Source of the DNA: Candidatus Omnitrophota bacterium | GTDB taxonomy: Bacteria; Omnitrophota; Gorgyraeia; Tantalellales; Tantalellaceae | Reading direction: 5' to 3' | NCBI GenBank assembly: GCA_049642065.1 | Contig: JBAROK010000002.1 | Span: 5,892-69,891 of the forward strand | Length of the DNA stretch: 64,000 nucleotides | Part shown: one piece after another, positions 1 to 64,000 of the stretch | Position numbering within the stretch: the first letter of the stretch is position 1 | Layout of the letters: every line of letters begins with the position of its first letter | Program-made: the position numbers and the translations under genes | Notes under the pieces: model-generated | Database searches by the model: none | The model's input: only the letters and a program-made list of their open reading frames with translations | Told to the model about the DNA's origin: nothing

Positions 1-95
1 TGGTGGACGAAGACGGGACATTGGCGGGAGTCATCGACAGATTTTGTATTATAGATAAGATATTATTTTTCTAAAAACAGGATGTAGGGTTAAAG

Positions 96-1409
96 ATGAA
101 GGCATTATTATCTATCGCAATTTTCGTAATTGCGTATTGTTTTATAGCTTCAGAGAAGGTCAATAAGACCATTGTTGCCATTCTTGGCGCTTCGTGTGTG
201 CTATTGTTGGGATTAGTAACATTTGAAGAAGCAGTCGCAGCCATCGATTTTAATGTTATTTTTCTTCTCGTAGGAATGATGACTAGTGTGTATATACTTT
301 CAAAAACAGGATTTTTTGAATGGATAGCAGTTGGTGTTGCGAAGCACGCAAAAGGTGATCCATGGCTTATTATGTTTTTTCTTTTATCGGTAACTGCTAT
401 TCTTTCCGCGTTTCTTGATAACGTGACCACTATTATAATGCTGGTGCCTGTAACCATCCTTATTATGCAACTTCTTGAAATATCACCGATTCCCTTTGTT
501 ATTATGGAAGCCATCGTATCCAACATTGGCGGTACATCAACTCTAATCGGAGATCCTCCCAATATCATTATTGGGTCACAAGCAAATTTATCTTTCAATA
601 GTTTTCTCGTTAATCTCGGTCCAGTGGTAATGCTTGTATTTGCAGTTTTCATGGGGACAATTTTCCTTCTTTTCAGAAAAAAATTCCACGTACCCGAAGA
701 GATAAGAAAAAGGGTTAAAGAAGCCATTCCACGCCTTGCAATCGTTGACAGGCAAAACATGATCCGTTCGCTTATGGTTTTCGGTTTGATTTTTGCGGGA
801 TTTTTTATGCACAACTTACTAGGCGTAAAACCGGGTATTATTGCTCTTGGCGGAAGCATGTTGATGCTACTTGTCTGTAGGTCCGAGAGCGAGGATACAT
901 TGATGCGTGTTGAATGGGGCGTGATATTCTTTTTTATAGGGATGTTCATGATGATAGCTGCCTTAGAGGTGAACGGAGTGATGTCCTGGATTGGATACCA
1001 TATTATCCATCTTGCCGGGAAAAACCTTTTTCTTGTATGTATTGTTGTATTGTGGGGTTCCGCAATTTTCTCATCAATGTTGGATAATATACCCTTTGTA
1101 ATCACAATGGTGCCCCTTGTTAGGCAATTTGTTATATATTTTTCTCATGCATCAGGCATAGCCGATCCGATAGCGATACAATTGCAGATCGCTCAACCTC
1201 TTTGGTGGTCCCTTGCCTTAGGAGCTTGTCTTGGCGGGAACGGTACGTTAATCGGGGCCTCAGCAAATATAGTAATGGCGCGCATAAGTGAGAAAAACAA
1301 TTACCCAATAAGTTTTATGCGTTTCTTTAAATATGGGTTTGGGTTCATGATACAATCAATGGTGATCTGTACGTTATATATCTGGATGAGATATTTTTTC
1401 GCAAAATAA
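96..1409 (+). CDS. ArsB/NhaD-superfamily anion permease (citrate/arsenite transporter-like membrane protein)
   Basis: 437 aa polytopic membrane protein. LDNVTT and GDPPN motifs are typical of the ArsB/NhaD permease fold. Confidence 0.6.
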   Translation: MKALLSIAIFVIAYCFIASEKVNKTIVAILGASCVLLLGLVTFEEAVAAIDFNVIFLLVGMMTSVYILSKTGFFEWIAVGVAKHAKGDPWLIMFFLLSVTAILSAFLDNVTTIIMLVPVTILIMQLLEISPIPFVIMEAIVSNIGGTSTLIGDPPNIIIGSQANLSFNSFLVNLGPVVMLVFAVFMGTIFLLFRKKFHVPEEIRKRVKEAIPRLAIVDRQNMIRSLMVFGLIFAGFFMHNLLGVKPGIIALGGSMLMLLVCRSESEDTLMRVEWGVIFFFIGMFMMIAALEVNGVMSWIGYHIIHLAGKNLFLVCIVVLWGSAIFSSMLDNIPFVITMVPLVRQFVIYFSHASGIADPIAIQLQIAQPLWWSLALGACLGGNGTLIGASANIVMARISEKNNYPISFMRFFKYGFGFMIQSMVICTLYIWMRYFFAK

Positions 1410-1415
1410 AAGTAC

Positions 1416-1443
1416 AAATCGTGGTGAAATCGTGGTGAAATGG
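1416..1443. repeat. short tandem repeat (aaatcgtggtg)x2 plus partial third copy
   Basis: Direct 11-nt tandem duplication seen just downstream of the permease stop codon, in the 255-nt leader region of the DEAD-box helicase gene. Confidence 0.5.
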
Positions 1444-1664
1444 CGATTTTAAGCACGAAAAGCAGTCCCTTCCGGCACCTCCACCATATCATTTGTATGA
1501 AAAATCCGACTTCAAATATTGAGATCGGGTTTTTTGTTGTAACATCACACCTGTATATATATGAAGCTTTTACCCGGGGTTTAGTGTAAAATAGTGGCAG
1601 TTACAATGTACAGTGACGAAGCAGATAACTCATATCGAATAAAAAAACAAGGAGTAAGGATATA

Positions 1665-2885
1665 ATGAAGAAAGAATCTGGAACAAATGTCTCTTTTGAT
1701 GGGCTTGGTATCGCCCCCAAAATACTCGAAGTATTGGACCGCCTGAAGTTCACCAGCCCGACCCCGATTCAGCATAAAGCAATCCCTATAGCGATAGATG
1801 GTACTGATGTTATCGGAGTGGCTCAGACTGGTACAGGTAAGACCCTGGCTTTTGCTATACCCGTTATACAGCGTCTTTCCCGGAGTGAGGGGCAGTGTCT
1901 GATACTCGTTCCTACCAGGGAGTTGGCCTTGCAGGTAAATGAGACCTTCCAGAAGATAGCACCCTTATTTGGCATAAAGACTGTAGTCATTATAGGAGGG
2001 GTTCCGATGCAGTCCCAGCTAAGGGACCTAAAAAAGAAACCTCGTCTTATCATAGCCACGCCTGGGAGGCTGGTTGATCATATGAATCAAAGGACACTGC
2101 GTTTGAATCAAGTGGAGATCCTTATCTTGGACGAAGCTGACAGGATGTTGGATATGGGTTTCAAGCCGGATATAGAACGCATCCTTAAGTTCGTACCCAA
2201 AAAAAGGCAGACTATGCTTTTTTCGGCTACGATCCCCGGGGAAGTTGTCTCAATAGGGGCTGCGCATATGAAACTTCCCATCCATGTCGAGGTTGCCCCG
2301 TCAGGAACTGCCGCTGAACGTATTATCCAGGAATTGTTCATCGTAAGAAAAGAAGCTAAAAAGAAACTGCTGGCTAAACTGCTTGATCAGTATCGTGGTT
2401 CGGTGCTGCTTTTCTCAAGGACAAAAAGGGGCGCGGCCAAGATCAAACGTCTGATCGAAGAAATGGGGCATAACGCGGCGGAGATACATTCAGACCGTAC
2501 TCTTAAACAGCGCAGAGAAGCGCTTGAGGGTTTTAAAAGGGGAAAGTACAGGATACTTGTCGCGACTGATATAGCTGCCAGGGGGATAGATGTTGTTGGT
2601 ATAGAAACGGTCATAAATTACGATCTTCCGGACGATTCGGAGAATTACGTACACAGGATAGGGCGCACAGGCCGGGCCGGGCATGAAGGGCGCGCGATTT
2701 CGTTCGCGACCCCGGAACAGGGTAAGGATATACGCAGCATCGAGAACCTCATAAAGACGGCTTTGCCCATTTTGGAGCATCCCGAACTTCCACGAGAAAA
2801 GTTTGAAACCCGGACGTTATTCAGGAGCAGTGCCCGTGGTTCATCAAGAAGAGGTAAAAGAAGCGCGCCGCGTAAACGCCGGTAA
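1665..2885 (+). CDS. DEAD-box ATP-dependent RNA helicase (RhlE/CshA-like) with basic RG/RK-rich C-terminal tail
   Basis: Motifs AQTGTGKT (Walker A), PTRELA, DEAD, SAT and HRIGRTGRAG. AAGGAG RBS 9 nt upstream of ATG. Confidence 0.9.
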   Translation: MKKESGTNVSFDGLGIAPKILEVLDRLKFTSPTPIQHKAIPIAIDGTDVIGVAQTGTGKTLAFAIPVIQRLSRSEGQCLILVPTRELALQVNETFQKIAPLFGIKTVVIIGGVPMQSQLRDLKKKPRLIIATPGRLVDHMNQRTLRLNQVEILILDEADRMLDMGFKPDIERILKFVPKKRQTMLFSATIPGEVVSIGAAHMKLPIHVEVAPSGTAAERIIQELFIVRKEAKKKLLAKLLDQYRGSVLLFSRTKRGAAKIKRLIEEMGHNAAEIHSDRTLKQRREALEGFKRGKYRILVATDIAARGIDVVGIETVINYDLPDDSENYVHRIGRTGRAGHEGRAISFATPEQGKDIRSIENLIKTALPILEHPELPREKFETRTLFRSSARGSSRRGKRSAPRKRR

Positions 2886-2908
2886 TATAAAGGATGTTTT
2901 CTAATAAA

Positions 2909-2942
2909 AGCCTGGTTAATTCTTATAACCGGGCTTTTTGTT
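2909..2942 (+). terminator. rho-independent terminator after helicase gene
   Basis: Hairpin agcctggtt..aaccgggct followed by TTTTTG. Confidence 0.5.
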
Positions 2943-2956
2943 ATTAAGATGACGGT

Positions 2957-4069
2957 TTGACGATTAGAAAGACAAACGGTACAATACCTTATATGAAAAG
3001 ATATATCATATGCAGTTTATTTATGATAGCGATATTGGTCGCACTTAACATATTTACTGTTTCTTTTGCGCAAGAAAAAGAAGGAGCTTCTACGGGTATG
3101 GAAAAAGCAATCTTTGCCGGAGGGTGTTTTTGGTGTATGGAACCGCCTTTTGAGCAATTAGACGGTGTAGTGGATGTGGCTGCCGGGTACACGGGTGGGG
3201 ATAATGAGATGCCAAGTTACGAAGATGTTTCTTCCGGGATAACAGGTCATGTCGAGGCGATTCAGATCACGTATGATCCATCGAAGATCTCTTATTCGGA
3301 ACTCCTTAAAGTGTTTTGGCAACAGATAGATCCGACGGATACCGGAGGACAGTTCGCGGACAGGGGATCTCAATACAAGACCGCTATTTTTTACCTTGAT
3401 GAAAACCAGAAGCGTCTTGCTGAAAAGTCCAAAGAAGAGCTTGAAGAATCCGGGAAGTTCGATAAACCTATTGCTACCAAGATAATCAAGGCATCTGAAT
3501 TCTATGAAGCGGAAGATTACCACCAGGATTATTACAAGAAGAACCCCTTGAAGTATGGATCTTACAAGGTGGGTTCTGGAAGAAGTCAGTATATTAAAGA
3601 TAAATGGAGCGATAAAACGGATAAAAAATACAGTAAACCGACCAAAGAAGAGCTAAAAAAGAAGTTAACACCGCTTCAGTACAGGGTAACGCAGGAGGAA
3701 GGAACGGAGAGACCATTCGATAACGAGTATTGTGATAATAAAAAAGAAGGTATATACGTTGATATAGTCTCGGGAGAACCTCTCTTTATATCACTTGATA
3801 AGTACGATTCCCGGACAGGCTGGCCGAGTTTCACCAAACCGTTGGAACCGGAGAATATCGTGGAAAAAGAAGACCGGAATTTGTCAGGGATACGCACAGA
3901 ACTCAGAAGCAAAGAAGGCGATTCGCATCTTGGCCACGTGTTCAATGACGGTCCGGGCCCGGAGGGCCTGCGTTACTGCATAAATTCAGCCGCTCTGAGG
4001 TTCATACCCAAGGAAGATCTGGGAAAAGAAGGATATGGCGAGTACAAAGTACTTTTTGAGAACAAATGA
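2957..4069 (+). CDS. msrAB: bifunctional peptide methionine sulfoxide reductase MsrA-MsrB fusion with N-terminal signal peptide
   Basis: GCFWC active-site motif of MsrA (GGCFWCMEP) and RYCINSAAL motif of MsrB in the C-terminal half. Signal-peptide-like [27 protein letters not shown] suggests the true start is probably ATG 2993. Confidence 0.85.
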
Positions 4070-4395
4070 AGAAATGTCCAGGCTGTAAAAGAACATATGA
4101 TGATACATGGAAGGTGTGTCTCTACTGTAACAAAAGATTAGCGTCCTCAGAAGAGATCGCCGGAGAGTTCTATCTGGGCGATATTGGGTCCCCTAGAGAT
4201 AAATTCCTGATCGTCGTGTATTCGATCATACTGATAATCATGACGCCGCTACTCATACTGCTTGTATACCTGACTTATTTCAGCGACATGGATCTGGGCT
4301 TTCGCAAAAGTGAAGACACGCAGCTTCAGCAAGCTATATATTTTGACGAAGAGGAAGAGAAAGACAAAGAAGGTAAGAGGGGAAAGAAGAGATAA
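4066..4395 (+). CDS. zinc-ribbon (CxxC..CxxC) membrane protein, hypothetical
   Basis: N-terminal [18 protein letters not shown] followed by one TM helix and an acidic/lysine tail. Start overlaps the msrAB stop (ATGA). Confidence 0.45.
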
Positions 4396-4462
4396 CCAAT
4401 TTACATGATATCCGCACAGTTTATCCTTTATCCTTTACCGTTTATCCATTATAATATCAACC

Positions 4463-5263
4463 ATGAAATCTCTGAAGAATAGGCCCATAGGTATATTCGA
4501 TTCTGGAGTTGGCGGACTTACCGTCGCTAGAAGTGTACGGAAAGAGCTTCCGGATGAAGATATCATATATTTCGGAGATACCGCCAGAGTCCCGTATGGC
4601 AACAAGTCAAAAGATACCATAATACGTTTTTCACGCGAGATCATGTCATTCATGATGGATATGAACGTCAAAATGGTGGTTATCGCTTGCAATACGGCAT
4701 CCAGTCTTAGTCTTGCTTCACTGAAAAGATATTACAGTATACCGGTAGTTGGTGTTATAAATCCCGGAGTGGAAGAAGCTCTTCGCCTTTCAAAAAGCGG
4801 CAGGATAGGTGTTATCGGGACCAGCTCCACTGTATCAAGCGGCACTTATGGAAAGGAACTTAAAAGGAACGATCCTTCTTGCAAAGTGTTCTCAAAAAGC
4901 TGTCCACTTTTTGTGCCGCTGGTAGAGAACAGGTTCTTTTCTTCGCCTGTAACCCGTCAGGTAGCGGGCATGTATCTTAAGGACCTGAAAAAGAAAAAGA
5001 TCGATACGCTTATACTCGGATGCACGCATTATCCGATCCTTAAGACCGTTATCGGAAAGACAATGGGGAGCACAAAACTGGTAGATTCTTCATTAGCGGT
5101 CGCTAAGTATGTAAAAAAGATATTAGAGAAAGACGATCTTAAAACCTTGAGCAAGAAAAAAGGCAAGACCAGATATTACGTAAGCGATGATCCTAAGGGA
5201 TTCAGCAAAGTAGCGGGTATTTTTCTTAAAGAGAAAATAAAAGCTAATAAGGCGAATTTATGA
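4463..5263 (+). CDS. murI: glutamate racemase
   Basis: IGIFDSGVGGLTV, VIACNTAS and GCTHYP motifs. Confidence 0.85.
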   Translation: MKSLKNRPIGIFDSGVGGLTVARSVRKELPDEDIIYFGDTARVPYGNKSKDTIIRFSREIMSFMMDMNVKMVVIACNTASSLSLASLKRYYSIPVVGVINPGVEEALRLSKSGRIGVIGTSSTVSSGTYGKELKRNDPSCKVFSKSCPLFVPLVENRFFSSPVTRQVAGMYLKDLKKKKIDTLILGCTHYPILKTVIGKTMGSTKLVDSSLAVAKYVKKILEKDDLKTLSKKKGKTRYYVSDDPKGFSKVAGIFLKEKIKANKANL

Positions 5264-6108
5264 GCACAAGAAATATCAATGTCAAAGAAGTAGCCAGGGC
5301 TGTTGAAGAGCTTTTTATCGAAGCTAATACAGTTCTGAGGCAGGATGTTGTTAGCGCTTTGAAGAGGCTTGCCGAAGAAGAGAAAAACCCCAAAGCTAAG
5401 AAGATGCTGGAAATTCTGGTTGAAAATTCTAAAATAGCGGAAAAGAAAAGTATGCCGTTATGCCAGGACACAGGTTTAGCAGTTGTGTTCTTAAATATCG
5501 GTAGGGACGTTGTTTTTACTGAGGGGTATATAAACGAAGCTGTTGATAAAGGTGTCCTTAACGCTTATGAAAAAGGTTTCTTGCGTAAGTCTATTGTTAA
5601 GGATCCGGTCTTAAGGGGTAATACCGGAACAAATACGCCGGCTTTTATGCATATTGAGATAGTTCCTGGCAATAAAGTAGAGATCATTGTTCTGCCCAAA
5701 GGGTTCGGAAGCGAAAATAAAAGCGGTCTAGCCATGCTGAACCCTACGGCAGGTGAAGACGCTATCGTAGATTTTTGTGTAGAAGTGGTCCGGAAAGCAG
5801 GACCTGATGCGTGTCCTCCGTATGTTCTAGGCGTGGGGATAGGTGGTACAGCAGAGGTGTGCGGATTATTGGCAAAAAAAGCACTTACTAGACCCATAGA
5901 TTCACGTAATCCGCAGGAGCATATAGCCCGCCTTGAGGATGAGATAGAAAAGAAAGTCAAGGAGCTGGAGATAGGTGTCATGGGCTTGGGTGGTATTTCC
6001 ACTGTAATGGGAGTGAACATTGAAATCGCTCCGACACATATCGCGGGTTTGCCGGTTGCGGTGAATCTTTCATGTCATGCCCTAAGAAGCGCCCGTACGG
6101 TTATATGA
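5260..6108 (+). CDS. Fe-S hydro-lyase alpha subunit (class I fumarate hydratase / L(+)-tartrate dehydratase alpha)
   Basis: CQDTGLAVVF catalytic region typical of FumA N-terminal/TtdA type. Overlaps the murI stop. Confidence 0.8.
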   Translation: MSTRNINVKEVARAVEELFIEANTVLRQDVVSALKRLAEEEKNPKAKKMLEILVENSKIAEKKSMPLCQDTGLAVVFLNIGRDVVFTEGYINEAVDKGVLNAYEKGFLRKSIVKDPVLRGNTGTNTPAFMHIEIVPGNKVEIIVLPKGFGSENKSGLAMLNPTAGEDAIVDFCVEVVRKAGPDACPPYVLGVGIGGTAEVCGLLAKKALTRPIDSRNPQEHIARLEDEIEKKVKELEIGVMGLGGISTVMGVNIEIAPTHIAGLPVAVNLSCHALRSARTVI

Positions 6109-6121
6109 GAAGAGGATTAAA

Positions 6122-6652
6122 GTGAAAAAGATCATTGCGCCATTAAAAGATGAGATTATAGCAGGGCTTGAAGCCGGGGAGGAGGTTCTTCTTTCCGGGG
6201 TTATCTATACAGCGAGAGATCAGGCGCATTTGAGAATGATTAACCTTATGGAAAAGGGTGAGGCTCTTCCTGTCGAGCTTGCAGGACAGGTGATATATTA
6301 TTGCGGGCCTACGCCTCCCGGTCCAAGAGCGATAGGTGCCTGTGGACCTACTACCTCTAGCCGTATGGATGCTTTCACTCCCGCGGTACTTGAGGCAGGA
6401 TTAAAGGGAATAATCGGTAAGGGCAAAAGGTCCGATAAAGTAAGAGAATCCATAAAAGATCATAAAGCAGTGTATTTTCTTGCGCCTGGTGGAGCGGGAG
6501 CTTATCTTAGCGAAAGGGTGAAAGCTTGCGAAGTCGTGGCATTTGAAGACTTGGGAGCCGAGGCGATCCATAAATTGCAGGTAGAAGATTTTCCGTTGAT
6601 TGTCGGCATAGACAGCAGTGGCAGGGATATGTATAAACCGGGAAGGGAATAG
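6122..6652 (+). CDS. Fe-S hydro-lyase beta subunit (class I fumarate hydratase beta)
   Basis: 176 aa immediately downstream of the alpha subunit; matches the FumA C-terminal/TtdB-type domain. Confidence 0.75.
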
Positions 6653-6653
6653 G

Positions 6654-7376
6654 ATGAGAAGCGACGATAGGGCAGCTAACAGTTTAAGAAAAATAAATAT
6701 CGAGAAGGATTATATTAAGTATCCAGAAGGGTCATGCCTTTTTGAAGTAGGTAATACCAAGGTTATCTGTACGGCCAGCGTGGAAGATGGCGTGCCTGTG
6801 TTTCTTAAAGGGCAGGGGACGGGATGGATAACCTCTGAGTATTCAATGTTGCCCCGCTCATGCCAGAAAAGAGTGGCAAGAGAATCTTCAAAAGGGAAGA
6901 AAGGCGGAAGAACCCACGAAATACAAAGGCTTATAGGGCGTGCTCTTCGTGGAGTTGTTGACCTGACCGCTCTTGGAGAGCGAACAATATGGATGGATTG
7001 TGATGTTATACAGGCGGATGGCGGTACCCGATGCGCAAGTATAACCGGTAGTTTCATCGCGTTATGTCTTGCGCTTGATCATTTAAAAAAACAAGGGGTG
7101 TTCGATAAGCTGCCTGTAAGACATTTCATAGCTGCAGTCAGCGTCGGAGTGGTAGACGGTAAGAGTCTGTTGGATCTTAATTATGAAGAAGATTCCAGGG
7201 CCGAAGTGGATATGAACGTTGTTATGACTGATTCGGATAAGTTCGTGGAAGTTCAGGGAACAGCTGAAAGGGAACCTTTTAGCCAGCCGGTCATGGATGA
7301 GATGATGCAGCTAGCCAAAGATGGCATAAAAAGTCTTGTTGATAAACAAAAAGAAGTGTTGAAAGGGGTAGTCTGA
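6654..7376 (+). CDS. rph: ribonuclease PH
   Basis: [12 protein letters not shown]...[22 protein letters not shown]-terminus is characteristic of RNase PH. The six-frame ORF extends to 6618, but ATG 6654 matches the conserved start. Confidence 0.85.
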
Positions 7377-7987
7377 TGCTGGAGATACTGGTGGCGACCC
7401 ATAATGTGAACAAGCGCCGCGAGATCAAAGCACTACTGAAGAATTTTAATAAACGAACAAGGGTCATGAACCTGGATGACCTTGATACCATGCCTCCTAT
7501 GATAGTGGAGGACGGTAAGACTTTCCGTCAGAATGCCGTCAAGAAAGCTGTAACGACTTCAAGGTTCTTTAACGGACTGGTAGTAGCGGATGATTCGGGG
7601 CTTGAAGCGGATGCTTTGAACGGTAAACCCGGGATCCGGTCCGCGCGGTTTGCCAGAGCGAAAGCTACGGATTCAGAAAACAACGAAAAGCTTCTCAAGC
7701 TGCTTGATAAAGTCCCCAAGAAAGACCGGAAGGCAAGGTTCGTTTGTAATATCGCGCTTGCTGCCGGTGGTATATTGCTTGATACTTTTGAAGGGACGAT
7801 CACAGGGAAGATACTTCGTTCTTCTAGGGGGAACAACGGGTTCGGGTATGATCCTGTTTTTGTTCCTGATGGTTATGATAAGACTTTCGCGGAAATGGCG
7901 CCTTCATATAAGAACAGGATCAGCCATCGGGGTATAGCTCTACGTCAACTCAAAAAAACTCTTAAAAAATACGTAGAAAAGAACTAA
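7376..7987 (+). CDS. rdgB: non-canonical purine NTP pyrophosphatase (RdgB/HAM1 family)
   Basis: ILVATHNVNKRREI N-terminus. The classical rph-rdgB adjacency with ATGA overlap. Confidence 0.85.
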   Translation: MLEILVATHNVNKRREIKALLKNFNKRTRVMNLDDLDTMPPMIVEDGKTFRQNAVKKAVTTSRFFNGLVVADDSGLEADALNGKPGIRSARFARAKATDSENNEKLLKLLDKVPKKDRKARFVCNIALAAGGILLDTFEGTITGKILRSSRGNNGFGYDPVFVPDGYDKTFAEMAPSYKNRISHRGIALRQLKKTLKKYVEKN

Positions 7988-7990
7988 ACC

Positions 7991-9607
7991 TTATTTAGTC
8001 CATTTAGGCTCTTTAAGGGTACCGGTTAGGCGAGTTTTACCCAGGAACCTTCCGAAACTGACAATAGCATTCCTTAAAGCGATCGGCCATTCTTCATCTT
8101 CTTCGGAAGGTGGGCCCAGCAGGCGGTTCTCGAAAAGGACATTGAGCTGGCCGTCAAAATCCATATATCCTTCACCGTTAATGGAGATATCCTCGCCGAG
8201 TAAGACGAGATCGTTGGTTTCAATACGGCGGTGCTTTATTTCAAAAGCCATGGAAGCGTTATCAATTTTCACGGGTTTAATAACGGGCACGAACCTTTGA
8301 GCGGCAGCGTATACGTCACCCAGAAGCGGGGTTAATAGAGGCATCAATCCGAGATCCGCATCTGAGATGGTAACCGTTCCGGTGCCTTCGGTAGTATCAA
8401 TATCCGTAGCGTATCCTTTCAGATCGAGGTTCAGCTGAAAGTTCCCGTAAACATTATCTTTGTTCCCGTTAAGGTCATACAGTAATCTCTCAAAATCCAT
8501 GTTATTCAGATCAAAACTGAACATGAACGGCAGGTCCTTTTCAAATAAATCCATTTTCAGTTTGCCGATAATCGTACCGCCGTAGATCACTCCGTTAATA
8601 AGAGGAGCGTCCAGCCTGCCATCAGTCACGGAAATTTTTGTCATTAGTTCTTTTATGCGGATCTTATCTATACTGAAATTAGTCGCTGAGATAGTAGAGC
8701 GGATCTCACATTTTTTTAAATCCATTTCTGTTGCACTAAAAAACAGGTTCGATTCTACGGATCCGGCCATGGGATATCTTCTGGCAAATTTTCCTATCTC
8801 TCCGGGCATAGCCGCGAAAGTTTCAAGTTCGGTGTTTATCGTACCGCCTACAGAACACTTAAAATCATCACCCCGAAAATCACGTACCTCACCCTTTAGG
8901 TCAAAACGGAGAGTGTAAAACATGCCCGTCAGTTTGTCTATGGTAAGATTATCCTCGTCTTTGATAAGGCTGGTGGTGAAGCCCAGGTTATCAGAACGCA
9001 CGGTAATGTCGTAGCCCAGATCTTTTATGTCTTGCCGGGTGAAGTCCGTAAGGTATTTTATGTTATTATGAGTAAGACGTATTTTTCCGCTAGAGATAGA
9101 CATTTTGTCTATCTCTAGTATCCCGAAGATATCCCGGAAAGTGAAGCTGGGGCTGCCCGCAACAGCTTCTATTATTGAAACCGAATAGATCAAGGCAGGA
9201 TCAAATATTTCCGCATGAGTTGGCGCCTTACGTGAAAGGGTGCGTAACGTCGCGTTGCAAAGAAGGTCCCCTGAATGCAACCCGTCCAGTATCATTGTGG
9301 TTTTAAGCTGTTTGTCTTTTATTAGAGAAAGGACGTCTAACGCGGTTGTTACGTTATTGATACCAATCAGAATATTCCCGGATCCGTCTTTTGATGAGAT
9401 AGTGACGTGGTCCAGTGATATCGATTGAAAGGGCACGTAACTTACAGAACCTATATTTACGGGATGTTCAAGTGCTTTGGATAATTCTGAAGCGATTCGC
9501 GTGCGCACTTCTTTATGGATATCCTCTTTATATATAGAATACAGTGTGACAAGTGCAAGCGCTGCTAAGAGGAATAAAAGTACTATTATTTTCAGAAAGG
9601 TCCTCAT
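7991..9607 (-). CDS. AsmA-like / DUF3971-type membrane-anchored outer-membrane biogenesis protein
   Basis: N-terminal TM anchor (MRTFLKIIVLLFLLAALALVTL), a long beta-rich body and an AsmA-like C-terminal region. Start chosen at the second Met (9607); the ORF extends to 9646. Confidence 0.4.
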   Translation of the reverse strand: MRTFLKIIVLLFLLAALALVTLYSIYKEDIHKEVRTRIASELSKALEHPVNIGSVSYVPFQSISLDHVTISSKDGSGNILIGINNVTTALDVLSLIKDKQLKTTMILDGLHSGDLLCNATLRTLSRKAPTHAEIFDPALIYSVSIIEAVAGSPSFTFRDIFGILEIDKMSISSGKIRLTHNNIKYLTDFTRQDIKDLGYDITVRSDNLGFTTSLIKDEDNLTIDKLTGMFYTLRFDLKGEVRDFRGDDFKCSVGGTINTELETFAAMPGEIGKFARRYPMAGSVESNLFFSATEMDLKKCEIRSTISATNFSIDKIRIKELMTKISVTDGRLDAPLINGVIYGGTIIGKLKMDLFEKDLPFMFSFDLNNMDFERLLYDLNGNKDNVYGNFQLNLDLKGYATDIDTTEGTGTVTISDADLGLMPLLTPLLGDVYAAAQRFVPVIKPVKIDNASMAFEIKHRRIETNDLVLLGEDISINGEGYMDFDGQLNVLFENRLLGPPSEEDEEWPIALRNAIVSFGRFLGKTRLTGTLKEPKWTK

Positions 9608-9669
9608 GATTGAGTAAGTATAGCATAGCAGAGCAGTGGTGGGCAAGAGTGCATGAGGGGAACAGTAAA

Positions 9670-9699
9670 TAAAAAACCCGGCAAGAACCGGGTTTTTTA
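9670..9699. terminator. bidirectional rho-independent terminator
   Basis: AAAAAA-cccgg-caagaa-ccggg-TTTTTT hairpin with an A-run on one side and a T-run on the other. Lies downstream of the minus-strand tRNA cluster. Confidence 0.5.
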
Positions 9700-9705
9700 T
9701 TTAAC

Positions 9706-9782
9706 TGGCACGCCCGACAGGACTTGAACCTGTGACCCTCTGCTTAGAAGGCAGATGCTCTATCCAGCTGAGCTACGGGCGC
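9706..9782 (-). tRNA. tRNA-Arg (anticodon TCT)
   Basis: Cloverleaf by eye: acceptor GCGCCCG/CGGGCGT, anticodon loop CTTCTAA, TTCAAGT T-loop, encoded CCA. Confidence 0.8.
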
Positions 9783-9804
9783 ACGCTAAACAGGTATTAG
9801 TATG

Positions 9805-9888
9805 TGGTGCGGATGGAGGGACTCGAACCCACACGGTAAAACCACTGGCTCCTAAGGCCAGCGCGTCTGCCAGTTCCGCCACATCCGC
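9805..9888 (-). tRNA. tRNA-Leu (anticodon TAG)
   Basis: 84-nt class II tRNA. Acceptor GCGGATG/CATCCGC, anticodon loop CTTAGGA, long variable arm, encoded CCA. Confidence 0.8.
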
Positions 9889-9900
9889 TGGTATTATCAA

Positions 9901-9978
9901 TGGTCGGGAAGGTGGGATTCGAACCCACGACCCCCTGCTCCCAAAGCAGGTACGCTAGCCAAACTGCGCCACTCCCCG
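9901..9978 (-). tRNA. tRNA-Pro (anticodon TGG)
   Basis: 5' CGGGGAGTGGCGCAG typical of tRNA-Pro. Anticodon loop TTTGGGA, encoded CCA. Confidence 0.8.
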
Positions 9979-10030
9979 ATATGTAAGTATATATTGCTTT
10001 GAATATAAGTATATTCGCTACAAGTTTTCT

Positions 10031-10104
10031 AATTATAGCAACGTGATTTTTATAAGTCAACTTGCATTTTTTTAATTGACTTAAAGCTTTTAAGCACATA
10101 GAAT
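10031..10104. promoter_or_regulatory. divergent sigma70-like promoter pair sharing a palindromic -35 region
   Basis: Plus strand: TTGACT (10076-10081), 17-nt spacer, TAGAAT (10099-10104), driving tRNA-His. Minus strand: TTGACT (complement of 10055-10060), 18-nt spacer, TATAAT (complement of 10031-10036), driving the Pro-Leu-Arg tRNA cluster. The two -35 hexamers are parts of the palindrome aagtcaa...ttgactt. Confidence 0.4.
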
Positions 10105-10127
10105 AAGGATTCGTCAGAAGTTCACGT

Positions 10128-10204
10128 GGTGGGCGTAGCTCAGTTGGTAGAGCGCCTGACTGTGGCTCAGGCTGTCGTGGGTTCAAATCCCATCGCTCAC
10201 CCCA
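10128..10204 (+). tRNA. tRNA-His (anticodon GTG) with encoded G-1
   Basis: G-1 plus GTGGGCG acceptor, anticodon loop CTGTGGC, TTCAAAT T-loop, discriminator C, CCA. Confidence 0.85.
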
Positions 10205-10216
10205 GTTATATAAAAA

Positions 10217-10242
10217 AGCCGGTCAAAAGACCGGCTTTTTTG
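10217..10242 (+). terminator. rho-independent terminator after tRNA-His
   Basis: gccggtc-aaaa-gaccggc hairpin followed by TTTTTTG. Confidence 0.6.
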
Positions 10243-10305
10243 TTGGCACTCTTAAATCTCCCTTATTTCTTTACCTCCAGCCCTGCACTACGGTATAATA
10301 CCCGC

Positions 10306-11715
10306 ATGACGATTTTAAATAATATTAATTTTATTAGGCAAGTTGAAGATTATCTGTCAGAACACCTGCCCATAAGATTAGGGGTTAATAAAAAGAACGA
10401 ACTAGTGCGTCTGGTTTATGAGCTGTGCCGGGCAAACGATATGTCACTTCAGGAAGTGACGCGCCAGGCAGGTATAGCCTATCTTGCAGAAGAGGGGAAA
10501 AGCGAACTTTTCCACAAGGTTAAGAGCAGACTTCTCGAGTTAAGATATCCTTCCAAAAAAGAGGATGACGATCCGCATATAATGCCTTTCACGGCGCTTG
10601 AGTCTATCGGTGAAAGTATGCCATGGGACTTTGATATAAAACCCAAAAGAGCATTTATAGAACAAGATGTTCAGGATCTTGAATGGACAAGCTCTTTTAT
10701 GGCTAATTTCCCGGATGCCGAGGTAACCTTAGTGGATGATGCTAAAGGTCCTTTAAGATCTCTTTCGTCCAATCCGCTGGTTACTCAATATAACTCAAGG
10801 TGCGAGAACGTATTTGTTGTGAAGAATAAAGCAGCTTTTGTGAAAATATGTCCTTGTACGAAAAAAGCTCTAAGGTGCGGGTACACTATACTTAATTTAG
10901 GGTTTGGTTGCGCGATCGATTGTTCATATTGCTACCTGCAGCTTTACAGCAATTTTCCGGGGCTTATATTTCCCGCTAATATTGAAGATTATTATCCGCA
11001 CATAAAAGATCTTGATAAGAAAGTTTCTTCGAGGACAAGGATAGGAACGGGAGAGTTCACTGATTCCTTGTTTCTGGACAAGTATACCGGGTATTCTACG
11101 CATCTCGTGCCGTTCTTTAAGGGTATGAAGAACCTGGTTCTTGAACTAAAGACCAAAGCAGGGGATATAGACAACGTTCTTAAACAGGATGCGCATGATA
11201 ATGTAGTGGTATCTTGGTCGATGAATGCCCGCGAGATGGCGGAAAAATATGAAAAAGGAGCGATAACAATAGACGAAAGGATAGATGCTGTCCGGCAGGT
11301 GGTGAAGAAAGGTTTTAAGACGGGTTTTCATTTTGATCCCATCATCTTTTATGAAGGCTGGGAAGATGAGTACAAGGCCGTTGTTGAAGAGATATTTTCT
11401 GATAGGGATATTGCTCGGAACACTGCGTGGGTAAGCTTTGGAACGCTTCGTTACACGCCGGGACTTAAGCAGGTGGCGGAACAAAGGTTCACGGATAACG
11501 GGTTGTATTACACGGGAGAGTTTTTTGCTGACGTGGACGGAAAACTCAGGTATCCTAGAGAGCTAAGGATAGAGATGTACAACAAGATGATAGAGTGGAT
11601 AAGGTCCTACGATACTTCCGCATGGATATATCTTTGTATGGAACCGGAAGATCTCTGGGAAAAGACGATATTGACAAAGGAAGATTATTCTTACAACTGT
11701 AAGAGAAGGGGGTAA
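10306..11715 (+). CDS. radical SAM protein, spore-photoproduct-lyase (SplB/COG1533)-like, with ~190-aa N-terminal extension
   Basis: CxxxCxxC cluster motif GCAIDCSYCYLQ at nt ~10907-10940. The downstream region resembles the SplB/DNA photolyase-like radical SAM family. A TATAAT box at 10293-10298 sits 7 nt upstream of the ATG. The six-frame ORF start at 10126 is an artefact running through tRNA-His. Confidence 0.55.
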   Translation: MTILNNINFIRQVEDYLSEHLPIRLGVNKKNELVRLVYELCRANDMSLQEVTRQAGIAYLAEEGKSELFHKVKSRLLELRYPSKKEDDDPHIMPFTALESIGESMPWDFDIKPKRAFIEQDVQDLEWTSSFMANFPDAEVTLVDDAKGPLRSLSSNPLVTQYNSRCENVFVVKNKAAFVKICPCTKKALRCGYTILNLGFGCAIDCSYCYLQLYSNFPGLIFPANIEDYYPHIKDLDKKVSSRTRIGTGEFTDSLFLDKYTGYSTHLVPFFKGMKNLVLELKTKAGDIDNVLKQDAHDNVVVSWSMNAREMAEKYEKGAITIDERIDAVRQVVKKGFKTGFHFDPIIFYEGWEDEYKAVVEEIFSDRDIARNTAWVSFGTLRYTPGLKQVAEQRFTDNGLYYTGEFFADVDGKLRYPRELRIEMYNKMIEWIRSYDTSAWIYLCMEPEDLWEKTILTKEDYSYNCKRRG

Positions 11716-11718
11716 CAT

Positions 11719-12417
11719 ATGCGGGGTATAAGGGTTTTATTAACGGTTCTTTTAATCTTAGGCGTTTGTGGGGAGGTTATATCTCAGCCGGCCAGCCCGG
11801 AACCGGGCGAGACAATAGAGCTGCCTGATCCCAAGCATGAAGGGAGCATGTCAGTCGAAGAAGCTATATACAAACGCAGATCCATCCGGAATTTTAGTGA
11901 TGAAGCTCTTACTCTGCAGGAAGTGTCACAGCTTCTCTGGGCGGCCGGCGGACGGACGGTAGACGGGATGACGGGACCCACGCGTGCGTATCCTTCTGCC
12001 GGAGCTATTTATCCTCTTGAAGTGTATCTTGTCGCAGGTAACGTCGTGGGTTTGAACGACGGGGTTTATCGTTACGAGTGGCGGAAACATCAGCTTAAGC
12101 TGATAAAAAAAGGTGATCTCCGTGAACAGCTTTATAAAGCGGCGTTATCACAGAGGATGGTAGAAGTAGCACCGGCAACGATCGTTATTACGGCACAACA
12201 TGCGAAAACAGCCCGCAGGTACGGGCAGCGAGGGGTTACGCGTTATGTGAGTATGGATACGGGACACTTAGGCCAGAACATACATCTTCAGGCAGAGAGT
12301 ATGGGGCTAGGTACGGTTATGATAGGAGCTTTTATAGATAAGGATGTCGCAAAGGTGCTGGGTACTGAAGAGGAGATGCCGGTGTATATGATGCCGGTAG
12401 GGTATCCCAAAAAATAA
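11719..12417 (+). CDS. nitroreductase-family / SagB-type dehydrogenase-like flavoprotein with N-terminal signal peptide
   Basis: RRSIRNF motif and overall nitroreductase fold signatures. Hydrophobic N-terminus MRGIRVLLTVLLILGVCG. Confidence 0.6.
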   Translation: MRGIRVLLTVLLILGVCGEVISQPASPEPGETIELPDPKHEGSMSVEEAIYKRRSIRNFSDEALTLQEVSQLLWAAGGRTVDGMTGPTRAYPSAGAIYPLEVYLVAGNVVGLNDGVYRYEWRKHQLKLIKKGDLREQLYKAALSQRMVEVAPATIVITAQHAKTARRYGQRGVTRYVSMDTGHLGQNIHLQAESMGLGTVMIGAFIDKDVAKVLGTEEEMPVYMMPVGYPKK

Positions 12418-12429
12418 AGTTTTAAAAAC

Positions 12430-13527
12430 ATGGATCTATGTGAAATTGACAGAAAGCTAAGCGAGATGGCAGTAGGCGTTGATTTTTATCCTCACCTTAC
12501 GCCGGTCAACCGGGGCGTAGAGAAGGAGAAGTTCTTTGCTGCTCTTCGGGAAGGCGGTTGTTATAACCCGCAGTTCGTTTACGGAGAAAGGAATTTTGAA
12601 AACGAAAAGAAAACTCTTTTAGAGCTGCGGGATGCCCTCGATGAAACTGATATCTTGCAAAGGATTTTCGCGGAAAAGATAGAGTTCATGCTTACCGAAC
12701 TTGAGCTTTTGGAGTCTGGGGATGGTGATTTTGCGGATATTGCCCGGCGTTTGCACGGTGAGCCTACTGCCGAATGTACGGAAAATGCGGTAAGCATCTT
12801 GGCGGAGATAAAGAGCCGTGATTACGTATTCCCGGATGAGTCTATTGCACCGGAAGAGATGGCATCTATATTACGTGCAACGATAGATGAAAAAGGGCTC
12901 GACTGGACAGTGAAAGTAACTGATAAGATCATACCCAAGATGACGGTATCCGGTAAGGATAAGACGTTATACGTGAATTCGGGCATCAAGTATACCGAGG
13001 CGGAGGTCCAGAGGTTAAAGGTACATGAAGTTAAGGTGCATATTTTCAGGGGAGCTAACGGTGCCGCGCAGCCTTACAAGATATTTACCGAAGGTCTTGC
13101 CGGATATAACGAGACCGAGGAGGGGCTGGCTATCTTGCTGGAAGAGATGTCTGGATGCCTGGATGTCGATACCCGTCAGATGAAACTCTATGCGGGCAGG
13201 GCTTTGAGCGTTGATCTTTGTTTAAAAGGGTCGTTCTATGACGCTTATCTTGGATTAAGTGAATTTTTCCCGGATTACATGGCATACCGGCTGGTTGAAA
13301 GAGCTAAAAGAGGATTAAAGGATACTTCCCGGAAAGGATGCCTTACAAAAGGGTACCATTATATAAGCGGATGGAGAAAACTGCGTAAGTATATTGAAGA
13401 AGGCGGAGATTTGAGTATAATCTATTTGGGTAAGGTCAAGCTGGAGGATGCCAATATCGTAAAGGTTCTTGTGGATAAAGGTGTGCTCAAGCCGGCAAAG
13501 TATTTACCGGATTTAATAAACAAGTAA
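12430..13527 (+). CDS. QEGLA-motif protein (DUF1704; flavohemoglobin expression-modulating / putative Tyr-Phe carboxypeptidase-like family)
   Basis: Diagnostic motif GYNETEEGLAILLEE (QEGLA variant) at nt ~13111-13150. Length 365 aa is typical for the family. Confidence 0.6.
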   Translation: MDLCEIDRKLSEMAVGVDFYPHLTPVNRGVEKEKFFAALREGGCYNPQFVYGERNFENEKKTLLELRDALDETDILQRIFAEKIEFMLTELELLESGDGDFADIARRLHGEPTAECTENAVSILAEIKSRDYVFPDESIAPEEMASILRATIDEKGLDWTVKVTDKIIPKMTVSGKDKTLYVNSGIKYTEAEVQRLKVHEVKVHIFRGANGAAQPYKIFTEGLAGYNETEEGLAILLEEMSGCLDVDTRQMKLYAGRALSVDLCLKGSFYDAYLGLSEFFPDYMAYRLVERAKRGLKDTSRKGCLTKGYHYISGWRKLRKYIEEGGDLSIIYLGKVKLEDANIVKVLVDKGVLKPAKYLPDLINK

Positions 13528-13533
13528 ATATCT

Positions 13534-14982
13534 ATGAACAAGATCAGTGAATATTTACGTGATAAATACGGGCCTTGGGGATGGCTGGGGCAACGTGCGC
13601 ATGATGCTTGCGGGATAAACCAGGTTCTTCCGCTTGATTTCATTATAAGCTGCGATTACGGGACGGAGATCCCGTATTATTTCAGGCAAGAGGACGTTTA
13701 TTCCATTGAAAAAAAGAACGGTTTGCGTAAAGACTGGTCTAACGAAGACCTGAACACGAGCCTGAAAGGTAACCTGGGCCGGGAGATATCCGAAAGATGG
13801 AATAGTTATAACAGCAAGGTGAACCTGCTTTGTTACCGTTCGGTGAGGCGCCTTGAGAACGGTAAGGGCCGGTACCAGAAGAGGCCCAGGCTATTTGCTG
13901 TTCCACAGAGCCTGAAAAAACGTTTTGATAATAAAGCGCTTCTTCATAAGAATTTGACCAAGCTTTCCATGCCATGTATACCCGGTATGGTCGATAGGAT
14001 CGCAAAGGCTGATTTTAACGACTTACGCAAAATCCTGTCGCTTCCCTTTGTGGTACAGTTCCCTTACGGCTCAAGCGGCCATTATACTTTCGGTCTACGG
14101 GAAGAGAAAGATTATGACGAGCTGAGGAACGCTCATCCTGATGCTACCGCACTTATCAGAAGATATATAGACGGGTTTTCGCTGAACGTGAACGCCGTAA
14201 TAGTCTCTTCCGAGGAAGGCCCGCGTGTTATGTGTTCGTCCCCGTCGGTACAGATAACAGGCATTCCCGAATGCAGTAATTCACCGGCTTCCTTTTGCGG
14301 TAACGATTACGCGGCGGCCAAGGATCTTGACCGTTCTATCGTCAGGCAGGTTGAAACTCATATGCAAACCGTTGGCAAATGGATGGCCGCTTCGGGATTC
14401 AGGGGCATTTTCGGTATGGATTTTGTCCTAAAGGACGGCACTATTTATCCGGTAGAAATAAACCCGAGGTTTCAGAACTCGACTTCGCTTTACACGGTAC
14501 TAAGCTCGATGTCACGGTCCCGTAAAGGAACACTTTTCTTGCTTCATATAGCGGAATTCCTGCAAAAAGAAGACAAGTTTCTGCGTGAATATTTAAAAGA
14601 GTTCCCGGAACGTGAGCTCATGCGGCCTTTGAACGGTAGCCAGCTGATATTACATAACCGTATGCGGAAGAATATAATAACAGGGGAACTGGCTCCGGGA
14701 GTGTATAAGAGGGACGGCCGTGAACTTAAACTCGTTAGACAAGGTGCTTCGCTTAATGATTGTCGTAACGGCGGGGAACTATTGATCACCTGTGGTGTCC
14801 CCAGACCCTATCTTACGATTGAACCTAACGCGGCGCTTTTAAAAATCCAGATGCGCGATAATATACTGGACGTTTCTAATAAAAGGCGGCTTACGCCTGA
14901 GGCGAAGAAAGTGGTATCTTTAGTGTACGAAAAAATAGGGTTAAAAAGCGCGAATAAAATAGAAGTAGCCAGATCTGTTTGA
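13534..14982 (+). CDS. ATP-grasp family ligase (RimK/alpha-L-glutamate-ligase-like), 482 aa
   Basis: C-terminal ATP-grasp signature GIFGMDFVLKDGTIYPVEINPRF. 6-nt gap to the upstream gene. Confidence 0.5.
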   Translation: MNKISEYLRDKYGPWGWLGQRAHDACGINQVLPLDFIISCDYGTEIPYYFRQEDVYSIEKKNGLRKDWSNEDLNTSLKGNLGREISERWNSYNSKVNLLCYRSVRRLENGKGRYQKRPRLFAVPQSLKKRFDNKALLHKNLTKLSMPCIPGMVDRIAKADFNDLRKILSLPFVVQFPYGSSGHYTFGLREEKDYDELRNAHPDATALIRRYIDGFSLNVNAVIVSSEEGPRVMCSSPSVQITGIPECSNSPASFCGNDYAAAKDLDRSIVRQVETHMQTVGKWMAASGFRGIFGMDFVLKDGTIYPVEINPRFQNSTSLYTVLSSMSRSRKGTLFLLHIAEFLQKEDKFLREYLKEFPERELMRPLNGSQLILHNRMRKNIITGELAPGVYKRDGRELKLVRQGASLNDCRNGGELLITCGVPRPYLTIEPNAALLKIQMRDNILDVSNKRRLTPEAKKVVSLVYEKIGLKSANKIEVARSV

Positions 14983-16577
14983 TTTTTAAGAAAGGTAAGA
15001 ATATGATAGAACGTGATCCAAAATATTATGTTACTGGATATGACGGGTCTGACCCGCGCCAGGCACCGTTCTATCTCAATGTGAATGAATTTGACGGTAC
15101 GCGAGGGGATTTCAATACCGGTCTTATTAATAAATTCAATGATTTTCTTAAAAGTCATGATATTACGAAGTCTTATAAGCTTAAGAGCACTTCTGCAAAA
15201 GACGGGAAAGTGCCCTCAAAGATAGTTGTAGTGAATGCATCACATGATGACCTGCCCACATCATACGAAACGGCAAGGGTGTTTGATAACCTTTGCGGCA
15301 GGAAAGGATACAAAACCCAAGCGGTGGTCGTTAACAGCCGTGAGGAACTGTTAAAAGAAGTTAACGCCGACCCTGAAGGCACTTTGCTTATGAGCCAGTG
15401 TGTTGATAAGAACGTTTATAACGTTGCTTTGGCTGAGGAACTTGGGCAAAGAGGTACAGTTACTGTGCCGGGCATTGTCACCGCGCCCGGGAGCATTTTT
15501 TCTGATAAGGATTCTACATACAGGCTTCTTTCGGAAGAAGGTAAGGATTGGAATAAAGTTGCTAGGTACAAAAAGATCCCGGTGGATGATAAGACGGTCG
15601 AAGAAGTAGTAGAAGGTATCTTTAGCGCCATAGATGAACTCGAACACTTAACGGGTGATATAACTTTTTTTGTCAAACCTCATGAAGGGGGAGGCGGGCT
15701 CGGAGGATTCCGTATAACCAAGGTCAAGGAAGGGTATATCATACCGGATCTTTCTAAAGTATCCGGGGACCTTTCAGAGATACATCCCACGTTTATAGAT
15801 TTTGATATATCGAACGATGCTAAATTGCGGGAATTGTTATGGATATACCGCCTTTTTGCCGGGGATGAGAAGATGGCAAAGAACTATTTGCAGACGAAAT
15901 TACCGCTTCTCGAAAAGGATGAAAAAGAGGCGATCGGTATACTTAAAGAATATCTGGTGGGAAGCGAGCTTAAACGCCATCAAAAGCTTGCCGGTATGAT
16001 GCTTAAACCTGAAGAAGCCTGCCGGAAACTGGTCGAAGCGATAAAGATATTTGAAGAAAAGTTTTACAGGAGATATGTGCCTCTGGTGAACGAACATATA
16101 GATTTCGGGCTTTGGGGACTCAGGGCGCATTACCGGCTTTCTAAAGACGGACCGGTGCTGGAGACAATGTATCACCGCGTGTTTCAGCTAGGGTTCACCG
16201 AAGAAGGGCTGGGATACGTTGGATCCGACAATATTTCCAACAAGCAGACCGGTGATCTTGAGATAACCAGGCTGGGGCCCGTGAACGAAATAATGCTGGA
16301 AGCTATCGGGGGGGAAGATGCGCTTTTTGATACGCTTTTCAAGGGTGCCGAAGCGTTAGCGGAACTTACAAGACTTGTTCCGGAGAAAGACAGGGGATAT
16401 GTCCCGCTTCGCCTGCAGCTTGACCTGGCTACAATATCGCGTCGTATCGGGGAAGGTAATGCCGATACTGCGCGTGGTCTTTGTCTTGCGTCACGCTGGA
16501 CGGAATTCGTCCGTAATGCCGAAGAATGGCTTGAAGACAGTCTGGCGTATTACGCGTGGAAGAAGGAGCTGAATTGA
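14979..16577 (+). CDS. second ATP-grasp-like ligase (GshB/RimK-like glycine-rich loop), 532 aa
   Basis: FFVKPHEGGGGLGGFRI resembles the GshB/RimK flexible loop (VLKPLDGMGGASIFRV). ATGA overlap with the upstream gene. Confidence 0.45.
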   Translation: MIFKKGKNMIERDPKYYVTGYDGSDPRQAPFYLNVNEFDGTRGDFNTGLINKFNDFLKSHDITKSYKLKSTSAKDGKVPSKIVVVNASHDDLPTSYETARVFDNLCGRKGYKTQAVVVNSREELLKEVNADPEGTLLMSQCVDKNVYNVALAEELGQRGTVTVPGIVTAPGSIFSDKDSTYRLLSEEGKDWNKVARYKKIPVDDKTVEEVVEGIFSAIDELEHLTGDITFFVKPHEGGGGLGGFRITKVKEGYIIPDLSKVSGDLSEIHPTFIDFDISNDAKLRELLWIYRLFAGDEKMAKNYLQTKLPLLEKDEKEAIGILKEYLVGSELKRHQKLAGMMLKPEEACRKLVEAIKIFEEKFYRRYVPLVNEHIDFGLWGLRAHYRLSKDGPVLETMYHRVFQLGFTEEGLGYVGSDNISNKQTGDLEITRLGPVNEIMLEAIGGEDALFDTLFKGAEALAELTRLVPEKDRGYVPLRLQLDLATISRRIGEGNADTARGLCLASRWTEFVRNAEEWLEDSLAYYAWKKELN

Positions 16578-18280
16578 ATTCTATCTGGATAGTACTCATC
16601 TCGATCGCAGCGTTCTGGGCGGCCTATAATTTCTACGGCAATTTCATTGCCAGGAAGATCTTCCATTCTAGAAAAGAGAATCCGGTGCCCAGCGAAGAGC
16701 TCAGGGATGATATAGATTACGTGCCAACGAACAAGGAAGTTCTTTTTGGCCATCATTTTGCTTCGATAGCAGGTACCGGGCCTATAGTAGGTCCGGCGAT
16801 CGCTATTATATGGGGCTGGGTCCCGGCACTTGTCTGGATAATATTCGGTTCTATCTTCGCGGGAGCTGTCCATGACTACGCTGCGCTTATGATGTCTACC
16901 AGGAAGAAAGGTGTATCTATCGGTGAACTTTCCAAAGATGTTATCAACCCGAGGGTCAGGACACTTTTTCTTTTTGTGATACTTTTCGCTTTATGGATAG
17001 TAGTGGCGATATTCGGGATGGTCATTGCCGTTATTTTTAAGATGTATCCCCAGGCCGTTTTTCCCGTATGGATACAGATACCGATCGCCGTTAGTGTGGG
17101 ATGGCTAGCCTACAGAAAAGGGTGGAACATTACGGCCATGTCGATAATAGCGGTGCTTCTTATGTACGCCTCGATCTTTGTCGGTGTTAATATGCCGCTT
17201 AGTATGCCCGGGTTGTGGATACTTACACCGATGGCCGTATGGATAATCATACTTTTTATCTACGCCTATATAGCTTCAGTCCTTCCGGTGTGGACGCTTC
17301 TTCAGCCGCGTGATTACGTCAATTCTCATCAGTTGATCGTTGGTATTGTACTTATAGTGCTGGGTGTTCTGGTTGCGAATCCCCCTATGGTGGCGCCGGC
17401 CGTACAGCTCGCGCCTAAAGGTGCGCCTCCGATAATGCCGTTTCTTTTTATTACGATCGCTTGCGGGGCTATCTCCGGGTTCCATTCGCTTGTAAGTTCG
17501 GGTACCAGCTCAAAACAGCTTAAGAACGAAGAAGATATACATTTCGTGGCGTATGGCGGTATGCTTACAGAAGGGCTTGTTGGAGTGCTTGTTATAATCG
17601 CGGTAGGGGCAGGTATCGGCATGTTCGTGAAGACCGATAGCGGTGAAGTCTTGCGAGGTGTTGCCGCGTGGCAGCATCATTATTCCAGCTGGGAATCAGC
17701 TCAGGGTCTTACCGCGAAAGTAGCGGCGTTCGTTAACGGGTCGGCGAATATGCTGACGGCACTTAAGATACCGCTTAAATACGGTCAGGCTATTATAGGC
17801 GTTTTGATAGCGTCTTTTGCCGGCACCACACTTGATACCGCGACGCGTATACAGCGTTATGTGGTCACGGAACTGGCGACAGATTATCGCATTAAACCTC
17901 TTCAGAAAAGGTATCCAGCGACTGCGCTTGTCGTCCTGGCAGCGGCAGCTCTTGCTTTCAGTGAGGGCAGCGGTATGGGAGCGCTTCTTTTATGGCCGCT
18001 TTTCGGTATCAGTAACCAGCTTCTTGCGGGACTGGTACTTCTTGTGGCTTCTATCTATATCATAAAAGAAGAAAAGACAAGTGCCTGGCCTACTGCGATT
18101 CCGATGATCTTTATGATAATTACCTCAAGCTGGGCGATGGTGGTTGGGCTATTACATTTTTTTCATACTGGGTCGCATCTCCGGCTCGTTATCGGGTCGA
18201 TACTGTTCGTGCTTGAAATATGGATGATAATTGAAGCGGTTCTGTATATGAAGAAATGGAAGATTAATGCGCGCCTGTAG
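16556..18280 (+). CDS. cstA: carbon starvation protein A (CstA-family peptide/pyruvate transporter)
   Basis: FGHHFASIAGTGPIVGPAIAIIWGW and an 18-TM-like profile. GTG at 16556 or, more likely, TTG at 16574 preceded by AAGGAG. The stop codon lies inside tRNA-Arg. Confidence 0.85.
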   Translation: MEEGAELNSIWIVLISIAAFWAAYNFYGNFIARKIFHSRKENPVPSEELRDDIDYVPTNKEVLFGHHFASIAGTGPIVGPAIAIIWGWVPALVWIIFGSIFAGAVHDYAALMMSTRKKGVSIGELSKDVINPRVRTLFLFVILFALWIVVAIFGMVIAVIFKMYPQAVFPVWIQIPIAVSVGWLAYRKGWNITAMSIIAVLLMYASIFVGVNMPLSMPGLWILTPMAVWIIILFIYAYIASVLPVWTLLQPRDYVNSHQLIVGIVLIVLGVLVANPPMVAPAVQLAPKGAPPIMPFLFITIACGAISGFHSLVSSGTSSKQLKNEEDIHFVAYGGMLTEGLVGVLVIIAVGAGIGMFVKTDSGEVLRGVAAWQHHYSSWESAQGLTAKVAAFVNGSANMLTALKIPLKYGQAIIGVLIASFAGTTLDTATRIQRYVVTELATDYRIKPLQKRYPATALVVLAAAALAFSEGSGMGALLLWPLFGISNQLLAGLVLLVASIYIIKEEKTSAWPTAIPMIFMIITSSWAMVVGLLHFFHTGSHLRLVIGSILFVLEIWMIIEAVLYMKKWKINARL

Positions 18281-18347
18281 CTCAGTTGGATAGAGCAACT
18301 GGCTTCGAACCAGTAGGTCGCAGGTTCGAGTCCTGCCGGGCGCGCCA
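18271..18347 (+). tRNA. tRNA-Arg (anticodon TCG)
   Basis: Acceptor GCGCCTG/CGGGCGC, anticodon loop CTTCGAA, TTCGAGT T-loop, CCA. The six-frame ORF 18286.. start is an artefact of this tRNA. Confidence 0.8.
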
Positions 18348-18381
18348 TTTATTTAAAGAATCTTTGAAAAAAAGGAAAAGA

Positions 18382-20016
18382 ATGAAGATAACAATAGCTC
18401 AGATAGATCCGGTGATAGGGGATGTAGAGAATAACCTGAAAAGGATGGTTGATATTTTCCGAGACCAAGCCAAGGGAACGGATCTAGTCGTTTTCCCGGA
18501 ACTTTCTCTTACGGGATATCCGCCGAGGGATCTTTTGGAGAGGTCGAGTTTTATAGAAAGAACGCAGGGAGCGATACGTAAACTGGAAGAGATTTCCGCT
18601 AAGTATCCTACAGCGGGCATGATACTGGGCGCACCAGTTCCGACAGGTAAGAGCGCGGGCAAAGGTCTGTATAACTCGGCAATATTGATCGATGGTGGAA
18701 AAATAGTCGGCATGAACAGTAAGACGCTTCTTCCGGCATACGATGTGTTCGATGAGACGCGTTATTTTGATCCGGCACCGGAGGTGCGGGTCATACCTTA
18801 TAAGGGCCAGATGCTCGGCGTCTCCATATGCGAAGATATGTGGCCCGAAGGGCTATATGACCTGGATCCGATCGAAAGGCTCAAAGCCGAAGGCGCGACA
18901 CTATTAATAAACATATCTGCTTCTCCTTTTTATGCAGGTAAGGAAAAGATAAGGTACGAGCTTATAAAAAATCATGCAATGAAACATGGGATGCCGTTTG
19001 TTTTTGTCAACCAGGTCGGGGGTAATGATGAGCTTGTGTTTGACGGCAGGAGCATATGCGTAGACTCAAAAGGCGACCCTGTTGCGGTCCTTCCGCCGTT
19101 TGAGGAAAAGATCCAGACCATCGATACAGAAGCTGTTGGTAGTGTTCAAGTTTATACTCCGCAGGAAGAGATAAAGTCTGTCTACCAGGCGCTGGTATTG
19201 GGATTGCGTGATTACATGAATAAATGCGGGTTCAGTAAAGCGGTAATAGGTCTTTCCGGCGGGATCGATTCGGCAATTGTCTGTTGTATCGCTAAAGAAG
19301 CCATAGGAGGAGGGAACGTTCTCGGCATAGCTATGCCGTCAAAATACTCTTCAGGTGAAAGCGAAAGTTATTCAAAGGAACTAGCTGAAAATCTCGGCGT
19401 TTCTTTCAAGACAGTGCCTATTTCCCAAATATACGATTCTTATCTTGAGACTTTAAGCGGAGATTTTCCTGTCGGAGATGAAGGCGATGTGGGTATAGAC
19501 CTGCAAAACATACAGGCAAGGATCAGAGGTAATATACTGATGGCTTTTTCTAACAAGTTTGGTCATATCCTGCTCAGTACCGGCAACAAAAGCGAACTTG
19601 CGGTTGGATATTGCACGCTTTACGGTGATATGGCAGGTGGCCTTGCGGTGATCTCGGATGTACCGAAAACAATGGTATACAATCTGGCTAAATACATGAA
19701 TAGAGACAGCGAGATCATCCCGAACGAGATAATCGGCAGGGCACCTTCAGCGGAACTTAAACCGGGACAGCTTGATCAGGATACGCTGCCTCCGTACGAG
19801 AAGCTTGACAGCGTGCTTTCTCGTTATCTGGACGAGGGCGTTTCGCCGAAACAGCTTGTAGAGGAAGGGATTGACGAGGGGTTAGTGAACTGGGTGGTAA
19901 GGAGCGTGAACAGAAATGAGTACAAGAGAAGACAGGCTCCTCTGGGGATAAAAGTGACGACCAAAGCTTTCGGATCGGGCAGAAGGATGCCTATAGCGGC
20001 AAGGTTCGAAGAATAA
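18382..20016 (+). CDS. nadE: glutamine-dependent NAD(+) synthetase (nitrilase domain + NAD synthetase domain)
   Basis: N-terminal CN-hydrolase domain (MKITIAQIDPVIGD...CEDMW) and PP-loop GLSGGIDSA in the C-terminal half. Confidence 0.85.
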   Translation: MKITIAQIDPVIGDVENNLKRMVDIFRDQAKGTDLVVFPELSLTGYPPRDLLERSSFIERTQGAIRKLEEISAKYPTAGMILGAPVPTGKSAGKGLYNSAILIDGGKIVGMNSKTLLPAYDVFDETRYFDPAPEVRVIPYKGQMLGVSICEDMWPEGLYDLDPIERLKAEGATLLINISASPFYAGKEKIRYELIKNHAMKHGMPFVFVNQVGGNDELVFDGRSICVDSKGDPVAVLPPFEEKIQTIDTEAVGSVQVYTPQEEIKSVYQALVLGLRDYMNKCGFSKAVIGLSGGIDSAIVCCIAKEAIGGGNVLGIAMPSKYSSGESESYSKELAENLGVSFKTVPISQIYDSYLETLSGDFPVGDEGDVGIDLQNIQARIRGNILMAFSNKFGHILLSTGNKSELAVGYCTLYGDMAGGLAVISDVPKTMVYNLAKYMNRDSEIIPNEIIGRAPSAELKPGQLDQDTLPPYEKLDSVLSRYLDEGVSPKQLVEEGIDEGLVNWVVRSVNRNEYKRRQAPLGIKVTTKAFGSGRRMPIAARFEE

Positions 20017-20089
20017 ATGTGATACGGATATTGCATTTTTTATACTTTCATGATATAAAATGCGCAACACTAAAAATAAGGAGTAGACA

Positions 20090-21040
20090 ATGGCGAACGA
20101 AACCGTTTTTAAAAGATACAAAGGCAACCCTATTGTTACAGCCAGTGCTGTTCCAAGGGCTAACAGTATACATAACAGCGCCGTAGTACCGTTCGAGGAC
20201 GGATACGCCGGGATCTTTCGTGTGGATGAAATAGACTTTAATTTCACCATGCACGTAGGGTTCAGCAAGGACGGTATAAAATGGGATATCAGCCCGGAGG
20301 TTCTTAAGGTAGAAAGCCCTGATCCTTATCTTGAGATAACAGAAAGGACCTACGACCCGAGGCTTACCAAAATCGATGATACATACTATTTTACCTGGTG
20401 TCTGGATTCTCCTCAGGGACCAGTTATCGGTATGGCCACGACCAAGGATTTTAAGAAATTCGAACAGAAAGAGAACCTGACGCTTCCTGCAAACAGGAAC
20501 TGTGTTATATTCCCGCGTAAGATAGACGGGAAATTTGCTATGTTAAGCCGGCCAAGTGACAGGGGACACACACCGTTCGGGGACATGTTCTATTCCACCA
20601 GTCCGGACCTTGTTCACTGGGGTTGCCATCGTTTTGTTTTCGGGACTACCAGGAGCAGCTGGCAATCCACGAAGATAGGCCCTGGCCCGGCACCCATAGA
20701 AACGAAAGAAGGGTGGCTACTTATTTATCACGGTGTTTGGACCAGTTGTAACGGATATCTCTATTACGCCGGCGGAACGCTTCTGGACCTGGATGAACCA
20801 TGGAAAGTATTATATCGTACCAAGGATTACCTCTTGGCGCCTACAGAACAGTATGAACGCGTCGGTGACGTACCGAACGTAGTTTTCCCAAGCGCTGCTA
20901 TCGTAAAAGACGGAAGTATCCGTATTTATTACGGATGCGCGGATACCTGCATATCCATAGCCGAAGGGAAACTGGACGATATTATCGAATTCGTCAAGAC
21001 CCATAGTTACGAGGCAAGAGGCGGGTATCCCGGCTCTTAA
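20090..21040 (+). CDS. glycoside hydrolase family 130-like glycoside phosphorylase (beta-mannoside phosphorylase family / DUF377)
   Basis: 316-aa beta-propeller-like protein. YYGCADT and WLLIYHG motifs are typical of GH130. Confidence 0.55.
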   Translation: MANETVFKRYKGNPIVTASAVPRANSIHNSAVVPFEDGYAGIFRVDEIDFNFTMHVGFSKDGIKWDISPEVLKVESPDPYLEITERTYDPRLTKIDDTYYFTWCLDSPQGPVIGMATTKDFKKFEQKENLTLPANRNCVIFPRKIDGKFAMLSRPSDRGHTPFGDMFYSTSPDLVHWGCHRFVFGTTRSSWQSTKIGPGPAPIETKEGWLLIYHGVWTSCNGYLYYAGGTLLDLDEPWKVLYRTKDYLLAPTEQYERVGDVPNVVFPSAAIVKDGSIRIYYGCADTCISIAEGKLDDIIEFVKTHSYEARGGYPGS

Positions 21041-21085
21041 AAAGGCCAATCCCCTTAATCAAGCTATATAATATTATGTTTATAC

Positions 21086-21115
21086 TTGAATTTATTTTTG
21101 CGCCTATGCTATAAT
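21086..21115 (+). promoter_or_regulatory. sigma70-like promoter for tRNA-Lys/tRNA-Gly
   Basis: TTGAAT-18 nt-TATAAT ending 19 nt before the tRNA-Lys 5' end. Confidence 0.4.
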
Positions 21116-21134
21116 ACGCTTCTAAAATAACGGT

Positions 21135-21210
21135 GCCCGCATAGCTCAGTTGGTAGAGCAACTGACTCTTAATCAGTGGGTCCAAGGTTCGAGCCCTTGT
21201 GCGGGTACCA
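21135..21210 (+). tRNA. tRNA-Lys (anticodon CTT)
   Basis: Acceptor GCCCGCA/TGCGGGT, anticodon loop CTCTTAA, CCA. Confidence 0.8.
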
Positions 21211-21241
21211 GTTTATTTCAAGATAGATTTGCTTAATGCGA

Positions 21242-21317
21242 GCGGGTGTAGCTCAGTTGGTAGAGCATCACGTTGCCAACGTGATTGTCGTCGGTTCGAA
21301 CCCGATCACCCGCTCCA
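21242..21317 (+). tRNA. tRNA-Gly (anticodon GCC)
   Basis: Acceptor GCGGGTG/CACCCGC, anticodon loop TTGCCAA, TTCGAAC T-loop, CCA. Confidence 0.8.
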
Positions 21318-21410
21318 TCTTTACAAGTCTTCAGTAAAGCACTTTCCTCTAAAAATCGTTATATTGAGATAAGTATTATTTTACGCGATAAGTAATAAAT
21401 AAGGAGAAGT

Positions 21411-21884
21411 ATGAACATAATAGATTTATTGGGTAAAAACGCTATTTCTGTGGATCTCAAATCAACGGGAAAAGATGAGATAATCTCAGAGCTTGTGGAT
21501 CTTCTTGTTGATGCCGGTGAGGTTAAAAAACCGGAAAAGGAAACGGTTCTTAATAAGCTTCAGGAGAGGGAGCTTTTAGGATCCACAGGTATAGGCAAAG
21601 GAGTAGCTATACCGCATGCTAAATGCCCCAAGGTAAAGAAAATGGTCGCTGCTTTCGGTGTCTCAAAAAATGGCATAGATTTCAAGTCTCTGGATGGAGA
21701 GCAGACACATATTTTCTTTCTCTTGATAGCACCTGGAGAAACTCCTGGTCCTCATCTGAAGGCGCTAGCTAAGATATCACGCCTTCTGGACGACAAGTTC
21801 GTAAGGGACAGGTTGCGTGCGGCTCCGACATCACAGGATATCTTGAAGATAGTCAAAGATGAAGAACAAAAGAAAGTGGCTTAG
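21411..21884 (+). CDS. ptsN: PTS EIIA (fructose/nitrogen-regulatory PtsN type)
   Basis: GIGKGVAIPHAK active-site histidine region of EIIA-Fru/Ntr. 157 aa. Confidence 0.75.
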   Translation: MNIIDLLGKNAISVDLKSTGKDEIISELVDLLVDAGEVKKPEKETVLNKLQERELLGSTGIGKGVAIPHAKCPKVKKMVAAFGVSKNGIDFKSLDGEQTHIFFLLIAPGETPGPHLKALAKISRLLDDKFVRDRLRAAPTSQDILKIVKDEEQKKVA

Positions 21885-21904
21885 TCGGATTAGCAGGGAG
21901 AAAA

Positions 21905-23155
21905 ATGAAACGACTTAAGTGGTTATACCCGGGAATGTTGATTAAGCGATGGATATCGCTTACGGTTTTTGGGATCCTCATGGTCTCTATGGGGTTCGTG
22001 ATCGTTATATCGGAACGGAACCCTGAGAATAAGGCCATAGCCGGGCTCATTATCATGGTCGGTATCCTTTGCGTGATAATCGCGGTTAAGAGGATACTCA
22101 AGTCCATCATGACGGCTTTAGTGCCGGAGCCGGGCAGGGGTGAAAGTCTTCTTGTAGAGAAGATATACGAGAGACGGATATTAGAAAAAGGTCCGAAGAT
22201 AGTGGTAGTAGGCGGAGGGACGGGTCTTTCTATGCTACTTATGGGCCTCAAGCAGAAGACAAGCAATATTACTGCGATAGTAACGGTAGCTGATGACGGC
22301 GGATCTTCGGGACGGTTAAGAGAGGAATTCGATGTACTTCCTCCCGGCGACATAAGGAACTGTCTGGTAGCGCTTTCCGATTCGGAAGATCTTCTTGGCG
22401 CGCTTTTCCAGTTTCGTTTCAGCGAAGGCAACGAATTAAGAGGACATAATTTCGGTAATCTTTTTATCACGGCTCTTTCTCAGGTAACAGGCGATTTCGC
22501 AAGGGCTATCAGAGAATCAAGCAAGGTTCTGGCTATAAGGGGTAACGTACTTCCCGCGACCCTGCAGAAAGTAAAGCTGGTCGCCAAAAGAGAAGACGGC
22601 AATGAAACCGTAGGTGAATGCCGTATACGCGAAGGGAGTAAAAGCCCGATAGACGAGCTTACACTTACGCCTGATGGATGTGAAGCGACCCGTGAATCTG
22701 TTGAAGCCATACGTGATGCGGATGCTATCATTCTAGGGCCAGGCAGCCTTTATACGAGCGTAATGCCTAACCTGCTTATTGAAGGGATAAAACGGGAGAT
22801 AATAAGGTCTAAAGTTCCGAAAATATATATATGCAATGTCATGACCGAGACCGGAGAGACAGACTATTATTCTGTCAGTGATCATGTCAGAGCGATCATT
22901 AAACACACGCATCCGGCAATAATAAATTATTGTATAGGCAACGTCTCACGTATTCCAAAACCACTTTACGAGAAATACAGAACAGAGAACAAGTTCCCGG
23001 TAAAGTTGGATGAGAATGACGAGAGATGGCTTAAACAGGAGAATATCACCCTTGTGAAAGCGCATATCGCTAGCATGAAAGAATTTGTCAGGCACGATAC
23101 TCATAAGCTTAGCGATGTGATAGTAGGGATACTGAACGAACACAAGAAAAAGTGA
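21905..23155 (+). CDS. YvcK/CofD-family (UPF0052, gluconeogenesis factor-like) protein with ~80-aa two-TM N-terminal extension
   Basis: KIVVVGGGTGLS...ADDGGSSGRLR signature of YvcK/CofD, preceded by two hydrophobic helices. Confidence 0.7.
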   Translation: MKRLKWLYPGMLIKRWISLTVFGILMVSMGFVIVISERNPENKAIAGLIIMVGILCVIIAVKRILKSIMTALVPEPGRGESLLVEKIYERRILEKGPKIVVVGGGTGLSMLLMGLKQKTSNITAIVTVADDGGSSGRLREEFDVLPPGDIRNCLVALSDSEDLLGALFQFRFSEGNELRGHNFGNLFITALSQVTGDFARAIRESSKVLAIRGNVLPATLQKVKLVAKREDGNETVGECRIREGSKSPIDELTLTPDGCEATRESVEAIRDADAIILGPGSLYTSVMPNLLIEGIKREIIRSKVPKIYICNVMTETGETDYYSVSDHVRAIIKHTHPAIINYCIGNVSRIPKPLYEKYRTENKFPVKLDENDERWLKQENITLVKAHIASMKEFVRHDTHKLSDVIVGILNEHKKK

Positions 23156-23162
23156 GCAGCAT

Positions 23163-25172
23163 GTGAAAGCGGCAAAGTTCGCGATGGCGTTTCATTGCTA
23201 TCAACCGGTCTTTAACTTTGACGGCGAGATAGAATACGCGTATAAAAACGCGTATTCGCCTCTCATTGAAGTTTTGGGAAGTTTTCCGGGGGTTAAGGCA
23301 TCGTTCCATTTTTCCGGGAACTTGCTTGAATGGTTCGAAAGCAGGCATCCGGAATATATAGATAAGATTAAAGAACTGATCCGAAGGGATCAGATAGAAA
23401 TACTGGGTGGCGGTTGTTTTGAACCTGTTATGGCGATAATACCGGAACGTGACAGGGTAGAGCAACTTAAGATGAACGAGGAGCTTATATCGAGAATATT
23501 CGGTATAAGGTCAAATGGTGTATGGCTGGCAGAAAGGGTATGGGAGCCGGAACTAGTCGATACCCTGGCAAGAGCGGGAGTCAAGTACACCATAGTAGAT
23601 GATTATCATATGTGTAAGGCCGGGCTTGGAAAAGAGATCTTCAAACCGTGCCGTACGCGAGGGAAAACCGGTCAAGTAACACTGTTCCCGTCGCTGACAC
23701 ATCTGAGGTATTCGATGCCGTTCCGTCCACCGGAGGTCACGATAGAGTATATGAAAAAGGCCTCCTGTGATAGCGAACAAGAGACCACGTGTTTCTTTTT
23801 CGCGGACGATGGCGAGAAATTCGGTTCGTGGCCGCACACGTACAAATGGGTGCACGAAAAAGGTTGGCTAAAAGATTTTTTTGCTCTTTTACAAGATAAC
23901 GCGTCATGGCTTGAAACTGTCAGGTATTCTGATGTGCTGGATGGTGTTCCGTGCGAAGAAGTGGGGCAAGTGCCGTCTGCCAGTTATGCCGAGATGATGG
24001 AATGGAGCGGCGGGGATTTTAAGAATTTTCTTAAAAAATATCCCGAAGCGGACAGAATGCACAAAAGAATGCTGGCGGTCAGTGACAGTATAGATCGCAT
24101 TGGTACCGGTAGTAGCGGTATTAAAGATGCGAAGATAGAGCTATTCAAAGCGCAATCCAATTGTGCGTACTGGCACGGGACGTTTGGTGGACTGTATCTG
24201 CCGCATTTGCGTACGGGTGTCTATAAGCATCTTATAAAAGCGCAGAATATCATAGATGGATTGAAGGAAGGCCATGCGAGAAGGATAAGGGCCGTAGAAC
24301 GGGATCTTGGGGATGGTAATCGGGAGACAGTTATCCAGAGCAGGCTTCTTGAGGTATTTGTCAGGCCAAAAGAAGGCGGGGTTGTGAATGAACTTGACCA
24401 TAAACCGTCTAACATAAATCTGACAAATTCTATGACCCGTAGCAAGGAAAAGTATCACGAAAAATTAAAAAGGGGCTTTTCCTCGCGTATCCGGCGTGCC
24501 AGGCAGGCTGTAGCCCGAGGGGATCTTGCTGACATACATGACGTTCTAGGTATTGGTGAAAAAGGCCTTAAAAGGCATCTGGTCTATGACGATTATCAGC
24601 GTGCGTCTTTTCGTACACATGTTTTGCGGGACAGGGGATTATGGCAACAGATGCGTACTGGGTATGGAAGCTGCGATTCCTTTTTAAAAGGGGATTATGC
24701 TTCCCGCACGATAAGCAACGGTGAGTTCATAACGCAGGAACTTACCAGAAGAGATAAGGTCTTTTTGGATAACGGCAGGCCGTTCGATCTTGAAGTTATT
24801 AAGCGAATAACTCTTGGTGACGGACCGGCGGTCATGTTCTCTAACAAGGTAATGAAGCATTCCGGCGGACACATTTTACTGAAGTGTGCCGTGGAATTCA
24901 ATTTTTTAATATGGGATAAGGCCGTTATAAAGCGGCCGAGGGTATTAAGAACGGACTCTTTCTCAATAAAAGATATGTATTCAGGAGCTGTCTTGGATTT
25001 CTTCCTGGATAGAAGGTACAAGGTTTTCATGTATCCGGTATATACCGTTAACGAGACCGAATTGGGTCTTAAGAAGACTTTTCAGGGGGTGTCTGCGTTT
25101 ATAGGCAGCGAGTCTTCATTTGCAGATTTGAGCGGATCGGATGAGATGAAGATCACAATAGCGATAGGATAA
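23163..25172 (+). CDS. glycoside hydrolase family 57 protein (alpha-glucan-active: amylase / 4-alpha-glucanotransferase / branching-enzyme type)
   Basis: N-terminal FHCYQP(V)FNF region resembles the GH57 HxHQP block. 669 aa with a C-terminal extension. GTG start at 23163 (alternative ATG at 23184). Confidence 0.55.
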   Translation: MKAAKFAMAFHCYQPVFNFDGEIEYAYKNAYSPLIEVLGSFPGVKASFHFSGNLLEWFESRHPEYIDKIKELIRRDQIEILGGGCFEPVMAIIPERDRVEQLKMNEELISRIFGIRSNGVWLAERVWEPELVDTLARAGVKYTIVDDYHMCKAGLGKEIFKPCRTRGKTGQVTLFPSLTHLRYSMPFRPPEVTIEYMKKASCDSEQETTCFFFADDGEKFGSWPHTYKWVHEKGWLKDFFALLQDNASWLETVRYSDVLDGVPCEEVGQVPSASYAEMMEWSGGDFKNFLKKYPEADRMHKRMLAVSDSIDRIGTGSSGIKDAKIELFKAQSNCAYWHGTFGGLYLPHLRTGVYKHLIKAQNIIDGLKEGHARRIRAVERDLGDGNRETVIQSRLLEVFVRPKEGGVVNELDHKPSNINLTNSMTRSKEKYHEKLKRGFSSRIRRARQAVARGDLADIHDVLGIGEKGLKRHLVYDDYQRASFRTHVLRDRGLWQQMRTGYGSCDSFLKGDYASRTISNGEFITQELTRRDKVFLDNGRPFDLEVIKRITLGDGPAVMFSNKVMKHSGGHILLKCAVEFNFLIWDKAVIKRPRVLRTDSFSIKDMYSGAVLDFFLDRRYKVFMYPVYTVNETELGLKKTFQGVSAFIGSESSFADLSGSDEMKITIAIG

Positions 25173-25175
25173 TAG

Positions 25176-25451
25176 ATGGAAATAAGAAAAGACATTGTTG
25201 TAAAGAATAAAACAGGACTGCATGCCAGGCCCGCGGCTCTGTTTGTCCAGATAGCCAATAAATACGAAAGCGACATAACGATAATAAAGGATGACCAGGA
25301 GGTCAACGGTAAATCCATAATGGGAATATTAATGCTCGCGGCGGAAAAAGGTTCCAGGGTGACCATCGTAGCTGAAGGTGACGACGCGGAATCCGCGGTT
25401 GCGGAGCTAGAGGGCGTATTGATTAACGATATGGACACGGAGACGCTTTAA
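25176..25451 (+). CDS. ptsH: phosphocarrier protein HPr
   Basis: GLHARPA active-site His15 region. 91 aa. Confidence 0.85.
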   Translation: MEIRKDIVVKNKTGLHARPAALFVQIANKYESDITIIKDDQEVNGKSIMGILMLAAEKGSRVTIVAEGDDAESAVAELEGVLINDMDTETL

Positions 25452-25485
25452 ATGATGAGCGCAAAAAACAGATAGGACCGAACTC

Positions 25486-27270
25486 ATGACAGAGAAAAAG
25501 TCTTCCAGCAAGAAACAGATACAACTTAAAGGGATACCTGCTGCGCCCGGCATAGCCATAGGGAAAGCACATGTCTTTGGCACAGAAGACATGATGCCGC
25601 AGGAACGCAAGATCACCGAATCCGAGATAACTCTTGAAATAGCGCGGTTCAGGGAAGCTCTTAAGGAGACAAGGAAAGAGGTTCTGGCCATTGAGAAGAA
25701 GATCTCCCGGGAGATGGGTGTTGACCATGGCGGGATCTTTAGGGCGCATCTATTGGTGCTTGAAGATAGCGTGCTTGTCCAAGAAGTTATCTCAAGGTTA
25801 AAGAAGAAAAAGAAAAACATAGAAACTGTTTTCGCGGAAGTTTTGAATAAGTATGTAAGTGTGCTCTCAGAGGCCAAGGATGAGTACCTGAGGGACAGGG
25901 TTAGCGATATAACCGATGTCGGTAAAAGGATCTTGCGCAATCTGATAGGTGTCGAAGAAAAAAGTATGGAAGGGTTGACTGAGAAGGCTATTATCATCTC
26001 TTATGACCTTTCTCCTTCCGATACGGCTATGATGCACAAGGGCAGGGTCATTGGGTTTGCTACGGATATAGGTGGAAGGACTTCCCATACCGCTATTATG
26101 GCTAAATCTCTTGAGATTCCTGCGGTAGTTGGTCTGGAGTCCGTTACCGATGTCATCAAGAACGGCGATCAGATAATACTGGACGGTACTCACGGTGTCG
26201 TTATAGTCAATCCCACTAAGCGGTTCCTTGAAAAGTACCAAAGGGAGAAGAAGAAACTAGAGCATCTCGAAAAGGAACTGGTAGAACTTAAACTGCTTCC
26301 CAGTGAAACCACTGATAATAAAAAAGTAATAGTTGCCGGCAACATAGAGCTGCCTGAGGACGTGGCCGGTGTTATTTCGCACGGGGCAGAAGGAATAGGT
26401 CTCTATAGGACAGAATACTTTTACATGAACAGGCGCGGCTTGCCGAGTGAAGAAGAACAGTTCAATGCCTATAAGTCAGTAGTTTTGCGTATAAAACCTC
26501 ATTGCGTGGTTGTTAGAACGCTTGATCTTGGCGGAGATAAGTTTCTTTCGCAACTTGATGTGCCCAGGGAGATGAACCCGTTCTTGGGATGGCGTGCGAT
26601 ACGTTTTTGTCTGGCCCGGCCGGATATCTTTAAGACGCAGCTAAGAGCGATATTAAGAGCGTCGGCTTTTGGAAATTTGAAACTGATGTATCCTATGATT
26701 TCCGGTGTAGATGAGTTGCGCCAGGCTAACATCTTGCTGGGGGAGGTCAAGAAGGAGCTTCAGAAGGAATCCGTTAAATTCAATCAAGATATACCCGTTG
26801 GAGCTATGATCGAGGTGCCGTCTGCGGCCATTACCAGTGATATCCTTGCGAAAGAAGTTGATTTTTTCAGTATAGGTACTAATGACCTTATCCAGTATTC
26901 TCTTGCGGTTGACAGGGTAAATGAAAAGATAGCGTATCTTTACGAGCCTACGCATCCGGCGGTACTCAAGCTTATTAAACAGGTAATCGATAACGGTCAT
27001 AAGGAAAACATACCGGTAGCTTTATGCGGCGAGATGGCCGGTGAAATCTCTCTGACGATGATACTTCTCGGGCTTGGGCTTGACGAATTCAGTACTTCGC
27101 CCATAGCCGTTCCCGAGATAAAAAAGATAGTTCGTTCTGTAAGCTATGAAGAGGCCAAGCATATAGCAGAGAAAGCTCTTACTTTCAGTACAGGTAAAGA
27201 AGTGAAAGCATACGCCGATAAGAGGCTGCTTGAACTTGTCCCGGATATAGCTATAGAGTTGTCGGAATAA
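25486..27270 (+). CDS. ptsI: phosphoenolpyruvate-protein phosphotransferase (PTS Enzyme I)
   Basis: GGRTSHTAIMAKSLEIPAVVG phospho-His region and PEP-utilizing C-terminal TIM barrel motifs. Confidence 0.9.
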   Translation: MTEKKSSSKKQIQLKGIPAAPGIAIGKAHVFGTEDMMPQERKITESEITLEIARFREALKETRKEVLAIEKKISREMGVDHGGIFRAHLLVLEDSVLVQEVISRLKKKKKNIETVFAEVLNKYVSVLSEAKDEYLRDRVSDITDVGKRILRNLIGVEEKSMEGLTEKAIIISYDLSPSDTAMMHKGRVIGFATDIGGRTSHTAIMAKSLEIPAVVGLESVTDVIKNGDQIILDGTHGVVIVNPTKRFLEKYQREKKKLEHLEKELVELKLLPSETTDNKKVIVAGNIELPEDVAGVISHGAEGIGLYRTEYFYMNRRGLPSEEEQFNAYKSVVLRIKPHCVVVRTLDLGGDKFLSQLDVPREMNPFLGWRAIRFCLARPDIFKTQLRAILRASAFGNLKLMYPMISGVDELRQANILLGEVKKELQKESVKFNQDIPVGAMIEVPSAAITSDILAKEVDFFSIGTNDLIQYSLAVDRVNEKIAYLYEPTHPAVLKLIKQVIDNGHKENIPVALCGEMAGEISLTMILLGLGLDEFSTSPIAVPEIKKIVRSVSYEEAKHIAEKALTFSTGKEVKAYADKRLLELVPDIAIELSE

Positions 27271-27286
27271 TCAAGAAAGGAAAAAT

Positions 27287-28030
27287 ATGAAAGGTTTGAT
27301 ATTAGCTGCCGGTTACGGCACAAGATTATACCCATTAACGCTCGATAGGCCTAAACCGCTTGTGAAAGTCGGAGGTAAGACCATATTGGAGCGTTTGCTA
27401 AGGAAATTCGAAAAAATAGATACATGTGACGAAGTGTATATCGTTACGAACGATAGGTTCCACGATATGGTAGTTAAGTGGGTGCGTGGCCGCACCTTTT
27501 CTATAAAGCTCAAGGTCATAAATGATCTTACCCGGTCGAACGAGGACCGGCTGGGTGCCATTGGCGACATAAATCTGGTGCTTAGCAAGGAGAAGCCGAC
27601 AGATGATGTTTTAATAGTCGCGGGCGATAATCTTTTTGAATTCGATATAGCTGATTTCATTTCTTTTTCAAAAGAAAAGAATAAGTTCAGCGTAGCGCTT
27701 TTTGACGTAAAGAACCGTAAGCTCGCCCAGAGATACGGTATAGTTTCCCTGGACCCTGACCAGAAGCTCGCAGAGTTTCAGGAAAAGCCTGAAAGTCCAA
27801 AGAGCACACTTGCTTCTACCGGCATTTATTTTATGCCTGAAGTAACGTTGCCGATGATGGATAAATATATGAAGACCGATCTGGTCAAGGACGCGCCCGG
27901 GAATTTCGTTAAATGGATATCCGAGAACGACGATGTCTATGGTTATGTGTTCACTGAGGGATGGTACGATATAGGGGATAAGGTTTCACTTGAAAAAGCT
28001 GATATAGAGTACAGAAAAAAAGAACTGTAA
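27287..28030 (+). CDS. sugar-phosphate nucleotidyltransferase (NTP-transferase domain)
   Basis: MKGLILAAGYGTRLYPLT..PKPLV glycine-rich nucleotidyltransferase signature. Confidence 0.7.
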   Translation: MKGLILAAGYGTRLYPLTLDRPKPLVKVGGKTILERLLRKFEKIDTCDEVYIVTNDRFHDMVVKWVRGRTFSIKLKVINDLTRSNEDRLGAIGDINLVLSKEKPTDDVLIVAGDNLFEFDIADFISFSKEKNKFSVALFDVKNRKLAQRYGIVSLDPDQKLAEFQEKPESPKSTLASTGIYFMPEVTLPMMDKYMKTDLVKDAPGNFVKWISENDDVYGYVFTEGWYDIGDKVSLEKADIEYRKKEL

Positions 28031-28046
28031 AAGAAGGAGAAGATGA

Positions 28047-29192
28047 ATGAAAAGTAAACATTTATTCACGTCTGAGAGCGTTACTGAAGGTCATCCGGAC
28101 AAGGTTTGTGACCAGATATCTGACGCGATATTGGATGCAATATTAAAGGAAGATCCCTCCGGTAGGGTTGCCTGTGAAGCGCTGGTAACTACTGGTTTAG
28201 CCATAGTGGCAGGGGAAATATCGACTTCATGTTATGTGGATATTCCAAAAGTGGTAAGAAGGACTATAAAGGATATAGGTTATACGCACGCGGATTACGG
28301 GTTTGATTACCTGACTTGCGGTGTTATAACGTCCATTCAGGAACAATCTCCCGACATCGCCATGGGTGTTGACGTGGGCGGTGCTGGTGACCAGGGTATG
28401 ATGTTTGGTTACGCTTCGGACGAGACGCGCGAGTACATGCCCATGCCTGTAACTTTAGCGCATGCGCTTACAAGACGTCTAGCCAAGATAAGGAAAGAGA
28501 GGATTGTCAAGTATCTGCGTCCTGACGGTAAGAGCCAGGTAACCATTGAGTATGAAGACGGCAAACCTAAAAGAGTAGCGGCTATCGTTGTGAGCGCTCA
28601 TCATGACCACAAGGCGGACATGAAAGAGATACACAAGGATATGAAAGAGCTTGTTATCAAGGAGGTCGTGCCGAAAAATCTGATGGATAAAGATACCTTG
28701 ATATTTATCAATCCTACCGGCAGGTTCGAAGTTGGAGGGCCGCAGGGGGATACAGGTGTTACGGGCCGTAAGATCATAGTGGATACTTACGGTGGTGTCG
28801 GCAGTCACGGCGGCGGATGTTTCAGCGGTAAGGACCCGACGAAAGTAGACCGCTCAGCTTCTTACATGGCACGTTACGTGGCTAAGAATATCGTAGCGTC
28901 CGGTATTTCAAAGAAATGTGAAATACAGTTCGCGTATGCCATAGGTATTCCTGAGCCTGTAAGTGTAATGGTTAACACCTTTGGTACGGGAAAAATATCT
29001 GAGGAAAAAATAGTGAAACTTGTAAGAGAAAATTTTGATCTTACTCCCGGCGGTATAATCGAGAAACTGATTCTCAGGCGTCCCATATACAAAAAGACCG
29101 CAGCTTACGGTCATTTTGGCAGGGACGAAGAAGGTTTCATGTGGGAAGAGATCGATATGGCGGAGACGCTGAAAAAGAAAGCTAAAAAATAA
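28047..29192 (+). CDS. metK: S-adenosylmethionine synthetase
   Basis: [26 protein letters not shown]-terminus, GGGAFSGKD-like block. AAGGAGA RBS. Confidence 0.9.
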
Positions 29193-29208
29193 ACAGTATT
29201 GGAGGAAT

Positions 29209-30624
29209 ATGCCTACCTCGACCAAGGATTATAAGATAAAGGACTTGGGTCTTGCCGGGCTTGGCAGGAAAGAGATCACGATCGCCGAGCACGAGATGCC
29301 CGGGCTTATGTCCATACGAAAGGAATACAGTAAGGATAAGCCTCTTTCAGGTGTCCGGATAATGGGGTCATTGCACATGACTATCCAGACAGCCGTCTTG
29401 ATAGAGACACTTGTAGCACTCGGAGCGGAGGTAAGGTGGGCGAGCTGCAATATATTCTCCACGCAGGACCATGCGGCAGCCACGATTGTCGAGACTGGTG
29501 TTCCAGTGTTCGCCTGGAAAGGAGAGACGTTGGAAGAGTACTGGTGGTGCACGGAGCAGGCTCTTACGTTTCCCGGAGGAAAAGGTCCTAATCTGGTTGT
29601 GGATGACGGGGGAGACGCGACACTAATGCTTCATCTGGGTGCTGCTGCAGAGAAAGATGCGTCGGTTCTTGATAAGACCCCGGGTGGTGAGGACGAAGAG
29701 TTACTATACAAGGCCCTGAAAAAAACGCTTAAAGATAATCCCGGTAAATGGGCGGGCATGATTTCCGAATGGAAAGGCGTTTCAGAAGAGACGACGACCG
29801 GGGTTAACCGTCTTTACCGTATGATGAAAAGCGAAGAACTTTTGGTTCCGGCTATAAACGTGAACGATTCGGTAACCAAATCGAAATTTGATAACCTTTA
29901 TGGGTGCAGGGAATCTCTTGGCGATGGCCTTAAAAGGTCCATGGACGTTATGCTGGCCGGTAAGGTAGCTGTAGTATGCGGTTACGGGGACGTAGGAAAG
30001 GGTTCGGCACAGTCGCTTAGAAGTCTGGGGGCGCGTGTCATAATCGCAGAGGTAGACCCTATCTGCGCCTTACAGGCGGCTATGGAAGGATACGAAGTAA
30101 CCACGGTAGAAGATACTCTCGGCAAGGCGGATATATATGTTACCGCTACCGGCAACAAGGATATTATCAGGATAGAGCATATGGAGAAAATGAAAGACCA
30201 GGCTATCGTGTGCAATATCGGTCACTTTGATAACGAGATACAGGTCTCGAAACTTGAAAAGTATCCGGGGATAAAAAAAGTAAACATAAAACCCCAGGTG
30301 GATAAATACGTATTTCCTGATGGGCGAGAGATGTATCTTCTGGCAGAGGGCAGGTTGGTGAACCTTGGTTGCGCTACAGGGCATCCATCGTTCGTTATGT
30401 CCAATTCTTTTACGAACCAGACGCTTGCGCAGATAGATCTTTGGAAGAACAAGGATAAATACGAGAAGAAGGTCTATTGTCTGCCAAAAGTTCTGGATGA
30501 AGAGGTTGCAAGACTTCATCTTGAGAAAATAGGCGTTAAACTTACTAAGATGACCAAGGATCAGGCTGATTATATAGGTGTACCGGTAGAAGGGCCATAT
30601 AAACCTGAACATTACAGATATTAA
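29209..30624 (+). CDS. ahcY: adenosylhomocysteinase (S-adenosyl-L-homocysteine hydrolase)
   Basis: [25 protein letters not shown]-terminus and the NAD-binding GYGDVGKG motif. Confidence 0.9.
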
Positions 30625-30637
30625 GAGGGGTAGAGCC

Positions 30638-31621
30638 ATGGTGGAAAAGATCAAAAGGATAGGGGTACTTACTTCCGGAGGGGATGCTCCCGGTATGAAC
30701 GCTGCTATTAGGGCAGTTGTCCGTAAAGCTGCAGACGAAGGTGTTGAGGTAAGGGGTATCCTTAGAGGATATGAAGGTCTAATCAATGACGAGGTCATTG
30801 AGATGAATTCCCGTAGCGTAAGTAATATCCTCGGCAGGGGCGGTACTATCCTTAAGACTGCTAGAAGCAAGGCTTTTATGACAAAAGAGGGGCAAGCGAA
30901 AGCGGCCGAGACCGTAAAGAAGAACAAGATAGACGGGCTTGTTATAATCGGGGGTAACGGATCGTTCCAGGGCGCTCATATTCTGCATGAAGAATGGGGC
31001 GTGCGTAATATAGGTGTACCTGGCACCATAGATAACGATCTGGGGTATACCGATTATACGGTAGGTTCACATACTGCGGTGGATACTATCCTGGATGCCG
31101 TTGACAAGATACGCGATACGGTTACCAGCATGGAGAGGATCTACGTAATAGAGGTTATGGGCCGCAAAGAACCGTATCTGGCTGTTATGGCAGGTCTTGC
31201 CGGAGGAGCTGAAGAGGTTCTGTACCCCGGGAAACATATAACGATAGAACAGATAGCAGAAGAGATAAAAGCTGCTGAAAAAATAGGGAAAAGAAGCTGG
31301 ATAGTTATAGTATCGGAGGGGTTTTCCAGCGCGCATGAACTGTCAAAAAAAATAAAAGAAACTACTGGATATAGTGTAAGGCCGGTAGCTCTTGGACATG
31401 TACAAAGAGGCGGCAAACCTAACGCGCCCGACAGGATACTTGCTTCGGCAATGGGTGTAGAAGCCGTGGCGGCATTGCTCCAAGGGCATTCAGATAAGAT
31501 GGTCGCGGTACAGGCACGCAACTTATGCCTTGTCTCGTATGAAAAAGCGTGTAACGAGAGAGAGAAAGACAAGGAACTTCACGCTTATGCCTACGGCCTG
31601 ACAAAACTTCTTGCCAAATAG
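30638..31621 (+). CDS. pfkA: ATP-dependent 6-phosphofructokinase
   Basis: RIGVLTSGGDAPGMNAAIRAVV and GGDGS motifs. Confidence 0.85.
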   Translation: MVEKIKRIGVLTSGGDAPGMNAAIRAVVRKAADEGVEVRGILRGYEGLINDEVIEMNSRSVSNILGRGGTILKTARSKAFMTKEGQAKAAETVKKNKIDGLVIIGGNGSFQGAHILHEEWGVRNIGVPGTIDNDLGYTDYTVGSHTAVDTILDAVDKIRDTVTSMERIYVIEVMGRKEPYLAVMAGLAGGAEEVLYPGKHITIEQIAEEIKAAEKIGKRSWIVIVSEGFSSAHELSKKIKETTGYSVRPVALGHVQRGGKPNAPDRILASAMGVEAVAALLQGHSDKMVAVQARNLCLVSYEKACNEREKDKELHAYAYGLTKLLAK

Positions 31622-31651
31622 AGACGGAGAGGTTGCCGTCAATTAGATCAC

Positions 31652-32746
31652 ATGAGAATAACGACCAGATACCTTCTTAAAGAACTCGGCGGACCTTTTT
31701 TCGCAGCGCTGTTCGTCACAACTATCATACTTGCCGCTGGTAATATCATCCAGACCGCGGATATGGTCGTGAATAAAGGTGTAGAGATCACTCAGGTTAT
31801 AAAGCTGTTTCTTCTCTTCCTGCCGTACGTGCTTATTTTTACTATCCCCATCTCGGTACTGGCGGCGGTACTTTTAGGGTTCGGCCGGCTTTCCAGCGAT
31901 AACGAGGTCACGACGCTCAGAACGAGCGGGATAAGCATATATAAAGTGATTATGCCGATAATAGTATGCGGTTTTATCATAAGCCTGATAAACATCCCCC
32001 TGAACGATAAGATACTTCCACAGTCAGAGTTTGAGGCCAGGAAACTGGCTAAAAGATTAGGCATTAAACATCCTACGGCTTTACTAGAACCGGGTATATT
32101 CGTTAAAGGGTTTAAAGATTACATTATCTTTGTGCATAATGTTAAAGGCAACAAACTCGAAGGTATAAGGATATACCAGCCCAGGGAGAACAAGGCCACA
32201 AGAGTAATAGTCGCTGAGACAGGTGAGGTTATATCGCTGCCTGATGAGGATGCTGTTAAGCTAAAGTTGGAGAACGGTACGGCCGACGAGATAGTTCCCG
32301 ATAAGCCGGATGAGTTCTACAAGCTTACCTTTAAGGAATATTTCATGACCTTGAACCTGCATCAAGCGGTAGACACACGCCACATACAGAAAAAAGCCAG
32401 GGAAAAAAGCATAAAAGAACTTCTAGCGGAAATAGATACGCTTAAAAAAGACGATATTAACGTTATACCTTTGCGGGTGGAATTTCACAAAAAGTTAGCA
32501 CTTGCTTTTTCTAGCCTGGTGTTTGTACTTATAGGTATTCCTCTGGCTATAACTACGCACCGCAGGGAAAAGTTTGTCGGGTTCGGCCTTGCGATAGGCT
32601 TGTTTCTTGTGTATTGGGGGATAATGCTCAGCGGCGTGGCTTTTGCTATAAGGGCTGTAATACCGCCCTGGGTGGGGGTATGGTCGGCAAATATCCTTCT
32701 TACCTGTATAGCGGTCGTCATGCTCGGCCGTATTTCGGGGAAGTGA
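31652..32746 (+). CDS. lptF: LPS export ABC permease LptF (YjgP/YjgQ family)
   Basis: YjgP/YjgQ-type topology (3 TM, periplasmic beta-jellyroll, 3 TM), conserved N-terminal RYLLKE... Confidence 0.7.
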   Translation: MRITTRYLLKELGGPFFAALFVTTIILAAGNIIQTADMVVNKGVEITQVIKLFLLFLPYVLIFTIPISVLAAVLLGFGRLSSDNEVTTLRTSGISIYKVIMPIIVCGFIISLINIPLNDKILPQSEFEARKLAKRLGIKHPTALLEPGIFVKGFKDYIIFVHNVKGNKLEGIRIYQPRENKATRVIVAETGEVISLPDEDAVKLKLENGTADEIVPDKPDEFYKLTFKEYFMTLNLHQAVDTRHIQKKAREKSIKELLAEIDTLKKDDINVIPLRVEFHKKLALAFSSLVFVLIGIPLAITTHRREKFVGFGLAIGLFLVYWGIMLSGVAFAIRAVIPPWVGVWSANILLTCIAVVMLGRISGK

Positions 32747-32758
32747 GACGTATAATAT

Positions 32759-33847
32759 ATGAGAATAATTGAAAAATACGTTTTAAAAAGTTTTCTAGCT
32801 TCGCTCGCTTTCTGTATATTGCTTCTTATCGTGCTGGGCATTATAGGTGATGTGCTGGGTTTCATAGACGATATTTTCAAGAACAATATTCCTCTGGGCA
32901 GTATCCTTTCATTTTATTTTTACTTAGCGCCGTTCGCATTCGTTAACATGTTGCCATTTGCTTGTATATTGAGTGTGGCTTTTGTATTCAATAGCTTAAG
33001 TAAGAACCATGAGGTAACGGCGGTCATAGCCAGCGGATTAAGTTTATGGAAACTTCTAAGACCGGTTATCTGTGTGACTTTTGTGCTCTGTATAGCTACA
33101 TTTATAATCAACGATCGTTTCGTGCCTTCAACCATGCAAAAAGCCAACAGGATCAAACAGGAAGAGCTCGAGACGGGCAAGGACGTTGACTCATCCATCA
33201 TCAGGAACTTAGCAGTATACGGCAAAGGCGACCAGATAATCTTCGCTAAATCGTATTCTCCTAAAACGAAAACGCTTGAGAACGTTATCATACACAAACA
33301 GGATAAAGACCACGTCATAAAAGAGAAGGTTAGTGCCAGAGAAGTGAAACGTCTTCCGGACAATACCTGGGAAGGGACAGATGTTATTGTCTTTAGAGTG
33401 GATGATAAAGGCGATTTTACCAAGGACCCGGAAGTGTACAAGCGGGTAAAACTGAATATCAAGGAGACCCCTAAGGATTTTTCTACCCATCAATGGGATC
33501 CGAGGTTCATGAGCTTTAAGCAGCTCAAGAAATATCTAAAGATATTCAGTGTAGGGTCTCCCCGGACCGTTAGGCGTCTTCTTGTGGACCTGAACTATAA
33601 ACTGTCTTTTCCCTTTACCGCGCTGGTGACTATACTTATCTGCGTGCCTTTCAGTATAGAGACCGGCCGGGCTAATCCTTTGGTAGGTATGGTGCGGGGG
33701 ATAACCGTAGCGATGCTGTACGTGCCGGTTATGGCCATAAGCCTTGCGCTCGGCAAAGGTGGCACTCTTCCTCCGGTAGTCGCGGCTTGGTTCAGCAATG
33801 TGCTATTTGTTGCTTTAGGCATTTATTTTATCCATCAGAAAAGCTAG
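32759..33847 (+). CDS. lptG: LPS export ABC permease LptG (YjgP/YjgQ family)
   Basis: Paralogous YjgP/YjgQ permease immediately downstream of lptF. Confidence 0.7.
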   Translation: MRIIEKYVLKSFLASLAFCILLLIVLGIIGDVLGFIDDIFKNNIPLGSILSFYFYLAPFAFVNMLPFACILSVAFVFNSLSKNHEVTAVIASGLSLWKLLRPVICVTFVLCIATFIINDRFVPSTMQKANRIKQEELETGKDVDSSIIRNLAVYGKGDQIIFAKSYSPKTKTLENVIIHKQDKDHVIKEKVSAREVKRLPDNTWEGTDVIVFRVDDKGDFTKDPEVYKRVKLNIKETPKDFSTHQWDPRFMSFKQLKKYLKIFSVGSPRTVRRLLVDLNYKLSFPFTALVTILICVPFSIETGRANPLVGMVRGITVAMLYVPVMAISLALGKGGTLPPVVAAWFSNVLFVALGIYFIHQKS

Positions 33848-34509
33848 GGCGTTTTTGCCAGAGTAAAACCGTATACGCAGCGAGCACCCGCCTTAAGAAG
33901 TTCACGCGCGCAAGTTTCAAGTGTAGCTCCGGTTGTCACGATGTCATCAACAAGCACCAGGTTTCTTCCCGTAACCAGCGTGCGATCGACCACAGCGAAA
34001 GAACCGTCCAGGTTCCTCATGCGCTTATTCCTTGCAAGGGCAGTCTGAGGGCCGGTATTCTTGGTTTTAATCAGCGTATGCCGCTGAACCGGTACCGATA
34101 TCTCTTGCGAAAGTATAGTAGCTATAAGTTCCGATTGGTTGTATCCTCTGGCGCGTCGTTTTGAAGGATGGACAGGTACAGGGATGGCTCCATGTATCTG
34201 TTCCGAAAAGGGATGTGTTCTGTTTATGAAGGTATGGACTACCGGCTGGAAAAGGTCCATAAGCTTAAGTTTCCCTGAATACTTGAATTGTTTCACGCAT
34301 TTCTTTATTGCCCCTTCATAATACCTGCACGAGAGGATTTTTGTAAGGTTTTTAGACGAACCCAGTGCCGGTGCGGCTGCGCGGATGACCGAATCGCTGC
34401 ATCTGGAGCAGACAGGTAGCGGGTACGCCGCCGGAAGAGTGCCGCAAGCTATACATTGTTCAGGGAATAGTATGTTAACACACGACCGGGCTACTTTTGC
34501 GAATGACAT
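33844..34509 (-). CDS. comF: ComF-family protein (phosphoribosyltransferase-like, ComFC/GntX)
   Basis: N-terminal zinc-finger-like CxxC..CxxC and C-terminal PRTase motif LVLVDDIVTTGATL. Confidence 0.7.
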   Translation of the reverse strand: MSFAKVARSCVNILFPEQCIACGTLPAAYPLPVCSRCSDSVIRAAAPALGSSKNLTKILSCRYYEGAIKKCVKQFKYSGKLKLMDLFQPVVHTFINRTHPFSEQIHGAIPVPVHPSKRRARGYNQSELIATILSQEISVPVQRHTLIKTKNTGPQTALARNKRMRNLDGSFAVVDRTLVTGRNLVLVDDIVTTGATLETCARELLKAGARCVYGFTLAKTP

Positions 34510-34637
34510 GGGTATCTCCTGGGTTTTGGTACTTGAAGACAGCTCTATATACGAATTTCTTTCAAAATTTTTGTATTTTTGGTTGTACTAATATAAACTA
34601 AACCTAAGTGTAGGGATATTTTTTACGGAGGAGGACA

Positions 34638-35045
34638 ATGAAGAATGAAAATCTTTTTAACCTTTCTATGCTGATACTTAGAATAGTGCTCGGTGCGATC
34701 TTTGTCGCTCATGGCGCGCAGAAACTCTTCGGGACTTTCGACGGTATAGGTCTTGAAGGTACGTCAAAGATGGTGGAAGGGTTAGGGTTCGGTAATGCGT
34801 ACTCGATTGCCTTGATATGGGCCTGTATTGAGTTCATAGGAGGGATCTTCCTGATACTGGGGATTCTTGCCCGGGGATCGGCGTTTGCCATAGCGTTAAC
34901 CATGCTGATAAGGCTCTGGAAGATCAATATTATGTACGGGTTCTTTATACAGAACGGGGGCATTGAATACGGTTTGCTCATCATAGGAGCTTGTATCCCG
35001 CTTATTCTTATGGGTGGGGGCAGCTGGTCCGTTTGGGATATATAA
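34638..35045 (+). CDS. DoxX-family membrane protein
   Basis: ILRIVLGAIFVAHGAQKLFG DoxX signature. 4 TM, 135 aa. Confidence 0.7.
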   Translation: MKNENLFNLSMLILRIVLGAIFVAHGAQKLFGTFDGIGLEGTSKMVEGLGFGNAYSIALIWACIEFIGGIFLILGILARGSAFAIALTMLIRLWKINIMYGFFIQNGGIEYGLLIIGACIPLILMGGGSWSVWDI

Positions 35046-35123
35046 TTATTATAATTATACCCGCTCTTGACCCGGCAAGTTGATTCTGATAGAATATCCA
35101 AAAAGAAAGCGAGGTACTTAGTA

Positions 35124-35309
35124 ATGAAAGCTATAGTTGACGCAGAAAAATGCATTGGTTGTGGACTTTGTGCTCAGGTCGCTCCTGAGATTTATGAGAT
35201 GCAGGATGATAAGGCTGTCGTGCTTTCGGACGATATTCCGGAAGAAAAGGCGGATGACGCTAAAAGCGGTGCCGAGCAATGTCCTGTAATGGCAATAGAA
35301 ATATCGTAG
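35124..35309 (+). CDS. small [4Fe-4S]/[3Fe-4S] ferredoxin
   Basis: 61 aa with CIGCGLCAQVAP...CP cluster motif. GAGGT RBS. The six-frame ORF start at 35067 is unlikely. Confidence 0.65.
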   Translation: MKAIVDAEKCIGCGLCAQVAPEIYEMQDDKAVVLSDDIPEEKADDAKSGAEQCPVMAIEIS

Positions 35310-35337
35310 TGACCGCAACAGTACTTTTGAGTATTAC

Positions 35338-35385
35338 GACCCCTCTGCAAACCCGTCCAGGGCGGCTGAGGGGTCTATTATATTT
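35338..35385 (+). terminator. putative rho-independent terminator after ferredoxin
   Basis: gacccctc...gaggggtc inverted repeat followed by a T-rich tract. Confidence 0.4.
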
Positions 35386-35410
35386 ATAAACGTATGGTAA
35401 GGCAAAAGAG

Positions 35411-36199
35411 ATGAAGATACTAAGAAGACTAAAATCGGTTCTCGTTGTAATCGGCCTTTTGGCGGGGTTGTTTTATTTCTTTTATATGAGCCCCAGGAGA
35501 GTGGTCCCGATACTTATGTATCACTCGATAAGTGGGGATAAGACGAGTTCATTAAACGTTACTCCAGAGAATTTTGCCAGACAGGTAGAGTTCCTCAATA
35601 GAGGCGATTATTCCGTTATCCCGCTTGATGAACTTGTTGAAGGCATAAGAAAAGAAAAGAAGTTCTCCTCAAAAACTGTTGTTATCACTTTTGATGACGG
35701 GCATGAAGATAATTATCTTAATGCCTTTCCGGTTCTTGCGAAACACAAGATGACGGCGACGATATTCCTGGTGGCAGGGTATATAGGCGAACGCGAAGGG
35801 TACCTGAAGTGGGACCAGGTGAACCTGATGAAGGAGAATGGTATAGATTTCGGAGGGCATACTGTTAACAATGTATACCTGCCTTCAATAGAGGATACGC
35901 GCACACTATGGTGGGAAGTTTCCGGGTCGAAAGAGATCATTAAGGGTGAAACAGGCGAAGCACCTAAATATTTTTGTTATCCTACAGGCGGATTCAATGC
36001 GAAAATCAAGAACGCTGTTATAAGAGCTGGATATAAAGGTGCCTGTACGACTAATAGAGGATTTGACAAGCTTAACAAAGATGTGTACGAGCTTAATAGG
36101 GTAAAAATAACGAATTCGGATATGACCAAACCTTTTCATTTCAGGGCTAAGTTATCCGGGTATTATAACTTATTCAGAAGCCTGAAAAAGGGAGATTAA
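35411..36199 (+). CDS. polysaccharide deacetylase (CE4/NodB-homology) with N-terminal membrane anchor
   Basis: VITFDDGHEDNY and LTFDDG-type NodB motifs, N-terminal TM helix. Confidence 0.75.
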   Translation: MKILRRLKSVLVVIGLLAGLFYFFYMSPRRVVPILMYHSISGDKTSSLNVTPENFARQVEFLNRGDYSVIPLDELVEGIRKEKKFSSKTVVITFDDGHEDNYLNAFPVLAKHKMTATIFLVAGYIGEREGYLKWDQVNLMKENGIDFGGHTVNNVYLPSIEDTRTLWWEVSGSKEIIKGETGEAPKYFCYPTGGFNAKIKNAVIRAGYKGACTTNRGFDKLNKDVYELNRVKITNSDMTKPFHFRAKLSGYYNLFRSLKKGD

Positions 36200-36227
36200 G
36201 AGCTGTGTTTAAGGGGAGGGAAGTTAT

Positions 36228-37517
36228 ATGTCAAAAGGGTTAAGGCTGGATACGAGGTATCTTCAAGGATCCGTTTCTGCCGAAGACATTGAAGCTATAT
36301 TGCCGGAGGTTGAGAAAGCTCATTCTTTGCTTGTTAATAGAGACGGAGAGGGTAGCGAGTACCTGGGCTGGATGGACCTGCCGTGCAATATAAACGAGGA
36401 CATCCTCAAAGATATTGAGGATACCGCATCTAAGATGCGCAAGAACTCTGATGCTATAGTTGTAATAGGTATAGGGGGTTCTTACCTCGGCGCAAGAGCG
36501 ACCGTAGAGACCCTGGCCAGCGAAGAGGATCGCAGGAATATATTCTTCGCAGGATACAATATGTCATGTGTGAGCCTTAGCGCTCTTCTCAATAGACTGG
36601 AAGATAAAGATGTCAGTGTGAACGTTATATCCAAATCCGGTACGACTACTGAGCCGGCTATTACGTTCAGGATACTAGAGGATTTCTTGCAGAAAAAATA
36701 CGGTCCGGACAATATATCCGACAGGGTTATCTGCACGACCGATAACGAAAAAGGTGCTTTAAGGGCTATAGCCGATAAAAAGGGGTATAAGAGTTTTGTT
36801 ATCCCTGACGACGTGGGCGGCAGGTTCTCGGTGTTCACCCCGGTAGGTTTACTACCGATAGCATGCGCCGGTATAAATATCAGGGAGCTTGTCGAAGGAG
36901 CTCTCCGGCAGCGTGAAGAAAACCTCAATTGTGATATTAGCAGTAACATAAGCTATATGTATGCGGCAGCAAGGAACTGTCTTTATCGCAAAGGTAAAAG
37001 GATAGAGATACTCGGAAGTTTCAACAGCAAATTGCATTACGTGGACGAATGGTGGAAACAATTATTTGGCGAAAGCGAAGGGAAAGGCGGTCACAGTATT
37101 TTCCCGGCTTCGTGTGATTTTTCAACCGACCTTCATTCCATGGGGCAGCTTATCCAGCAGGGGGAGCGGAACCTTTTTGAGACGTTCCTGGTAGTGGAGA
37201 AAGAATGCTCGGAATGTGAGATCCCCGTTAGTGAAGATAACCTGGATAATCTGAATTATCTGGCTAATAAACAGTTAAGCTACATTAACAGGAAAGCTTA
37301 CGAGGCTACGGCCGAAGCTCATTTTGAAGGGGGAGTGCCTAACTCTACGGTATTTATTCCCGAAATGACACCTTTTTATCTGGGGAAGCTTTTTTATTTC
37401 TTCGAAAAAGCTGTAGGAGCCTCGGCATACATAGCGGGCGTTAACCCGTTCAACCAGCCCGGGGTGGAAGCATATAAGAACAAGATGTTCAAGCTTCTCG
37501 GTAAACCCAAGGCCTAA
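36228..37517 (+). CDS. pgi: glucose-6-phosphate isomerase (short bacterial/archaeal type)
   Basis: IGIGGSYLGARA and SKSGTTTEP PGI signature blocks. Confidence 0.8.
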   Translation: MSKGLRLDTRYLQGSVSAEDIEAILPEVEKAHSLLVNRDGEGSEYLGWMDLPCNINEDILKDIEDTASKMRKNSDAIVVIGIGGSYLGARATVETLASEEDRRNIFFAGYNMSCVSLSALLNRLEDKDVSVNVISKSGTTTEPAITFRILEDFLQKKYGPDNISDRVICTTDNEKGALRAIADKKGYKSFVIPDDVGGRFSVFTPVGLLPIACAGINIRELVEGALRQREENLNCDISSNISYMYAAARNCLYRKGKRIEILGSFNSKLHYVDEWWKQLFGESEGKGGHSIFPASCDFSTDLHSMGQLIQQGERNLFETFLVVEKECSECEIPVSEDNLDNLNYLANKQLSYINRKAYEATAEAHFEGGVPNSTVFIPEMTPFYLGKLFYFFEKAVGASAYIAGVNPFNQPGVEAYKNKMFKLLGKPKA

Positions 37518-37528
37518 ACTCTATATCC

Positions 37529-38485
37529 ATGGAAATAGAATTCACTTTTATCACTATATCGATGGCCATAATAAAACTTTTCATACTTATGGCTGCGGGG
37601 TACATCCTTTATTACCGCAAACTGATCGATGAGAAGTTCACGGATATGTTAAGCCTGCTTCTTGTCAGGCTGGTTTTTCCGGCACTTATAATTTCAAAAA
37701 CAGTTACGCATTTCAGTTTCGAAGAATATTCTTACTGGTGGTTCCTTCCGCTTTGCGGCATGGTATTCTCTCTTGGAGGGATGTTGATGGGCGCGGCAGT
37801 ATACGGACTGTTGGGAAGAAAAGAAGCTCCTAAAGAATTCATGTGCAGCTGCGGGTTCCAAAACTGCGGATATTTGCCCATGAACCTGATATTATTCGCG
37901 TTCGCGGGTGCGGTAGCCAATAGGCTCTTGGTGTACATGTTCCTTTTCACGTTAGGGTTCAATGTGCTTATGTGGTCGCTTGTTCCTTTGTTCCTGACGG
38001 GTAAGCTGAGAAGTGAGTTCAAACTAAAAGTGTTTTTGAACCCTCCGGTGATAGCGATCATCGTTTCTTTATTATGGGTGACCTTCCTAGGTAAAGAGAG
38101 TATGCCACCTGTAATAGCCGACCCCTTGAGGCAACTGGGGCAGGCCGCTTTTCCATTGGCTATGCTGACATTAGGGGCGTATCTATGCAGGTATCGCGCA
38201 TGGAAGCCTAAATATAAACTATCCCTTGCCGCCTGCAGCGTGACAAAACTTCTGTTATTTCCGCTAGTTGTTCTCGGGATACTTATCCTGGTACCACTTG
38301 GTCCGGATTACAAATTCTTCCTGTTCCTGCAGGCCATTATGCCTACAGCCGTATCTCTTGTTGTTATAGGTAGTTATACCGGTGCAGATAATGAGTTTTT
38401 CAGCAGTAGCATATTCTATACGCATTTGGTGGCTATATTCAGTATTCCTCTATGGCTTGCGGTTTTTCGCTTTATCTCAGGATAA
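37529..38485 (+). CDS. AEC-family (auxin efflux carrier / malate permease-like) transporter
   Basis: 10-TM profile with the N-terminal pattern typical of AEC transporters. Confidence 0.55.
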   Translation: MEIEFTFITISMAIIKLFILMAAGYILYYRKLIDEKFTDMLSLLLVRLVFPALIISKTVTHFSFEEYSYWWFLPLCGMVFSLGGMLMGAAVYGLLGRKEAPKEFMCSCGFQNCGYLPMNLILFAFAGAVANRLLVYMFLFTLGFNVLMWSLVPLFLTGKLRSEFKLKVFLNPPVIAIIVSLLWVTFLGKESMPPVIADPLRQLGQAAFPLAMLTLGAYLCRYRAWKPKYKLSLAACSVTKLLLFPLVVLGILILVPLGPDYKFFLFLQAIMPTAVSLVVIGSYTGADNEFFSSSIFYTHLVAIFSIPLWLAVFRFISG

Positions 38486-38564
38486 GGTGAAGAGGGTATC
38501 CGCTATCATGTAACGGTTTGACTTCTATATGATTATAAGGTATTTTTAATAAATACGATAAATA

Positions 38565-38771
38565 ATGAAGGGGGTAAGTAATATTATGTTATTAGGAATA
38601 GTATTAATAGTATGTGGCGTATTGATAGCGTTGTATCCACCGCTTTTATCTCTGGTCGTGGCGACTTTACTTATATTTGCAGGGATAACAGTCGCGATGG
38701 TTGGGTATAGATATAAGAAAGCGGCACGGCAGTTCGATGATCCGTTTCTGGATTTTTTTATGAAAATATAA
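38565..38771 (+). CDS. small two-TM membrane protein (DUF3096-like)
   Basis: 68 aa with two hydrophobic helices separated by YPPLL, resembling the DUF3096 arrangement. Confidence 0.35.
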   Translation: MKGVSNIMLLGIVLIVCGVLIALYPPLLSLVVATLLIFAGITVAMVGYRYKKAARQFDDPFLDFFMKI

Positions 38772-38785
38772 TAAGGAGTATTGTC

Positions 38786-41203
38786 ATGAGAGAGTTAAAA
38801 GCCAGTGATCTTAGGCAAACGTGTGACGCTTCTATATTTCCTTTCAAAACCACCGAAGATTACGAATTTGAGCACGAGCCTATACATCAGGAAAGGGGCG
38901 TGAACGCTATAGAGTTCGGACTTAACGTCAAGTCAGACGGCTATAATATTTTCGTTTGCGGAGCTGCGGGTACAGGACGTAATACCCAGGTTAACAAGCT
39001 GGTTAATGAAATAGCGGCAAGACAAGATACCCCTGATGACTGGATTTATGTTTATAATTTTGTGCAGCCGGACGAACCGATTGCTATAAGGCTTCCTGCA
39101 GGCAGGGGCATAATGTTCAAGAAGGATATGGAGGAGCTTTTAAACGAGCTCCAGATCGAGATTCCCAAGGCTTTCGAGAGCGAGGATTACGAGACGAGCA
39201 GACACGAGCTTTTAAAAGAATATAAGACCATGAGGGATGCTACTCTTGAAGAAGTGGAAAACGACGCTTTCCAGCAGGGTTTTATGCTTAAGCAATCCGC
39301 AACAGGTGTGATACTTGTGCCCAGAAGCGGTGATCAGCCCATGACAGCGGAGGAGTATGATGCTCTTTCAGGCGATGAGAAAGACAAGATAGAAAAGAAA
39401 AAACACGAGCTCCATATCAAGATAGAGAAAGTGCTGAGTGAAGTGCGTGTGTTGGAAAAGACAGCGAAAGTGAAAATAAAGGAACTGGAAAAAGAAATCG
39501 CTCTTTTTTCCGTGAAACACATAATAGACGAGCTGCGGTTTAAGTACAGAGAGTTCGAGGATATCGTTCAGCATCTTAATCTTGTTCAGGAAGATATAGT
39601 GGATAACCTGGATTTTTTCAAAGAAGAGGAGGAAGACTCTCAGGCGGTTCTTTTCGGAATGAAAGGCGCACCAAAGAAAGCCGCCACAACAAAGTATCAG
39701 GTTAACCTTTTGGTAGATCACAGGCATTCCAAGGGCGCGCCTGTTATCAGGGAGCCTAATCCGACTTATTACAACCTGGTAGGAAGGATAGAATACGTGG
39801 CGCATTTTGGGTCAATGTCGACAGATTTCACCATGATATCCGACGGGGCGCTCCATAAAGCCAATGGCGGTTACCTTATACTTCAGGCGATGGACGTGCT
39901 CAGCAGTTTCATGGCCTGGGACGTTCTGAAAAGAGTAATAAAAAACCAGGAGATCAAGGTAGAGGATATAAACGAGCAGTTCAGGATAATAACAACGACC
40001 AGTCTCAAGCCTAAGCCCATTCCCTCGGATATCAAGTTCATCATGGTAGGGCCACCATGGCTGTACCAGCTGCTTTATAAGTTTGACGAGGATTTCCGTA
40101 AAATGTTTAAGATAAAGGCGGATTTTGATATCGAAATGGATCGGGATGAGGATATGATAAGAAAATACGCCTCGTTCATAAAAGTACGGTGTGAAGAAGA
40201 AGGGCTGAGGCATTTTGACAGGAAGGCCGTGGCTAAAATAGTGGAGTACGGGTCGCGGCTTACTCAGGATCAGGATAAACTGAGTGCCCGGTTCATGTAC
40301 GTAGCTGACATTCTCAGGGAAGCGAACTATTGGGCCGGACAGGATAATAAGGAATACGTCGATGAACCGCATATAGAGAAGGCTATACACGAGAAGATAT
40401 ACAGGTCTAACATGATCGAAGAGAAAATAGTGGAACTTATCGATAAAAATATCCTGATGATAGACGCTAAAGGGAGCGAGGTGGGGCAGGTGAATGGGCT
40501 TGCCGTGATAGATATGGGTGAATACATGTTCGGTAAGCCTTCGCGTATAACCGCCCGGACCTTTATGGGTAAAAAGGGAGTGGTTGATATAGAGCGGCAA
40601 GTGAAGATGGGTGGTAACATACATTCAAAGGGAGTGATGATACTTAACGGTTATTTCGGAGAGAAGTTCGCCCAGGACCGCCCGTTAAGCTTAAGCGCGA
40701 GCATCTGTTTTGAACAATCTTACTCCGGAGTTGATGGGGATTCGGCATCCAGCACGGAAGCCTATTGCCTGCTTTCATCGCTTTCAGGCGTCCCAATAAA
40801 ACAGTCCATAGCCGTTACCGGCTCAATGAACCAGCACGGGATGGTGCAGCCTATCGGCGGGGTTAATGAAAAAGTAGAAGGGTTCTATCATATCTGTAAA
40901 ATTAAAGGGCTTGCGGGGGAACAGGGAGTAATGATCCCTGATGCGAACGTAAAACATCTTATGCTTAAGGCAGAAGTAATAGACGCGGTCAAGAAGGGGA
41001 AGTTCCATATCTGGGCGGTCTCTACGGTAAACGAAGGCATAGAGATCCTTACAGGTAAAAAAGCCGGAGAAAAAGATAAAAAAGGCACATATCCAAAAGG
41101 TACCATCAATCATCTTGTGGATAAGAAGCTTAAAGAGTATTCTGATAAATTTTCCAATCTCAGGAAAAAGACGAAAAGTAAGACTAAGAAGAAAAAGAAA
41201 TAA
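38786..41203 (+). CDS. Lon-like protease, LonC/COG1067 type, with degenerate Walker A
   Basis: C-terminal Lon protease domain with catalytic Ser in DGDSASS and Lys in GGVNEKVEGF. The N-terminal AAA-like region has P-loop VCGAAGTGRNT (Arg/Asn where Lys/Thr are expected). Confidence 0.75.
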   Translation: MRELKASDLRQTCDASIFPFKTTEDYEFEHEPIHQERGVNAIEFGLNVKSDGYNIFVCGAAGTGRNTQVNKLVNEIAARQDTPDDWIYVYNFVQPDEPIAIRLPAGRGIMFKKDMEELLNELQIEIPKAFESEDYETSRHELLKEYKTMRDATLEEVENDAFQQGFMLKQSATGVILVPRSGDQPMTAEEYDALSGDEKDKIEKKKHELHIKIEKVLSEVRVLEKTAKVKIKELEKEIALFSVKHIIDELRFKYREFEDIVQHLNLVQEDIVDNLDFFKEEEEDSQAVLFGMKGAPKKAATTKYQVNLLVDHRHSKGAPVIREPNPTYYNLVGRIEYVAHFGSMSTDFTMISDGALHKANGGYLILQAMDVLSSFMAWDVLKRVIKNQEIKVEDINEQFRIITTTSLKPKPIPSDIKFIMVGPPWLYQLLYKFDEDFRKMFKIKADFDIEMDRDEDMIRKYASFIKVRCEEEGLRHFDRKAVAKIVEYGSRLTQDQDKLSARFMYVADILREANYWAGQDNKEYVDEPHIEKAIHEKIYRSNMIEEKIVELIDKNILMIDAKGSEVGQVNGLAVIDMGEYMFGKPSRITARTFMGKKGVVDIERQVKMGGNIHSKGVMILNGYFGEKFAQDRPLSLSASICFEQSYSGVDGDSASSTEAYCLLSSLSGVPIKQSIAVTGSMNQHGMVQPIGGVNEKVEGFYHICKIKGLAGEQGVMIPDANVKHLMLKAEVIDAVKKGKFHIWAVSTVNEGIEILTGKKAGEKDKKGTYPKGTINHLVDKKLKEYSDKFSNLRKKTKSKTKKKKK

Positions 41204-41205
41204 GC

Positions 41206-42843
41206 ATGAACATATTACTGGTAATAGGGCTGATTATCCTGCTAGGTATGATCGGCGGGAAAATAATGAACAAACTGAACCTCCCGCAGGTTATGGGATA
41301 CATGATCATCGGTCTTCTCCTGGGGGAATCTTTTCATGGGTTCCTGAGCGGCCCTATAACTGATTCTTTCAGGCCCGTTATAAGCCTTGCGCTCGGCATA
41401 ATCGGTTTTATGATAGGTTCTGAGATACTTCTTGACCGGTTCAAAAGGTACAGCCGTTCGATATATACGATACTTTTCGTTGAAGCTTTCCTCACTTTTT
41501 TTCTTGTAGCTACGGTAGTTATGCTCCTTACGGGTAAAGTATACATGGGCCTCATACTTGGCGCTTTGGCATCGGCTACGGCTCCTGCGGCTACGTACAG
41601 CGTTCTGGGGGAATACAAAGCTCGCGGTCCGGTAACCACTACGACACTTTCGATAGTAGCGCTTGATGATGCGTTAGCGCTTCTTATATACGGATTCGCA
41701 AGTGTGTTTGCCAGGGCTATGCTAGTTCAAGCGAGCCCTTCTTTGGTGCGTACTCTGGCGGTTCCGGTCATGCAGATAGCAGGTTCTATCCTTATAGGTG
41801 TTGTGGCCGGATTTATCCTGCATAAAGTGGCGTCCAAGACAAGGGCCAGGGAACGGATGCTGCCGTCCACTCTTGGCACGATAATACTGGTTGTCGGGAT
41901 TTCCACTCACTTCAAAGTCGATCCGATACTTGCCTCGATGGTTTTGGGTGCGGTAGCGTCTAACCTGCAGTCTTCTGAGAACCGTGAAATGTTCGATCTT
42001 ATAAAAAGGTTCAGCCCTCCGATCTTTATACTATTCTTTGTTATCGTGGGATCTCGGCTTGACGCCAGGATCCTCATGAAGGGAGGCGTCCTGCTCCTCG
42101 CGCTGGCATACATAGTGAGCCGTAGCGTAGGTAAGGTCGCCGGGGCTTATATCGGGGGCAAGCTCTCGAACGCGAAACCCACGGTTACCAAGTATCTGGG
42201 ATTCTGCCTTTTCGATCAGGCGGGTGTCGCGGTTGGCCTTGCGCTTGCTACGTATCATACTTTCAGCCTGCTGGGCGGGGAAGCCCAGATGGCGGGTCTA
42301 TTAATAGTGAGCATAATAACAGCTACTACGTTTATACTGCAGATGATATCGCCTCCTATGATAAAGTTTGGTATCAAAAAAGCTGATGAGATAAACAGGA
42401 ATGTTACTGAAGAAGATATAGTAGAATCTCATAAGGTGCGGGATGTTATGGAAGAGGATTTCTTCGTTATAAAGGAGAACAATAACCTGCACCAGATGAT
42501 AGACATAATGAAGAAGACTGATGCGTTCACTTTTCCCGTAATAAGGATGAACGGTGACTTTTTGGGTACTATCTCGCTGGGGGATTTGCGCGATACTTTC
42601 AATGAAGAGCAGATGGATGAGCTTATACTGGCGGGTGACTTAGTCCGGGAGATAGATATTCTAGCGTACGCGGATCAGGAACTTAAAGAAGTAATAAGAG
42701 TATTTAAAGCCAAGAACATCGATTATATACCCGTGCTTGCCGATAAAACGCAGCATAGGTTGGTAGGGCAGCTTGAGTACCGCAAGATTATAGACCTTAT
42801 AACTAAAGAAGTGATCTTTAGGCAGAAAGAACTTGAAAATTAA
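41206..42843 (+). CDS. monovalent cation:proton antiporter (CPA/Kef-NhaP type) with C-terminal CBS-pair domain
   Basis: ~12 TM N-terminal Na+/H+ exchanger-like domain. C-terminal tandem CBS-like segments (HKVRDVMEEDFFVI..., GDFLGTISLGDLR). Confidence 0.7.
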   Translation: MNILLVIGLIILLGMIGGKIMNKLNLPQVMGYMIIGLLLGESFHGFLSGPITDSFRPVISLALGIIGFMIGSEILLDRFKRYSRSIYTILFVEAFLTFFLVATVVMLLTGKVYMGLILGALASATAPAATYSVLGEYKARGPVTTTTLSIVALDDALALLIYGFASVFARAMLVQASPSLVRTLAVPVMQIAGSILIGVVAGFILHKVASKTRARERMLPSTLGTIILVVGISTHFKVDPILASMVLGAVASNLQSSENREMFDLIKRFSPPIFILFFVIVGSRLDARILMKGGVLLLALAYIVSRSVGKVAGAYIGGKLSNAKPTVTKYLGFCLFDQAGVAVGLALATYHTFSLLGGEAQMAGLLIVSIITATTFILQMISPPMIKFGIKKADEINRNVTEEDIVESHKVRDVMEEDFFVIKENNNLHQMIDIMKKTDAFTFPVIRMNGDFLGTISLGDLRDTFNEEQMDELILAGDLVREIDILAYADQELKEVIRVFKAKNIDYIPVLADKTQHRLVGQLEYRKIIDLITKEVIFRQKELEN

Positions 42844-42864
42844 TTTTGCCTTTATCAAAGAAGG

Positions 42865-43515
42865 GTGGTGGATATGAGAAAGTTGTTTATGATTTTTGTA
42901 GTGGCGGCGATGGTATTGTCGTTAGCGTCGCCCCAAGGGGAATGCCGGGGTCAGATGCATCCGTCGGACGGACAAACTATGCTAAAAAATCTTTATACGG
43001 AACTTGAGGATATCAGGGGCATAAGGATTTATGTCGCTGATGTTATTGATAACTCAGGCGGCGAAATGAAGGGGATGCTTGCTGGTGAGAAAAAAGCTAT
43101 TGAGGACGCGTTCGCATCCAGGATGTCTCTGGATTTCAAGATCGTAAATAGTGAAGCAGATGCTGATCTTATAATCATCGTTAAGGCTGAAGAGCGCATA
43201 TGGCTGGATCATGATCCTATAGATTCCGATAAGGGGATAGGTTTTCCAGCAACACTTGCGGATGCAGCATTGGACGAGGATTACGCCAGGATACAGGCTG
43301 ACGTTATCGTGAAGAAGGGGCCGAATGTGAGTAGGGACGTGGCCAAAGCGCTGAGGAGACTTCATATAAGAGGCGACATTGTCTGGGAAAAAAAGGTAAC
43401 GGCAACGGTTACAAAAATGGAAATGACAGAAGAAGCTAGTAAGCCTCTGATAGAAGAGCGCCTGGCGCATATAATACTGCGCAAGTGTTTCGGCAAGAAA
43501 AATAGAGCAAGATAA
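42865..43515 (+). CDS. hypothetical secreted protein
   Basis: Signal peptide MRKLFMIFVVAAMVLSLASP. No recognisable domain. Confidence 0.35.
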   Translation: MVDMRKLFMIFVVAAMVLSLASPQGECRGQMHPSDGQTMLKNLYTELEDIRGIRIYVADVIDNSGGEMKGMLAGEKKAIEDAFASRMSLDFKIVNSEADADLIIIVKAEERIWLDHDPIDSDKGIGFPATLADAALDEDYARIQADVIVKKGPNVSRDVAKALRRLHIRGDIVWEKKVTATVTKMEMTEEASKPLIEERLAHIILRKCFGKKNRAR

Positions 43516-43530
43516 CGCACTCGAGGAAAA

Positions 43531-43561
43531 AGAGGAAAAGTCTTGACTTTTCCTCTTTTTT
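43531..43561 (+). terminator. rho-independent terminator
   Basis: Near-perfect 12-bp inverted repeat agaggaaaagtc/gacttttcctct followed by TTTTTT. Confidence 0.6.
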
Positions 43562-43639
43562 GGGATAACGTATAGATAGATATAAATATGTCTATGCGAG
43601 TTATTCTGTGCCTATTAGTGCGCTAGGGGGAGGATAGAT

Positions 43640-46234
43640 ATGAGAGCTGATAAATTAACGGTTAAAACACAGGAAGCGTTAAGGGACGCTGTAAATGAGG
43701 CTGTTGAAAGGGGGTATCAGGAGGTAGACGTAGAGGACCTTTTTTATGTGCTGCTTGCCGATGATGGTGGTACGCCTTCAGTAGTGCTCAAGAAAATAGG
43801 GGCTGACCCGCATCGCCTAAGAGCAAGATTAGATGAAGCCCTCGCAAAAAGGGCAAAGGTTTCCGGCGGTGCCGCACAGCCATATCTTTCAAATAGGCTG
43901 AATAAACTTCTTGCTGAGGCAGAGAAGGAAGCGAAGAAGCTTAAGGATGATTACCTGAGCGTTGAGCATCTTCTTATTGCAATGTCGGAAGAAAAAGGAT
44001 CAGTAGCGAGCGATCTTCTTACCGGTGAGAAGGTGACAAAGAATAATATTCTCGGTGCGCTCAAAGAGCTCAGGGGTGGGCAAAGAGTCACTGATGAGAA
44101 TCCTGAGGGAAAGTTCCAGGCGCTTGAAAAATACGGACGGGATCTTGTTGAGCTGGCTGACTTGGGTAAGCTTGACCCTGTTATAGGAAGGGACGAGGAG
44201 ATACGGCGTCTTATCCATGTCCTATCGCGCAGGACCAAGAACAACCCGGTGCTTATAGGAGATCCGGGTACAGGTAAAACTGCTGTAGTGGAAGGATTAG
44301 CGCAGCGTATATCTTCGGGGGACGTGCCTAACAGGCTCAAGAACAAACTCGTGATAGCTCTTGATCTTGGTGCTTTGATCGCCGGGGCCAAGTATCGCGG
44401 TGAATTCGAAGACAGGCTCAAGGCTGTCCTAAAAGAAATAAAGGAAAGGGAAGGAGAGATAATACTTTTTATTGATGAATTGCATACTCTTGTAGGTGCC
44501 GGAGGGGCTGAGGGGGCGGTTGACGCTGCTAACATGCTTAAACCCGCGCTGGCCAGGGGGGAGCTGAGGTGTATCGGCGCGACTACGCTTGATGAGTACC
44601 GTAAGTACGTGGAAAAGGATAAGGCCCTGGAAAGGCGGTTCCAGCAGATATTCATTGGTGAACCTTCTGTGGAGAATACGATAGCCATACTTCGCGGCCT
44701 GAAAGAAAAATACGAGGTGCATCACGGGGTCATGATATCGGATGCGGCGGTAGTAGCAGCAGCTATGCTGTCTGACAGGTATATTTCGAACAGATTTCTC
44801 CCGGATAAAGCGATAGATCTTATAGACGAGGCGGCATCTAAACTCCGCATAGAAATAGATAGCGTGCCGACTGAGATAGACCAGGTGCAAAGGAAGATAA
44901 TGCAGCTTGAGATAGAGCGCCAGGCTCTTAAAAATGAGAAAAAGAGCGAGGCGGGTAAGAGCAAGATAAAAGCTGTGGATGACGAGCTCAAGGAGTTACG
45001 TGATGAACTTAATGATATGAAGGCCCATTGGGAAAAAGAAAAAGGTGTTATCAGCAAGATAAGGGATATAAAGGAAAGAATCGATAAGGAGAAGGTTGAA
45101 GAAGCTAATGCCGAGAAGGAAGGCAATCTGGCTAAAGTATCTGAGATACGTTACGGTACGTTGGTAAAGTTGCAGAAAGAACTTGAAGATGAGACTAAAG
45201 TCCTTGCCAAGGTGCAGAAAGATAAGACCATGCTCAAGGAAGAGGTTAATGATGAGGATATAGCGAAGATAGTATCCCAGTGGACGGGTATACCGATAAC
45301 CAAACTTATGGAATCGGAGATGGAGAAACTTGTGCATATGGAGGAAGTTCTTAAGACGCGTATTGTAGGGCAGGACGAAGCGGTCGAAAAGATCTCTAAC
45401 ACTGTTAGGCGTTCACGTAGCGGGCTTGGAGACCCCAGTAGGCCTATAGGGTCCTTGCTGTTCTTGGGGCCTACCGGTGTGGGTAAAACCCATATGGCGC
45501 GTACCCTTGCGTGGTTCCTTTTTAACGATCCGGAAGCCATGGTAAGGATAGATATGTCCGAGTATATGGAAAAACATGCTGTTTCCAGGCTTATAGGTGC
45601 GCCTCCCGGGTATGTGGGGTACGAAGAAGGCGGCCAGCTTACCGAGAAGATACGCAGAAGGCCTTACAGCGTGGTGCTCTTGGATGAAATAGAGAAGGCG
45701 CATCACGACGTCTTTAACATACTTCTTCAGATAATGGATGATGGGCGCCTGACGGATAGCCAGGGGCATGTCGTGGATTTTAAGAACACCATAATAATCA
45801 TGACCTCCAATATTGGAAGCCAGTTTTTTACTGACACGACCAATGGTAAAGAGGACATAAAAAGGAATGTGTTGACGGAACTTAAGAAATATTTCCGTCC
45901 GGAGTTTTTGAACAGGCTTGACGACATGGTCATATTCAACCGCTTGACAGAGGGTGACGTGCTCAAGATAGTAGAGCTTGAACTGGCAGAAATAAAGGAA
46001 CGGTTGCTCAAGCGTGAAATAAAACTTACGGTCACCGATAGGGCGATGAAAGAGATCGCTTCGCTTGGGTATGATCCGGATTACGGTGCCCGTCCGCTTA
46101 AACGCCTTATACAGAAAGAGGTGCAGGACAATATGGCGCTTGAGCTTTTGAAGGGAGAGATATCCGACGGGGATAGCGTTACTGTGGATTATGACGATAA
46201 AGAAAAGAAATTCCTCTTCAAGAGGACAAAATAA
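43640..46234 (+). CDS. clpB: ATP-dependent chaperone ClpB (two AAA+ modules plus middle coiled-coil)
   Basis: 864 aa. Two Walker A sites ([16 protein letters not shown]), a long M-domain coiled coil, an N-terminal Clp_N repeat. Confidence 0.9.
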
Positions 46235-46246
46235 GGAGTGAGATAG

Positions 46247-46903
46247 ATGGCTGGTAAAGATTATTATTCCGTACTGGGGGTAAGCGAGGACGCGAGTCAA
46301 GCTGAGATAAAAAAAGCTTATCGCAAGCTCGCGATTAAGTATCATCCCGATAAGAATCCCGGAGATAAAAAAGCTGAAGAAAAGTTCAAGGAGATATCTG
46401 AAGCTTTTTATTCTCTTGGTGATGCTAAACGCAGGAAAGAATACGATAACCTGCGCAAGATGGGAGGGGCTACGGGGGACTTTTCCTCAGCGCAAGGGTT
46501 TGATTTCTCGGAATTTGCTAAGGAGTTTTCCAGCGGAGGAGGCGGATTTTCTTCAGGGTCCGCATTTGGCGATCTCTTTGGTGATATCTTTTCAGATCGG
46601 GGGCGGTCAGGAAGAGGCGGTACCCGGACCTATTATTATACAAGCGGAGCCCAGGGGTTTGGTACGGGCGCTGAAACTCATCAAGAGGTCAATACTGATG
46701 TAAGAGCCACGCTTCCGGTACCCAAAGAACTTGCTAAGAAGGGAGGAGAAGCCAAATTCACGCTTTCCAGCGGTAAGAATATAACGCTTACCATACCGGT
46801 GGGTACAAAGTCCGGCCAGAAAATGAGGTTGCGCGGACAGGGCACAAAATGCCCATGCTGTAAGCATAAAGGGGATTTGATAGTAACAATAAGGATAAAA
46901 TAA
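46247..46903 (+). CDS. J-domain protein (short DnaJ/CbpA-like co-chaperone)
   Basis: DYYSVLGV...[14 protein letters not shown] with HPD motif, G/F-rich linker, a single CPCCKHKGD zinc-knuckle-like element. Lacks the four CxxCxGxG repeats of full DnaJ. Confidence 0.75.
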
Positions 46904-46904
46904 A

Positions 46905-47204
46905 ATGGATGAATATGATCTGGTAAAGATATTCAAGGCTCTTGCAGACAAGACGCGCCAGGATATCATGGAGCTTCTGGTCGAGGACGAAATGAATGTT
47001 ACGGATATATGTTCCGAGTTCAATATCTCCCAGCCGACAGTATCTCACCATCTTCATATCCTCAAGAACTGTGATCTTGTTGCCACGCGCAAGGACGGTA
47101 AGAACATTTATTATTATGTGAGGCAAGAGATAGTTGACGATGTCTTCGGCAGGGTAGTGAAGAAGATGCGTATCCGGATAATCAAGAAAAGAGGAAGCGG
47201 GTAA
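46905..47204 (+). CDS. ArsR/SmtB-family HTH transcriptional regulator
   Basis: IFKALADKTRQDIMELL...VTDICSEFNISQPTVSHHLHILKNCDLV winged-helix signature. Starts 1 nt after the J-domain gene stop. Confidence 0.7.
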   Translation: MDEYDLVKIFKALADKTRQDIMELLVEDEMNVTDICSEFNISQPTVSHHLHILKNCDLVATRKDGKNIYYYVRQEIVDDVFGRVVKKMRIRIIKKRGSG

Positions 47205-47252
47205 GAGCTCTACTTGCGACTCTTCCTGCCTGTATGCTATTATAATACCACC

Positions 47253-47744
47253 ATGAAAACGACCCTTATAGTTGACGGGTATAACGCCATAAACGCCATA
47301 CCTGAAACCAGAAAAATGCTGAAAGATAACCTCCTTTCCGCACGTAGCGCTATTATAACGATAACGAAAGAATACGTGCGTTCGAGCGGGTATATCACGG
47401 ATTTCTGTGTTGTTTTTGACGGGCAGGATAAGTACCGATCTTATGACAGGATGAACGTTGGCCGTGGGAAGTCACAGGTGTTTTCGCGGACCGGAGACGG
47501 CGACGATAAGATAATACGTACGGTAAAAGAATATTCAAGTAAGAACAGGGTCATAGTGGCTTCCAACGACAATTACGTGAAGAATATGTCCAGAGGGTAC
47601 GGAGCGTCACATATTTCCGTTGAAGAGCTTGTAAAAAAGAAGCGTAAGAGTAAGGTCCAAAAGCGAGTGACCGGTAAACGGATAAGCGGTAAGGCTAAAT
47701 CCAGGATAACCCGGGAGTACAAGAAAGAGCTGGGACTTGAATAA
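47253..47744 (+). CDS. NYN-domain ribonuclease-like protein (YacP/Rae1-like)
   Basis: MKTTLIVDGYNAINA N-terminus typical of YacP-like NYN domains. TATAAT at 47241-47246 argues against the longer ORF start at 47214. Confidence 0.55.
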   Translation: MKTTLIVDGYNAINAIPETRKMLKDNLLSARSAIITITKEYVRSSGYITDFCVVFDGQDKYRSYDRMNVGRGKSQVFSRTGDGDDKIIRTVKEYSSKNRVIVASNDNYVKNMSRGYGASHISVEELVKKKRKSKVQKRVTGKRISGKAKSRITREYKKELGLE

Positions 47745-47756
47745 AAGGGCCTAAGG

Positions 47757-48764
47757 ATGAAAAGCAGTATGGTAACCGGTATAGATCCGATACGTCAGAT
47801 GATAGAAGCAAAAGCGGTACTTGCGCCGATGGCAGGGATAACAGACGTTCCTTTCAGGATGCTGGCGCGCAGGTTTGGTTGTAAGTTTGCTTTTACCGAA
47901 ATGATCGATGTAAACGGCATAATATATAACAACTGTAAAACATTTAAACTGATTGAAAGAGTAGAAGGTGACACTCCTTTGGGTATACAGCTTGTCGGGG
48001 AGGACGAAGAAAAGTTTTCTTACGTATCACGGCTGTGCCAGGAAAGAGGGTACAGGATCGTAGATATAAACGCCGGTTGCCCTGCGAGGAAAGTAATAAA
48101 AGCGGGTAAAGGCGCGGCTCTTTTGCGCGATCCTGAAAAAATTCACAGAATAATCTCCAGGCTGGTCAGCGAACTTGATATACCGGTTACAGTGAAGATA
48201 AGAAGCGGTTGGGACGGAGAGAACAAGAATTACATGGAAGTTGCCCGTGCCGTTTCATCTGCCGGAGGAAGCGCCCTATGTGTCCATGTGCGTACCAGAG
48301 AACAGATGTACAAAGGCAGGGTAACTCACGAGATAACCCGCGAGATAAAAGAAGGGACCGGTATCCCGGTTTTTGCGAGCGGTAATATTTTTTCCGCAAA
48401 TGATGTCAAAGATGTTATTGAATTTACCGGATGTGACGGTGTTTTTGTGGCAAGAGGAGCTTTGGGGCGTCCGTGGATATTCCGTGAGATAAACAGTGTT
48501 TTTTCAGGAAAAGCTCTTCCGCGAGAGCCTGAATTTGATGAGGTAAAGAAAGTCATGATAGATCATTACCGGTTATGTGCTGGTTACTTTGACCCGAGAA
48601 GGACTTCATCAAGGATGTATAAACACGTGGCATGGTATCTTAAGGGGTATAAAAATCTTAATGATGTCATGCAGGAATATAAAAAAACCGGTTCATTGGA
48701 AGAATTTATGGGCTTCACGGACCGCCTGGATCTGGATAACGAAAAATATCTTAGGTTAAAATAA
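47757..48764 (+). CDS. dusB: tRNA-dihydrouridine synthase
   Basis: LAPMAGITDVPFR and INAGCPARKV Dus family blocks. Confidence 0.8.
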   Translation: MKSSMVTGIDPIRQMIEAKAVLAPMAGITDVPFRMLARRFGCKFAFTEMIDVNGIIYNNCKTFKLIERVEGDTPLGIQLVGEDEEKFSYVSRLCQERGYRIVDINAGCPARKVIKAGKGAALLRDPEKIHRIISRLVSELDIPVTVKIRSGWDGENKNYMEVARAVSSAGGSALCVHVRTREQMYKGRVTHEITREIKEGTGIPVFASGNIFSANDVKDVIEFTGCDGVFVARGALGRPWIFREINSVFSGKALPREPEFDEVKKVMIDHYRLCAGYFDPRRTSSRMYKHVAWYLKGYKNLNDVMQEYKKTGSLEEFMGFTDRLDLDNEKYLRLK

Positions 48765-48772
48765 GGGGAGAC

Positions 48773-49363
48773 ATGAAAGAGATAATATTAGCGTCGGCTT
48801 CCGAAAGAAGATCAAGCATACTCACCTCTTGCGGTATAGATCATCTTATTGTTGTAAGCGGAGTGGAAGAAGATATGGAGAACGGCAGGCCGGTTTCGGA
48901 TATTGTGCTAGCTAACGCCGTAAGGAAAGCCGAAAAAATCGCTCAAGGTACTGGAGATGCTGTAATAATAGGGGCGGATACACTTGTTGTGCACGGGGAG
49001 GATATACTGGGCAAGCCGCAAGATGAGAACGCGGCACGTGATATGCTCAGGAAGTTTTCCGGAGGTGAAGTGGAAGTATATACGGCTCTTTGTGTGATCG
49101 ATACCGGAACTGGCAAAAAGAGCAGCGGGTTCGAGAAAAGCGGCCTTGAAGTTGTCTCGCTTACCGAAAAAGAAGTAGAGAAATATTTCCGGTTACTGGG
49201 ACCCTACGATAAGGCGGGAGGGTTTACGATAGAGGGCGCGGGATCTCTTCTTTTTGATAACATTAAGGGGTCATATTTTAATATTCTGGGGCTACCTATG
49301 ATGAAACTAAGCGTGCTTTTTGCCGAAATCGGGTTAGACCTATTGGATTTTGTAAAGTTATGA
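48773..49363 (+). CDS. maf: Maf-like nucleoside-triphosphate pyrophosphatase
   Basis: IILASASERRSSIL N-terminus and overall Maf length. Confidence 0.8.
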   Translation: MKEIILASASERRSSILTSCGIDHLIVVSGVEEDMENGRPVSDIVLANAVRKAEKIAQGTGDAVIIGADTLVVHGEDILGKPQDENAARDMLRKFSGGEVEVYTALCVIDTGTGKKSSGFEKSGLEVVSLTEKEVEKYFRLLGPYDKAGGFTIEGAGSLLFDNIKGSYFNILGLPMMKLSVLFAEIGLDLLDFVKL

Positions 49364-50193
49364 AAACGCATTACACCATACCGTTTTTTATCCCTTTAAA
49401 AGGATGTCCTAATAGGTGCATATTCTGCGATCAGAACAGGATCACAGGAGAGAGTATGCCGAGTCCGGAAGAAGTTTCCCCAAAAATAGAAAAATATCTT
49501 TCTACAATGCCGCAGTCGGACGTGCGTATTGAAGTAGGATTTTTCGGTGGAAGTTTTACGGGGTTACTTTTAGATCTACAGAAGGAGTTCTTAAGCCCTG
49601 TCATGCCGTTTGTTGAAGAAGGCCGGATCTATGGGATAAGACTGTCAACACGTCCGGATCTGATAAATGAGGATATAGTAACTTTTCTTAAAGACAATGG
49701 TGTTACCTGTATAGAACTTGGTGTGCAGTCGATGTGCGAAGAGGTTCTTTCCGCATCTAAAAGGGGGCATACCTCAGAAGATACCGAGAGAGCGTCACGC
49801 CTTATTCTAGAGGCAGGCATAACTCTTGGGCACCAGATGATGGTGGCTCTTCCCGGAAGTGGGCCGGAAGAGGAACTTTACACGGCAAGGCGGATCAAGG
49901 AACTTGGAGCAAGCCAGGTCAGGATATACCCGGTACTGGTAGTAAAGGGCACTGAACTGGCGCAGATGTGGCAAAGAGGCGAATACGTTCCGCTGGAAGA
50001 AGATGAAGCTGTAAACCGTGCGGCAGCGCTTATTTCATATTTTGAAACTAATGGGATAAAAGTGATCCGTTGCGGGTTACATCCTTCGGAAGGGCTTCTT
50101 TCCGGAGAAGAGTATCTTGCCGGTCCGTTTCATCCCGCCTTTGGACAAAAAGCCAGGGAACGAGCAAAGATCAATGATAATTCTTCACGATAA
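49360..50193 (+). CDS. radical SAM protein (Elp3/YhcC-like, TIGR01212-type)
   Basis: GCPNRCIFCDQ CxxxCxxC motif near the N-terminus. 277 aa. ATGA overlap with maf. Confidence 0.65.
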   Translation: MKTHYTIPFFIPLKGCPNRCIFCDQNRITGESMPSPEEVSPKIEKYLSTMPQSDVRIEVGFFGGSFTGLLLDLQKEFLSPVMPFVEEGRIYGIRLSTRPDLINEDIVTFLKDNGVTCIELGVQSMCEEVLSASKRGHTSEDTERASRLILEAGITLGHQMMVALPGSGPEEELYTARRIKELGASQVRIYPVLVVKGTELAQMWQRGEYVPLEEDEAVNRAAALISYFETNGIKVIRCGLHPSEGLLSGEEYLAGPFHPAFGQKARERAKINDNSSR

Positions 50194-50887
50194 AAGACTT
50201 CCAGCTGAATACAAAAAAGCGCTGTCAGATAATTTGCTTGACACTTTTTTTGTGTCTTTCGAGGGGATACCCGGAAAGGTATATGAATCGATATCCTCTC
50301 ATCCGGATATATATATATTCCAGCTTGATGAGAAAACTGTTGTGCATGCTCCGGGGGTACCGGAAGAGAAGCTTAAAGAGTTGAGAGAAAGTGGTATAGA
50401 GCTTGTAAGGGGGGAAGAAGATCCTCGCGGCCGGTATCCACAGACGGCACGTTATAATGCCGCACGTGTGGGTGATTTTGTATTTGGGAACCTGGAATAC
50501 ACCGATCCCACGATAATAAAAGAGGCATGCGATAAGGGCCTAAAATGCATGAATGTGGAACAGGGGTACACGAGATGTTCGCTTCTTGCGGTAAGTGATA
50601 ACGCACTTATAACAGCGGATAGAAGTATTGCCCAAGTTGCGAAAAATGAAGGTCTGGAAGTTTTACTCATCTCATCCGGGTCGGTATTTCTTCCAGGAGA
50701 AAGATACGGGTTTATTGGTGGTGCTGGGGGGAGAATAGAAGATAAGGTCATATTATTGGGAAGTATTGATACCCATCCGGATTCGGAAGAGATAAAGGAT
50801 TTCATTACACATAATTCTGGAAAAGTTATAAGTTTAGCCAGAAAACCGCTTTATGATGCGGGCAGTATTATGTGTTTTTTTGCGTGA
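50174..50887 (+). CDS. hypothetical protein translationally coupled to the radical SAM gene
   Basis: ATG 50174 (MIILHDKRL...) overlaps the last 20 nt of the radical SAM ORF. No recognisable motif. The six-frame ORF start at 50117 is unlikely. Confidence 0.4.
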   Translation: MIILHDKRLPAEYKKALSDNLLDTFFVSFEGIPGKVYESISSHPDIYIFQLDEKTVVHAPGVPEEKLKELRESGIELVRGEEDPRGRYPQTARYNAARVGDFVFGNLEYTDPTIIKEACDKGLKCMNVEQGYTRCSLLAVSDNALITADRSIAQVAKNEGLEVLLISSGSVFLPGERYGFIGGAGGRIEDKVILLGSIDTHPDSEEIKDFITHNSGKVISLARKPLYDAGSIMCFFA

Positions 50888-50895
50888 AAATCAAC

Positions 50896-50923
50896 TTGAC
50901 ATAGAAAGAGGGTGTGTTAAAAT
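50896..50923 (+). promoter_or_regulatory. strong sigma70-like promoter upstream of PilZ gene
   Basis: TTGACA-16 nt-TAAAAT. Confidence 0.45.
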
Positions 50924-50960
50924 ATTATCTAGTTAAAGTTTTAAAAAGGAAGTCGCAAGT

Positions 50961-51302
50961 ATGAGAGAACAGCGGAGTTACGTCAGATATAATATATTCA
51001 TGGAAGATGTTGATGGCCTGAGTTGTAGTCACAAAGGCACAGGTATAGATATCAGTGATATATCATATAATGGGATAGGGCTCTGCCTGAGCGAGAGATT
51101 GTCTATAGGCGATAAAATCGATCTGGAAATATATGTACCTAAAGATGATATTCCCATGTTCGTCACAGCAGAGGTAGCATGGGTGGCCAGAGATACCGAT
51201 ATGGAGAACGTATTTCGTACGGGTTTATATCTCTCAAAGATCAGTTCATGCGATAAAGAGCGCCTCCTCAAATACCTCAATAGCTGCTTCTCATTTATAT
51301 AA
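50961..51302 (+). CDS. PilZ-domain protein (putative c-di-GMP receptor)
   Basis: 113 aa. N-terminal RSYVRY (RxxxR-like) and internal D/SxSxxG-like segment (IDISDISYNGIGL) consistent with PilZ. Confidence 0.55.
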   Translation: MREQRSYVRYNIFMEDVDGLSCSHKGTGIDISDISYNGIGLCLSERLSIGDKIDLEIYVPKDDIPMFVTAEVAWVARDTDMENVFRTGLYLSKISSCDKERLLKYLNSCFSFI

Positions 51303-51430
51303 AAAGCTTTTACTTTACACAGCCCCTTTCTTGGGGGTATAATCTTACCAAGTGATATAGCCTAAATATAATATTACTATTATTTCTGTTTTCTACTTGT
51401 TTCTTATCATCTTCAATCAGGAGGGTGGGT

Positions 51431-52174
51431 ATGTCCCGTTTCAAAAAGAGCTCTGCAATTTTTCTTGCGATTACTGTAATAAGTGTTATCTTCGCGTTCC
51501 AGGCGTTTTCCGCTGAAGACGTGGAGAAGTATATTCCCGATACCGATGTAGCCGAACAGGGGATGACGCTCTGGCAGATCATCGTAGCTGGAGGCGAAGT
51601 AATGTTGGTCCTGGCTTTTTTGTCTATTGCAGCTGTAGGGCTTATTGTCTATTATTTTCTGACAATAAAACAGGATACACTGATCCCTCAGGATTTCCAA
51701 GAAGAAGTGATGCCGATGATCGAGGGAGGGCGGTACGAGGAGGCTAAAGAAGTGTGCTCAGGAAAGGATAACCTGATATCGGGCGTACTTCTGGCAGGGC
51801 TCACACGTATCGGGCGCGACAAGAGCGTTATAAAAGAAGCTATCCAGGATGCGGGCAGGCGCAAAATTGACGACTTGCGCCAGAAACTCAGTTACCTGGC
51901 TGATGTCGCCGCGATATCACCGATGGTAGGGCTCTTAGGTACCGTGCTTGGCATGATACAGGCGTTCAACGTTATCGCTTTCCAGACGGGAGCGGTAAAA
52001 CCGATACTTTTAGCGAGTGGTATATCCAAAGCTATGGTTACCACGGCTACCGGGCTTATAATAGCTATACCGGCAATGATATTTTATTCGTTCTTCAAAG
52101 GTAAAGTGCAGAACTTTACGGCAAGGCTTGAAGACGTATCTACTGAACTGTTCCATCTCATAACAGAAAAATAA
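51431..52174 (+). CDS. exbB: MotA/TolQ/ExbB-family proton channel
   Basis: 3-TM topology. Conserved C-terminal block AISPMVGLLGTVLGMIQAF of ExbB/TolQ. AGGAGG RBS 8 nt upstream. Has an N-terminal signal-like extension. Confidence 0.8.
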   Translation: MSRFKKSSAIFLAITVISVIFAFQAFSAEDVEKYIPDTDVAEQGMTLWQIIVAGGEVMLVLAFLSIAAVGLIVYYFLTIKQDTLIPQDFQEEVMPMIEGGRYEEAKEVCSGKDNLISGVLLAGLTRIGRDKSVIKEAIQDAGRRKIDDLRQKLSYLADVAAISPMVGLLGTVLGMIQAFNVIAFQTGAVKPILLASGISKAMVTTATGLIIAIPAMIFYSFFKGKVQNFTARLEDVSTELFHLITEK

Positions 52175-52203
52175 CTGGCGCATTACCTGTCGCGGGGGGA
52201 TAA

Positions 52204-52629
52204 ATGGATTTTTCTGACGAAAGACAAGCGTTATCGGAGAGGCCCACAATACAAATGGCGCCTCTTATAGACATAATTTTCCTACTGCTCATATTTTTTA
52301 TGGCAGCTTCCATATTCTACCAACTCGAGACAGAGATAAACATCACCGTACCCACGGCAAAAGAATCTACCGATATCAAACGCGCTCCCGGAGAGATAAT
52401 CATAAATATTCGTAAAGACGGAGCCGTAGTGGTTAATCAGAGAAAGATGAGCTACGAAGAGCTTGACCGTATGCTTAAACGGGTATCCGAGCTCTATAAA
52501 GGGCAGCCTGTTATCATCAGAGCGGATAAAGAGACGTATCACAAGAACGTCATCAAGGTCCTAGATCTCTGTGCGGGAGCCGATATCTGGAACGTATCTT
52601 TTGCCACAATGAAAGAGAAAGAAGAATAG
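52204..52629 (+). CDS. exbD: ExbD/TolR-family biopolymer transport protein
   Basis: MAPLIDIIFLLLIFFM N-terminal TM with the conserved Asp. 141 aa. Confidence 0.8.
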   Translation: MDFSDERQALSERPTIQMAPLIDIIFLLLIFFMAASIFYQLETEINITVPTAKESTDIKRAPGEIIINIRKDGAVVVNQRKMSYEELDRMLKRVSELYKGQPVIIRADKETYHKNVIKVLDLCAGADIWNVSFATMKEKEE

Positions 52630-55001
52630 TGACCCTGCAACCGGTGCGAGTCTTGAAAGTTTTAACACTAGTGAGTTTGATCCTAAGTGTCCCTTTAACC
52701 TGTGGGCATGTTTCTTACGCGCAGGAAAAGAATGTTGACGCGGAAGTTGAGGAATTTGATTTCGCTAACGGTTTGTTCTCGCGTGGCATGTATGACATGG
52801 CTATCGACGGGTACAAGGATTTTCTAAAGGATCATCCAGAAAGCCAGTATGCCGAACTGGCGAACTATAGGATAGCCGAATGCTACTTCATGGATAAAAA
52901 ATACGATGAAGCGATCAACAGGTTCGGCATGTTCCTTAAGGAATATCCTAAGGGCGAATTTGTGGGGAAGGCAACGTTACGCAAAGCCCAGGTGCATTAC
53001 ATTAGGGAGGATTATCCGGCTGCGAAACGTATATTGAATGAACTGGCATCTGCTTCTGATGAAAGTGATGCGGCTATTTCCGCGAAATATTACCTGGCCG
53101 GAATACATTTTAAGCAGGGAGATTATACTGCCTCGATAAAGATCCTTGAAGATATCCTGGCAAAGCCTGGAAGCGGCGAATATACCGCGTTTGCTTATAT
53201 AAACCTCGGGGATATCTATACGGAACAGAAGGATTATGCTAAAGCTGCGGATTATTATAACAAGGCCAGTATCTCGGCAAAGAATAAGGAAGCGGTAGCT
53301 AAGGCAGCTTTCCGTGCCGGTAACGCGTATTACCTTGCAGGAGAGTACGATAAGGCTAAAGAACATTACCGTAAAGTGACCAGTGAGCCAGGTCACTCGG
53401 ATACGTTTAATAGTGCTGCACTCGGTCTTGTATCTACTTTGTACAAGAGCGGTGAATATAAATGGGTGATAGAATCCGCACGAGATATCCTTCCTAGCGT
53501 AAAAGACGATTCAGTAAAAGCTCAAATACTCTTTTTGCTTGGCAACAGTTATTTTTTTAGCGACCAGTTCGTTGAAGCGGATAAAGTATACGCAGAAGCT
53601 GCAGAAGCCTATCCCGATTCGAAGTTCGGTATAAAGTCGATGCTCAACCGATGCTGGGCGCTTTACAGGCTAGGCAAATACCAAGAATGCCTTACGGGAA
53701 TCAAAACATATATGTCAAAAACAAAAGATTCTGTGGATGAGGTTCTATATATCAAGGCGGAAGCTCTTATCGGTGCTGGTTACACTACTAAAGCTGTAGA
53801 GGCTTATAAGGTTCTGGCCAAAGATTTTGCGGATTCTGAATATCATAAAGAAGCGCTGTACGAAATAGGGTGGGTGTACGCCGCCTCAGGCCAGGCCGAA
53901 GAAGCTATACGCAATTACCAGTTGTTCGTAGAAGAGTATCCAGATGACCCGCGCGCACCGTCAGTTCTTTTGAAAGCAGCCCAGGAAAACTTGGACCTAG
54001 AACGTTATAACGAGGCCGAAACGGATTATATGAAGTTCCTTTCGACGTTCAGTGAAAGTCCACTGAAAGAGAACGTTCTTTTTCAGCTGGGCAGGGTATA
54101 TATGGAGAAGGGCGACTTGGAGAAGGCCCTGAACACATATCTGAAGTTCCTGGAAGAGTTCCCGGAATCAGAGGCTTCTGATGCTGCGGTTTACTGGACG
54201 GGAAGAGCTTATCAACAGAACCAGGATTGGGAGAAAGCGCTCAGCGCTTATACACGTTTGGCTGCGGATAGAGAAGGTGAATTCTATGGCAAAGCAGTAG
54301 AGTCCATGGCGTACTCTTATTTCCAGAAAGGCGAGTTTGATAAAGCCACCGTGAAATATTACGTGCTTATGGTCGATGAAAAGGATCTTACTTTACCCGA
54401 GGGTGTGTATAAATGGGTATCGGATTATTATATGAATAATGGCCAGAACGATAAGTCCCTTGAAGTGCTTAAGATTCTTTCCGAGAAACACCCCGATAAA
54501 TCTACTAACGGTGGAGTATATTACATGTATGGCGAGAATTATGGGCAGCTTGGTGACTGGGGGAAAGCTGAGGAGTATTTTAACAAGGCGATAAAAAGCG
54601 GAGTAACTTCTCCGTACAGGGAACGCGCTTATCTTGGGTTAGGTAAGTCATATTTTGCTTCAGGTAATTACGATAAAGCTGTTGAGATGTTGAGCGAAGC
54701 GCTTAAGACCCGTGAAGACAATCTAACGGGAGCGCTTGCCAGGTTCGAGATGGGCAATGTCAAATTCAAGGTGATGGATTTTGAAGAAGCCGCAAAACAG
54801 TACATGATGGTAGCGATATTGTACGATGACCAAGAGCTGTGTTCAAAAGCTCTTTTTCGTGCCGGGACAGCTTTTGAAAAAGCCAATATGCCCGGAAAGT
54901 CCGTTGAAGCCTTCGGGGAGCTTATTGAAAGGTATCCCGATAGCTCAATGGCAAAGGAAGCGGAAGAAGAGATAAAGCGGGTGAAAAGTGAAGCAAGGTA
55001 A
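52629..55001 (+). CDS. large secreted tetratricopeptide-repeat protein
   Basis: 790 aa, signal peptide, and roughly 15 or more TPR-like repeats (repeated W/Y..A.Y..G.YY..A pattern). GTG start overlaps the exbD stop by 1 nt. Confidence 0.7.
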   Translation: MTLQPVRVLKVLTLVSLILSVPLTCGHVSYAQEKNVDAEVEEFDFANGLFSRGMYDMAIDGYKDFLKDHPESQYAELANYRIAECYFMDKKYDEAINRFGMFLKEYPKGEFVGKATLRKAQVHYIREDYPAAKRILNELASASDESDAAISAKYYLAGIHFKQGDYTASIKILEDILAKPGSGEYTAFAYINLGDIYTEQKDYAKAADYYNKASISAKNKEAVAKAAFRAGNAYYLAGEYDKAKEHYRKVTSEPGHSDTFNSAALGLVSTLYKSGEYKWVIESARDILPSVKDDSVKAQILFLLGNSYFFSDQFVEADKVYAEAAEAYPDSKFGIKSMLNRCWALYRLGKYQECLTGIKTYMSKTKDSVDEVLYIKAEALIGAGYTTKAVEAYKVLAKDFADSEYHKEALYEIGWVYAASGQAEEAIRNYQLFVEEYPDDPRAPSVLLKAAQENLDLERYNEAETDYMKFLSTFSESPLKENVLFQLGRVYMEKGDLEKALNTYLKFLEEFPESEASDAAVYWTGRAYQQNQDWEKALSAYTRLAADREGEFYGKAVESMAYSYFQKGEFDKATVKYYVLMVDEKDLTLPEGVYKWVSDYYMNNGQNDKSLEVLKILSEKHPDKSTNGGVYYMYGENYGQLGDWGKAEEYFNKAIKSGVTSPYRERAYLGLGKSYFASGNYDKAVEMLSEALKTREDNLTGALARFEMGNVKFKVMDFEEAAKQYMMVAILYDDQELCSKALFRAGTAFEKANMPGKSVEAFGELIERYPDSSMAKEAEEEIKRVKSEAR

Positions 55002-56655
55002 AACTGTACTCCTGGCTCTTCTGGTATCTGTTACGGCACATGCCGTTTTTTTTGCTACAGCACCTCATATTATGCTCGCGGGTATGCATAGTGTGATTGG
55101 CGAGACAAAAAAGATATTTCGTTTGCAAGGGGTGGAAGAGGAGCCTGCCAGCGTGGATCTTTTCGAAGGAGCTCAGCCACCACCACCTTCTATCAAAATG
55201 ACGCAGCAGGTTTCTCAAATGGCAGGTATAGCTTCAGAGAAGATGATGATAGACAGGAAGATGGACGAGGATCTTTCTCTGCAGGATAAGAAGAAGCAGA
55301 TGGATGCGGAAAGTATTGACGAGAGTTTACCTGAACCGGAGGAGTTCGATAATGGCGCCAGAATGGAAATAGACGCTAAGAAAGAGCGCGAAGAAGCCAC
55401 GCCCGATAAGAGGTCTCTGGCTGAACGGCTCTCAACGGAAAGGCTTGTTAAATATCCCACATCATCTGATCTTCCTGCTGAGAGCAAGATGTCGTATGAT
55501 TTTAAGAAGGGTAAGCGGGCGCCTCATGCCGGGACAAGCGAATGGACACCCGGCAGTTCAAAGGTCTTTCAGTCCGGTGAAGAGGAACTATCCGCTGCAA
55601 GAAGAAGCGCGAGGATAGGTGATTACGAGGATATAGGCGAATTTTTGAACGTGGCAGTTAAAGTGTATGAAGATCCCGGAACGGGCGAAAAATATTTCAA
55701 GATAATTATAAGCACGAGGAGAGGAAACAACCTTGAAGTTATCCCCAAAGAGATCATTTTTCTGGTAGATTCGTCGAAGAGTATAACTGAGGAGAAACTT
55801 TCTTATATCAAAGAAGGTCTTTTAGATTCTCTTGGGCAGCTTAATGAAGGAGACCGGTTCAACCTGGTGGCGTTTAGGGGAGATCTTGTCAGGTTCATGG
55901 AAGATCCAGTACCCGTACGGGAAAGGACCCTGGAAAAGGGAAGATCTTTCATCAAACAGCTAGAAGCTGTAGGTCAGACGGATGTTGAGAATGCGCTTCT
56001 TGGAATTATCAAGGAACCGATTGCGTTCCGCCCGTCGTATATTATCCTTATTACCGATGGAAGGCCCACAACGGGAGTTACCGATTCGCGCAGGATCATA
56101 CAACAGATCACCCGGCAGAATAATATGGAGCGTCCGATATTCTGTTTCGGTGGTGGCAGGAGAGTGAACCATTACTTGTTGGATTTTGTTTCGTATCAGA
56201 ACAGGGCCTGGAGCCGTTTCGCAGAAACCACTCATGATATGAGAAAAGAGTTTGACGAACTTTACCGGCAGATAAAGGACCCCATACTTCTCAATGTCAG
56301 GTACCGGTTAAAGGGGGTTGGGGTCGAAGAGGTTTATCCCAAATACCTTTCGGATTTTTATAAAGGCAAACCGTTTACACTGTACGGACGGTTTACGGAT
56401 GAAGATGTCTTTTCGGTCCAGATCTTAGGGCAGATAAACGGCGGAACAAAGGAATTCATATTCAAAAGCTCGCTTACCGAAGCTGAAAAGGCCGGCGCTA
56501 ATATTGCCAAAGAATGGGCGTTCAGGAAAATATATTATTTAATAAGCCAGAACACTATGGGTCTAGGCGATCCTGTGCGGCTTCGTGCGGAGATAGAAGA
56601 GTTAAGCCGGAAATACGATATTATTACTCCGTATGACATAGAGGATAGTGACTAA
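54988..56655 (+). CDS. TonB-like N-terminal membrane anchor fused to von Willebrand factor A domain
   Basis: N-terminal TM LLALLVSVTAHAVFF carries the SxxxH motif of TonB anchors. A Pro/charged linker follows, then a C-terminal VWA domain (IIFLVDSSKS...ILITDGRPTTG). Overlaps the TPR gene by 14 nt. Confidence 0.5.
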   Translation: MKQGKTVLLALLVSVTAHAVFFATAPHIMLAGMHSVIGETKKIFRLQGVEEEPASVDLFEGAQPPPPSIKMTQQVSQMAGIASEKMMIDRKMDEDLSLQDKKKQMDAESIDESLPEPEEFDNGARMEIDAKKEREEATPDKRSLAERLSTERLVKYPTSSDLPAESKMSYDFKKGKRAPHAGTSEWTPGSSKVFQSGEEELSAARRSARIGDYEDIGEFLNVAVKVYEDPGTGEKYFKIIISTRRGNNLEVIPKEIIFLVDSSKSITEEKLSYIKEGLLDSLGQLNEGDRFNLVAFRGDLVRFMEDPVPVRERTLEKGRSFIKQLEAVGQTDVENALLGIIKEPIAFRPSYIILITDGRPTTGVTDSRRIIQQITRQNNMERPIFCFGGGRRVNHYLLDFVSYQNRAWSRFAETTHDMRKEFDELYRQIKDPILLNVRYRLKGVGVEEVYPKYLSDFYKGKPFTLYGRFTDEDVFSVQILGQINGGTKEFIFKSSLTEAEKAGANIAKEWAFRKIYYLISQNTMGLGDPVRLRAEIEELSRKYDIITPYDIEDSD

Positions 56656-56688
56656 CACCAGATATGAAAGAAGGAGAGTGAGGGGGGA

Positions 56689-56835
56689 GTGAATATTAAA
56701 AGAATTATCATGGCATTGATGCTGGCGGTATATGTCCTGAGTTCGGCCGGTTGCGCGGTTGCATGGTTTCTTGTAGGCGCGGGGACCGCAGCTACGGTCG
56801 GGGCGGTAATGGACGAAGAGAAAAAAACTAAGTAA
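56689..56835 (+). CDS. small lipoprotein (48 aa)
   Basis: GTG start after AAGGAGAGTGAGG. Lipobox LSSAG-C then AVAWFLVGAGTAATVGAVMDEEKKTK. Below the ORF-track length cut-off, so found by eye. Confidence 0.35.
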   Translation: MNIKRIIMALMLAVYVLSSAGCAVAWFLVGAGTAATVGAVMDEEKKTK

Positions 56836-56844
56836 CAATATTCT

Positions 56845-56868
56845 AGTAAAAGAGTAAAAGAGTAAAAG
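56845..56868. repeat. tandem repeat (agtaaaag)x3
   Basis: Three perfect 8-nt copies immediately upstream of the AAAGGAGGAG RBS of the next small ORF. Confidence 0.6.
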
Positions 56869-56877
56869 GAGGAGAAA

Positions 56878-57018
56878 GTGACGCTTAATCACCTTATTTA
56901 TATTTTATCAATAGTGTTCGGTGTGCTTATACTGGCTGCGCCGAAGATAGCAAGTTACCTTGTCGGTGCGTACTTAATCGCGTTCGGTGTGATAAAACTT
57001 ATTATTGTATTAAGTTAA
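56878..57018 (+). CDS. DUF3096-like small membrane protein (46 aa)
   Basis: GTG start with a strong RBS. IVFGVLILAAPKIASYLVGAYLIAFGVIKLIIVL resembles the DUF3096 consensus. Confidence 0.4.
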   Translation: MTLNHLIYILSIVFGVLILAAPKIASYLVGAYLIAFGVIKLIIVLS

Positions 57019-57040
57019 GCTGTAGTAGCGGAGGAATGTA

Positions 57041-57427
57041 ATGCAAATGAGAGCGGAGATCAAAGAGAAGGAAAGAGAACTCGAGTCGGAAATACGCAGT
57101 TTTGAGAAAGAACGGGAAAATATACGGCGCATAATCGGAAAGATCGGAGGAGTTCCTACAGGAAAAGGCCGTGTCATTAATGTGATCTTTATCATACTGG
57201 TGCTTGCTGTATTTGCCATGTCCATTATATGGGGAGGACGGATCAGGTTCTTTATGATAGAAGTGGGTATATTGCTTCTATCTATAAAACTTATCTATTT
57301 TCTTGAATCTCATATGAAATTAAACCATTTTCAGTTCTGGATCCTGTCTTCACTTGAATGGCGGCTTGATAAGATAGATAAGACATTGAAAGATATAGTA
57401 AAAAACAATGCTAAAAATGAACAGTGA
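57041..57427 (+). CDS. hypothetical membrane protein with N-terminal coiled-coil
   Basis: Charged helical N-terminus (EIKEKERELESEIRSFEKEREN) followed by two TM helices. Confidence 0.35.
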   Translation: MQMRAEIKEKERELESEIRSFEKERENIRRIIGKIGGVPTGKGRVINVIFIILVLAVFAMSIIWGGRIRFFMIEVGILLLSIKLIYFLESHMKLNHFQFWILSSLEWRLDKIDKTLKDIVKNNAKNEQ

Positions 57428-57431
57428 ATTT

Positions 57432-57887
57432 ATGTTAGCTGCTATAGAGGAGGCCCGTAAAGGTTCTTCCAGTGGGGAGGGTGGACCTTTCGGGGCTGTT
57501 GTTGCCAAGGAAGGCAGAATAATCTCCTCGGCGCATAATTCGGTGCTTAAAGATAATGATCCCACACAGCATGCCGAGATCAAAGCTATATCCGAGGCAG
57601 CCAGGAAGCTCGGGACGTATGACCTTTCAGGATGCGATTTATATACGACGACTGAACCGTGTCCCATGTGTTTTTCTGCTATACACTGGGCTAGGATAGG
57701 TAAAGTCATATACGGCACGGATATAAAGGACGTAAAAGAACTGGGGTTTAATGAACTTACGATATCGGTATCCGAGATGAAAGAAAGAGGCTCATCTCCC
57801 GTAGAGATAGACAGTGGTTTCATGAGGGCTGAATGTGAGGATCTTTTGAAATTCTGGGAAAGTCTTCCAGATAAACAGGTTTATTGA
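57432..57887 (+). CDS. CDA-fold nucleoside deaminase, guanine deaminase (GuaD)-like
   Basis: GGPFGAVV, NDPTQHAE and TEPCPMC zinc-binding motifs closely parallel the B. subtilis GuaD type. Alternative upstream starts at 57408/57417 overlap the preceding gene. Confidence 0.65.
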   Translation: MLAAIEEARKGSSSGEGGPFGAVVAKEGRIISSAHNSVLKDNDPTQHAEIKAISEAARKLGTYDLSGCDLYTTTEPCPMCFSAIHWARIGKVIYGTDIKDVKELGFNELTISVSEMKERGSSPVEIDSGFMRAECEDLLKFWESLPDKQVY

Positions 57888-57994
57888 AAGATTCCCGCAA
57901 AGATTTGACTTAATGGGGTATGATTAGTATACTTCATACTAAGGTGTATAGGCAGGTTTAGTGTCTATATATATATTAATTTAAGGAGGAAATA

Positions 57995-58183
57995 ATGAAA
58001 ATGAGTTTAGGGGTGGGTGTTCTTGTGCTCCTGGGGCTTATACTTATTCTGTTCGGTGTTGTTTTCAAGCTTTCGGGACTTAACCTCTTGGAGCCACAGA
58101 TCAAAGAGGTAACGAACTTTTTCATTGTTGCTAACACGTGTTTGCTCTTAGCGCTTATTGTAGCTAAGTTTGATAAGTCTTAA
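57995..58183 (+). CDS. small two-TM membrane protein
   Basis: 62 aa. AGGAGG RBS and upstream TTGACT-17-TATACT promoter-like element (57906-57934). Confidence 0.3.
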   Translation: MKMSLGVGVLVLLGLILILFGVVFKLSGLNLLEPQIKEVTNFFIVANTCLLLALIVAKFDKS

Positions 58184-58305
58184 AGGATAAAGCAATACGG
58201 TTCGGGCAAATGCTCTTTATGTTGGAGGGCTCTCTGCCTATGTGGGTGGGGAGTCCTCTATTTATTTTATCCCGCAAAATATGCCGGATCCGGCAGACCT
58301 AAAAA

Positions 58306-60291
58306 ATGTCCGTTTCAAGAGAATTCTTCGAACAAAGTGGTGCTATGGCCAGAGAGCTCGAGGGGTACAAGGTTAGACCCCAGCAGCTTGAGATGGTGCA
58401 AGCCGTTGAAGAAGCCATAGAAGGGCCGCGTAACCTGATAGTTGAAGCTGGTACAGGGGTGGGTAAAAGCCTCGCGTATCTGGTGCCCTTCATCATGTGG
58501 GCCGTCCGTGAAAATAAAAAAGTAGTCATCTCCACATATACCAAAGCTCTTCAGAACCAGCTATTTGTTAAGGACCTTCCGTTTCTTTGCCGTGTGCTAG
58601 GTATCGAATTTAAATACGTTCTTTGCATGGGGTCAGATAACTATGTATGCCTGAAAAAGGCGCAACGAAACGCCACGCCGGATCTATTTGAAACGAAAAA
58701 GAGAAAGAAACAAGTTGAAAGAATCATCCAATGGCTGGTGGATACGGAAACGGGCCTGCTGACAGATATGGATTTCGTGCCCGATAGGGGAGTCTGGGAT
58801 AAGTTCTCAAGGGAAGCTGATATATGCCTAGGGAAAAAATGTTCTTATAGCGACACATGTTTTTACAGACAGGCGCGCACCAAACAGCAAGAAGCTCATG
58901 TTCTCATCACAAACCATTCACTTCTTTTTACCGATATGATGTCGGACGCCCGGGTACTTCCTGAATTCCATGGTCTTGTTCTGGATGAGGCGCATACGCT
59001 GGAAGATGTTGCTACGGGGCATTTTGGTAAGGACACGAGCAATTACGGGTTAAAATATTTAGTGGAAGGAGTTTCTTCTTTGGTGTCCGGTAAACCTCAA
59101 GCAGAAGCAGGTACGGAGACTAGGGTAAAGGAAGAGATAAAAGAGGTAAAAAAGTGTGTTAAAGAGCTTAAGGAAGCATCTGAAAAGTTCTTTGGGGAGG
59201 CGGAGAAGGTTTTCGGACACGAAGACGGAGTGATAAGTTTCGCAAGAGAACAGTTCTTTCACGAGGATATCAGCAGGCCACTGGTAGCTTTATCATTCTC
59301 GCTTATGGCATTGAGCCGTGACCTTGCAGAACCTGAGGATAAGGAAGAAGCTCATGCGTATGCCGAAAGGTGTAACAGGTCAGCCGAGGCGCTGGATTTT
59401 ATTTTCGCTCATGAAACCGATGATTATGTCTACTGGGTCAATATAAAGAACTGGAAAACTGGAACGAATTATGCTTTTCATGCCGCCCCAATCGATATAA
59501 GCTCGCAAATGCGTGAATTTCTATTTGAAAAGGTCTGTCCGGTCGTTTTAACTTCGGCTACGCTTGTATCTTCTTCCAACGGGTGTTCTGATTTCAGTTT
59601 CATAGAAAGCAGACTGGGGATGGACGATCCCTTGGAGCTTGCGCTAGATTCGCCTTTTGATTACGCAAGTAATGTTCTCATGTATATGCCGCAGAAGATA
59701 GCAGATCCGAACAAGGATTTTGATACTTTCAAACAGCAGGTGATCGAGGATATCGTCAGGATATACGATATTATGGGAGGCAGGATATTTGCGCTTTTTA
59801 CCAGTTATGAGATGCTTAACTGGGCAGCGCAAACCATAGCAAGCCAGAGGGACGATATCAGTATCCTCAAGCAAGGGGACCTGCCACGTTACGTGCTCTT
59901 AGACGTTTTTAAAAAGAACCGTAACTGTATACTCTTGGGTACTACAACGTTCTGGCAGGGGGTAGACGTGCCGGGAAGTTCACTTGAATGCGTTATTATC
60001 ACAAAACTGCCATTTTCTGTTCCCAGCGACCCGATAAATGCCGCCCGGATAAGGTCCATACAGGATAACGGGCAGAATCCTTTCATTGAATACCAGCTTC
60101 CACAGGCGATCATCATGTTCAAGCAGGGGTTTGGTCGCCTTATAAGAGGCCATTCTGACAGGGGAGTCGTTGCTGTTCTTGACCCCCGCGTAAAAACACG
60201 GTTTTACGGGAAAGAGTTCATAAAAGCCCTACCCAGATGCAGACATACCGACAATATGGACCAGATAAGAGATTTCTTCCAAACTCCCTAG
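58306..60291 (+). CDS. dinG: DinG/XPD-like Fe-S DNA helicase (Rad3 family, helicase C2)
   Basis: Walker A AGTGVGKS, DEAH box VLDEAH, and a four-Cys cluster region (CMGSDNYVC...CLGKKCSYSDTC) between motifs I and II. Confidence 0.8.
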   Translation: MSVSREFFEQSGAMARELEGYKVRPQQLEMVQAVEEAIEGPRNLIVEAGTGVGKSLAYLVPFIMWAVRENKKVVISTYTKALQNQLFVKDLPFLCRVLGIEFKYVLCMGSDNYVCLKKAQRNATPDLFETKKRKKQVERIIQWLVDTETGLLTDMDFVPDRGVWDKFSREADICLGKKCSYSDTCFYRQARTKQQEAHVLITNHSLLFTDMMSDARVLPEFHGLVLDEAHTLEDVATGHFGKDTSNYGLKYLVEGVSSLVSGKPQAEAGTETRVKEEIKEVKKCVKELKEASEKFFGEAEKVFGHEDGVISFAREQFFHEDISRPLVALSFSLMALSRDLAEPEDKEEAHAYAERCNRSAEALDFIFAHETDDYVYWVNIKNWKTGTNYAFHAAPIDISSQMREFLFEKVCPVVLTSATLVSSSNGCSDFSFIESRLGMDDPLELALDSPFDYASNVLMYMPQKIADPNKDFDTFKQQVIEDIVRIYDIMGGRIFALFTSYEMLNWAAQTIASQRDDISILKQGDLPRYVLLDVFKKNRNCILLGTTTFWQGVDVPGSSLECVIITKLPFSVPSDPINAARIRSIQDNGQNPFIEYQLPQAIIMFKQGFGRLIRGHSDRGVVAVLDPRVKTRFYGKEFIKALPRCRHTDNMDQIRDFFQTP

Positions 60292-60409
60292 AGCTAAAGT
60301 CCAAAAAATAGCCTACCAAACCTAGGTTGTCATCAGCAAAAAAGAATGCTATTATATATAACTTAAGACATAAGTAATTAGACGGACGTTCAAATCAAGG
60401 AGGTACGCA

Positions 60410-61402
60410 ATGTCCCAGGGTATTACCGCCATAAACGAAAAAGTCGAAAAAGAAAGTGTATTTGTAGAGGAGCTTCTGGCTGAGATAAGGAAAGTGATAG
60501 TCGGGCAGGATTATCTTATCGAACGGCTTCTTGTAGGGCTTCTTGCTAACGGGCATGTGCTTATAGAAGGTGTGCCGGGTCTTGCTAAGACTATGTCGGT
60601 AAGAGTGCTCTCTGCGGCTATCGATACGGGTTTTCAGAGGTTGCAGTTCACACCGGATCTATTGCCCGCTGACCTTATAGGTACGCTGGTCTATAACCCT
60701 AAGGACGGCAACTTCACTACTAAAAAAGGGCCTATCTTCTCGAATATCATACTTGCCGATGAGATCAACAGGGCTCCTGCAAAAGTCCAGAGCGCGCTTC
60801 TTGAAGCTATGCAGGAAAGACAGGTAACCATAGGTCAGAATACCTTCAAGCTGGACGAACCTTTCCTGGTGCTTGCTACACAGAATCCCATCGAGCAGGA
60901 AGGTACGTACCCGTTGCCCGAAGCCCAGGTAGACCGCTTTATGCTCAAGATAAATATAGGCTACCCGAGCAAGGAAGAGGAACATAAGATACTTAAAAGG
61001 ATGGCGGTTACCAACAAGAAACTCGAAGTTAAACCGGTAGTCTCTCCCAAAAAGATAATCGAGGCCAGGAACGTCGTAGACGAAATTTACATGGACGAAA
61101 AGATCGAGAAATACATAGTAGATATCGTGTTCGCTACGCGTAACCCGAAAGATTACGGTCTGGATGACCTGGAAGGTCTTATAGATTACGGGGCGTCCCC
61201 TCGCGCGAGTATCAATCTGGCGCTTACCGCTAAAGCGTATGCTTTTGTGCAGAGGCGCGGATACGTTACACCACAGGATATTAAGTCCATAGGTCCGGAC
61301 GTGCTTCGTCACAGGGTAATCCCCAGTTACGAGGCTGAAGCTCAGGATAAGAACTCGGAAGACATTATAAAAAGAGTGTTTGACGAAGTAGAAGTGCCAT
61401 AA
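60410..61402 (+). CDS. moxR: MoxR-family AAA+ ATPase
   Basis: IVGQDYLIERLLVGLLANGHVLIEGVPGLAKT and NRAPAKVQSALLEAMQE blocks. Confidence 0.85.
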   Translation: MSQGITAINEKVEKESVFVEELLAEIRKVIVGQDYLIERLLVGLLANGHVLIEGVPGLAKTMSVRVLSAAIDTGFQRLQFTPDLLPADLIGTLVYNPKDGNFTTKKGPIFSNIILADEINRAPAKVQSALLEAMQERQVTIGQNTFKLDEPFLVLATQNPIEQEGTYPLPEAQVDRFMLKINIGYPSKEEEHKILKRMAVTNKKLEVKPVVSPKKIIEARNVVDEIYMDEKIEKYIVDIVFATRNPKDYGLDDLEGLIDYGASPRASINLALTAKAYAFVQRRGYVTPQDIKSIGPDVLRHRVIPSYEAEAQDKNSEDIIKRVFDEVEVP

Positions 61403-61404
61403 AT

Positions 61405-62292
61405 ATGATTCCCAAAGATGTAATAAGCAAGATACGAAGGATCCAGATAACGACGACACGGAAAGTGACGGACGTTTTCGCGGGCCAGTACCAGAGCGTC
61501 TTTAAGGGCGTCGGTATGGAGTTTGATGAAGTGCGTCAGTACATGCCGGGAGACGAGATACGGTCGATCGACTGGAACGTTACAGCCCGTATGGGGCATC
61601 CTTACGTTAAGAAGTTCGTGGAGGAAAGAGAACTTACCATCATGATACTTCTGGATGTATCGATGTCCTGCCGGTTCGGAACGGCCGGACGTATAAAAAG
61701 CGAACTTGCGGCGGAGCTGTGTTCCGTTATCGCTTTTTCCGCTATACAGAACAACGATAAAGTGGGGATGCTGACGTTTACCGATCGTGTAGAAAAGTTC
61801 GTTCCTCCGCGTAAAGGTGTCCGGCACGTGTTGCGGGTGGTTCGTGAGGCTATTTATAACACTCCAGAGGGTACAGGGACGGATATCAACAATATACTTG
61901 AGTATCTTAACAGGGTATCTACCAGACGCACAATAACTTTTCTGGTGTCTGACTTTTTTGCTCCGGATTTCAAGAAAACGCTTTCAATAACCAATAAAAG
62001 ACATGATGTCATTGCAGTTACCATAACTGATCCCGCTGAACTGACTCTTCCAAAAGCGGGTATCGTGAAGTTGCATGACGCGGAAACCGGGACCCCTTTT
62101 GAGGTGGATACTTCAAATCCGTCTTTAAGGAAAGCGTATGAAGAACGCTCAGGCGAATTCATGTCAAAACGCACTGAAGTATTCCGTTCAACAGGGGTGG
62201 ATAGTATCGATATTCGCACGAATTTATCTTATGTAGAACCGCTCATAAGGTTCTTCAAAATGAGGGAGAGAAGACTGCGAGGAGGTAGATAA
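61405..62292 (+). CDS. DUF58 protein (VWA-like, MoxR partner)
   Basis: EFDEVRQYMPGDEIRSIDWNVTAR motif characteristic of DUF58. Confidence 0.8.
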   Translation: MIPKDVISKIRRIQITTTRKVTDVFAGQYQSVFKGVGMEFDEVRQYMPGDEIRSIDWNVTARMGHPYVKKFVEERELTIMILLDVSMSCRFGTAGRIKSELAAELCSVIAFSAIQNNDKVGMLTFTDRVEKFVPPRKGVRHVLRVVREAIYNTPEGTGTDINNILEYLNRVSTRRTITFLVSDFFAPDFKKTLSITNKRHDVIAVTITDPAELTLPKAGIVKLHDAETGTPFEVDTSNPSLRKAYEERSGEFMSKRTEVFRSTGVDSIDIRTNLSYVEPLIRFFKMRERRLRGGR

Positions 62293-62293
62293 G

Positions 62294-63235
62294 TTGACTT
62301 TCCTTAAAAAAAGTTTAATAGTTTTGGGTGTGCTGTTTTATGTCGCTTGTGCTGAAGCACAAAACAGGTCAGATATTGTACTGAACATAACTGCAGATGT
62401 AGATAAAGACCAGGTGAATATAGGTGACCGGATCAAGCTCGACGTTAAAGCTGAAGGCGCATCGGGATATGATCTTATTTTTCCGGAAGAGATGAAAGAT
62501 CTTGGTGATTTTTCGCTAAAGAGTTCCAGTCCAATAGAAGAAGGACGCGGGAAAAAAATAGTAGGCCGTGAATACATACTGGGTGTATACAGTACCGGTA
62601 TACATGTTATTCCTCCAGTGGAAGTTATGTACCGGAAAGAGAGCAAGGAAGAGTGGCATGCTGCTAAAAGCCCGCAAGTGCCAATAGACGTGAGGAGCCT
62701 CTTAACGGGCAAAGACACCGATATAAAAGACCTGAAAGGACTGGCCGCTTTCGGGGGAGGATTTCCAAGGGCATTGATCGTTCTGGTTGTACTTATAGCT
62801 ATAGCAGCTGTTATATGGCTGCTATGGAAGAGAAGAGCTGCTATAGTATCCGCTCAATTAGCCGAAGAAAAATCCGCGTATGAGATCGCTCACGAAGAGC
62901 TTAATCACCTTAAAGCTGAGGACCTTCCGGGGCAGGGACGTGTAAAGGAATATTACACACAGCTTGCTGACATAATCAGGCATTATCTGGAGAGAAGATT
63001 CTCATACAGAGCACCTGAGATGACAACAGAAGAGTTTATGGGAGAACTTAAAAAGTCGCCTCTTATGATGGAAGAGCATAAGAGTCTGCTTAAAGATTTC
63101 CTGTCGAGATGTGATATGGTGAAGTTCGCGAAATACGGACCAACACCGTTGGAGATGATAGACAGCTTCAAGTCGGCAGAGCAGATGGTAGAACAGACCC
63201 ATGAAGAAGAACAGCCGGAGGAGGTCGAAGCATGA
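62294..63235 (+). CDS. hypothetical membrane protein of the Bat-like operon
   Basis: Signal peptide, a central TM helix (ALIVLVVLIAIAAVIWLLW), an acidic C-terminus. Same position as the TM 'hypothetical' between DUF58 and BatA in Bat operons. Confidence 0.45.
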   Translation: MTFLKKSLIVLGVLFYVACAEAQNRSDIVLNITADVDKDQVNIGDRIKLDVKAEGASGYDLIFPEEMKDLGDFSLKSSSPIEEGRGKKIVGREYILGVYSTGIHVIPPVEVMYRKESKEEWHAAKSPQVPIDVRSLLTGKDTDIKDLKGLAAFGGGFPRALIVLVVLIAIAAVIWLLWKRRAAIVSAQLAEEKSAYEIAHEELNHLKAEDLPGQGRVKEYYTQLADIIRHYLERRFSYRAPEMTTEEFMGELKKSPLMMEEHKSLLKDFLSRCDMVKFAKYGPTPLEMIDSFKSAEQMVEQTHEEEQPEEVEA

Positions 63236-64000
63236 TCTATCTGGCTAATCCATGGGCTTTAGTGCTATGCCTAGTGATCCCTCCCGCAGTGTACCTTTTC
63301 GGTAAACTCAGGAAACGAACTCAGAGTTCACTGCGGTTTTCTAATCAGGAACTTCTTAAGGGATTTAAACCGTCCTTAAGGGGAAGGTTAAGTCACGGTT
63401 TAGTTTACATGCGTGCCGCATGCCTTTTTTTGCTTGTTCTGGCTTTAGCCAGGCCGCAGTCGGCCATTGAAGAGACCAGGATATATATCGAAGGCATCGA
63501 TATAGTGCTTGCCGTTGATGTATCAAGCAGTATGCGTGCCATGGACTTTGAGATAGGGGGAAAAAGGGCAGACCGTCTTGAAGTAGTAAAAAAAGTAGTG
63601 CAGGATTTTGTTCAGAAAAGGCCTAACGATAAGATAGGTCTTGTTGCTTTTTCCGGGCACGCGTATACCGTATGTCCTCTTACTCTTGACCATGATTGGC
63701 TTGAGAAGAATTTGGAGAGGGTCAAGATAGGTATGATAGAGGACGGTACCGCGATAGGATCGGCGATAGCTGCTGCACTCAACAGGTTAAAGAATACCGG
63801 TACTAAAGAAAAGATTATAATCCTGCTTACTGACGGCAGGAACAATGCGGGCAGGGTATCACCGATGGTTGCTGCTGAAGCTGCAAAAGCTTTAGGGGTA
63901 AGGATATATACGATAGGGGCGGGCACGAAAGGGTTGGCACCGTATCCCGTGAAAGATATGTTCGGCAATATCGTGTTAAGGCCGATCGAGATAGAGATAG
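63232..64000 (+). CDS. batA: BatA-like VWA-domain membrane protein (partial, continues past window end)
   Basis: Two N-terminal TM helices then VWA domain (IVLAVDVSSSM...IILLTDGRNN). No stop codon reached, so absent from the ORF track. Confidence 0.7.
   Translation, partial: MIYLANPWALVLCLVIPPAVYLFGKLRKRTQSSLRFSNQELLKGFKPSLRGRLSHGLVYMRAACLFLLVLALARPQSAIEETRIYIEGIDIVLAVDVSSSMRAMDFEIGGKRADRLEVVKKVVQDFVQKRPNDKIGLVAFSGHAYTVCPLTLDHDWLEKNLERVKIGMIEDGTAIGSAIAAALNRLKNTGTKEKIIILLTDGRNNAGRVSPMVAAEAAKALGVRIYTIGAGTKGLAPYPVKDMFGNIVLRPIEIEI

Follow-up and report, generated by a model that had tools for sequence, protein, structure and literature searches.

A three-gene unit of a MATCAP/DUF1704-type peptidase and two ATP-grasp ligases inside an Omnitrophota operon

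Contig JBAROK010000002.1 of a Candidatus Omnitrophota bacterium (assembly GCA_049642065.1) was analysed over a stretch of 64,000 nucleotides, referred to below as the window. It contains six closely spaced open reading frames, g1 to g6, at the positions first read, which are enclosed by two tRNA genes. The features of the locus are listed here in the order in which they occur.

10129 to 10204, + strand: tRNA-His(GTG), the upstream boundary (ARAGORN and Rfam).
10212 to 10241, + strand: terminator-like hairpin 3′ of tRNA-His, made up of an A-run, GCCGGTC-aaaa-GACCGGC and TTTTTT (read from the sequence).
10270 to 10299, + strand: promoter-like site, TTTACC, 18 nt and TATAAT (10294 to 10299), a consensus match only (scan and sequence).
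10306 to 11715, + strand: g1, SPL-family radical SAM protein, 469 aa (PF20903 and CxxxCxxC).
11719 to 12417, + strand: g2, SagB-type nitroreductase-fold protein with a signal-like N-terminus, 232 aa (TIGR03605, PF00881).
12430 to 13527, + strand: g3, predicted MATCAP/DUF1704-type zinc carboxypeptidase, 365 aa (PF08014); core module.
13534 to 14982, + strand: g4, ATP-grasp ligase of the PylC/PurK/L-amino-acid-ligase structural clade, 482 aa; core module.
15003 to 16577, + strand: g5, predicted ATP-grasp-fold protein of the LysX/ArgX/RimK/GshB/Ddl structural clade, 524 aa; core module.
16574 to 18280, + strand: g6, CstA-family transporter, 568 aa, TTG start (PF02554).
18271 to 18347, + strand: tRNA-Arg(TCG), the downstream boundary and a conserved anchor (ARAGORN and Rfam).

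In this genome, the six genes probably share one transcript. Spacers of 3, 12 and 6 nt separate g1 from g2, g2 from g3 and g3 from g4, exactly as given by the first-pass annotation, which had also correctly set the block between a tRNA-His terminator with a TATAAT box and tRNA-Arg(TCG); the hairpin was not listed by the consensus scan. Of the two gene overlaps claimed there, that between g5 and g6 is real and spans 4 nt (TTGA at 16574 to 16577, behind AAGGAG), which suggests that translation of g6 is coupled to that of g5. The other, between g4 and g5, arises from a TTG at 14979 that was set mechanically as the start. Homologues of g5 share the N-terminus MIERDP..., which here begins at the ATG at 15003, behind GAAAGG, and leaves a gap of 20 nt after g4. 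With 6 nt between the end of the -10 box and the g1 ATG, the mRNA may be leaderless, and at the far end tRNA-Arg(TCG) overlaps the last 10 nt of g6. This tRNA gene lies downstream of the cassette in all 18 Omnitrophota loci scanned, although its strand varies.

Gene order was surveyed in 67 species-level genome loci and 55 metagenome loci, and adjacency was counted over species-dereplicated loci with enough upstream sequence. The g4 gene lies directly upstream of g5 in 53 of 54 loci (28/28 in Omnitrophota and 25/26 elsewhere), and g3 adjoins g4 on its upstream side in 43 of 49 (19/24 and 24/25, respectively), with the same triad pattern in the 55 metagenome loci. The coupling of a DUF1704 gene to ATP-grasp ligase genes, on which the first-pass annotation had staked its reading, thus recurs in other genomes. 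The order of the triad is constant across these phyla of uncultured anaerobes, the labels of the loci being Omnitrophota, Desulfobacterales, Elusimicrobiota, KSB1, Chlamydiota and Ca. Theseobacter. Such labels are taken from the titles of MAG records and may in part be mistaken; "Planctomycetia", for example, stands on several contigs that are Omnitrophota-like. Because synteny within Omnitrophota and Desulfobacterales is partly inherited, the number of independent observations is nearer five or six lineages than the count of loci.

The flanks of the triad vary: Desulfobacterales have genes for citrate synthase, Usp and LemA there, Elusimicrobiota one for CobO and Chlamydiota one for a PD-(D/E)XK nuclease. 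As conservation does not extend to any fourth gene, the triad should draw its substrates from common cell components. In one genome (L074) the whole cassette is missing between g1 and tRNA-Arg(TCG), and in one Desulfobacterales locus (L070) g5 is reduced to a remnant. Citrate synthase, which adjoins the triad in 17 Desulfobacterales loci and in L072 precedes g3 by 10 nt, was considered as a pathway partner and rejected as a local anchor, as it persists in L070 beside the g5 remnant. The functional unit is the triad g3-g4-g5, which is self-contained and horizontally distributed.

The remaining three genes belong to the Omnitrophota setting. In loci with enough upstream sequence, g1 accompanies the triad in 15 of 16 Omnitrophota loci and g2 in 10 of 16, while neither occurs in any of 17 others. 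g6 adjoins g5 in 21 of 24 Omnitrophota loci and in none of 26 others. The combination of radical SAM, nitroreductase, DUF1704 and two ATP-grasp genes, the recurrence of which had been proposed for survey, is therefore found in Omnitrophota only, and a single pathway of all six genes is not supported. In such a pathway, RiPP-like in character, the radical SAM and SagB proteins would tailor a peptide that CstA transports. Tight spacing behind one promoter-like site (gaps of 3, 12, 6 and 20 nt, a single overlap of 4 nt) would suit it, as would the restriction of g2 to loci that also carry g3 and the retention of the g1 to g6 order across Omnitrophota at merely 50-60% protein identity. Gene order in Omnitrophota is by itself no proof of a functional link, however, because the flanking NadE and GH130 genes are syntenic as well. 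Nor does a precursor-peptide ORF, for which a search had been suggested, find room in intergenic gaps of 3-20 nt, and neither a precursor peptide gene nor a macrocyclase-type ATP-grasp, the marks of graspetides and other RiPPs, was found. These points and the nature of g1 and g2 make the six-gene pathway very unlikely.

The g1 protein matches the SPL family PF20903 (E 3.5e-23, 82.5 bits, cut-off 27) and scores 101.1 bits against a cut-off of 400 for the SPL equivalog TIGR04070, which places it in the wider SPL Pfam family only and not in a family of peptide-maturase radical SAM enzymes. Its CxxxCxxC radical SAM cluster, GCAIDCSYCYLQ, aligns to GCMGHCHYCYLQ of Geobacillus SPL. Aligned with 4rh0, g1 shows no cysteine in the segment that leads up to the conserved TSD/FTD motif, where the catalytic hydrogen donor of SPL, Cys140/141, may be expected; 4rh0 may itself be a mutant at that position. 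The SplB-like assignment made at first reading stands. Full-length TIGR04070 aligns to g1 from residue 112, so that the N-terminal extension, put at ~190 aa in that reading, comes to about 110 aa. The long form carrying this domain is almost confined to Omnitrophota; searched against Pfam and PDB as a single fragment and as a profile of 14 sequences, the domain gave no match. Judged by eye, it looks helical and perhaps HTH-like. The gene persists where the cassette does not: it occupies the same site in L074, directly followed by tRNA-Arg(TCG), and is likewise in place in L075, and in L076 it is preceded by genes for a LexA-like protein and a Y-family polymerase. It is a synteny anchor outside the conserved module, specific to Omnitrophota, and may well have a function of its own and merely share the promoter.

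The calls of a SagB-type nitroreductase with a signal peptide for g2 and of a CstA-family transporter for g6 were both upheld. g2 scores 140.5 bits against the SagB domain TIGR03605 (cut-off 78.4) and also matches Nitroreductase PF00881, and a signal-like hydrophobic N-terminus is present in all 10 Omnitrophota orthologues found. That N-terminus implies a location outside the cytoplasm, the compartment in which ATP-dependent ligases work, and no YcaO/cyclodehydratase partner or precursor peptide is encoded among the six genes. g2 is an optional accessory found only in Omnitrophota, apparently exported. g6 reaches 489.9 bits against PF02554 and, at 282.6 bits versus 1188, stays below the equivalog for the E. 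coli pyruvate/proton symporter CstA (NF011590); it is an Omnitrophota-specific accessory of the triad. Operon packing can mislead in such cases: a radical SAM protein and a flavoprotein resemble tailoring enzymes, yet here they are lineage-specific neighbours.

Within the triad, the QEGLA/DUF1704 assignment of g3 was borne out by a match to PF08014 (172.9 bits, cut-off 27) that covers residues 34-363. The protein carries HExxxH (HEVKVH) at 199-204 and EEGLA at 230-234 and aligns to human MATCAP (7z5g, E 4.4e-10) across both motifs; H199, E200, H204 and E231 are conserved in at least 97% of 37 triad-linked orthologues. Against the QEGLA model TIGR02421 it scores 183.3 bits versus a cut-off of 338.65 and is thus not an equivalog. 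Characterised MATCAP/TMCP enzymes remove C-terminal tyrosine and glutamate and shorten polyglutamate chains (PMC10499314). The gene is absent from 5 of 24 dereplicated Omnitrophota loci that retain g1, g4 and g5 and from 5 metagenome loci, some of which are possibly the same contigs as genome loci. Its dispensability fits a role in turnover or trimming rather than in biosynthesis.

The two ligases differ in how they are recognised. g4 matches ATP-grasp_3 (42.5 bits, cut-off 23.2), in agreement with its ATP-grasp superfamily fold; its closest folds are PylC, BesA and Lal enzymes, with PurK and PurD in the same structural group, and its conserved motifs are GSSG and EINPR. g5 is assigned to the ATP-grasp enzymes from a predicted structure with the three-domain fold, and no sequence match was obtained among Pfam, NCBIfam or PDB profiles, the RimK and LysX models included. 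When 1.84 billion proteins were searched with a profile, only 46 g5 representatives came back, of which about 15 are full length, without any large group of further ATP-grasp proteins. Neither Pfam nor NCBIfam contains the g5 family, whose conserved motifs are KP-x-EGGGGLGG and GEGNADTARG; the invariant K226, G230-G236, D475, E485 and N487 occupy plausible positions and may correspond to the canonical ATP-binding lysine, glycine-rich loop and E-x-N metal-binding motif. The pair of ATP-grasp ligases of 482 and 532 aa first read here accordingly stands for g4, and for g5 by predicted fold and with 524 aa from the conserved start. Neither reached the cut-off of any characterised family model or equivalog, which, with the small size of the g5 family, shows that these are not housekeeping GshB or RimK enzymes. 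Paralogy of g4 and g5 was considered and ruled out, given an hhalign probability of 12% and their different structural clades. A defence or phage origin was also rejected, as none of the six proteins matched PADLOC and no g5 relative was found in IMG/VR.

What has been observed is the order of the genes, their conservation, their predicted folds and catalytic motifs that are intact; on this basis the product of the triad is probably a short alpha-linked peptide or a C-terminal tail, which it both builds and trims. A cycle of ligation and trimming, which the first-pass annotation had suggested, is the natural reading; the redox tailoring added to it there is not supported, since g1 and g2 are lineage-specific and g2 is apparently exported. 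The specific proposal, to which we give slightly less than an even chance, is that the two ligases build and g3 trims a short peptide, with g1, g2 and CstA as Omnitrophota additions. Substrates, step order and the part played by CstA are inferred as follows. The two unrelated ligases would form amide bonds successively via acyl-phosphate intermediates. On account of its resemblance to small-molecule and L-amino-acid ligases (PylC, Lal, BesA), g4 is proposed to start by joining two small substrates through an amide, one of them an amino acid and the other a second amino acid or a metabolite, and g5, on account of its resemblance to the LysX/RimK/GshB/Ddl clade, may extend the g4 product at its alpha-carboxyl end by one or more residues. 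g3 would strip C-terminal residues again and so set product length or turnover, and in Omnitrophota CstA may import building blocks or recover breakdown products. As the product, a free short peptide that probably is acidic and contains glutamate is favoured over a protein tail.

A writer and eraser of a protein C-terminal tail, in which a residue, glutamate or some other, is attached by g5, possibly together with g4, and taken off by g3, is a possible but doubtful alternative. Its target would be the product of a housekeeping gene at another site, for instance ribosomal protein S6 or a protein of the cytoskeleton, and a universal target of this kind would also suit the absence of a conserved fourth gene. 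In Pseudomonas, the RimK glutamate ligase and the polyglutamate-specific protease RimB of the RimABK system act on RpsF, a bacterial precedent for a ligase with a tail-specific protease (PMC7343187), and tubulin tails are modified by TTL/TTLL with MATCAP/CCP in a parallel manner. g3 is moreover truly homologous to human MATCAP and keeps the zinc-site motifs intact, and the characterised members of that family all trim protein tails (PMC10499314). Against this, g4 groups structurally with small-molecule ligases (PylC, PurK, PurD, BesA, Lal), known tail systems need no second, unrelated ligase, and neither a LysW-like acidic-tail carrier nearby nor a ribosomal protein S6 gene in the window or any retrieved locus was found. 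The only small zinc-ribbon gene adjoining g5 was considered as such a carrier and rejected, as its tail is lysine-rich and it occurs only in the related loci L030 and L080. A broader idea, that the triad is a prokaryotic C-terminal tail code, two ATP-grasp writers and a MATCAP-type eraser reversibly lengthening a conserved bacterial protein at its C-terminus, and that such modules were the source of the eukaryotic MATCAP detyrosinase/deglutamylase, is distinctly unlikely. Editing of cell-wall precursors in the manner of VanA/VanX/VanY, with a Ddl-like ligase making an alternative dipeptide of the peptidoglycan stem and the zinc peptidase cutting the normal terminus, is extremely improbable, as neither g4 nor g5 matches a Ddl HMM, the flanks examined hold no mur, van or regulatory genes, and no MATCAP-type enzyme is known to act on D-amino-acid peptides.

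Several known systems come close to the triad. The gammaproteobacterial QEGLA trio comprises a TIGR02421 protein, a TIGR02291 RimK-related ligase and a 7-TM inactive transglutaminase, as given in the TIGRFAM descriptions. Like this trio, the triad sets a DUF1704/MATCAP-type peptidase gene beside an ATP-grasp ligase gene; unlike it, the triad has two ligases of different clades, one of an undescribed family, and occurs in other host phyla. Neither the TIGR02291 ligase nor the inactive transglutaminase was matched among the six proteins or the called genes of related loci, and the absence of the transglutaminase from this locus, remarked on at first reading, was confirmed with Pfam and NCBIfam. 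Compared with RimABK, in which RimB is described as a retropepsin-like protease (PMC11957791), g3 is a MATCAP-type zinc enzyme, a RimA-like phosphodiesterase is missing and g4 is a second ligase. The eukaryotic tubulin tail cycle (TTL/TTLL; MATCAP/TMCP, CCP) likewise pairs an ATP-grasp writer with a carboxypeptidase eraser (PMC10499314), and g3 and its MATCAP are sequence homologues with the same HExxxH and EEGLA motifs. In the literature searched, DUF1704, QEGLA and MATCAP proteins are not linked to bacterial ATP-grasp genes, the amidoligase survey of Iyer et al. 2009 (PMC3268129) lying outside that search. The theme of an ATP-grasp ligase with a DUF1704 peptidase is known; in the triad a MATCAP-type peptidase is locked to two specific ligases.

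Small-peptide systems offer the other comparison. NAAG and beta-citrylglutamate synthases (RIMKLA/B) with glutamate carboxypeptidase II provide a precedent for turnover by a ligase and a metallocarboxypeptidase. In two-step peptide synthesis (BacD, RizA, PylC, BesA, GshB) the likeness lies in g4 being nearest PylC, BesA and Lal and in GshB being among the matches of g5, but both proteins fall below the cut-off of every characterised family model. To our knowledge, MATCAP-family enzymes have been experimentally characterised in eukaryotes only, on tubulin tails; bacteria have many homologues, known as DUF1704 or QEGLA proteins. The triad is a compact, transferable three-gene unit with one ligase family invisible to current sequence models, and it offers a small testable system for the substrate of a bacterial MATCAP-type enzyme, consisting of three soluble proteins, ATP and amino acids. 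Unlike the LysW/LysX-ArgX system, it has neither a LysW-like carrier nor genes for lysine or arginine biosynthesis nearby, and g5 is about 250 residues longer than LysX/ArgX-type ligases, with helical additions in the predicted structure.

Six plus-strand genes (g1 to g6) lie between tRNA-His and tRNA-Arg(TCG), and the block was confirmed as the first-pass annotation had described it, with intergenic gaps of 3, 12 and 6 nt. Of the two overlaps also claimed, that of g5 and g6 stands, with a TTG start codon of g6 overlapping the g5 stop (TTGA) behind AAGGAG; the g4/g5 junction is instead a 20-nt spacing, because ATG 15003, preceded by GAAAGG, is where the conserved N-terminus of g5 starts. The source is an uncultured Candidatus Omnitrophota bacterium; contigs identical to the source contig are ENA ERZ23498717 scaffold_211 and NCBI GCA_049642105.1, and the top matches of g5 carry the name Omnitrophota.

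Features of the gene block (window positions)
10129-10204, tRNA-His, upstream boundary
10212-10241, hairpin and T-run, upstream boundary
10270-10299, promoter-like TTTACC-18-TATAAT, upstream boundary
10306-11715, + strand, g1, radical SAM protein
11719-12417, + strand, g2, SagB-like protein
12430-13527, + strand, g3, MATCAP/DUF1704 peptidase
13534-14982, + strand, g4, ATP-grasp ligase
15003-16577, + strand, g5, ATP-grasp ligase
16574-18280, + strand, g6, CstA
18271-18347, tRNA-Arg(TCG), downstream boundary, overlapping the final 10 nt of g6

When one genome per species was scanned, 67 loci encoding a g5 relative emerged, and all the window proteins were mapped onto these by tblastn and ORF clustering. 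The g4 gene lies directly upstream of g5 in 28/28 Omnitrophota loci and 25/26 others, and g3 lies upstream of g4 in 19/24 and 24/25, respectively. The flanking genes behave differently: g1 is upstream in 15 of 16 Omnitrophota loci, g2 upstream in 10 of 16 and g6 downstream in 21 of 24, whereas outside Omnitrophota the counts are 0/17, 0/17 and 0/26. These other loci are labelled Desulfobacterales and related deltaproteobacteria, Elusimicrobiota, KSB1 and Ca. Theseobacter, their flanks vary by lineage, and a Chlamydiota triad locus was found by direct look-up. A further 55 metagenome loci show the matching pattern. The triad g3-g4-g5 is therefore a transferable three-gene unit, and the earlier reading of all six genes as a ligation and trimming pathway with redox tailoring is partly supported and keeps its ligation and trimming idea; the six-gene scope and the redox part fall away with the absence of g1 and g2 outside Omnitrophota. 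The peptidase gene g3 is missing, with g1-g4-g5 kept, in 5 of 24 dereplicated Omnitrophota loci and in five metagenome loci, some of which are possibly contigs identical to the dereplicated ones.

In Omnitrophota, tRNA maps and gene calls place a tRNA cluster (His, Pro, Leu, Arg-TCT) before g1, followed by the g2-g6 cassette or by nothing, then by tRNA-Arg(TCG), NadE and GH130, tRNA-Lys and tRNA-Gly, and PTS-EIIA and a CofD-like gene. In locus L074, none of g2-g6 lies between the end of g1 (10377) and the start of tRNA-Arg(TCG) (10480), and L075 also lacks the cassette. In the Desulfobacterales locus L070, the upstream citrate synthase is retained though g5 is reduced to a fragment, which has the appearance of a degraded module copy. 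Since the cassette is absent while anchors persist, the triad is gained and lost as one unit between lineage-specific anchors, and g1 is an anchor rather than a partner of the triad.

What remains of g5 in L070 (1826-2188) is its C-terminal third, at 47% identity, flanked by citrate synthase and a GGDEF gene. Across Omnitrophota, the tRNAs that precede g1 (window 9706-10204; Arg-TCT, Leu-TAG, Pro-TGG, His-GTG) form a conserved cluster, yet the orientation of the entire cluster, or of tRNA-His only, flips among genomes (window; L006, L008, L010, L013, L022, L023, L028, L032, L033), and the downstream tRNA-Arg(TCG) occurs on either strand. The g1 orthologue of L074, on a 746-kb Omnitrophota contig, is immediately preceded by a huge ORF (1-8846; >3,586 residues) with no Pfam match. 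Many contigs with an Omnitrophota-type cassette and backbone (L005, L010, L013, L015, L020, L021 and others) are titled 'uncultured Planctomycetia bacterium' and are probably mislabelled bins. Two related loci only (L080, 9587-9850; L030, 11154-11432) encode, a few nt past g5, a zinc-ribbon protein of the FmdB type (87-92 aa) whose C-terminal tail is rich in lysine.

The anchor protein g1 is an SPL-family radical SAM protein (PF20903, E 3.5e-23) with CxxxCxxC, scoring far below the cut-off for true spore photoproduct lyase (101 bits vs 400). Because alignment to the full SPL model sets in only at residue 112, the unexplained N-terminal extension, previously put at ~190 aa, shrinks to ~110 aa. 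This domain (10306-10640) is well conserved in Omnitrophota, with invariant G26, N28, K29, R35, E39, G64, K73 and R80, has no match in Pfam or PDB, and could by eye contain a helix-turn-helix. The long form of g1 is nearly restricted to Omnitrophota. In L076, the genes just ahead of g1 encode a LexA-like S24 peptidase and a Y-family polymerase, a lone pointer to a DNA-damage context.

The g2 product is a SagB-domain protein of nitroreductase fold (TIGR03605, 140.5 bits vs a cut-off of 78.4), never seen in loci without g3. Its N-terminus is hydrophobic and signal-like in all ten Omnitrophota orthologues found, and by eye those of g3, g4 and g5 have no such stretch. Export would be unusual for this flavin-binding family, and an exported g2 flavoprotein is unlikely to act on a cytoplasmic ligase product. 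The signal-like stretch (11719-11810) is Sec-type and conserved in orthologues, with no twin-arginine motif. The g6 product belongs to the CstA family, short of the E. coli CstA equivalog.

Within the triad, g3 is a MATCAP/DUF1704 protein (PF08014, 172.9 bits) that does not reach the cut-off of the QEGLA equivalog (183 vs 338.65). Human MATCAP (7z5g) aligns with it through HExxxH and EEGLA (E 4.4e-10), and the zinc-site residues are conserved. MATCAP/TMCP enzymes cleave off Tyr and Glu at C-termini and trim polyglutamate chains (PMC10499314).

The ligase g4 matches ATP-grasp_3 (model pLDDT 92.6; alignment A2, 25 sequences). For g5 no match was found in Pfam, NCBIfam or PDB sequences; its AlphaFold2 model (pLDDT 88.9, pTM 0.90) identifies it as a predicted ATP-grasp enzyme of the LysX/RimK/GshB/Ddl clade that carries ~250 additional residues, largely helical. 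Invariant across alignment A1 (23 sequences) are FVKP-x-EGGGGLGGFR, DFGxWGLRxH, SDNISNKxTG (modelled as a loop of low confidence) and GEGNADTARG, placed where an ATP-binding lysine, glycine-rich loop and E-x-N metal site would be expected, a mapping that we infer. An exhaustive search of 1.84 billion representative proteins with the g5 profile returned only 46 matches, ~15 of them full length, and other ATP-grasp proteins did not turn up in large numbers; judged by sequence, the family is small and isolated. The g4 and g5 profiles show no detectable relation beyond the fold (hhalign probability 12%), and the two ATP-grasp ligases are distinct in structure, each with active-site motifs that are conserved.

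Amide formation by ATP-grasp ligases proceeds through acyl-phosphates. In the proposed scheme, g4 would form a first amide between small substrates, g5 would extend the alpha-carboxyl end of that product and g3 would trim the extended end; in Omnitrophota, CstA may transport precursors or breakdown products. A free short peptide is tentatively favoured as the product, because g4 falls among small-molecule ligases, a series of two unrelated ligases is reminiscent of peptide synthesis in two steps, the module travels without a carrier or target gene, and g3 is dispensable in some Omnitrophota loci. Modification of a protein tail, though judged less likely, has to be taken seriously as a rival, since protein tails are the substrates of every characterised MATCAP enzyme and of the best g5 matches. 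Bacteria combine RimK with a protease specific for polyglutamate (PMC7343187).

DUF1704 peptidases paired with ATP-grasp ligases are an already known, unexplained genomic theme. By membership tests, the window locus falls outside the gammaproteobacterial QEGLA trio, the RimK/LysX sequence families and RiPP clusters, as g1 does outside true SPL. Among the papers of the library that was searched, none describes the triad. New here are the fixed triad and the orphan ATP-grasp family of g5, restricted to uncultured, mostly anaerobic lineages.

At the block's downstream edge, the TAG stop and final three sense codons of g6 lie inside the 5′ end of tRNA-Arg(TCG) (18271-18280); if the two share a transcript, maturation of the tRNA by RNase P would cleave the mRNA within its last codons. 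At the upstream edge, the g1 ATG follows the TATAAT box by 6 nt (10294-10306) with no visible Shine-Dalgarno sequence, so translation of g1 may start on a leaderless transcript. GC skew is positive in all 2-kb bins of the window (1-64000), cumulative skew climbs steadily and long ORFs are mostly on the plus strand; the entire window appears to lie on a single leading-strand replichore.

Follow-up and report, generated by a model that had tools for sequence, protein, structure and literature searches.

The window analysed here (64,000 nucleotides, from a Candidatus Omnitrophota MAG) carries on its + strand four genes, exbB/tolQ-like, exbD/tolR-like, TPR and VWA, that form an operon core. They probably encode a PMF-driven motor of the 5:2 stator type together with a periplasmic force transducer dedicated to it. 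The general concept of such a system has already been published (msaf138); what is new here is the MIDAS-bearing, single-TolR variant in Omnitrophota and Hydrogenedentes. The original prediction had placed these genes in one string behind a PilZ gene, and the open reading frames are exactly as it described:

50961..51302, + strand: stand-alone PilZ protein, 113 aa (PF07238, E = 2e-10)
51425..52174, + strand: ExbB/TolQ-like pentamer subunit, 249 aa, whose N-terminal extension resembles a signal peptide (PF01618, E = 8e-32)
52204..52629, + strand: ExbD/TolR-like dimer subunit, 141 aa, with a transmembrane Asp in PLIDIIF (PF02472, E = 4e-28)
52629..55001, + strand: all-TPR solenoid, secreted and soluble in the periplasm, 790 aa, with a signal peptide and about 20 TPR pairs
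54988..56655, + strand: VWA protein anchored in the inner membrane, 555 aa, proposed to be the force transducer

The TPR gene and the ExbD stop codon have 1 nt in common, and the VWA gene in turn overlaps the TPR gene by 14 nt, which confirms both predicted overlaps. Among GTDB species genomes 226 relatives were found, and the best 80 of these 226 are nearly all from Omnitrophota; the family falls into at least 150 clusters when a 50% identity threshold is applied, almost all of them full length. We compared 85 loci, 80 from the genome scan and 5 from protein look-ups. The order ExbB-ExbD-TPR-VWA on one strand, whose conservation the original prediction had put forward as a check, occurs in 65/65 loci in which all four genes were detected, whatever the flanks. 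All loci that extend far enough upstream (62 by that criterion) are in this set, and wherever the upstream sequence is sufficient the VWA gene lies beside exbB-exbD-TPR. Because the order recurs in all 65 four-gene loci, the arrangement is not a product of chance. Each of them has a single copy of ExbD, and in 55 the TPR and VWA genes abut or overlap. The unit is surrounded by housekeeping genes, its flanks are unrelated in L002 and L004, and we found no gene family beyond the four that is common to all compared loci. It also occurs in Hydrogenedentes (L086) and on a 3.5-Mb contig (L088); in L004 and L088 it lies one gene after ftsZ.

The two motor subunits retain the residues expected of a proton channel of the Ton type, namely the pore Thr residues (Thr ring) of the ExbB/TolQ-like protein and the transmembrane Asp of the ExbD/TolR-like protein, which aligns to the D25 position of E. 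coli ExbD. Their closest PDB sequence matches are ExbB and ExbD rather than TolQ and TolR (for the larger subunit, E = 3e-15 to ExbB and 1e-12 to TolQ), whereas the TolQ/TolR profile models score above those for ExbB/ExbD, so the Tol-versus-Ton affinity is ambiguous. A difference from Ton is the Lys at the equivalent of ExbB E176, seen in 61/65 Omnitrophota loci. In TM1, Ser67 is kept in 64/68 sequences and aligns to TolQ S28, which, like ExbB S34, touches the Ser-His pair of the transducer in cryo-EM structures (PMC12215075). The Trp that packs against this pair in the E. coli structures of TonB-ExbB and TolA-TolQ (W38 of ExbB, W32 of TolQ) is not conserved, the ExbB described here having V, L, T or I at that position; any helix-motor interface must therefore differ in detail from that of E. 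coli.

The VWA protein consists of a helix, a short motif, a linker and a globular head:

54994..55059, + strand: N-terminal TM helix, residues 3-24 (model pLDDT 82-93)
55027-55029 and 55039-55041, + strand: S14 and H18, the TonB/TolA-type Ser-x3-His pair of the helix
55114..55134, + strand: amphipathic motif IFRLQGV, residues 43-49, a candidate D-box/motor-box
55117..55620, + strand: linker on the periplasmic side, charged and largely disordered, residues 44-211 (168 residues)
55630..56622, + strand: globular head, residues 215-545 (pLDDT above 90)
55768-55782, + strand: MIDAS residues D261, S263 and S265, to which T331 and D357 also belong

The helix, LLALLVSVTAHAVFF, holds the SxxxH motif that had been noticed in the window, and this motif is retained in 168/211 representatives of the family. 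In A1, S14 is present in 36/39 sequences and H18 in 38/40, in a helix that is otherwise variable, a pattern at odds with a generic signal anchor. Tyr replaces the His in a sister clade; about 18-20 of the 211 representatives, the Hydrogenedentes clade among them, show this exchange. No TonB_C, TonB_N or TolA model matches the protein at E<=0.01, although its N-terminal profile aligns in register with E. coli TolA at a non-significant level (E=2). Relative to any AxA cleavage site the conserved His would occupy -2, an unconstrained position in signal peptides, and L or I is frequent at position 19; both observations argue against a cleaved signal peptide. The motif after the helix follows the family pattern (I/L/M)-F-R-(I/V/L)-(K/R)-x-V, with F44 in 37/42 sequences, an aliphatic residue at position 46 in 42/42 and V49 in 28/42. 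It resembles the TonB D-box in its distance from the helix and its alternating pattern (PMC10907165), and by this analogy the beta-strand-like motif is a candidate D-box for capture by the ExbD dimer. The linker, first described as Pro/charged, is indeed charged (36% D/E/K/R) and contains only 7% Pro, so that charged and disordered describes it better; its pLDDT is below 50 over most of its length and its sequence is poorly conserved.

A VWA domain in place of a TonB C-terminal domain had been proposed for the head, in agreement with the VWA_3, VWA_2 and VWA matches at residues 255-398. In the model, two beta strands precede the VWA domain, which is followed by four beta strands and a helical hairpin. 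The MIDAS residues are invariant in A1, and DxSxS is found in 211/211 representatives. Foldseek ranks inter-alpha-inhibitor heavy chain 1 first for the head (6fpy, E = 1e-23, 344 columns), and the best NCBIfam match is a VIT-VWA sortase-target family, under the cut-off of that model. Inter-alpha-inhibitor, VIT-VWA and integrin beta-I proteins likewise have a MIDAS-bearing VWA domain with beta strands on either side. The Omnitrophota head differs in that it lacks a full VIT domain (PF08487 is found in its next-best sequence relatives), is not secreted but held at the inner membrane by a tether, and is always encoded beside a proton motor.

The TPR protein matches TPR_6 (E = 1e-59), and its best NCBIfam match is YbgF/CpoB, with eight stretches matching TIGR02795. 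Its AlphaFold2 model (pLDDT 91) has 41 helices and no other domain, the signal peptide is of the Sec type without a conserved Cys, and the best-conserved stretch is residues 44-55, DFANGLFSRGMY.

We hypothesize that protons would pass the ExbB5-ExbD2 complex via the ExbD Asp and the Thr ring of ExbB, while the single helix would hold the VWA protein with its N terminus in and its C terminus out. The Ser-x3-His face may dock the helix on the exterior of the ExbB pentamer, as in TonB and TolA, and the periplasmic ExbD dimer could capture the beta-strand-like, TonB D-box-like motif about 20 residues past the helix. The charged linker of about 170 residues would then span the periplasm, and the inter-alpha-inhibitor/integrin-like head could grip an acidic residue of a partner via its MIDAS metal site. 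The 20-TPR solenoid, whose gene is translationally coupled to both of its neighbours, may be an adaptor or scaffold of the complex. As to its role, our best guess, and a tentative one, is Tol-Pal-like housekeeping, that is, tethering or remodelling of the outer membrane or cell wall; no outer-membrane or cell-wall partner genes are encoded in the neighbourhoods that we scanned.

An Exb/Tol-type motor with a VWA-headed TonB equivalent, as first suggested for the window, finds support in the conserved SxxxH, the constant linkage and an independent proposal from 2025. In that computational prediction, "vWA force transducers" with an SHLS-helix/linker/vWA architecture, their type protein being from Tichowtungia aerotolerans (Kiritimatiellota), are encoded beside tolQ, tolR and TPR genes (Mol Biol Evol 2025;42:msaf138, PMC12204202). 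The Omnitrophota protein is likewise next to a tolQ-like gene, a tolR-like gene and an uncharacterised TPR gene. The phyla named there are Proteobacteria, Planctomycetes, Verrucomicrobia, Bacteroidetes and Rhodothermaeota, with Omnitrophota and Hydrogenedentes absent; what is entered there as "Omnitrophica" is a genome of Hinthialibacteria whose tol-pal locus is of the classical kind. Only 100 VWA columns of the Tichowtungia protein align to the Omnitrophota family (hhalign probability 84%), and this protein, unlike the Omnitrophota head with its invariant MIDAS, has neither a DxSxS MIDAS nor a Pfam VWA match. Its locus has two TolR-like genes, two transducers and a TPR gene before the motor, whereas the Omnitrophota unit has one of each, with the TPR gene between motor and transducer.

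The Tol-Pal system (TolQ-TolR-TolA-TolB-Pal-CpoB/YbgF) shares with this unit a TolQR-type motor, a housekeeping gene context, a transducer in which a long charged linker follows a Ser-x3-His helix, and a periplasmic TPR protein, the Omnitrophota repeats scoring best against YbgF/CpoB. It differs in its TolB and Pal genes, which are not adjacent here, in TolA domain III, replaced by the VWA head, in the Trp32 of TolQ, whose equivalent is lost, and in the size of its TPR protein (790 aa here, about three times the 263 positions of the E. coli CpoB model). Weak hints of a Tol-like role are the YbgF/CpoB match, the TolQ/TolR model scores, the housekeeping neighbours and ftsZ in L004 and L088.

It is unlikely that the VWA protein is instead a passive periplasmic protein of the BatA/BatB or YfbK type, anchored or secreted, sharing a transcript with the TolQR-like pair and the CpoB-like TPR protein yet free of any mechanical link to the motor, with the real TonB/TolA-type transducer encoded elsewhere. 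This would agree with the missing TonB and TolA model matches (the TolA profile reaches only E=2), the Trp partner missing from ExbB TM1, the loss of the His in the sister clade and a verrucomicrobial locus (L087) that has ExbB-ExbD-TPR without a VWA gene. TonB C-terminal-domain proteins also occur in some Omnitrophota (bioRxiv 10.64898/2026.06.07.730766), proteins that the VWA system need not replace. However, a passive anchor leaves the near-invariant Ser-x3-His in a variable helix unexplained, and the conserved post-helix motif, the co-linearity in 65/65 loci and the lack of any TonB/TolA-like gene in all compared neighbourhoods also speak against it.

The predicted TonB-like overall topology and the best PDB matches to ExbB/ExbD would suit an import energiser whose head engages outer-membrane transporters for nutrient uptake. 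We regard this as very improbable, given that roughly 90 neighbourhoods contain no TonB-dependent receptor gene and that the head is not a TonB C-terminal domain, having a MIDAS instead of beta-strand augmentation. A device for motility, adhesion or host attachment, which the 2025 paper speculated on by way of Myxococcus Agl-Glt and the VWA adhesin CglB, seems to us quite improbable. In its favour, Agl-Glt unites TolQR-type motors, TPR and TonB-like proteins and a VWA adhesin (PMC9946355, PMC11761067), and host dependence has been inferred for many Omnitrophota (PMC10066038). Against it, the linker of about 170 residues is predicted to tie the head to the inner membrane with no sign of outer-membrane crossing, no Glt-like outer-membrane components are encoded nearby, and the unit lies among housekeeping genes.

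Control by c-di-GMP through PilZ, by analogy with the braking of MotAB by YcgR, had also been suggested for the window, with a strong promoter of its own before PilZ; in such a scheme PilZ would bind ExbB or ExbD in the way that YcgR binds the flagellar motor. Two promoter-like sites are relevant:

50896..50923, + strand: sigma-70-like match before PilZ, TTGACA-16-TAAAAT with an extended -10 TG (11/12)
51314..51343, + strand: sigma-70-like match before ExbB, TTTACA-18-TATAAT (11/12)

A promoter-like site is thus present before PilZ; the region has 21 such sites where shuffled sequence gives 14.5 +/- 3.9, so both are consensus matches only. The putative site before ExbB suggests that the four genes may be transcribed separately from PilZ. 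The c-di-GMP-binding motifs of PilZ are intact (RxxxR at R5-R9, DxSxxG at D33-G38), and in the window, as in 7 close relatives, the gene immediately precedes the unit. It is missing, however, from 78/85 comparison loci, among them about half of those in the close clade, where 6/11 loci showing the upstream DUF6873 gene have it; the seventh PilZ locus is truncated at its beginning. The spacing between PilZ and ExbB differs between loci, and PilZ is never translationally coupled to the unit. With PilZ in only 7 relatives and a promoter-like site of its own before ExbB, c-di-GMP control is not conserved, and a PilZ brake is highly improbable. PilZ is a clade-specific accessory neighbour in one subclade, outside the conserved unit.

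A further set of VWA genes lies about 4 kb downstream:

60410 onward: Bat (MoxR-DUF58-BatA-BatB...) aerotolerance-type operon

This operon also combines TM-anchored VWA proteins with a TPR protein, but its partner is the AAA+ protein MoxR, not a proton motor. Deaminase and helicase genes separate it from the four-gene unit, which it neighbours in only 12/85 comparison loci; it is an independent, clade-specific neighbour.

ORF calling recovered five genes on the plus strand at the positions given by the original prediction, with the third and fourth overlapping by 1 nt and the fourth and fifth by 14 nt:

50961-51302, plus strand: PilZ protein (PF07238)
51425-52174, plus strand: ExbB/TolQ-like protein (PF01618)
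52204-52629, plus strand: ExbD/TolR-like protein (PF02472)
52629-55001, plus strand: TPR protein of 790 aa, for whose repeats YbgF/CpoB and BamD are the top-scoring models
54988-56655, plus strand: VWA protein of 555 aa, whose sole Pfam matches are to VWA models (residues 255-398)

The ExbB-ExbD-TPR-VWA gene string is a unit. In the domain scan of the window, its 5' flank carries dus, maf and genes for a radical-SAM and a DUF6873 protein; on its 3' flank, small membrane ORFs are followed by deaminase and helicase genes, beyond which lies a Bat-type operon (MoxR-DUF58). The other 21 larger ORFs scanned are housekeeping genes or have no assignment. A family alignment scanned against one genome per GTDB species gave 226 relatives, and the loci of the best 80 of these are nearly all from Omnitrophota MAGs. 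We defined loci as the matches with up to 10 kb on either side, searched the window proteins against them and clustered all ORFs; the only gene families widely common across the loci are ExbB, ExbD, TPR and VWA. The exbBD-TPR-(TM-VWA) synteny, conjectured from this single stretch, is conserved: the order ExbB-ExbD-TPR-VWA, on one strand and with a single ExbD, occurs in 65/65 loci with all four genes detected, a set that takes in every locus with sufficient upstream DNA. In 55 of these 65 loci the TPR gene either overlaps the VWA gene or abuts it, and the layout is unchanged amid entirely different flanks in comparison loci L002 and L004. The same four-gene unit was retrieved with the TPR protein from a Hydrogenedentes genome (L086) and a 3.5-Mb contig (L088), and an exhaustive profile search indicated that clustering at 50% identity divides the VWA family into at least 150 groups, almost all of them full length. 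No conserved outer-membrane or cell-wall partner gene adjoins the unit among the loci, where recurrent neighbours are clade-specific housekeeping genes.

A Chthoniobacterales locus (L087:5729-9535; GCA_013815325.1) encodes ExbB, ExbD and an 844-aa TPR protein in the unit's order, lacks a VWA gene after the TPR gene and has its next gene on the opposite strand. From this locus, the motor and giant TPR pair may be older or more widely spread than the VWA partner.

The ExbB-like and ExbD-like proteins have the features of a 5:2 proton motor, namely MotA_ExbB and ExbD domains, pore threonines and a transmembrane aspartate. The LGTVLG and TTATG motifs of the ExbB-like protein align to ExbB T148 and T181 and are conserved across loci, as is the transmembrane Asp of the ExbD-like protein, whose PLID motif aligns to ExbD D25. 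NCBIfam prefers TolQ/TolR models and PDB matches prefer ExbB/ExbD; since every NCBIfam equivalog score is below cut-off, the pair is neither canonical TolQR nor canonical ExbBD. Residues 1-30 of the ExbB-like protein (51425-52174, plus strand) form a signal-peptide-like segment, MGMSRFKKSSAIFLAITVISVIFAFQAFSAED, and each subunit of an ExbB-like pentamer probably has a processed periplasmic N-terminus.

The TPR protein is expected to be soluble in the periplasm, given its Sec signal peptide and its lack of a conserved Cys. Its model (pLDDT 91) is an unbroken solenoid of 41 helices, or about 20 TPR pairs, and Foldseek returned generic solenoids only; the best TM-score listed (0.37) is to a TPR chain from the periplasmic scaffold of the Campylobacter flagellar motor, an analogy only. 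Conservation is highest in the mature protein's first helix, DFANGLFSRGMY.

The VWA protein is predicted to consist of an N-terminal helix, a charged linker and a globular head. In its AlphaFold2 model (pLDDT 75.7 overall) the helix (residues 3-24) is confident, the linker (residues 44-211) is of low confidence, with pLDDT below 50 at 138-211 and in most of 44-120, and the head has pLDDT above 90. In a 42-sequence alignment the helix is variable save for S14 (36/39) and H18 (38/40). We examined 211 near-full-length representatives of the family. SxxxH is present in 168 of them, and in nearly all the others the second residue of the pair is His or Tyr. In 11, another small residue stands in for the Ser ahead of the His (at least two of these are Tyr-type on inspection), and Tyr replaces the helix His in about 18-20, a clade of ~590-aa proteins that includes Hydrogenedentes; nine of the rest are truncated and five match no pattern. 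Any AxA cleavage site would place the helix His at -2, and Leu or Ile is frequent at position 19. Neither a passive anchor nor a cleaved signal peptide would be expected to conserve S14 and H18 in this way. When a profile of the N-terminal 52 residues was searched against all PDB sequences, S18/H22 of E. coli TolA came into register with the pair at E=2, but this match is not significant because a light-harvesting helix scores better. About 20 residues past the helix lies a conserved (I/L/M)-F-R-(I/V/L)-(K/R)-x-V motif (residues 43-49), which resembles the TonB D-box in position and in hydrophobic/polar alternation; the D-box is captured by the ExbD dimer (PMC10907165).

Cryo-EM structures from E. 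coli show the Ser-His pair of TonB or TolA in contact with Ser34/Trp38 in TM1 of ExbB or Ser28/Trp32 in TM1 of TolQ (PMC12215075). The Ser equivalent is conserved in the ExbB-like proteins (S67, 64/68), the Trp position is V/L/T/I, and a conserved Tyr (Y76, 59/68) lies nine residues beyond S67; the window's ExbB-like protein also has the TM3 Pro. At the position equivalent to ExbB E176, 61/65 Omnitrophota loci have Lys. The Tyr-type clade has Glu or Gln there, and Gly in place of S67. VWA genes of this clade, encoding proteins of ~590 aa from Hydrogenedentes and unlabelled contigs, lie at:

L004:8001-9791, VWA gene
L086:5364-7118, VWA gene
L088:9450-11228, VWA gene

The paired differences between the clades in the helix and in ExbB may fit a co-evolving interface, yet they amount to one phylogenetic event.

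In the head, the VWA domain has beta strands on either side, two before and four after, and a helical hairpin closes the C-terminal end. Among PDB structures, the head matches inter-alpha-inhibitor heavy chain 1 best (E 1e-23, 344 columns). The MIDAS residues D261, S263, S265, T331 and D357 are invariant in the family alignment, and DxSxS is present in 211/211 representatives. HMM searches of 54988-56655 upheld the VWA half of the predicted architecture (residues 255-398) and gave no match to TonB_N, TonB_C or TolA models (PF03544, PF06519 and PF13103 were all absent). The C-terminal fold is an ITIH-like VWA, with no domain of the TonB_C/TolA_III type. The same head is internal to the 2170-aa protein P0222, at residues 1533-1882 (384 bits against the family profile).

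The central idea of the original prediction, a motor coupled to a VWA transducer, is supported by these results and was already independently in print as a prediction, because 'vWA force transducers', in which a disordered linker joins an SHLS helix to a vWA C-terminal domain, have been described from the PVC group (Mol Biol Evol msaf138, 2025; PMC12204202). In that paper they are encoded next to one tolQ-like, two tolR-like and one TPR gene, AF3 models put the helix His on the motor, and no phenotype is reported. The present proteins likewise have a Ser-x3-His helix of the SHLS type (S14/H18), a disordered linker followed by a C-terminal VWA fold in place of the TonB/TolA C-terminal domain, and tolQ-like, tolR-like and TPR gene neighbours (65/65 loci). 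In contrast to the two TolR of the published class, the unit has one, with the TPR gene between motor and transducer. That class was collected by homology to the transducer of Tichowtungia aerotolerans, a homology that we did not find for the present family: the type protein aligns with it over just 100 VWA-core columns (hhalign probability 84%) and has neither a DxSxS MIDAS nor a Pfam VWA match, whereas the present family is MIDAS-bearing. The two share a design, but the alignment does not establish that they belong to a single sequence family. The design principle is the same; the ITIH-like MIDAS-bearing head, the single TolR and the TPR gene inside the operon differ. Neither Omnitrophota nor Hydrogenedentes is named in PMC12204202; the genome listed as 'Omnitrophica' in its supplement belongs to Hinthialibacteria and carries a classical tol-pal locus. 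A literature search for Omnitrophota with TolQ or von Willebrand found nothing on the system, and the phylum genome papers examined are silent too. The four-gene version is present in every related locus examined and extends to two phyla beyond the published class.

Several neighbouring genes were noted, some of them as possible further components. The PilZ protein has intact RxxxR and DxSxxG motifs and had been proposed as a part or regulator of the unit, by analogy with the YcgR-type brake. This proposal was not borne out, as PilZ does not travel with the unit: it is found in 7/85 comparison loci, all close relatives, at differing distances from ExbB, and ExbB is preceded by a promoter-like site of its own. 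Wherever the upstream gene is visible, PilZ lies between the DUF6873 gene and ExbB, and no conserved PilZ-motor gene association of the YcgR kind emerges from the 85 loci. The genes noted on the 3' side are:

56689-56835, plus strand: 48-aa lipoprotein, 34 nt after the VWA gene, with an LSSAGC lipobox and a Gly-zipper-like AGAGTAATVGA
56878-57018, plus strand: 46-aa hydrophobic ORF
57041-57427, plus strand: 128-aa membrane protein without Pfam match, kept 3' of the unit in about 11 close loci
60410-61402, plus strand: MoxR AAA+ protein, start of the Bat-type operon (within 60410-63235)
61405-62292, plus strand: DUF58 protein of the same operon
62294-63235, plus strand: 313-aa ORF after DUF58, without Pfam match

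The lipoprotein was a promising partner, yet it is confined to close relatives: besides the window, five loci (L001, L006, L013, L015 and L016) have a near-identical small gene after the VWA gene, and no other among 79 loci does. A link between the unit and the Bat/MoxR operon was rejected because the adjacency is clade-specific (12/85 loci, with unrelated genes between); in L001, two VWA genes follow the start of the Bat-type operon. A reading as a defence system was also rejected, because PADLOC models gave just a weak, generic ZorA/MotA match.

In Tol-Pal systems, TolB and Pal are encoded with the motor or linked to it in function. No TolB or Pal/OmpA-family gene was found among the 31 larger window ORFs scanned or among the families common to the loci. 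A Tol-like envelope role is nonetheless our best guess, from the weak hints of CpoB-type repeats, housekeeping neighbours and proximity to ftsZ. On two independent contigs of the Tyr-type clade (L004:1975-5220 and L088:3065-6543), ftsZ and a T2SSE/PilT-like ATPase gene immediately precede the unit, and the order leading up to them in L004 is murC, a POTRA-domain (FtsQ-like) gene and ftsZ.

A further and, taken as a whole, improbable reading is that the unit of Omnitrophota and Hydrogenedentes is a division or envelope machine of its own, doing the job of TolA-TolB-Pal with a force-activated MIDAS clamp and a co-evolving helix-motor interface. Under this reading, the integrin/ITIH-like head would be a catch-bond clamp activated by force. 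The motor would pull through the linker and the beta strands flanking the VWA domain, and the metal site would thereby switch to binding an acidic residue with high affinity. The ligand could be the near-invariant Asp in the N-terminal DFANGL motif of the mature 20-TPR solenoid, or alternatively an acidic residue on a candidate outer-membrane or cell-wall partner. The combination of His, ExbB-Lys and TM1-Ser in Omnitrophota versus Tyr, ExbB-Glu/Gln and TM1-Gly in the other clade would mark the co-evolving interface.

The 5:2 proton motors have long been thought to drive few outputs, namely flagella, TonB-dependent import, Tol-Pal, gliding and Zorya defence. If true, a TonB-like arm that bears a VWA/MIDAS head would add a metal-mediated and possibly force-sensitive coupling instead of beta-strand augmentation, in a version spread over two largely uncultured phyla. 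The unit could reveal how small, often host-dependent cells keep up their outer membrane. The 2025 prediction rests so far on modelling alone (PMC12204202), and the unit is a good candidate for reconstitution and for testing that prediction because its parts are clean, with a single motor, a single TPR protein and a single transducer that are translationally coupled throughout.

Elsewhere in the window, coding is almost wholly on the plus strand. The exceptions are two minus-strand ORFs of at least 150 aa that do not overlap plus-strand ORFs of that size, one at 33844-34509 and one at 7991-9646 encoding an AsmA/YhdP-like protein. At 12430-14982 (plus strand), a homologue of the MATCAP family (microtubule-associated tyrosine carboxypeptidase) adjoins an ATP-grasp protein, an unusual bacterial pairing, and the pair is followed by a 532-aa ORF without Pfam match.
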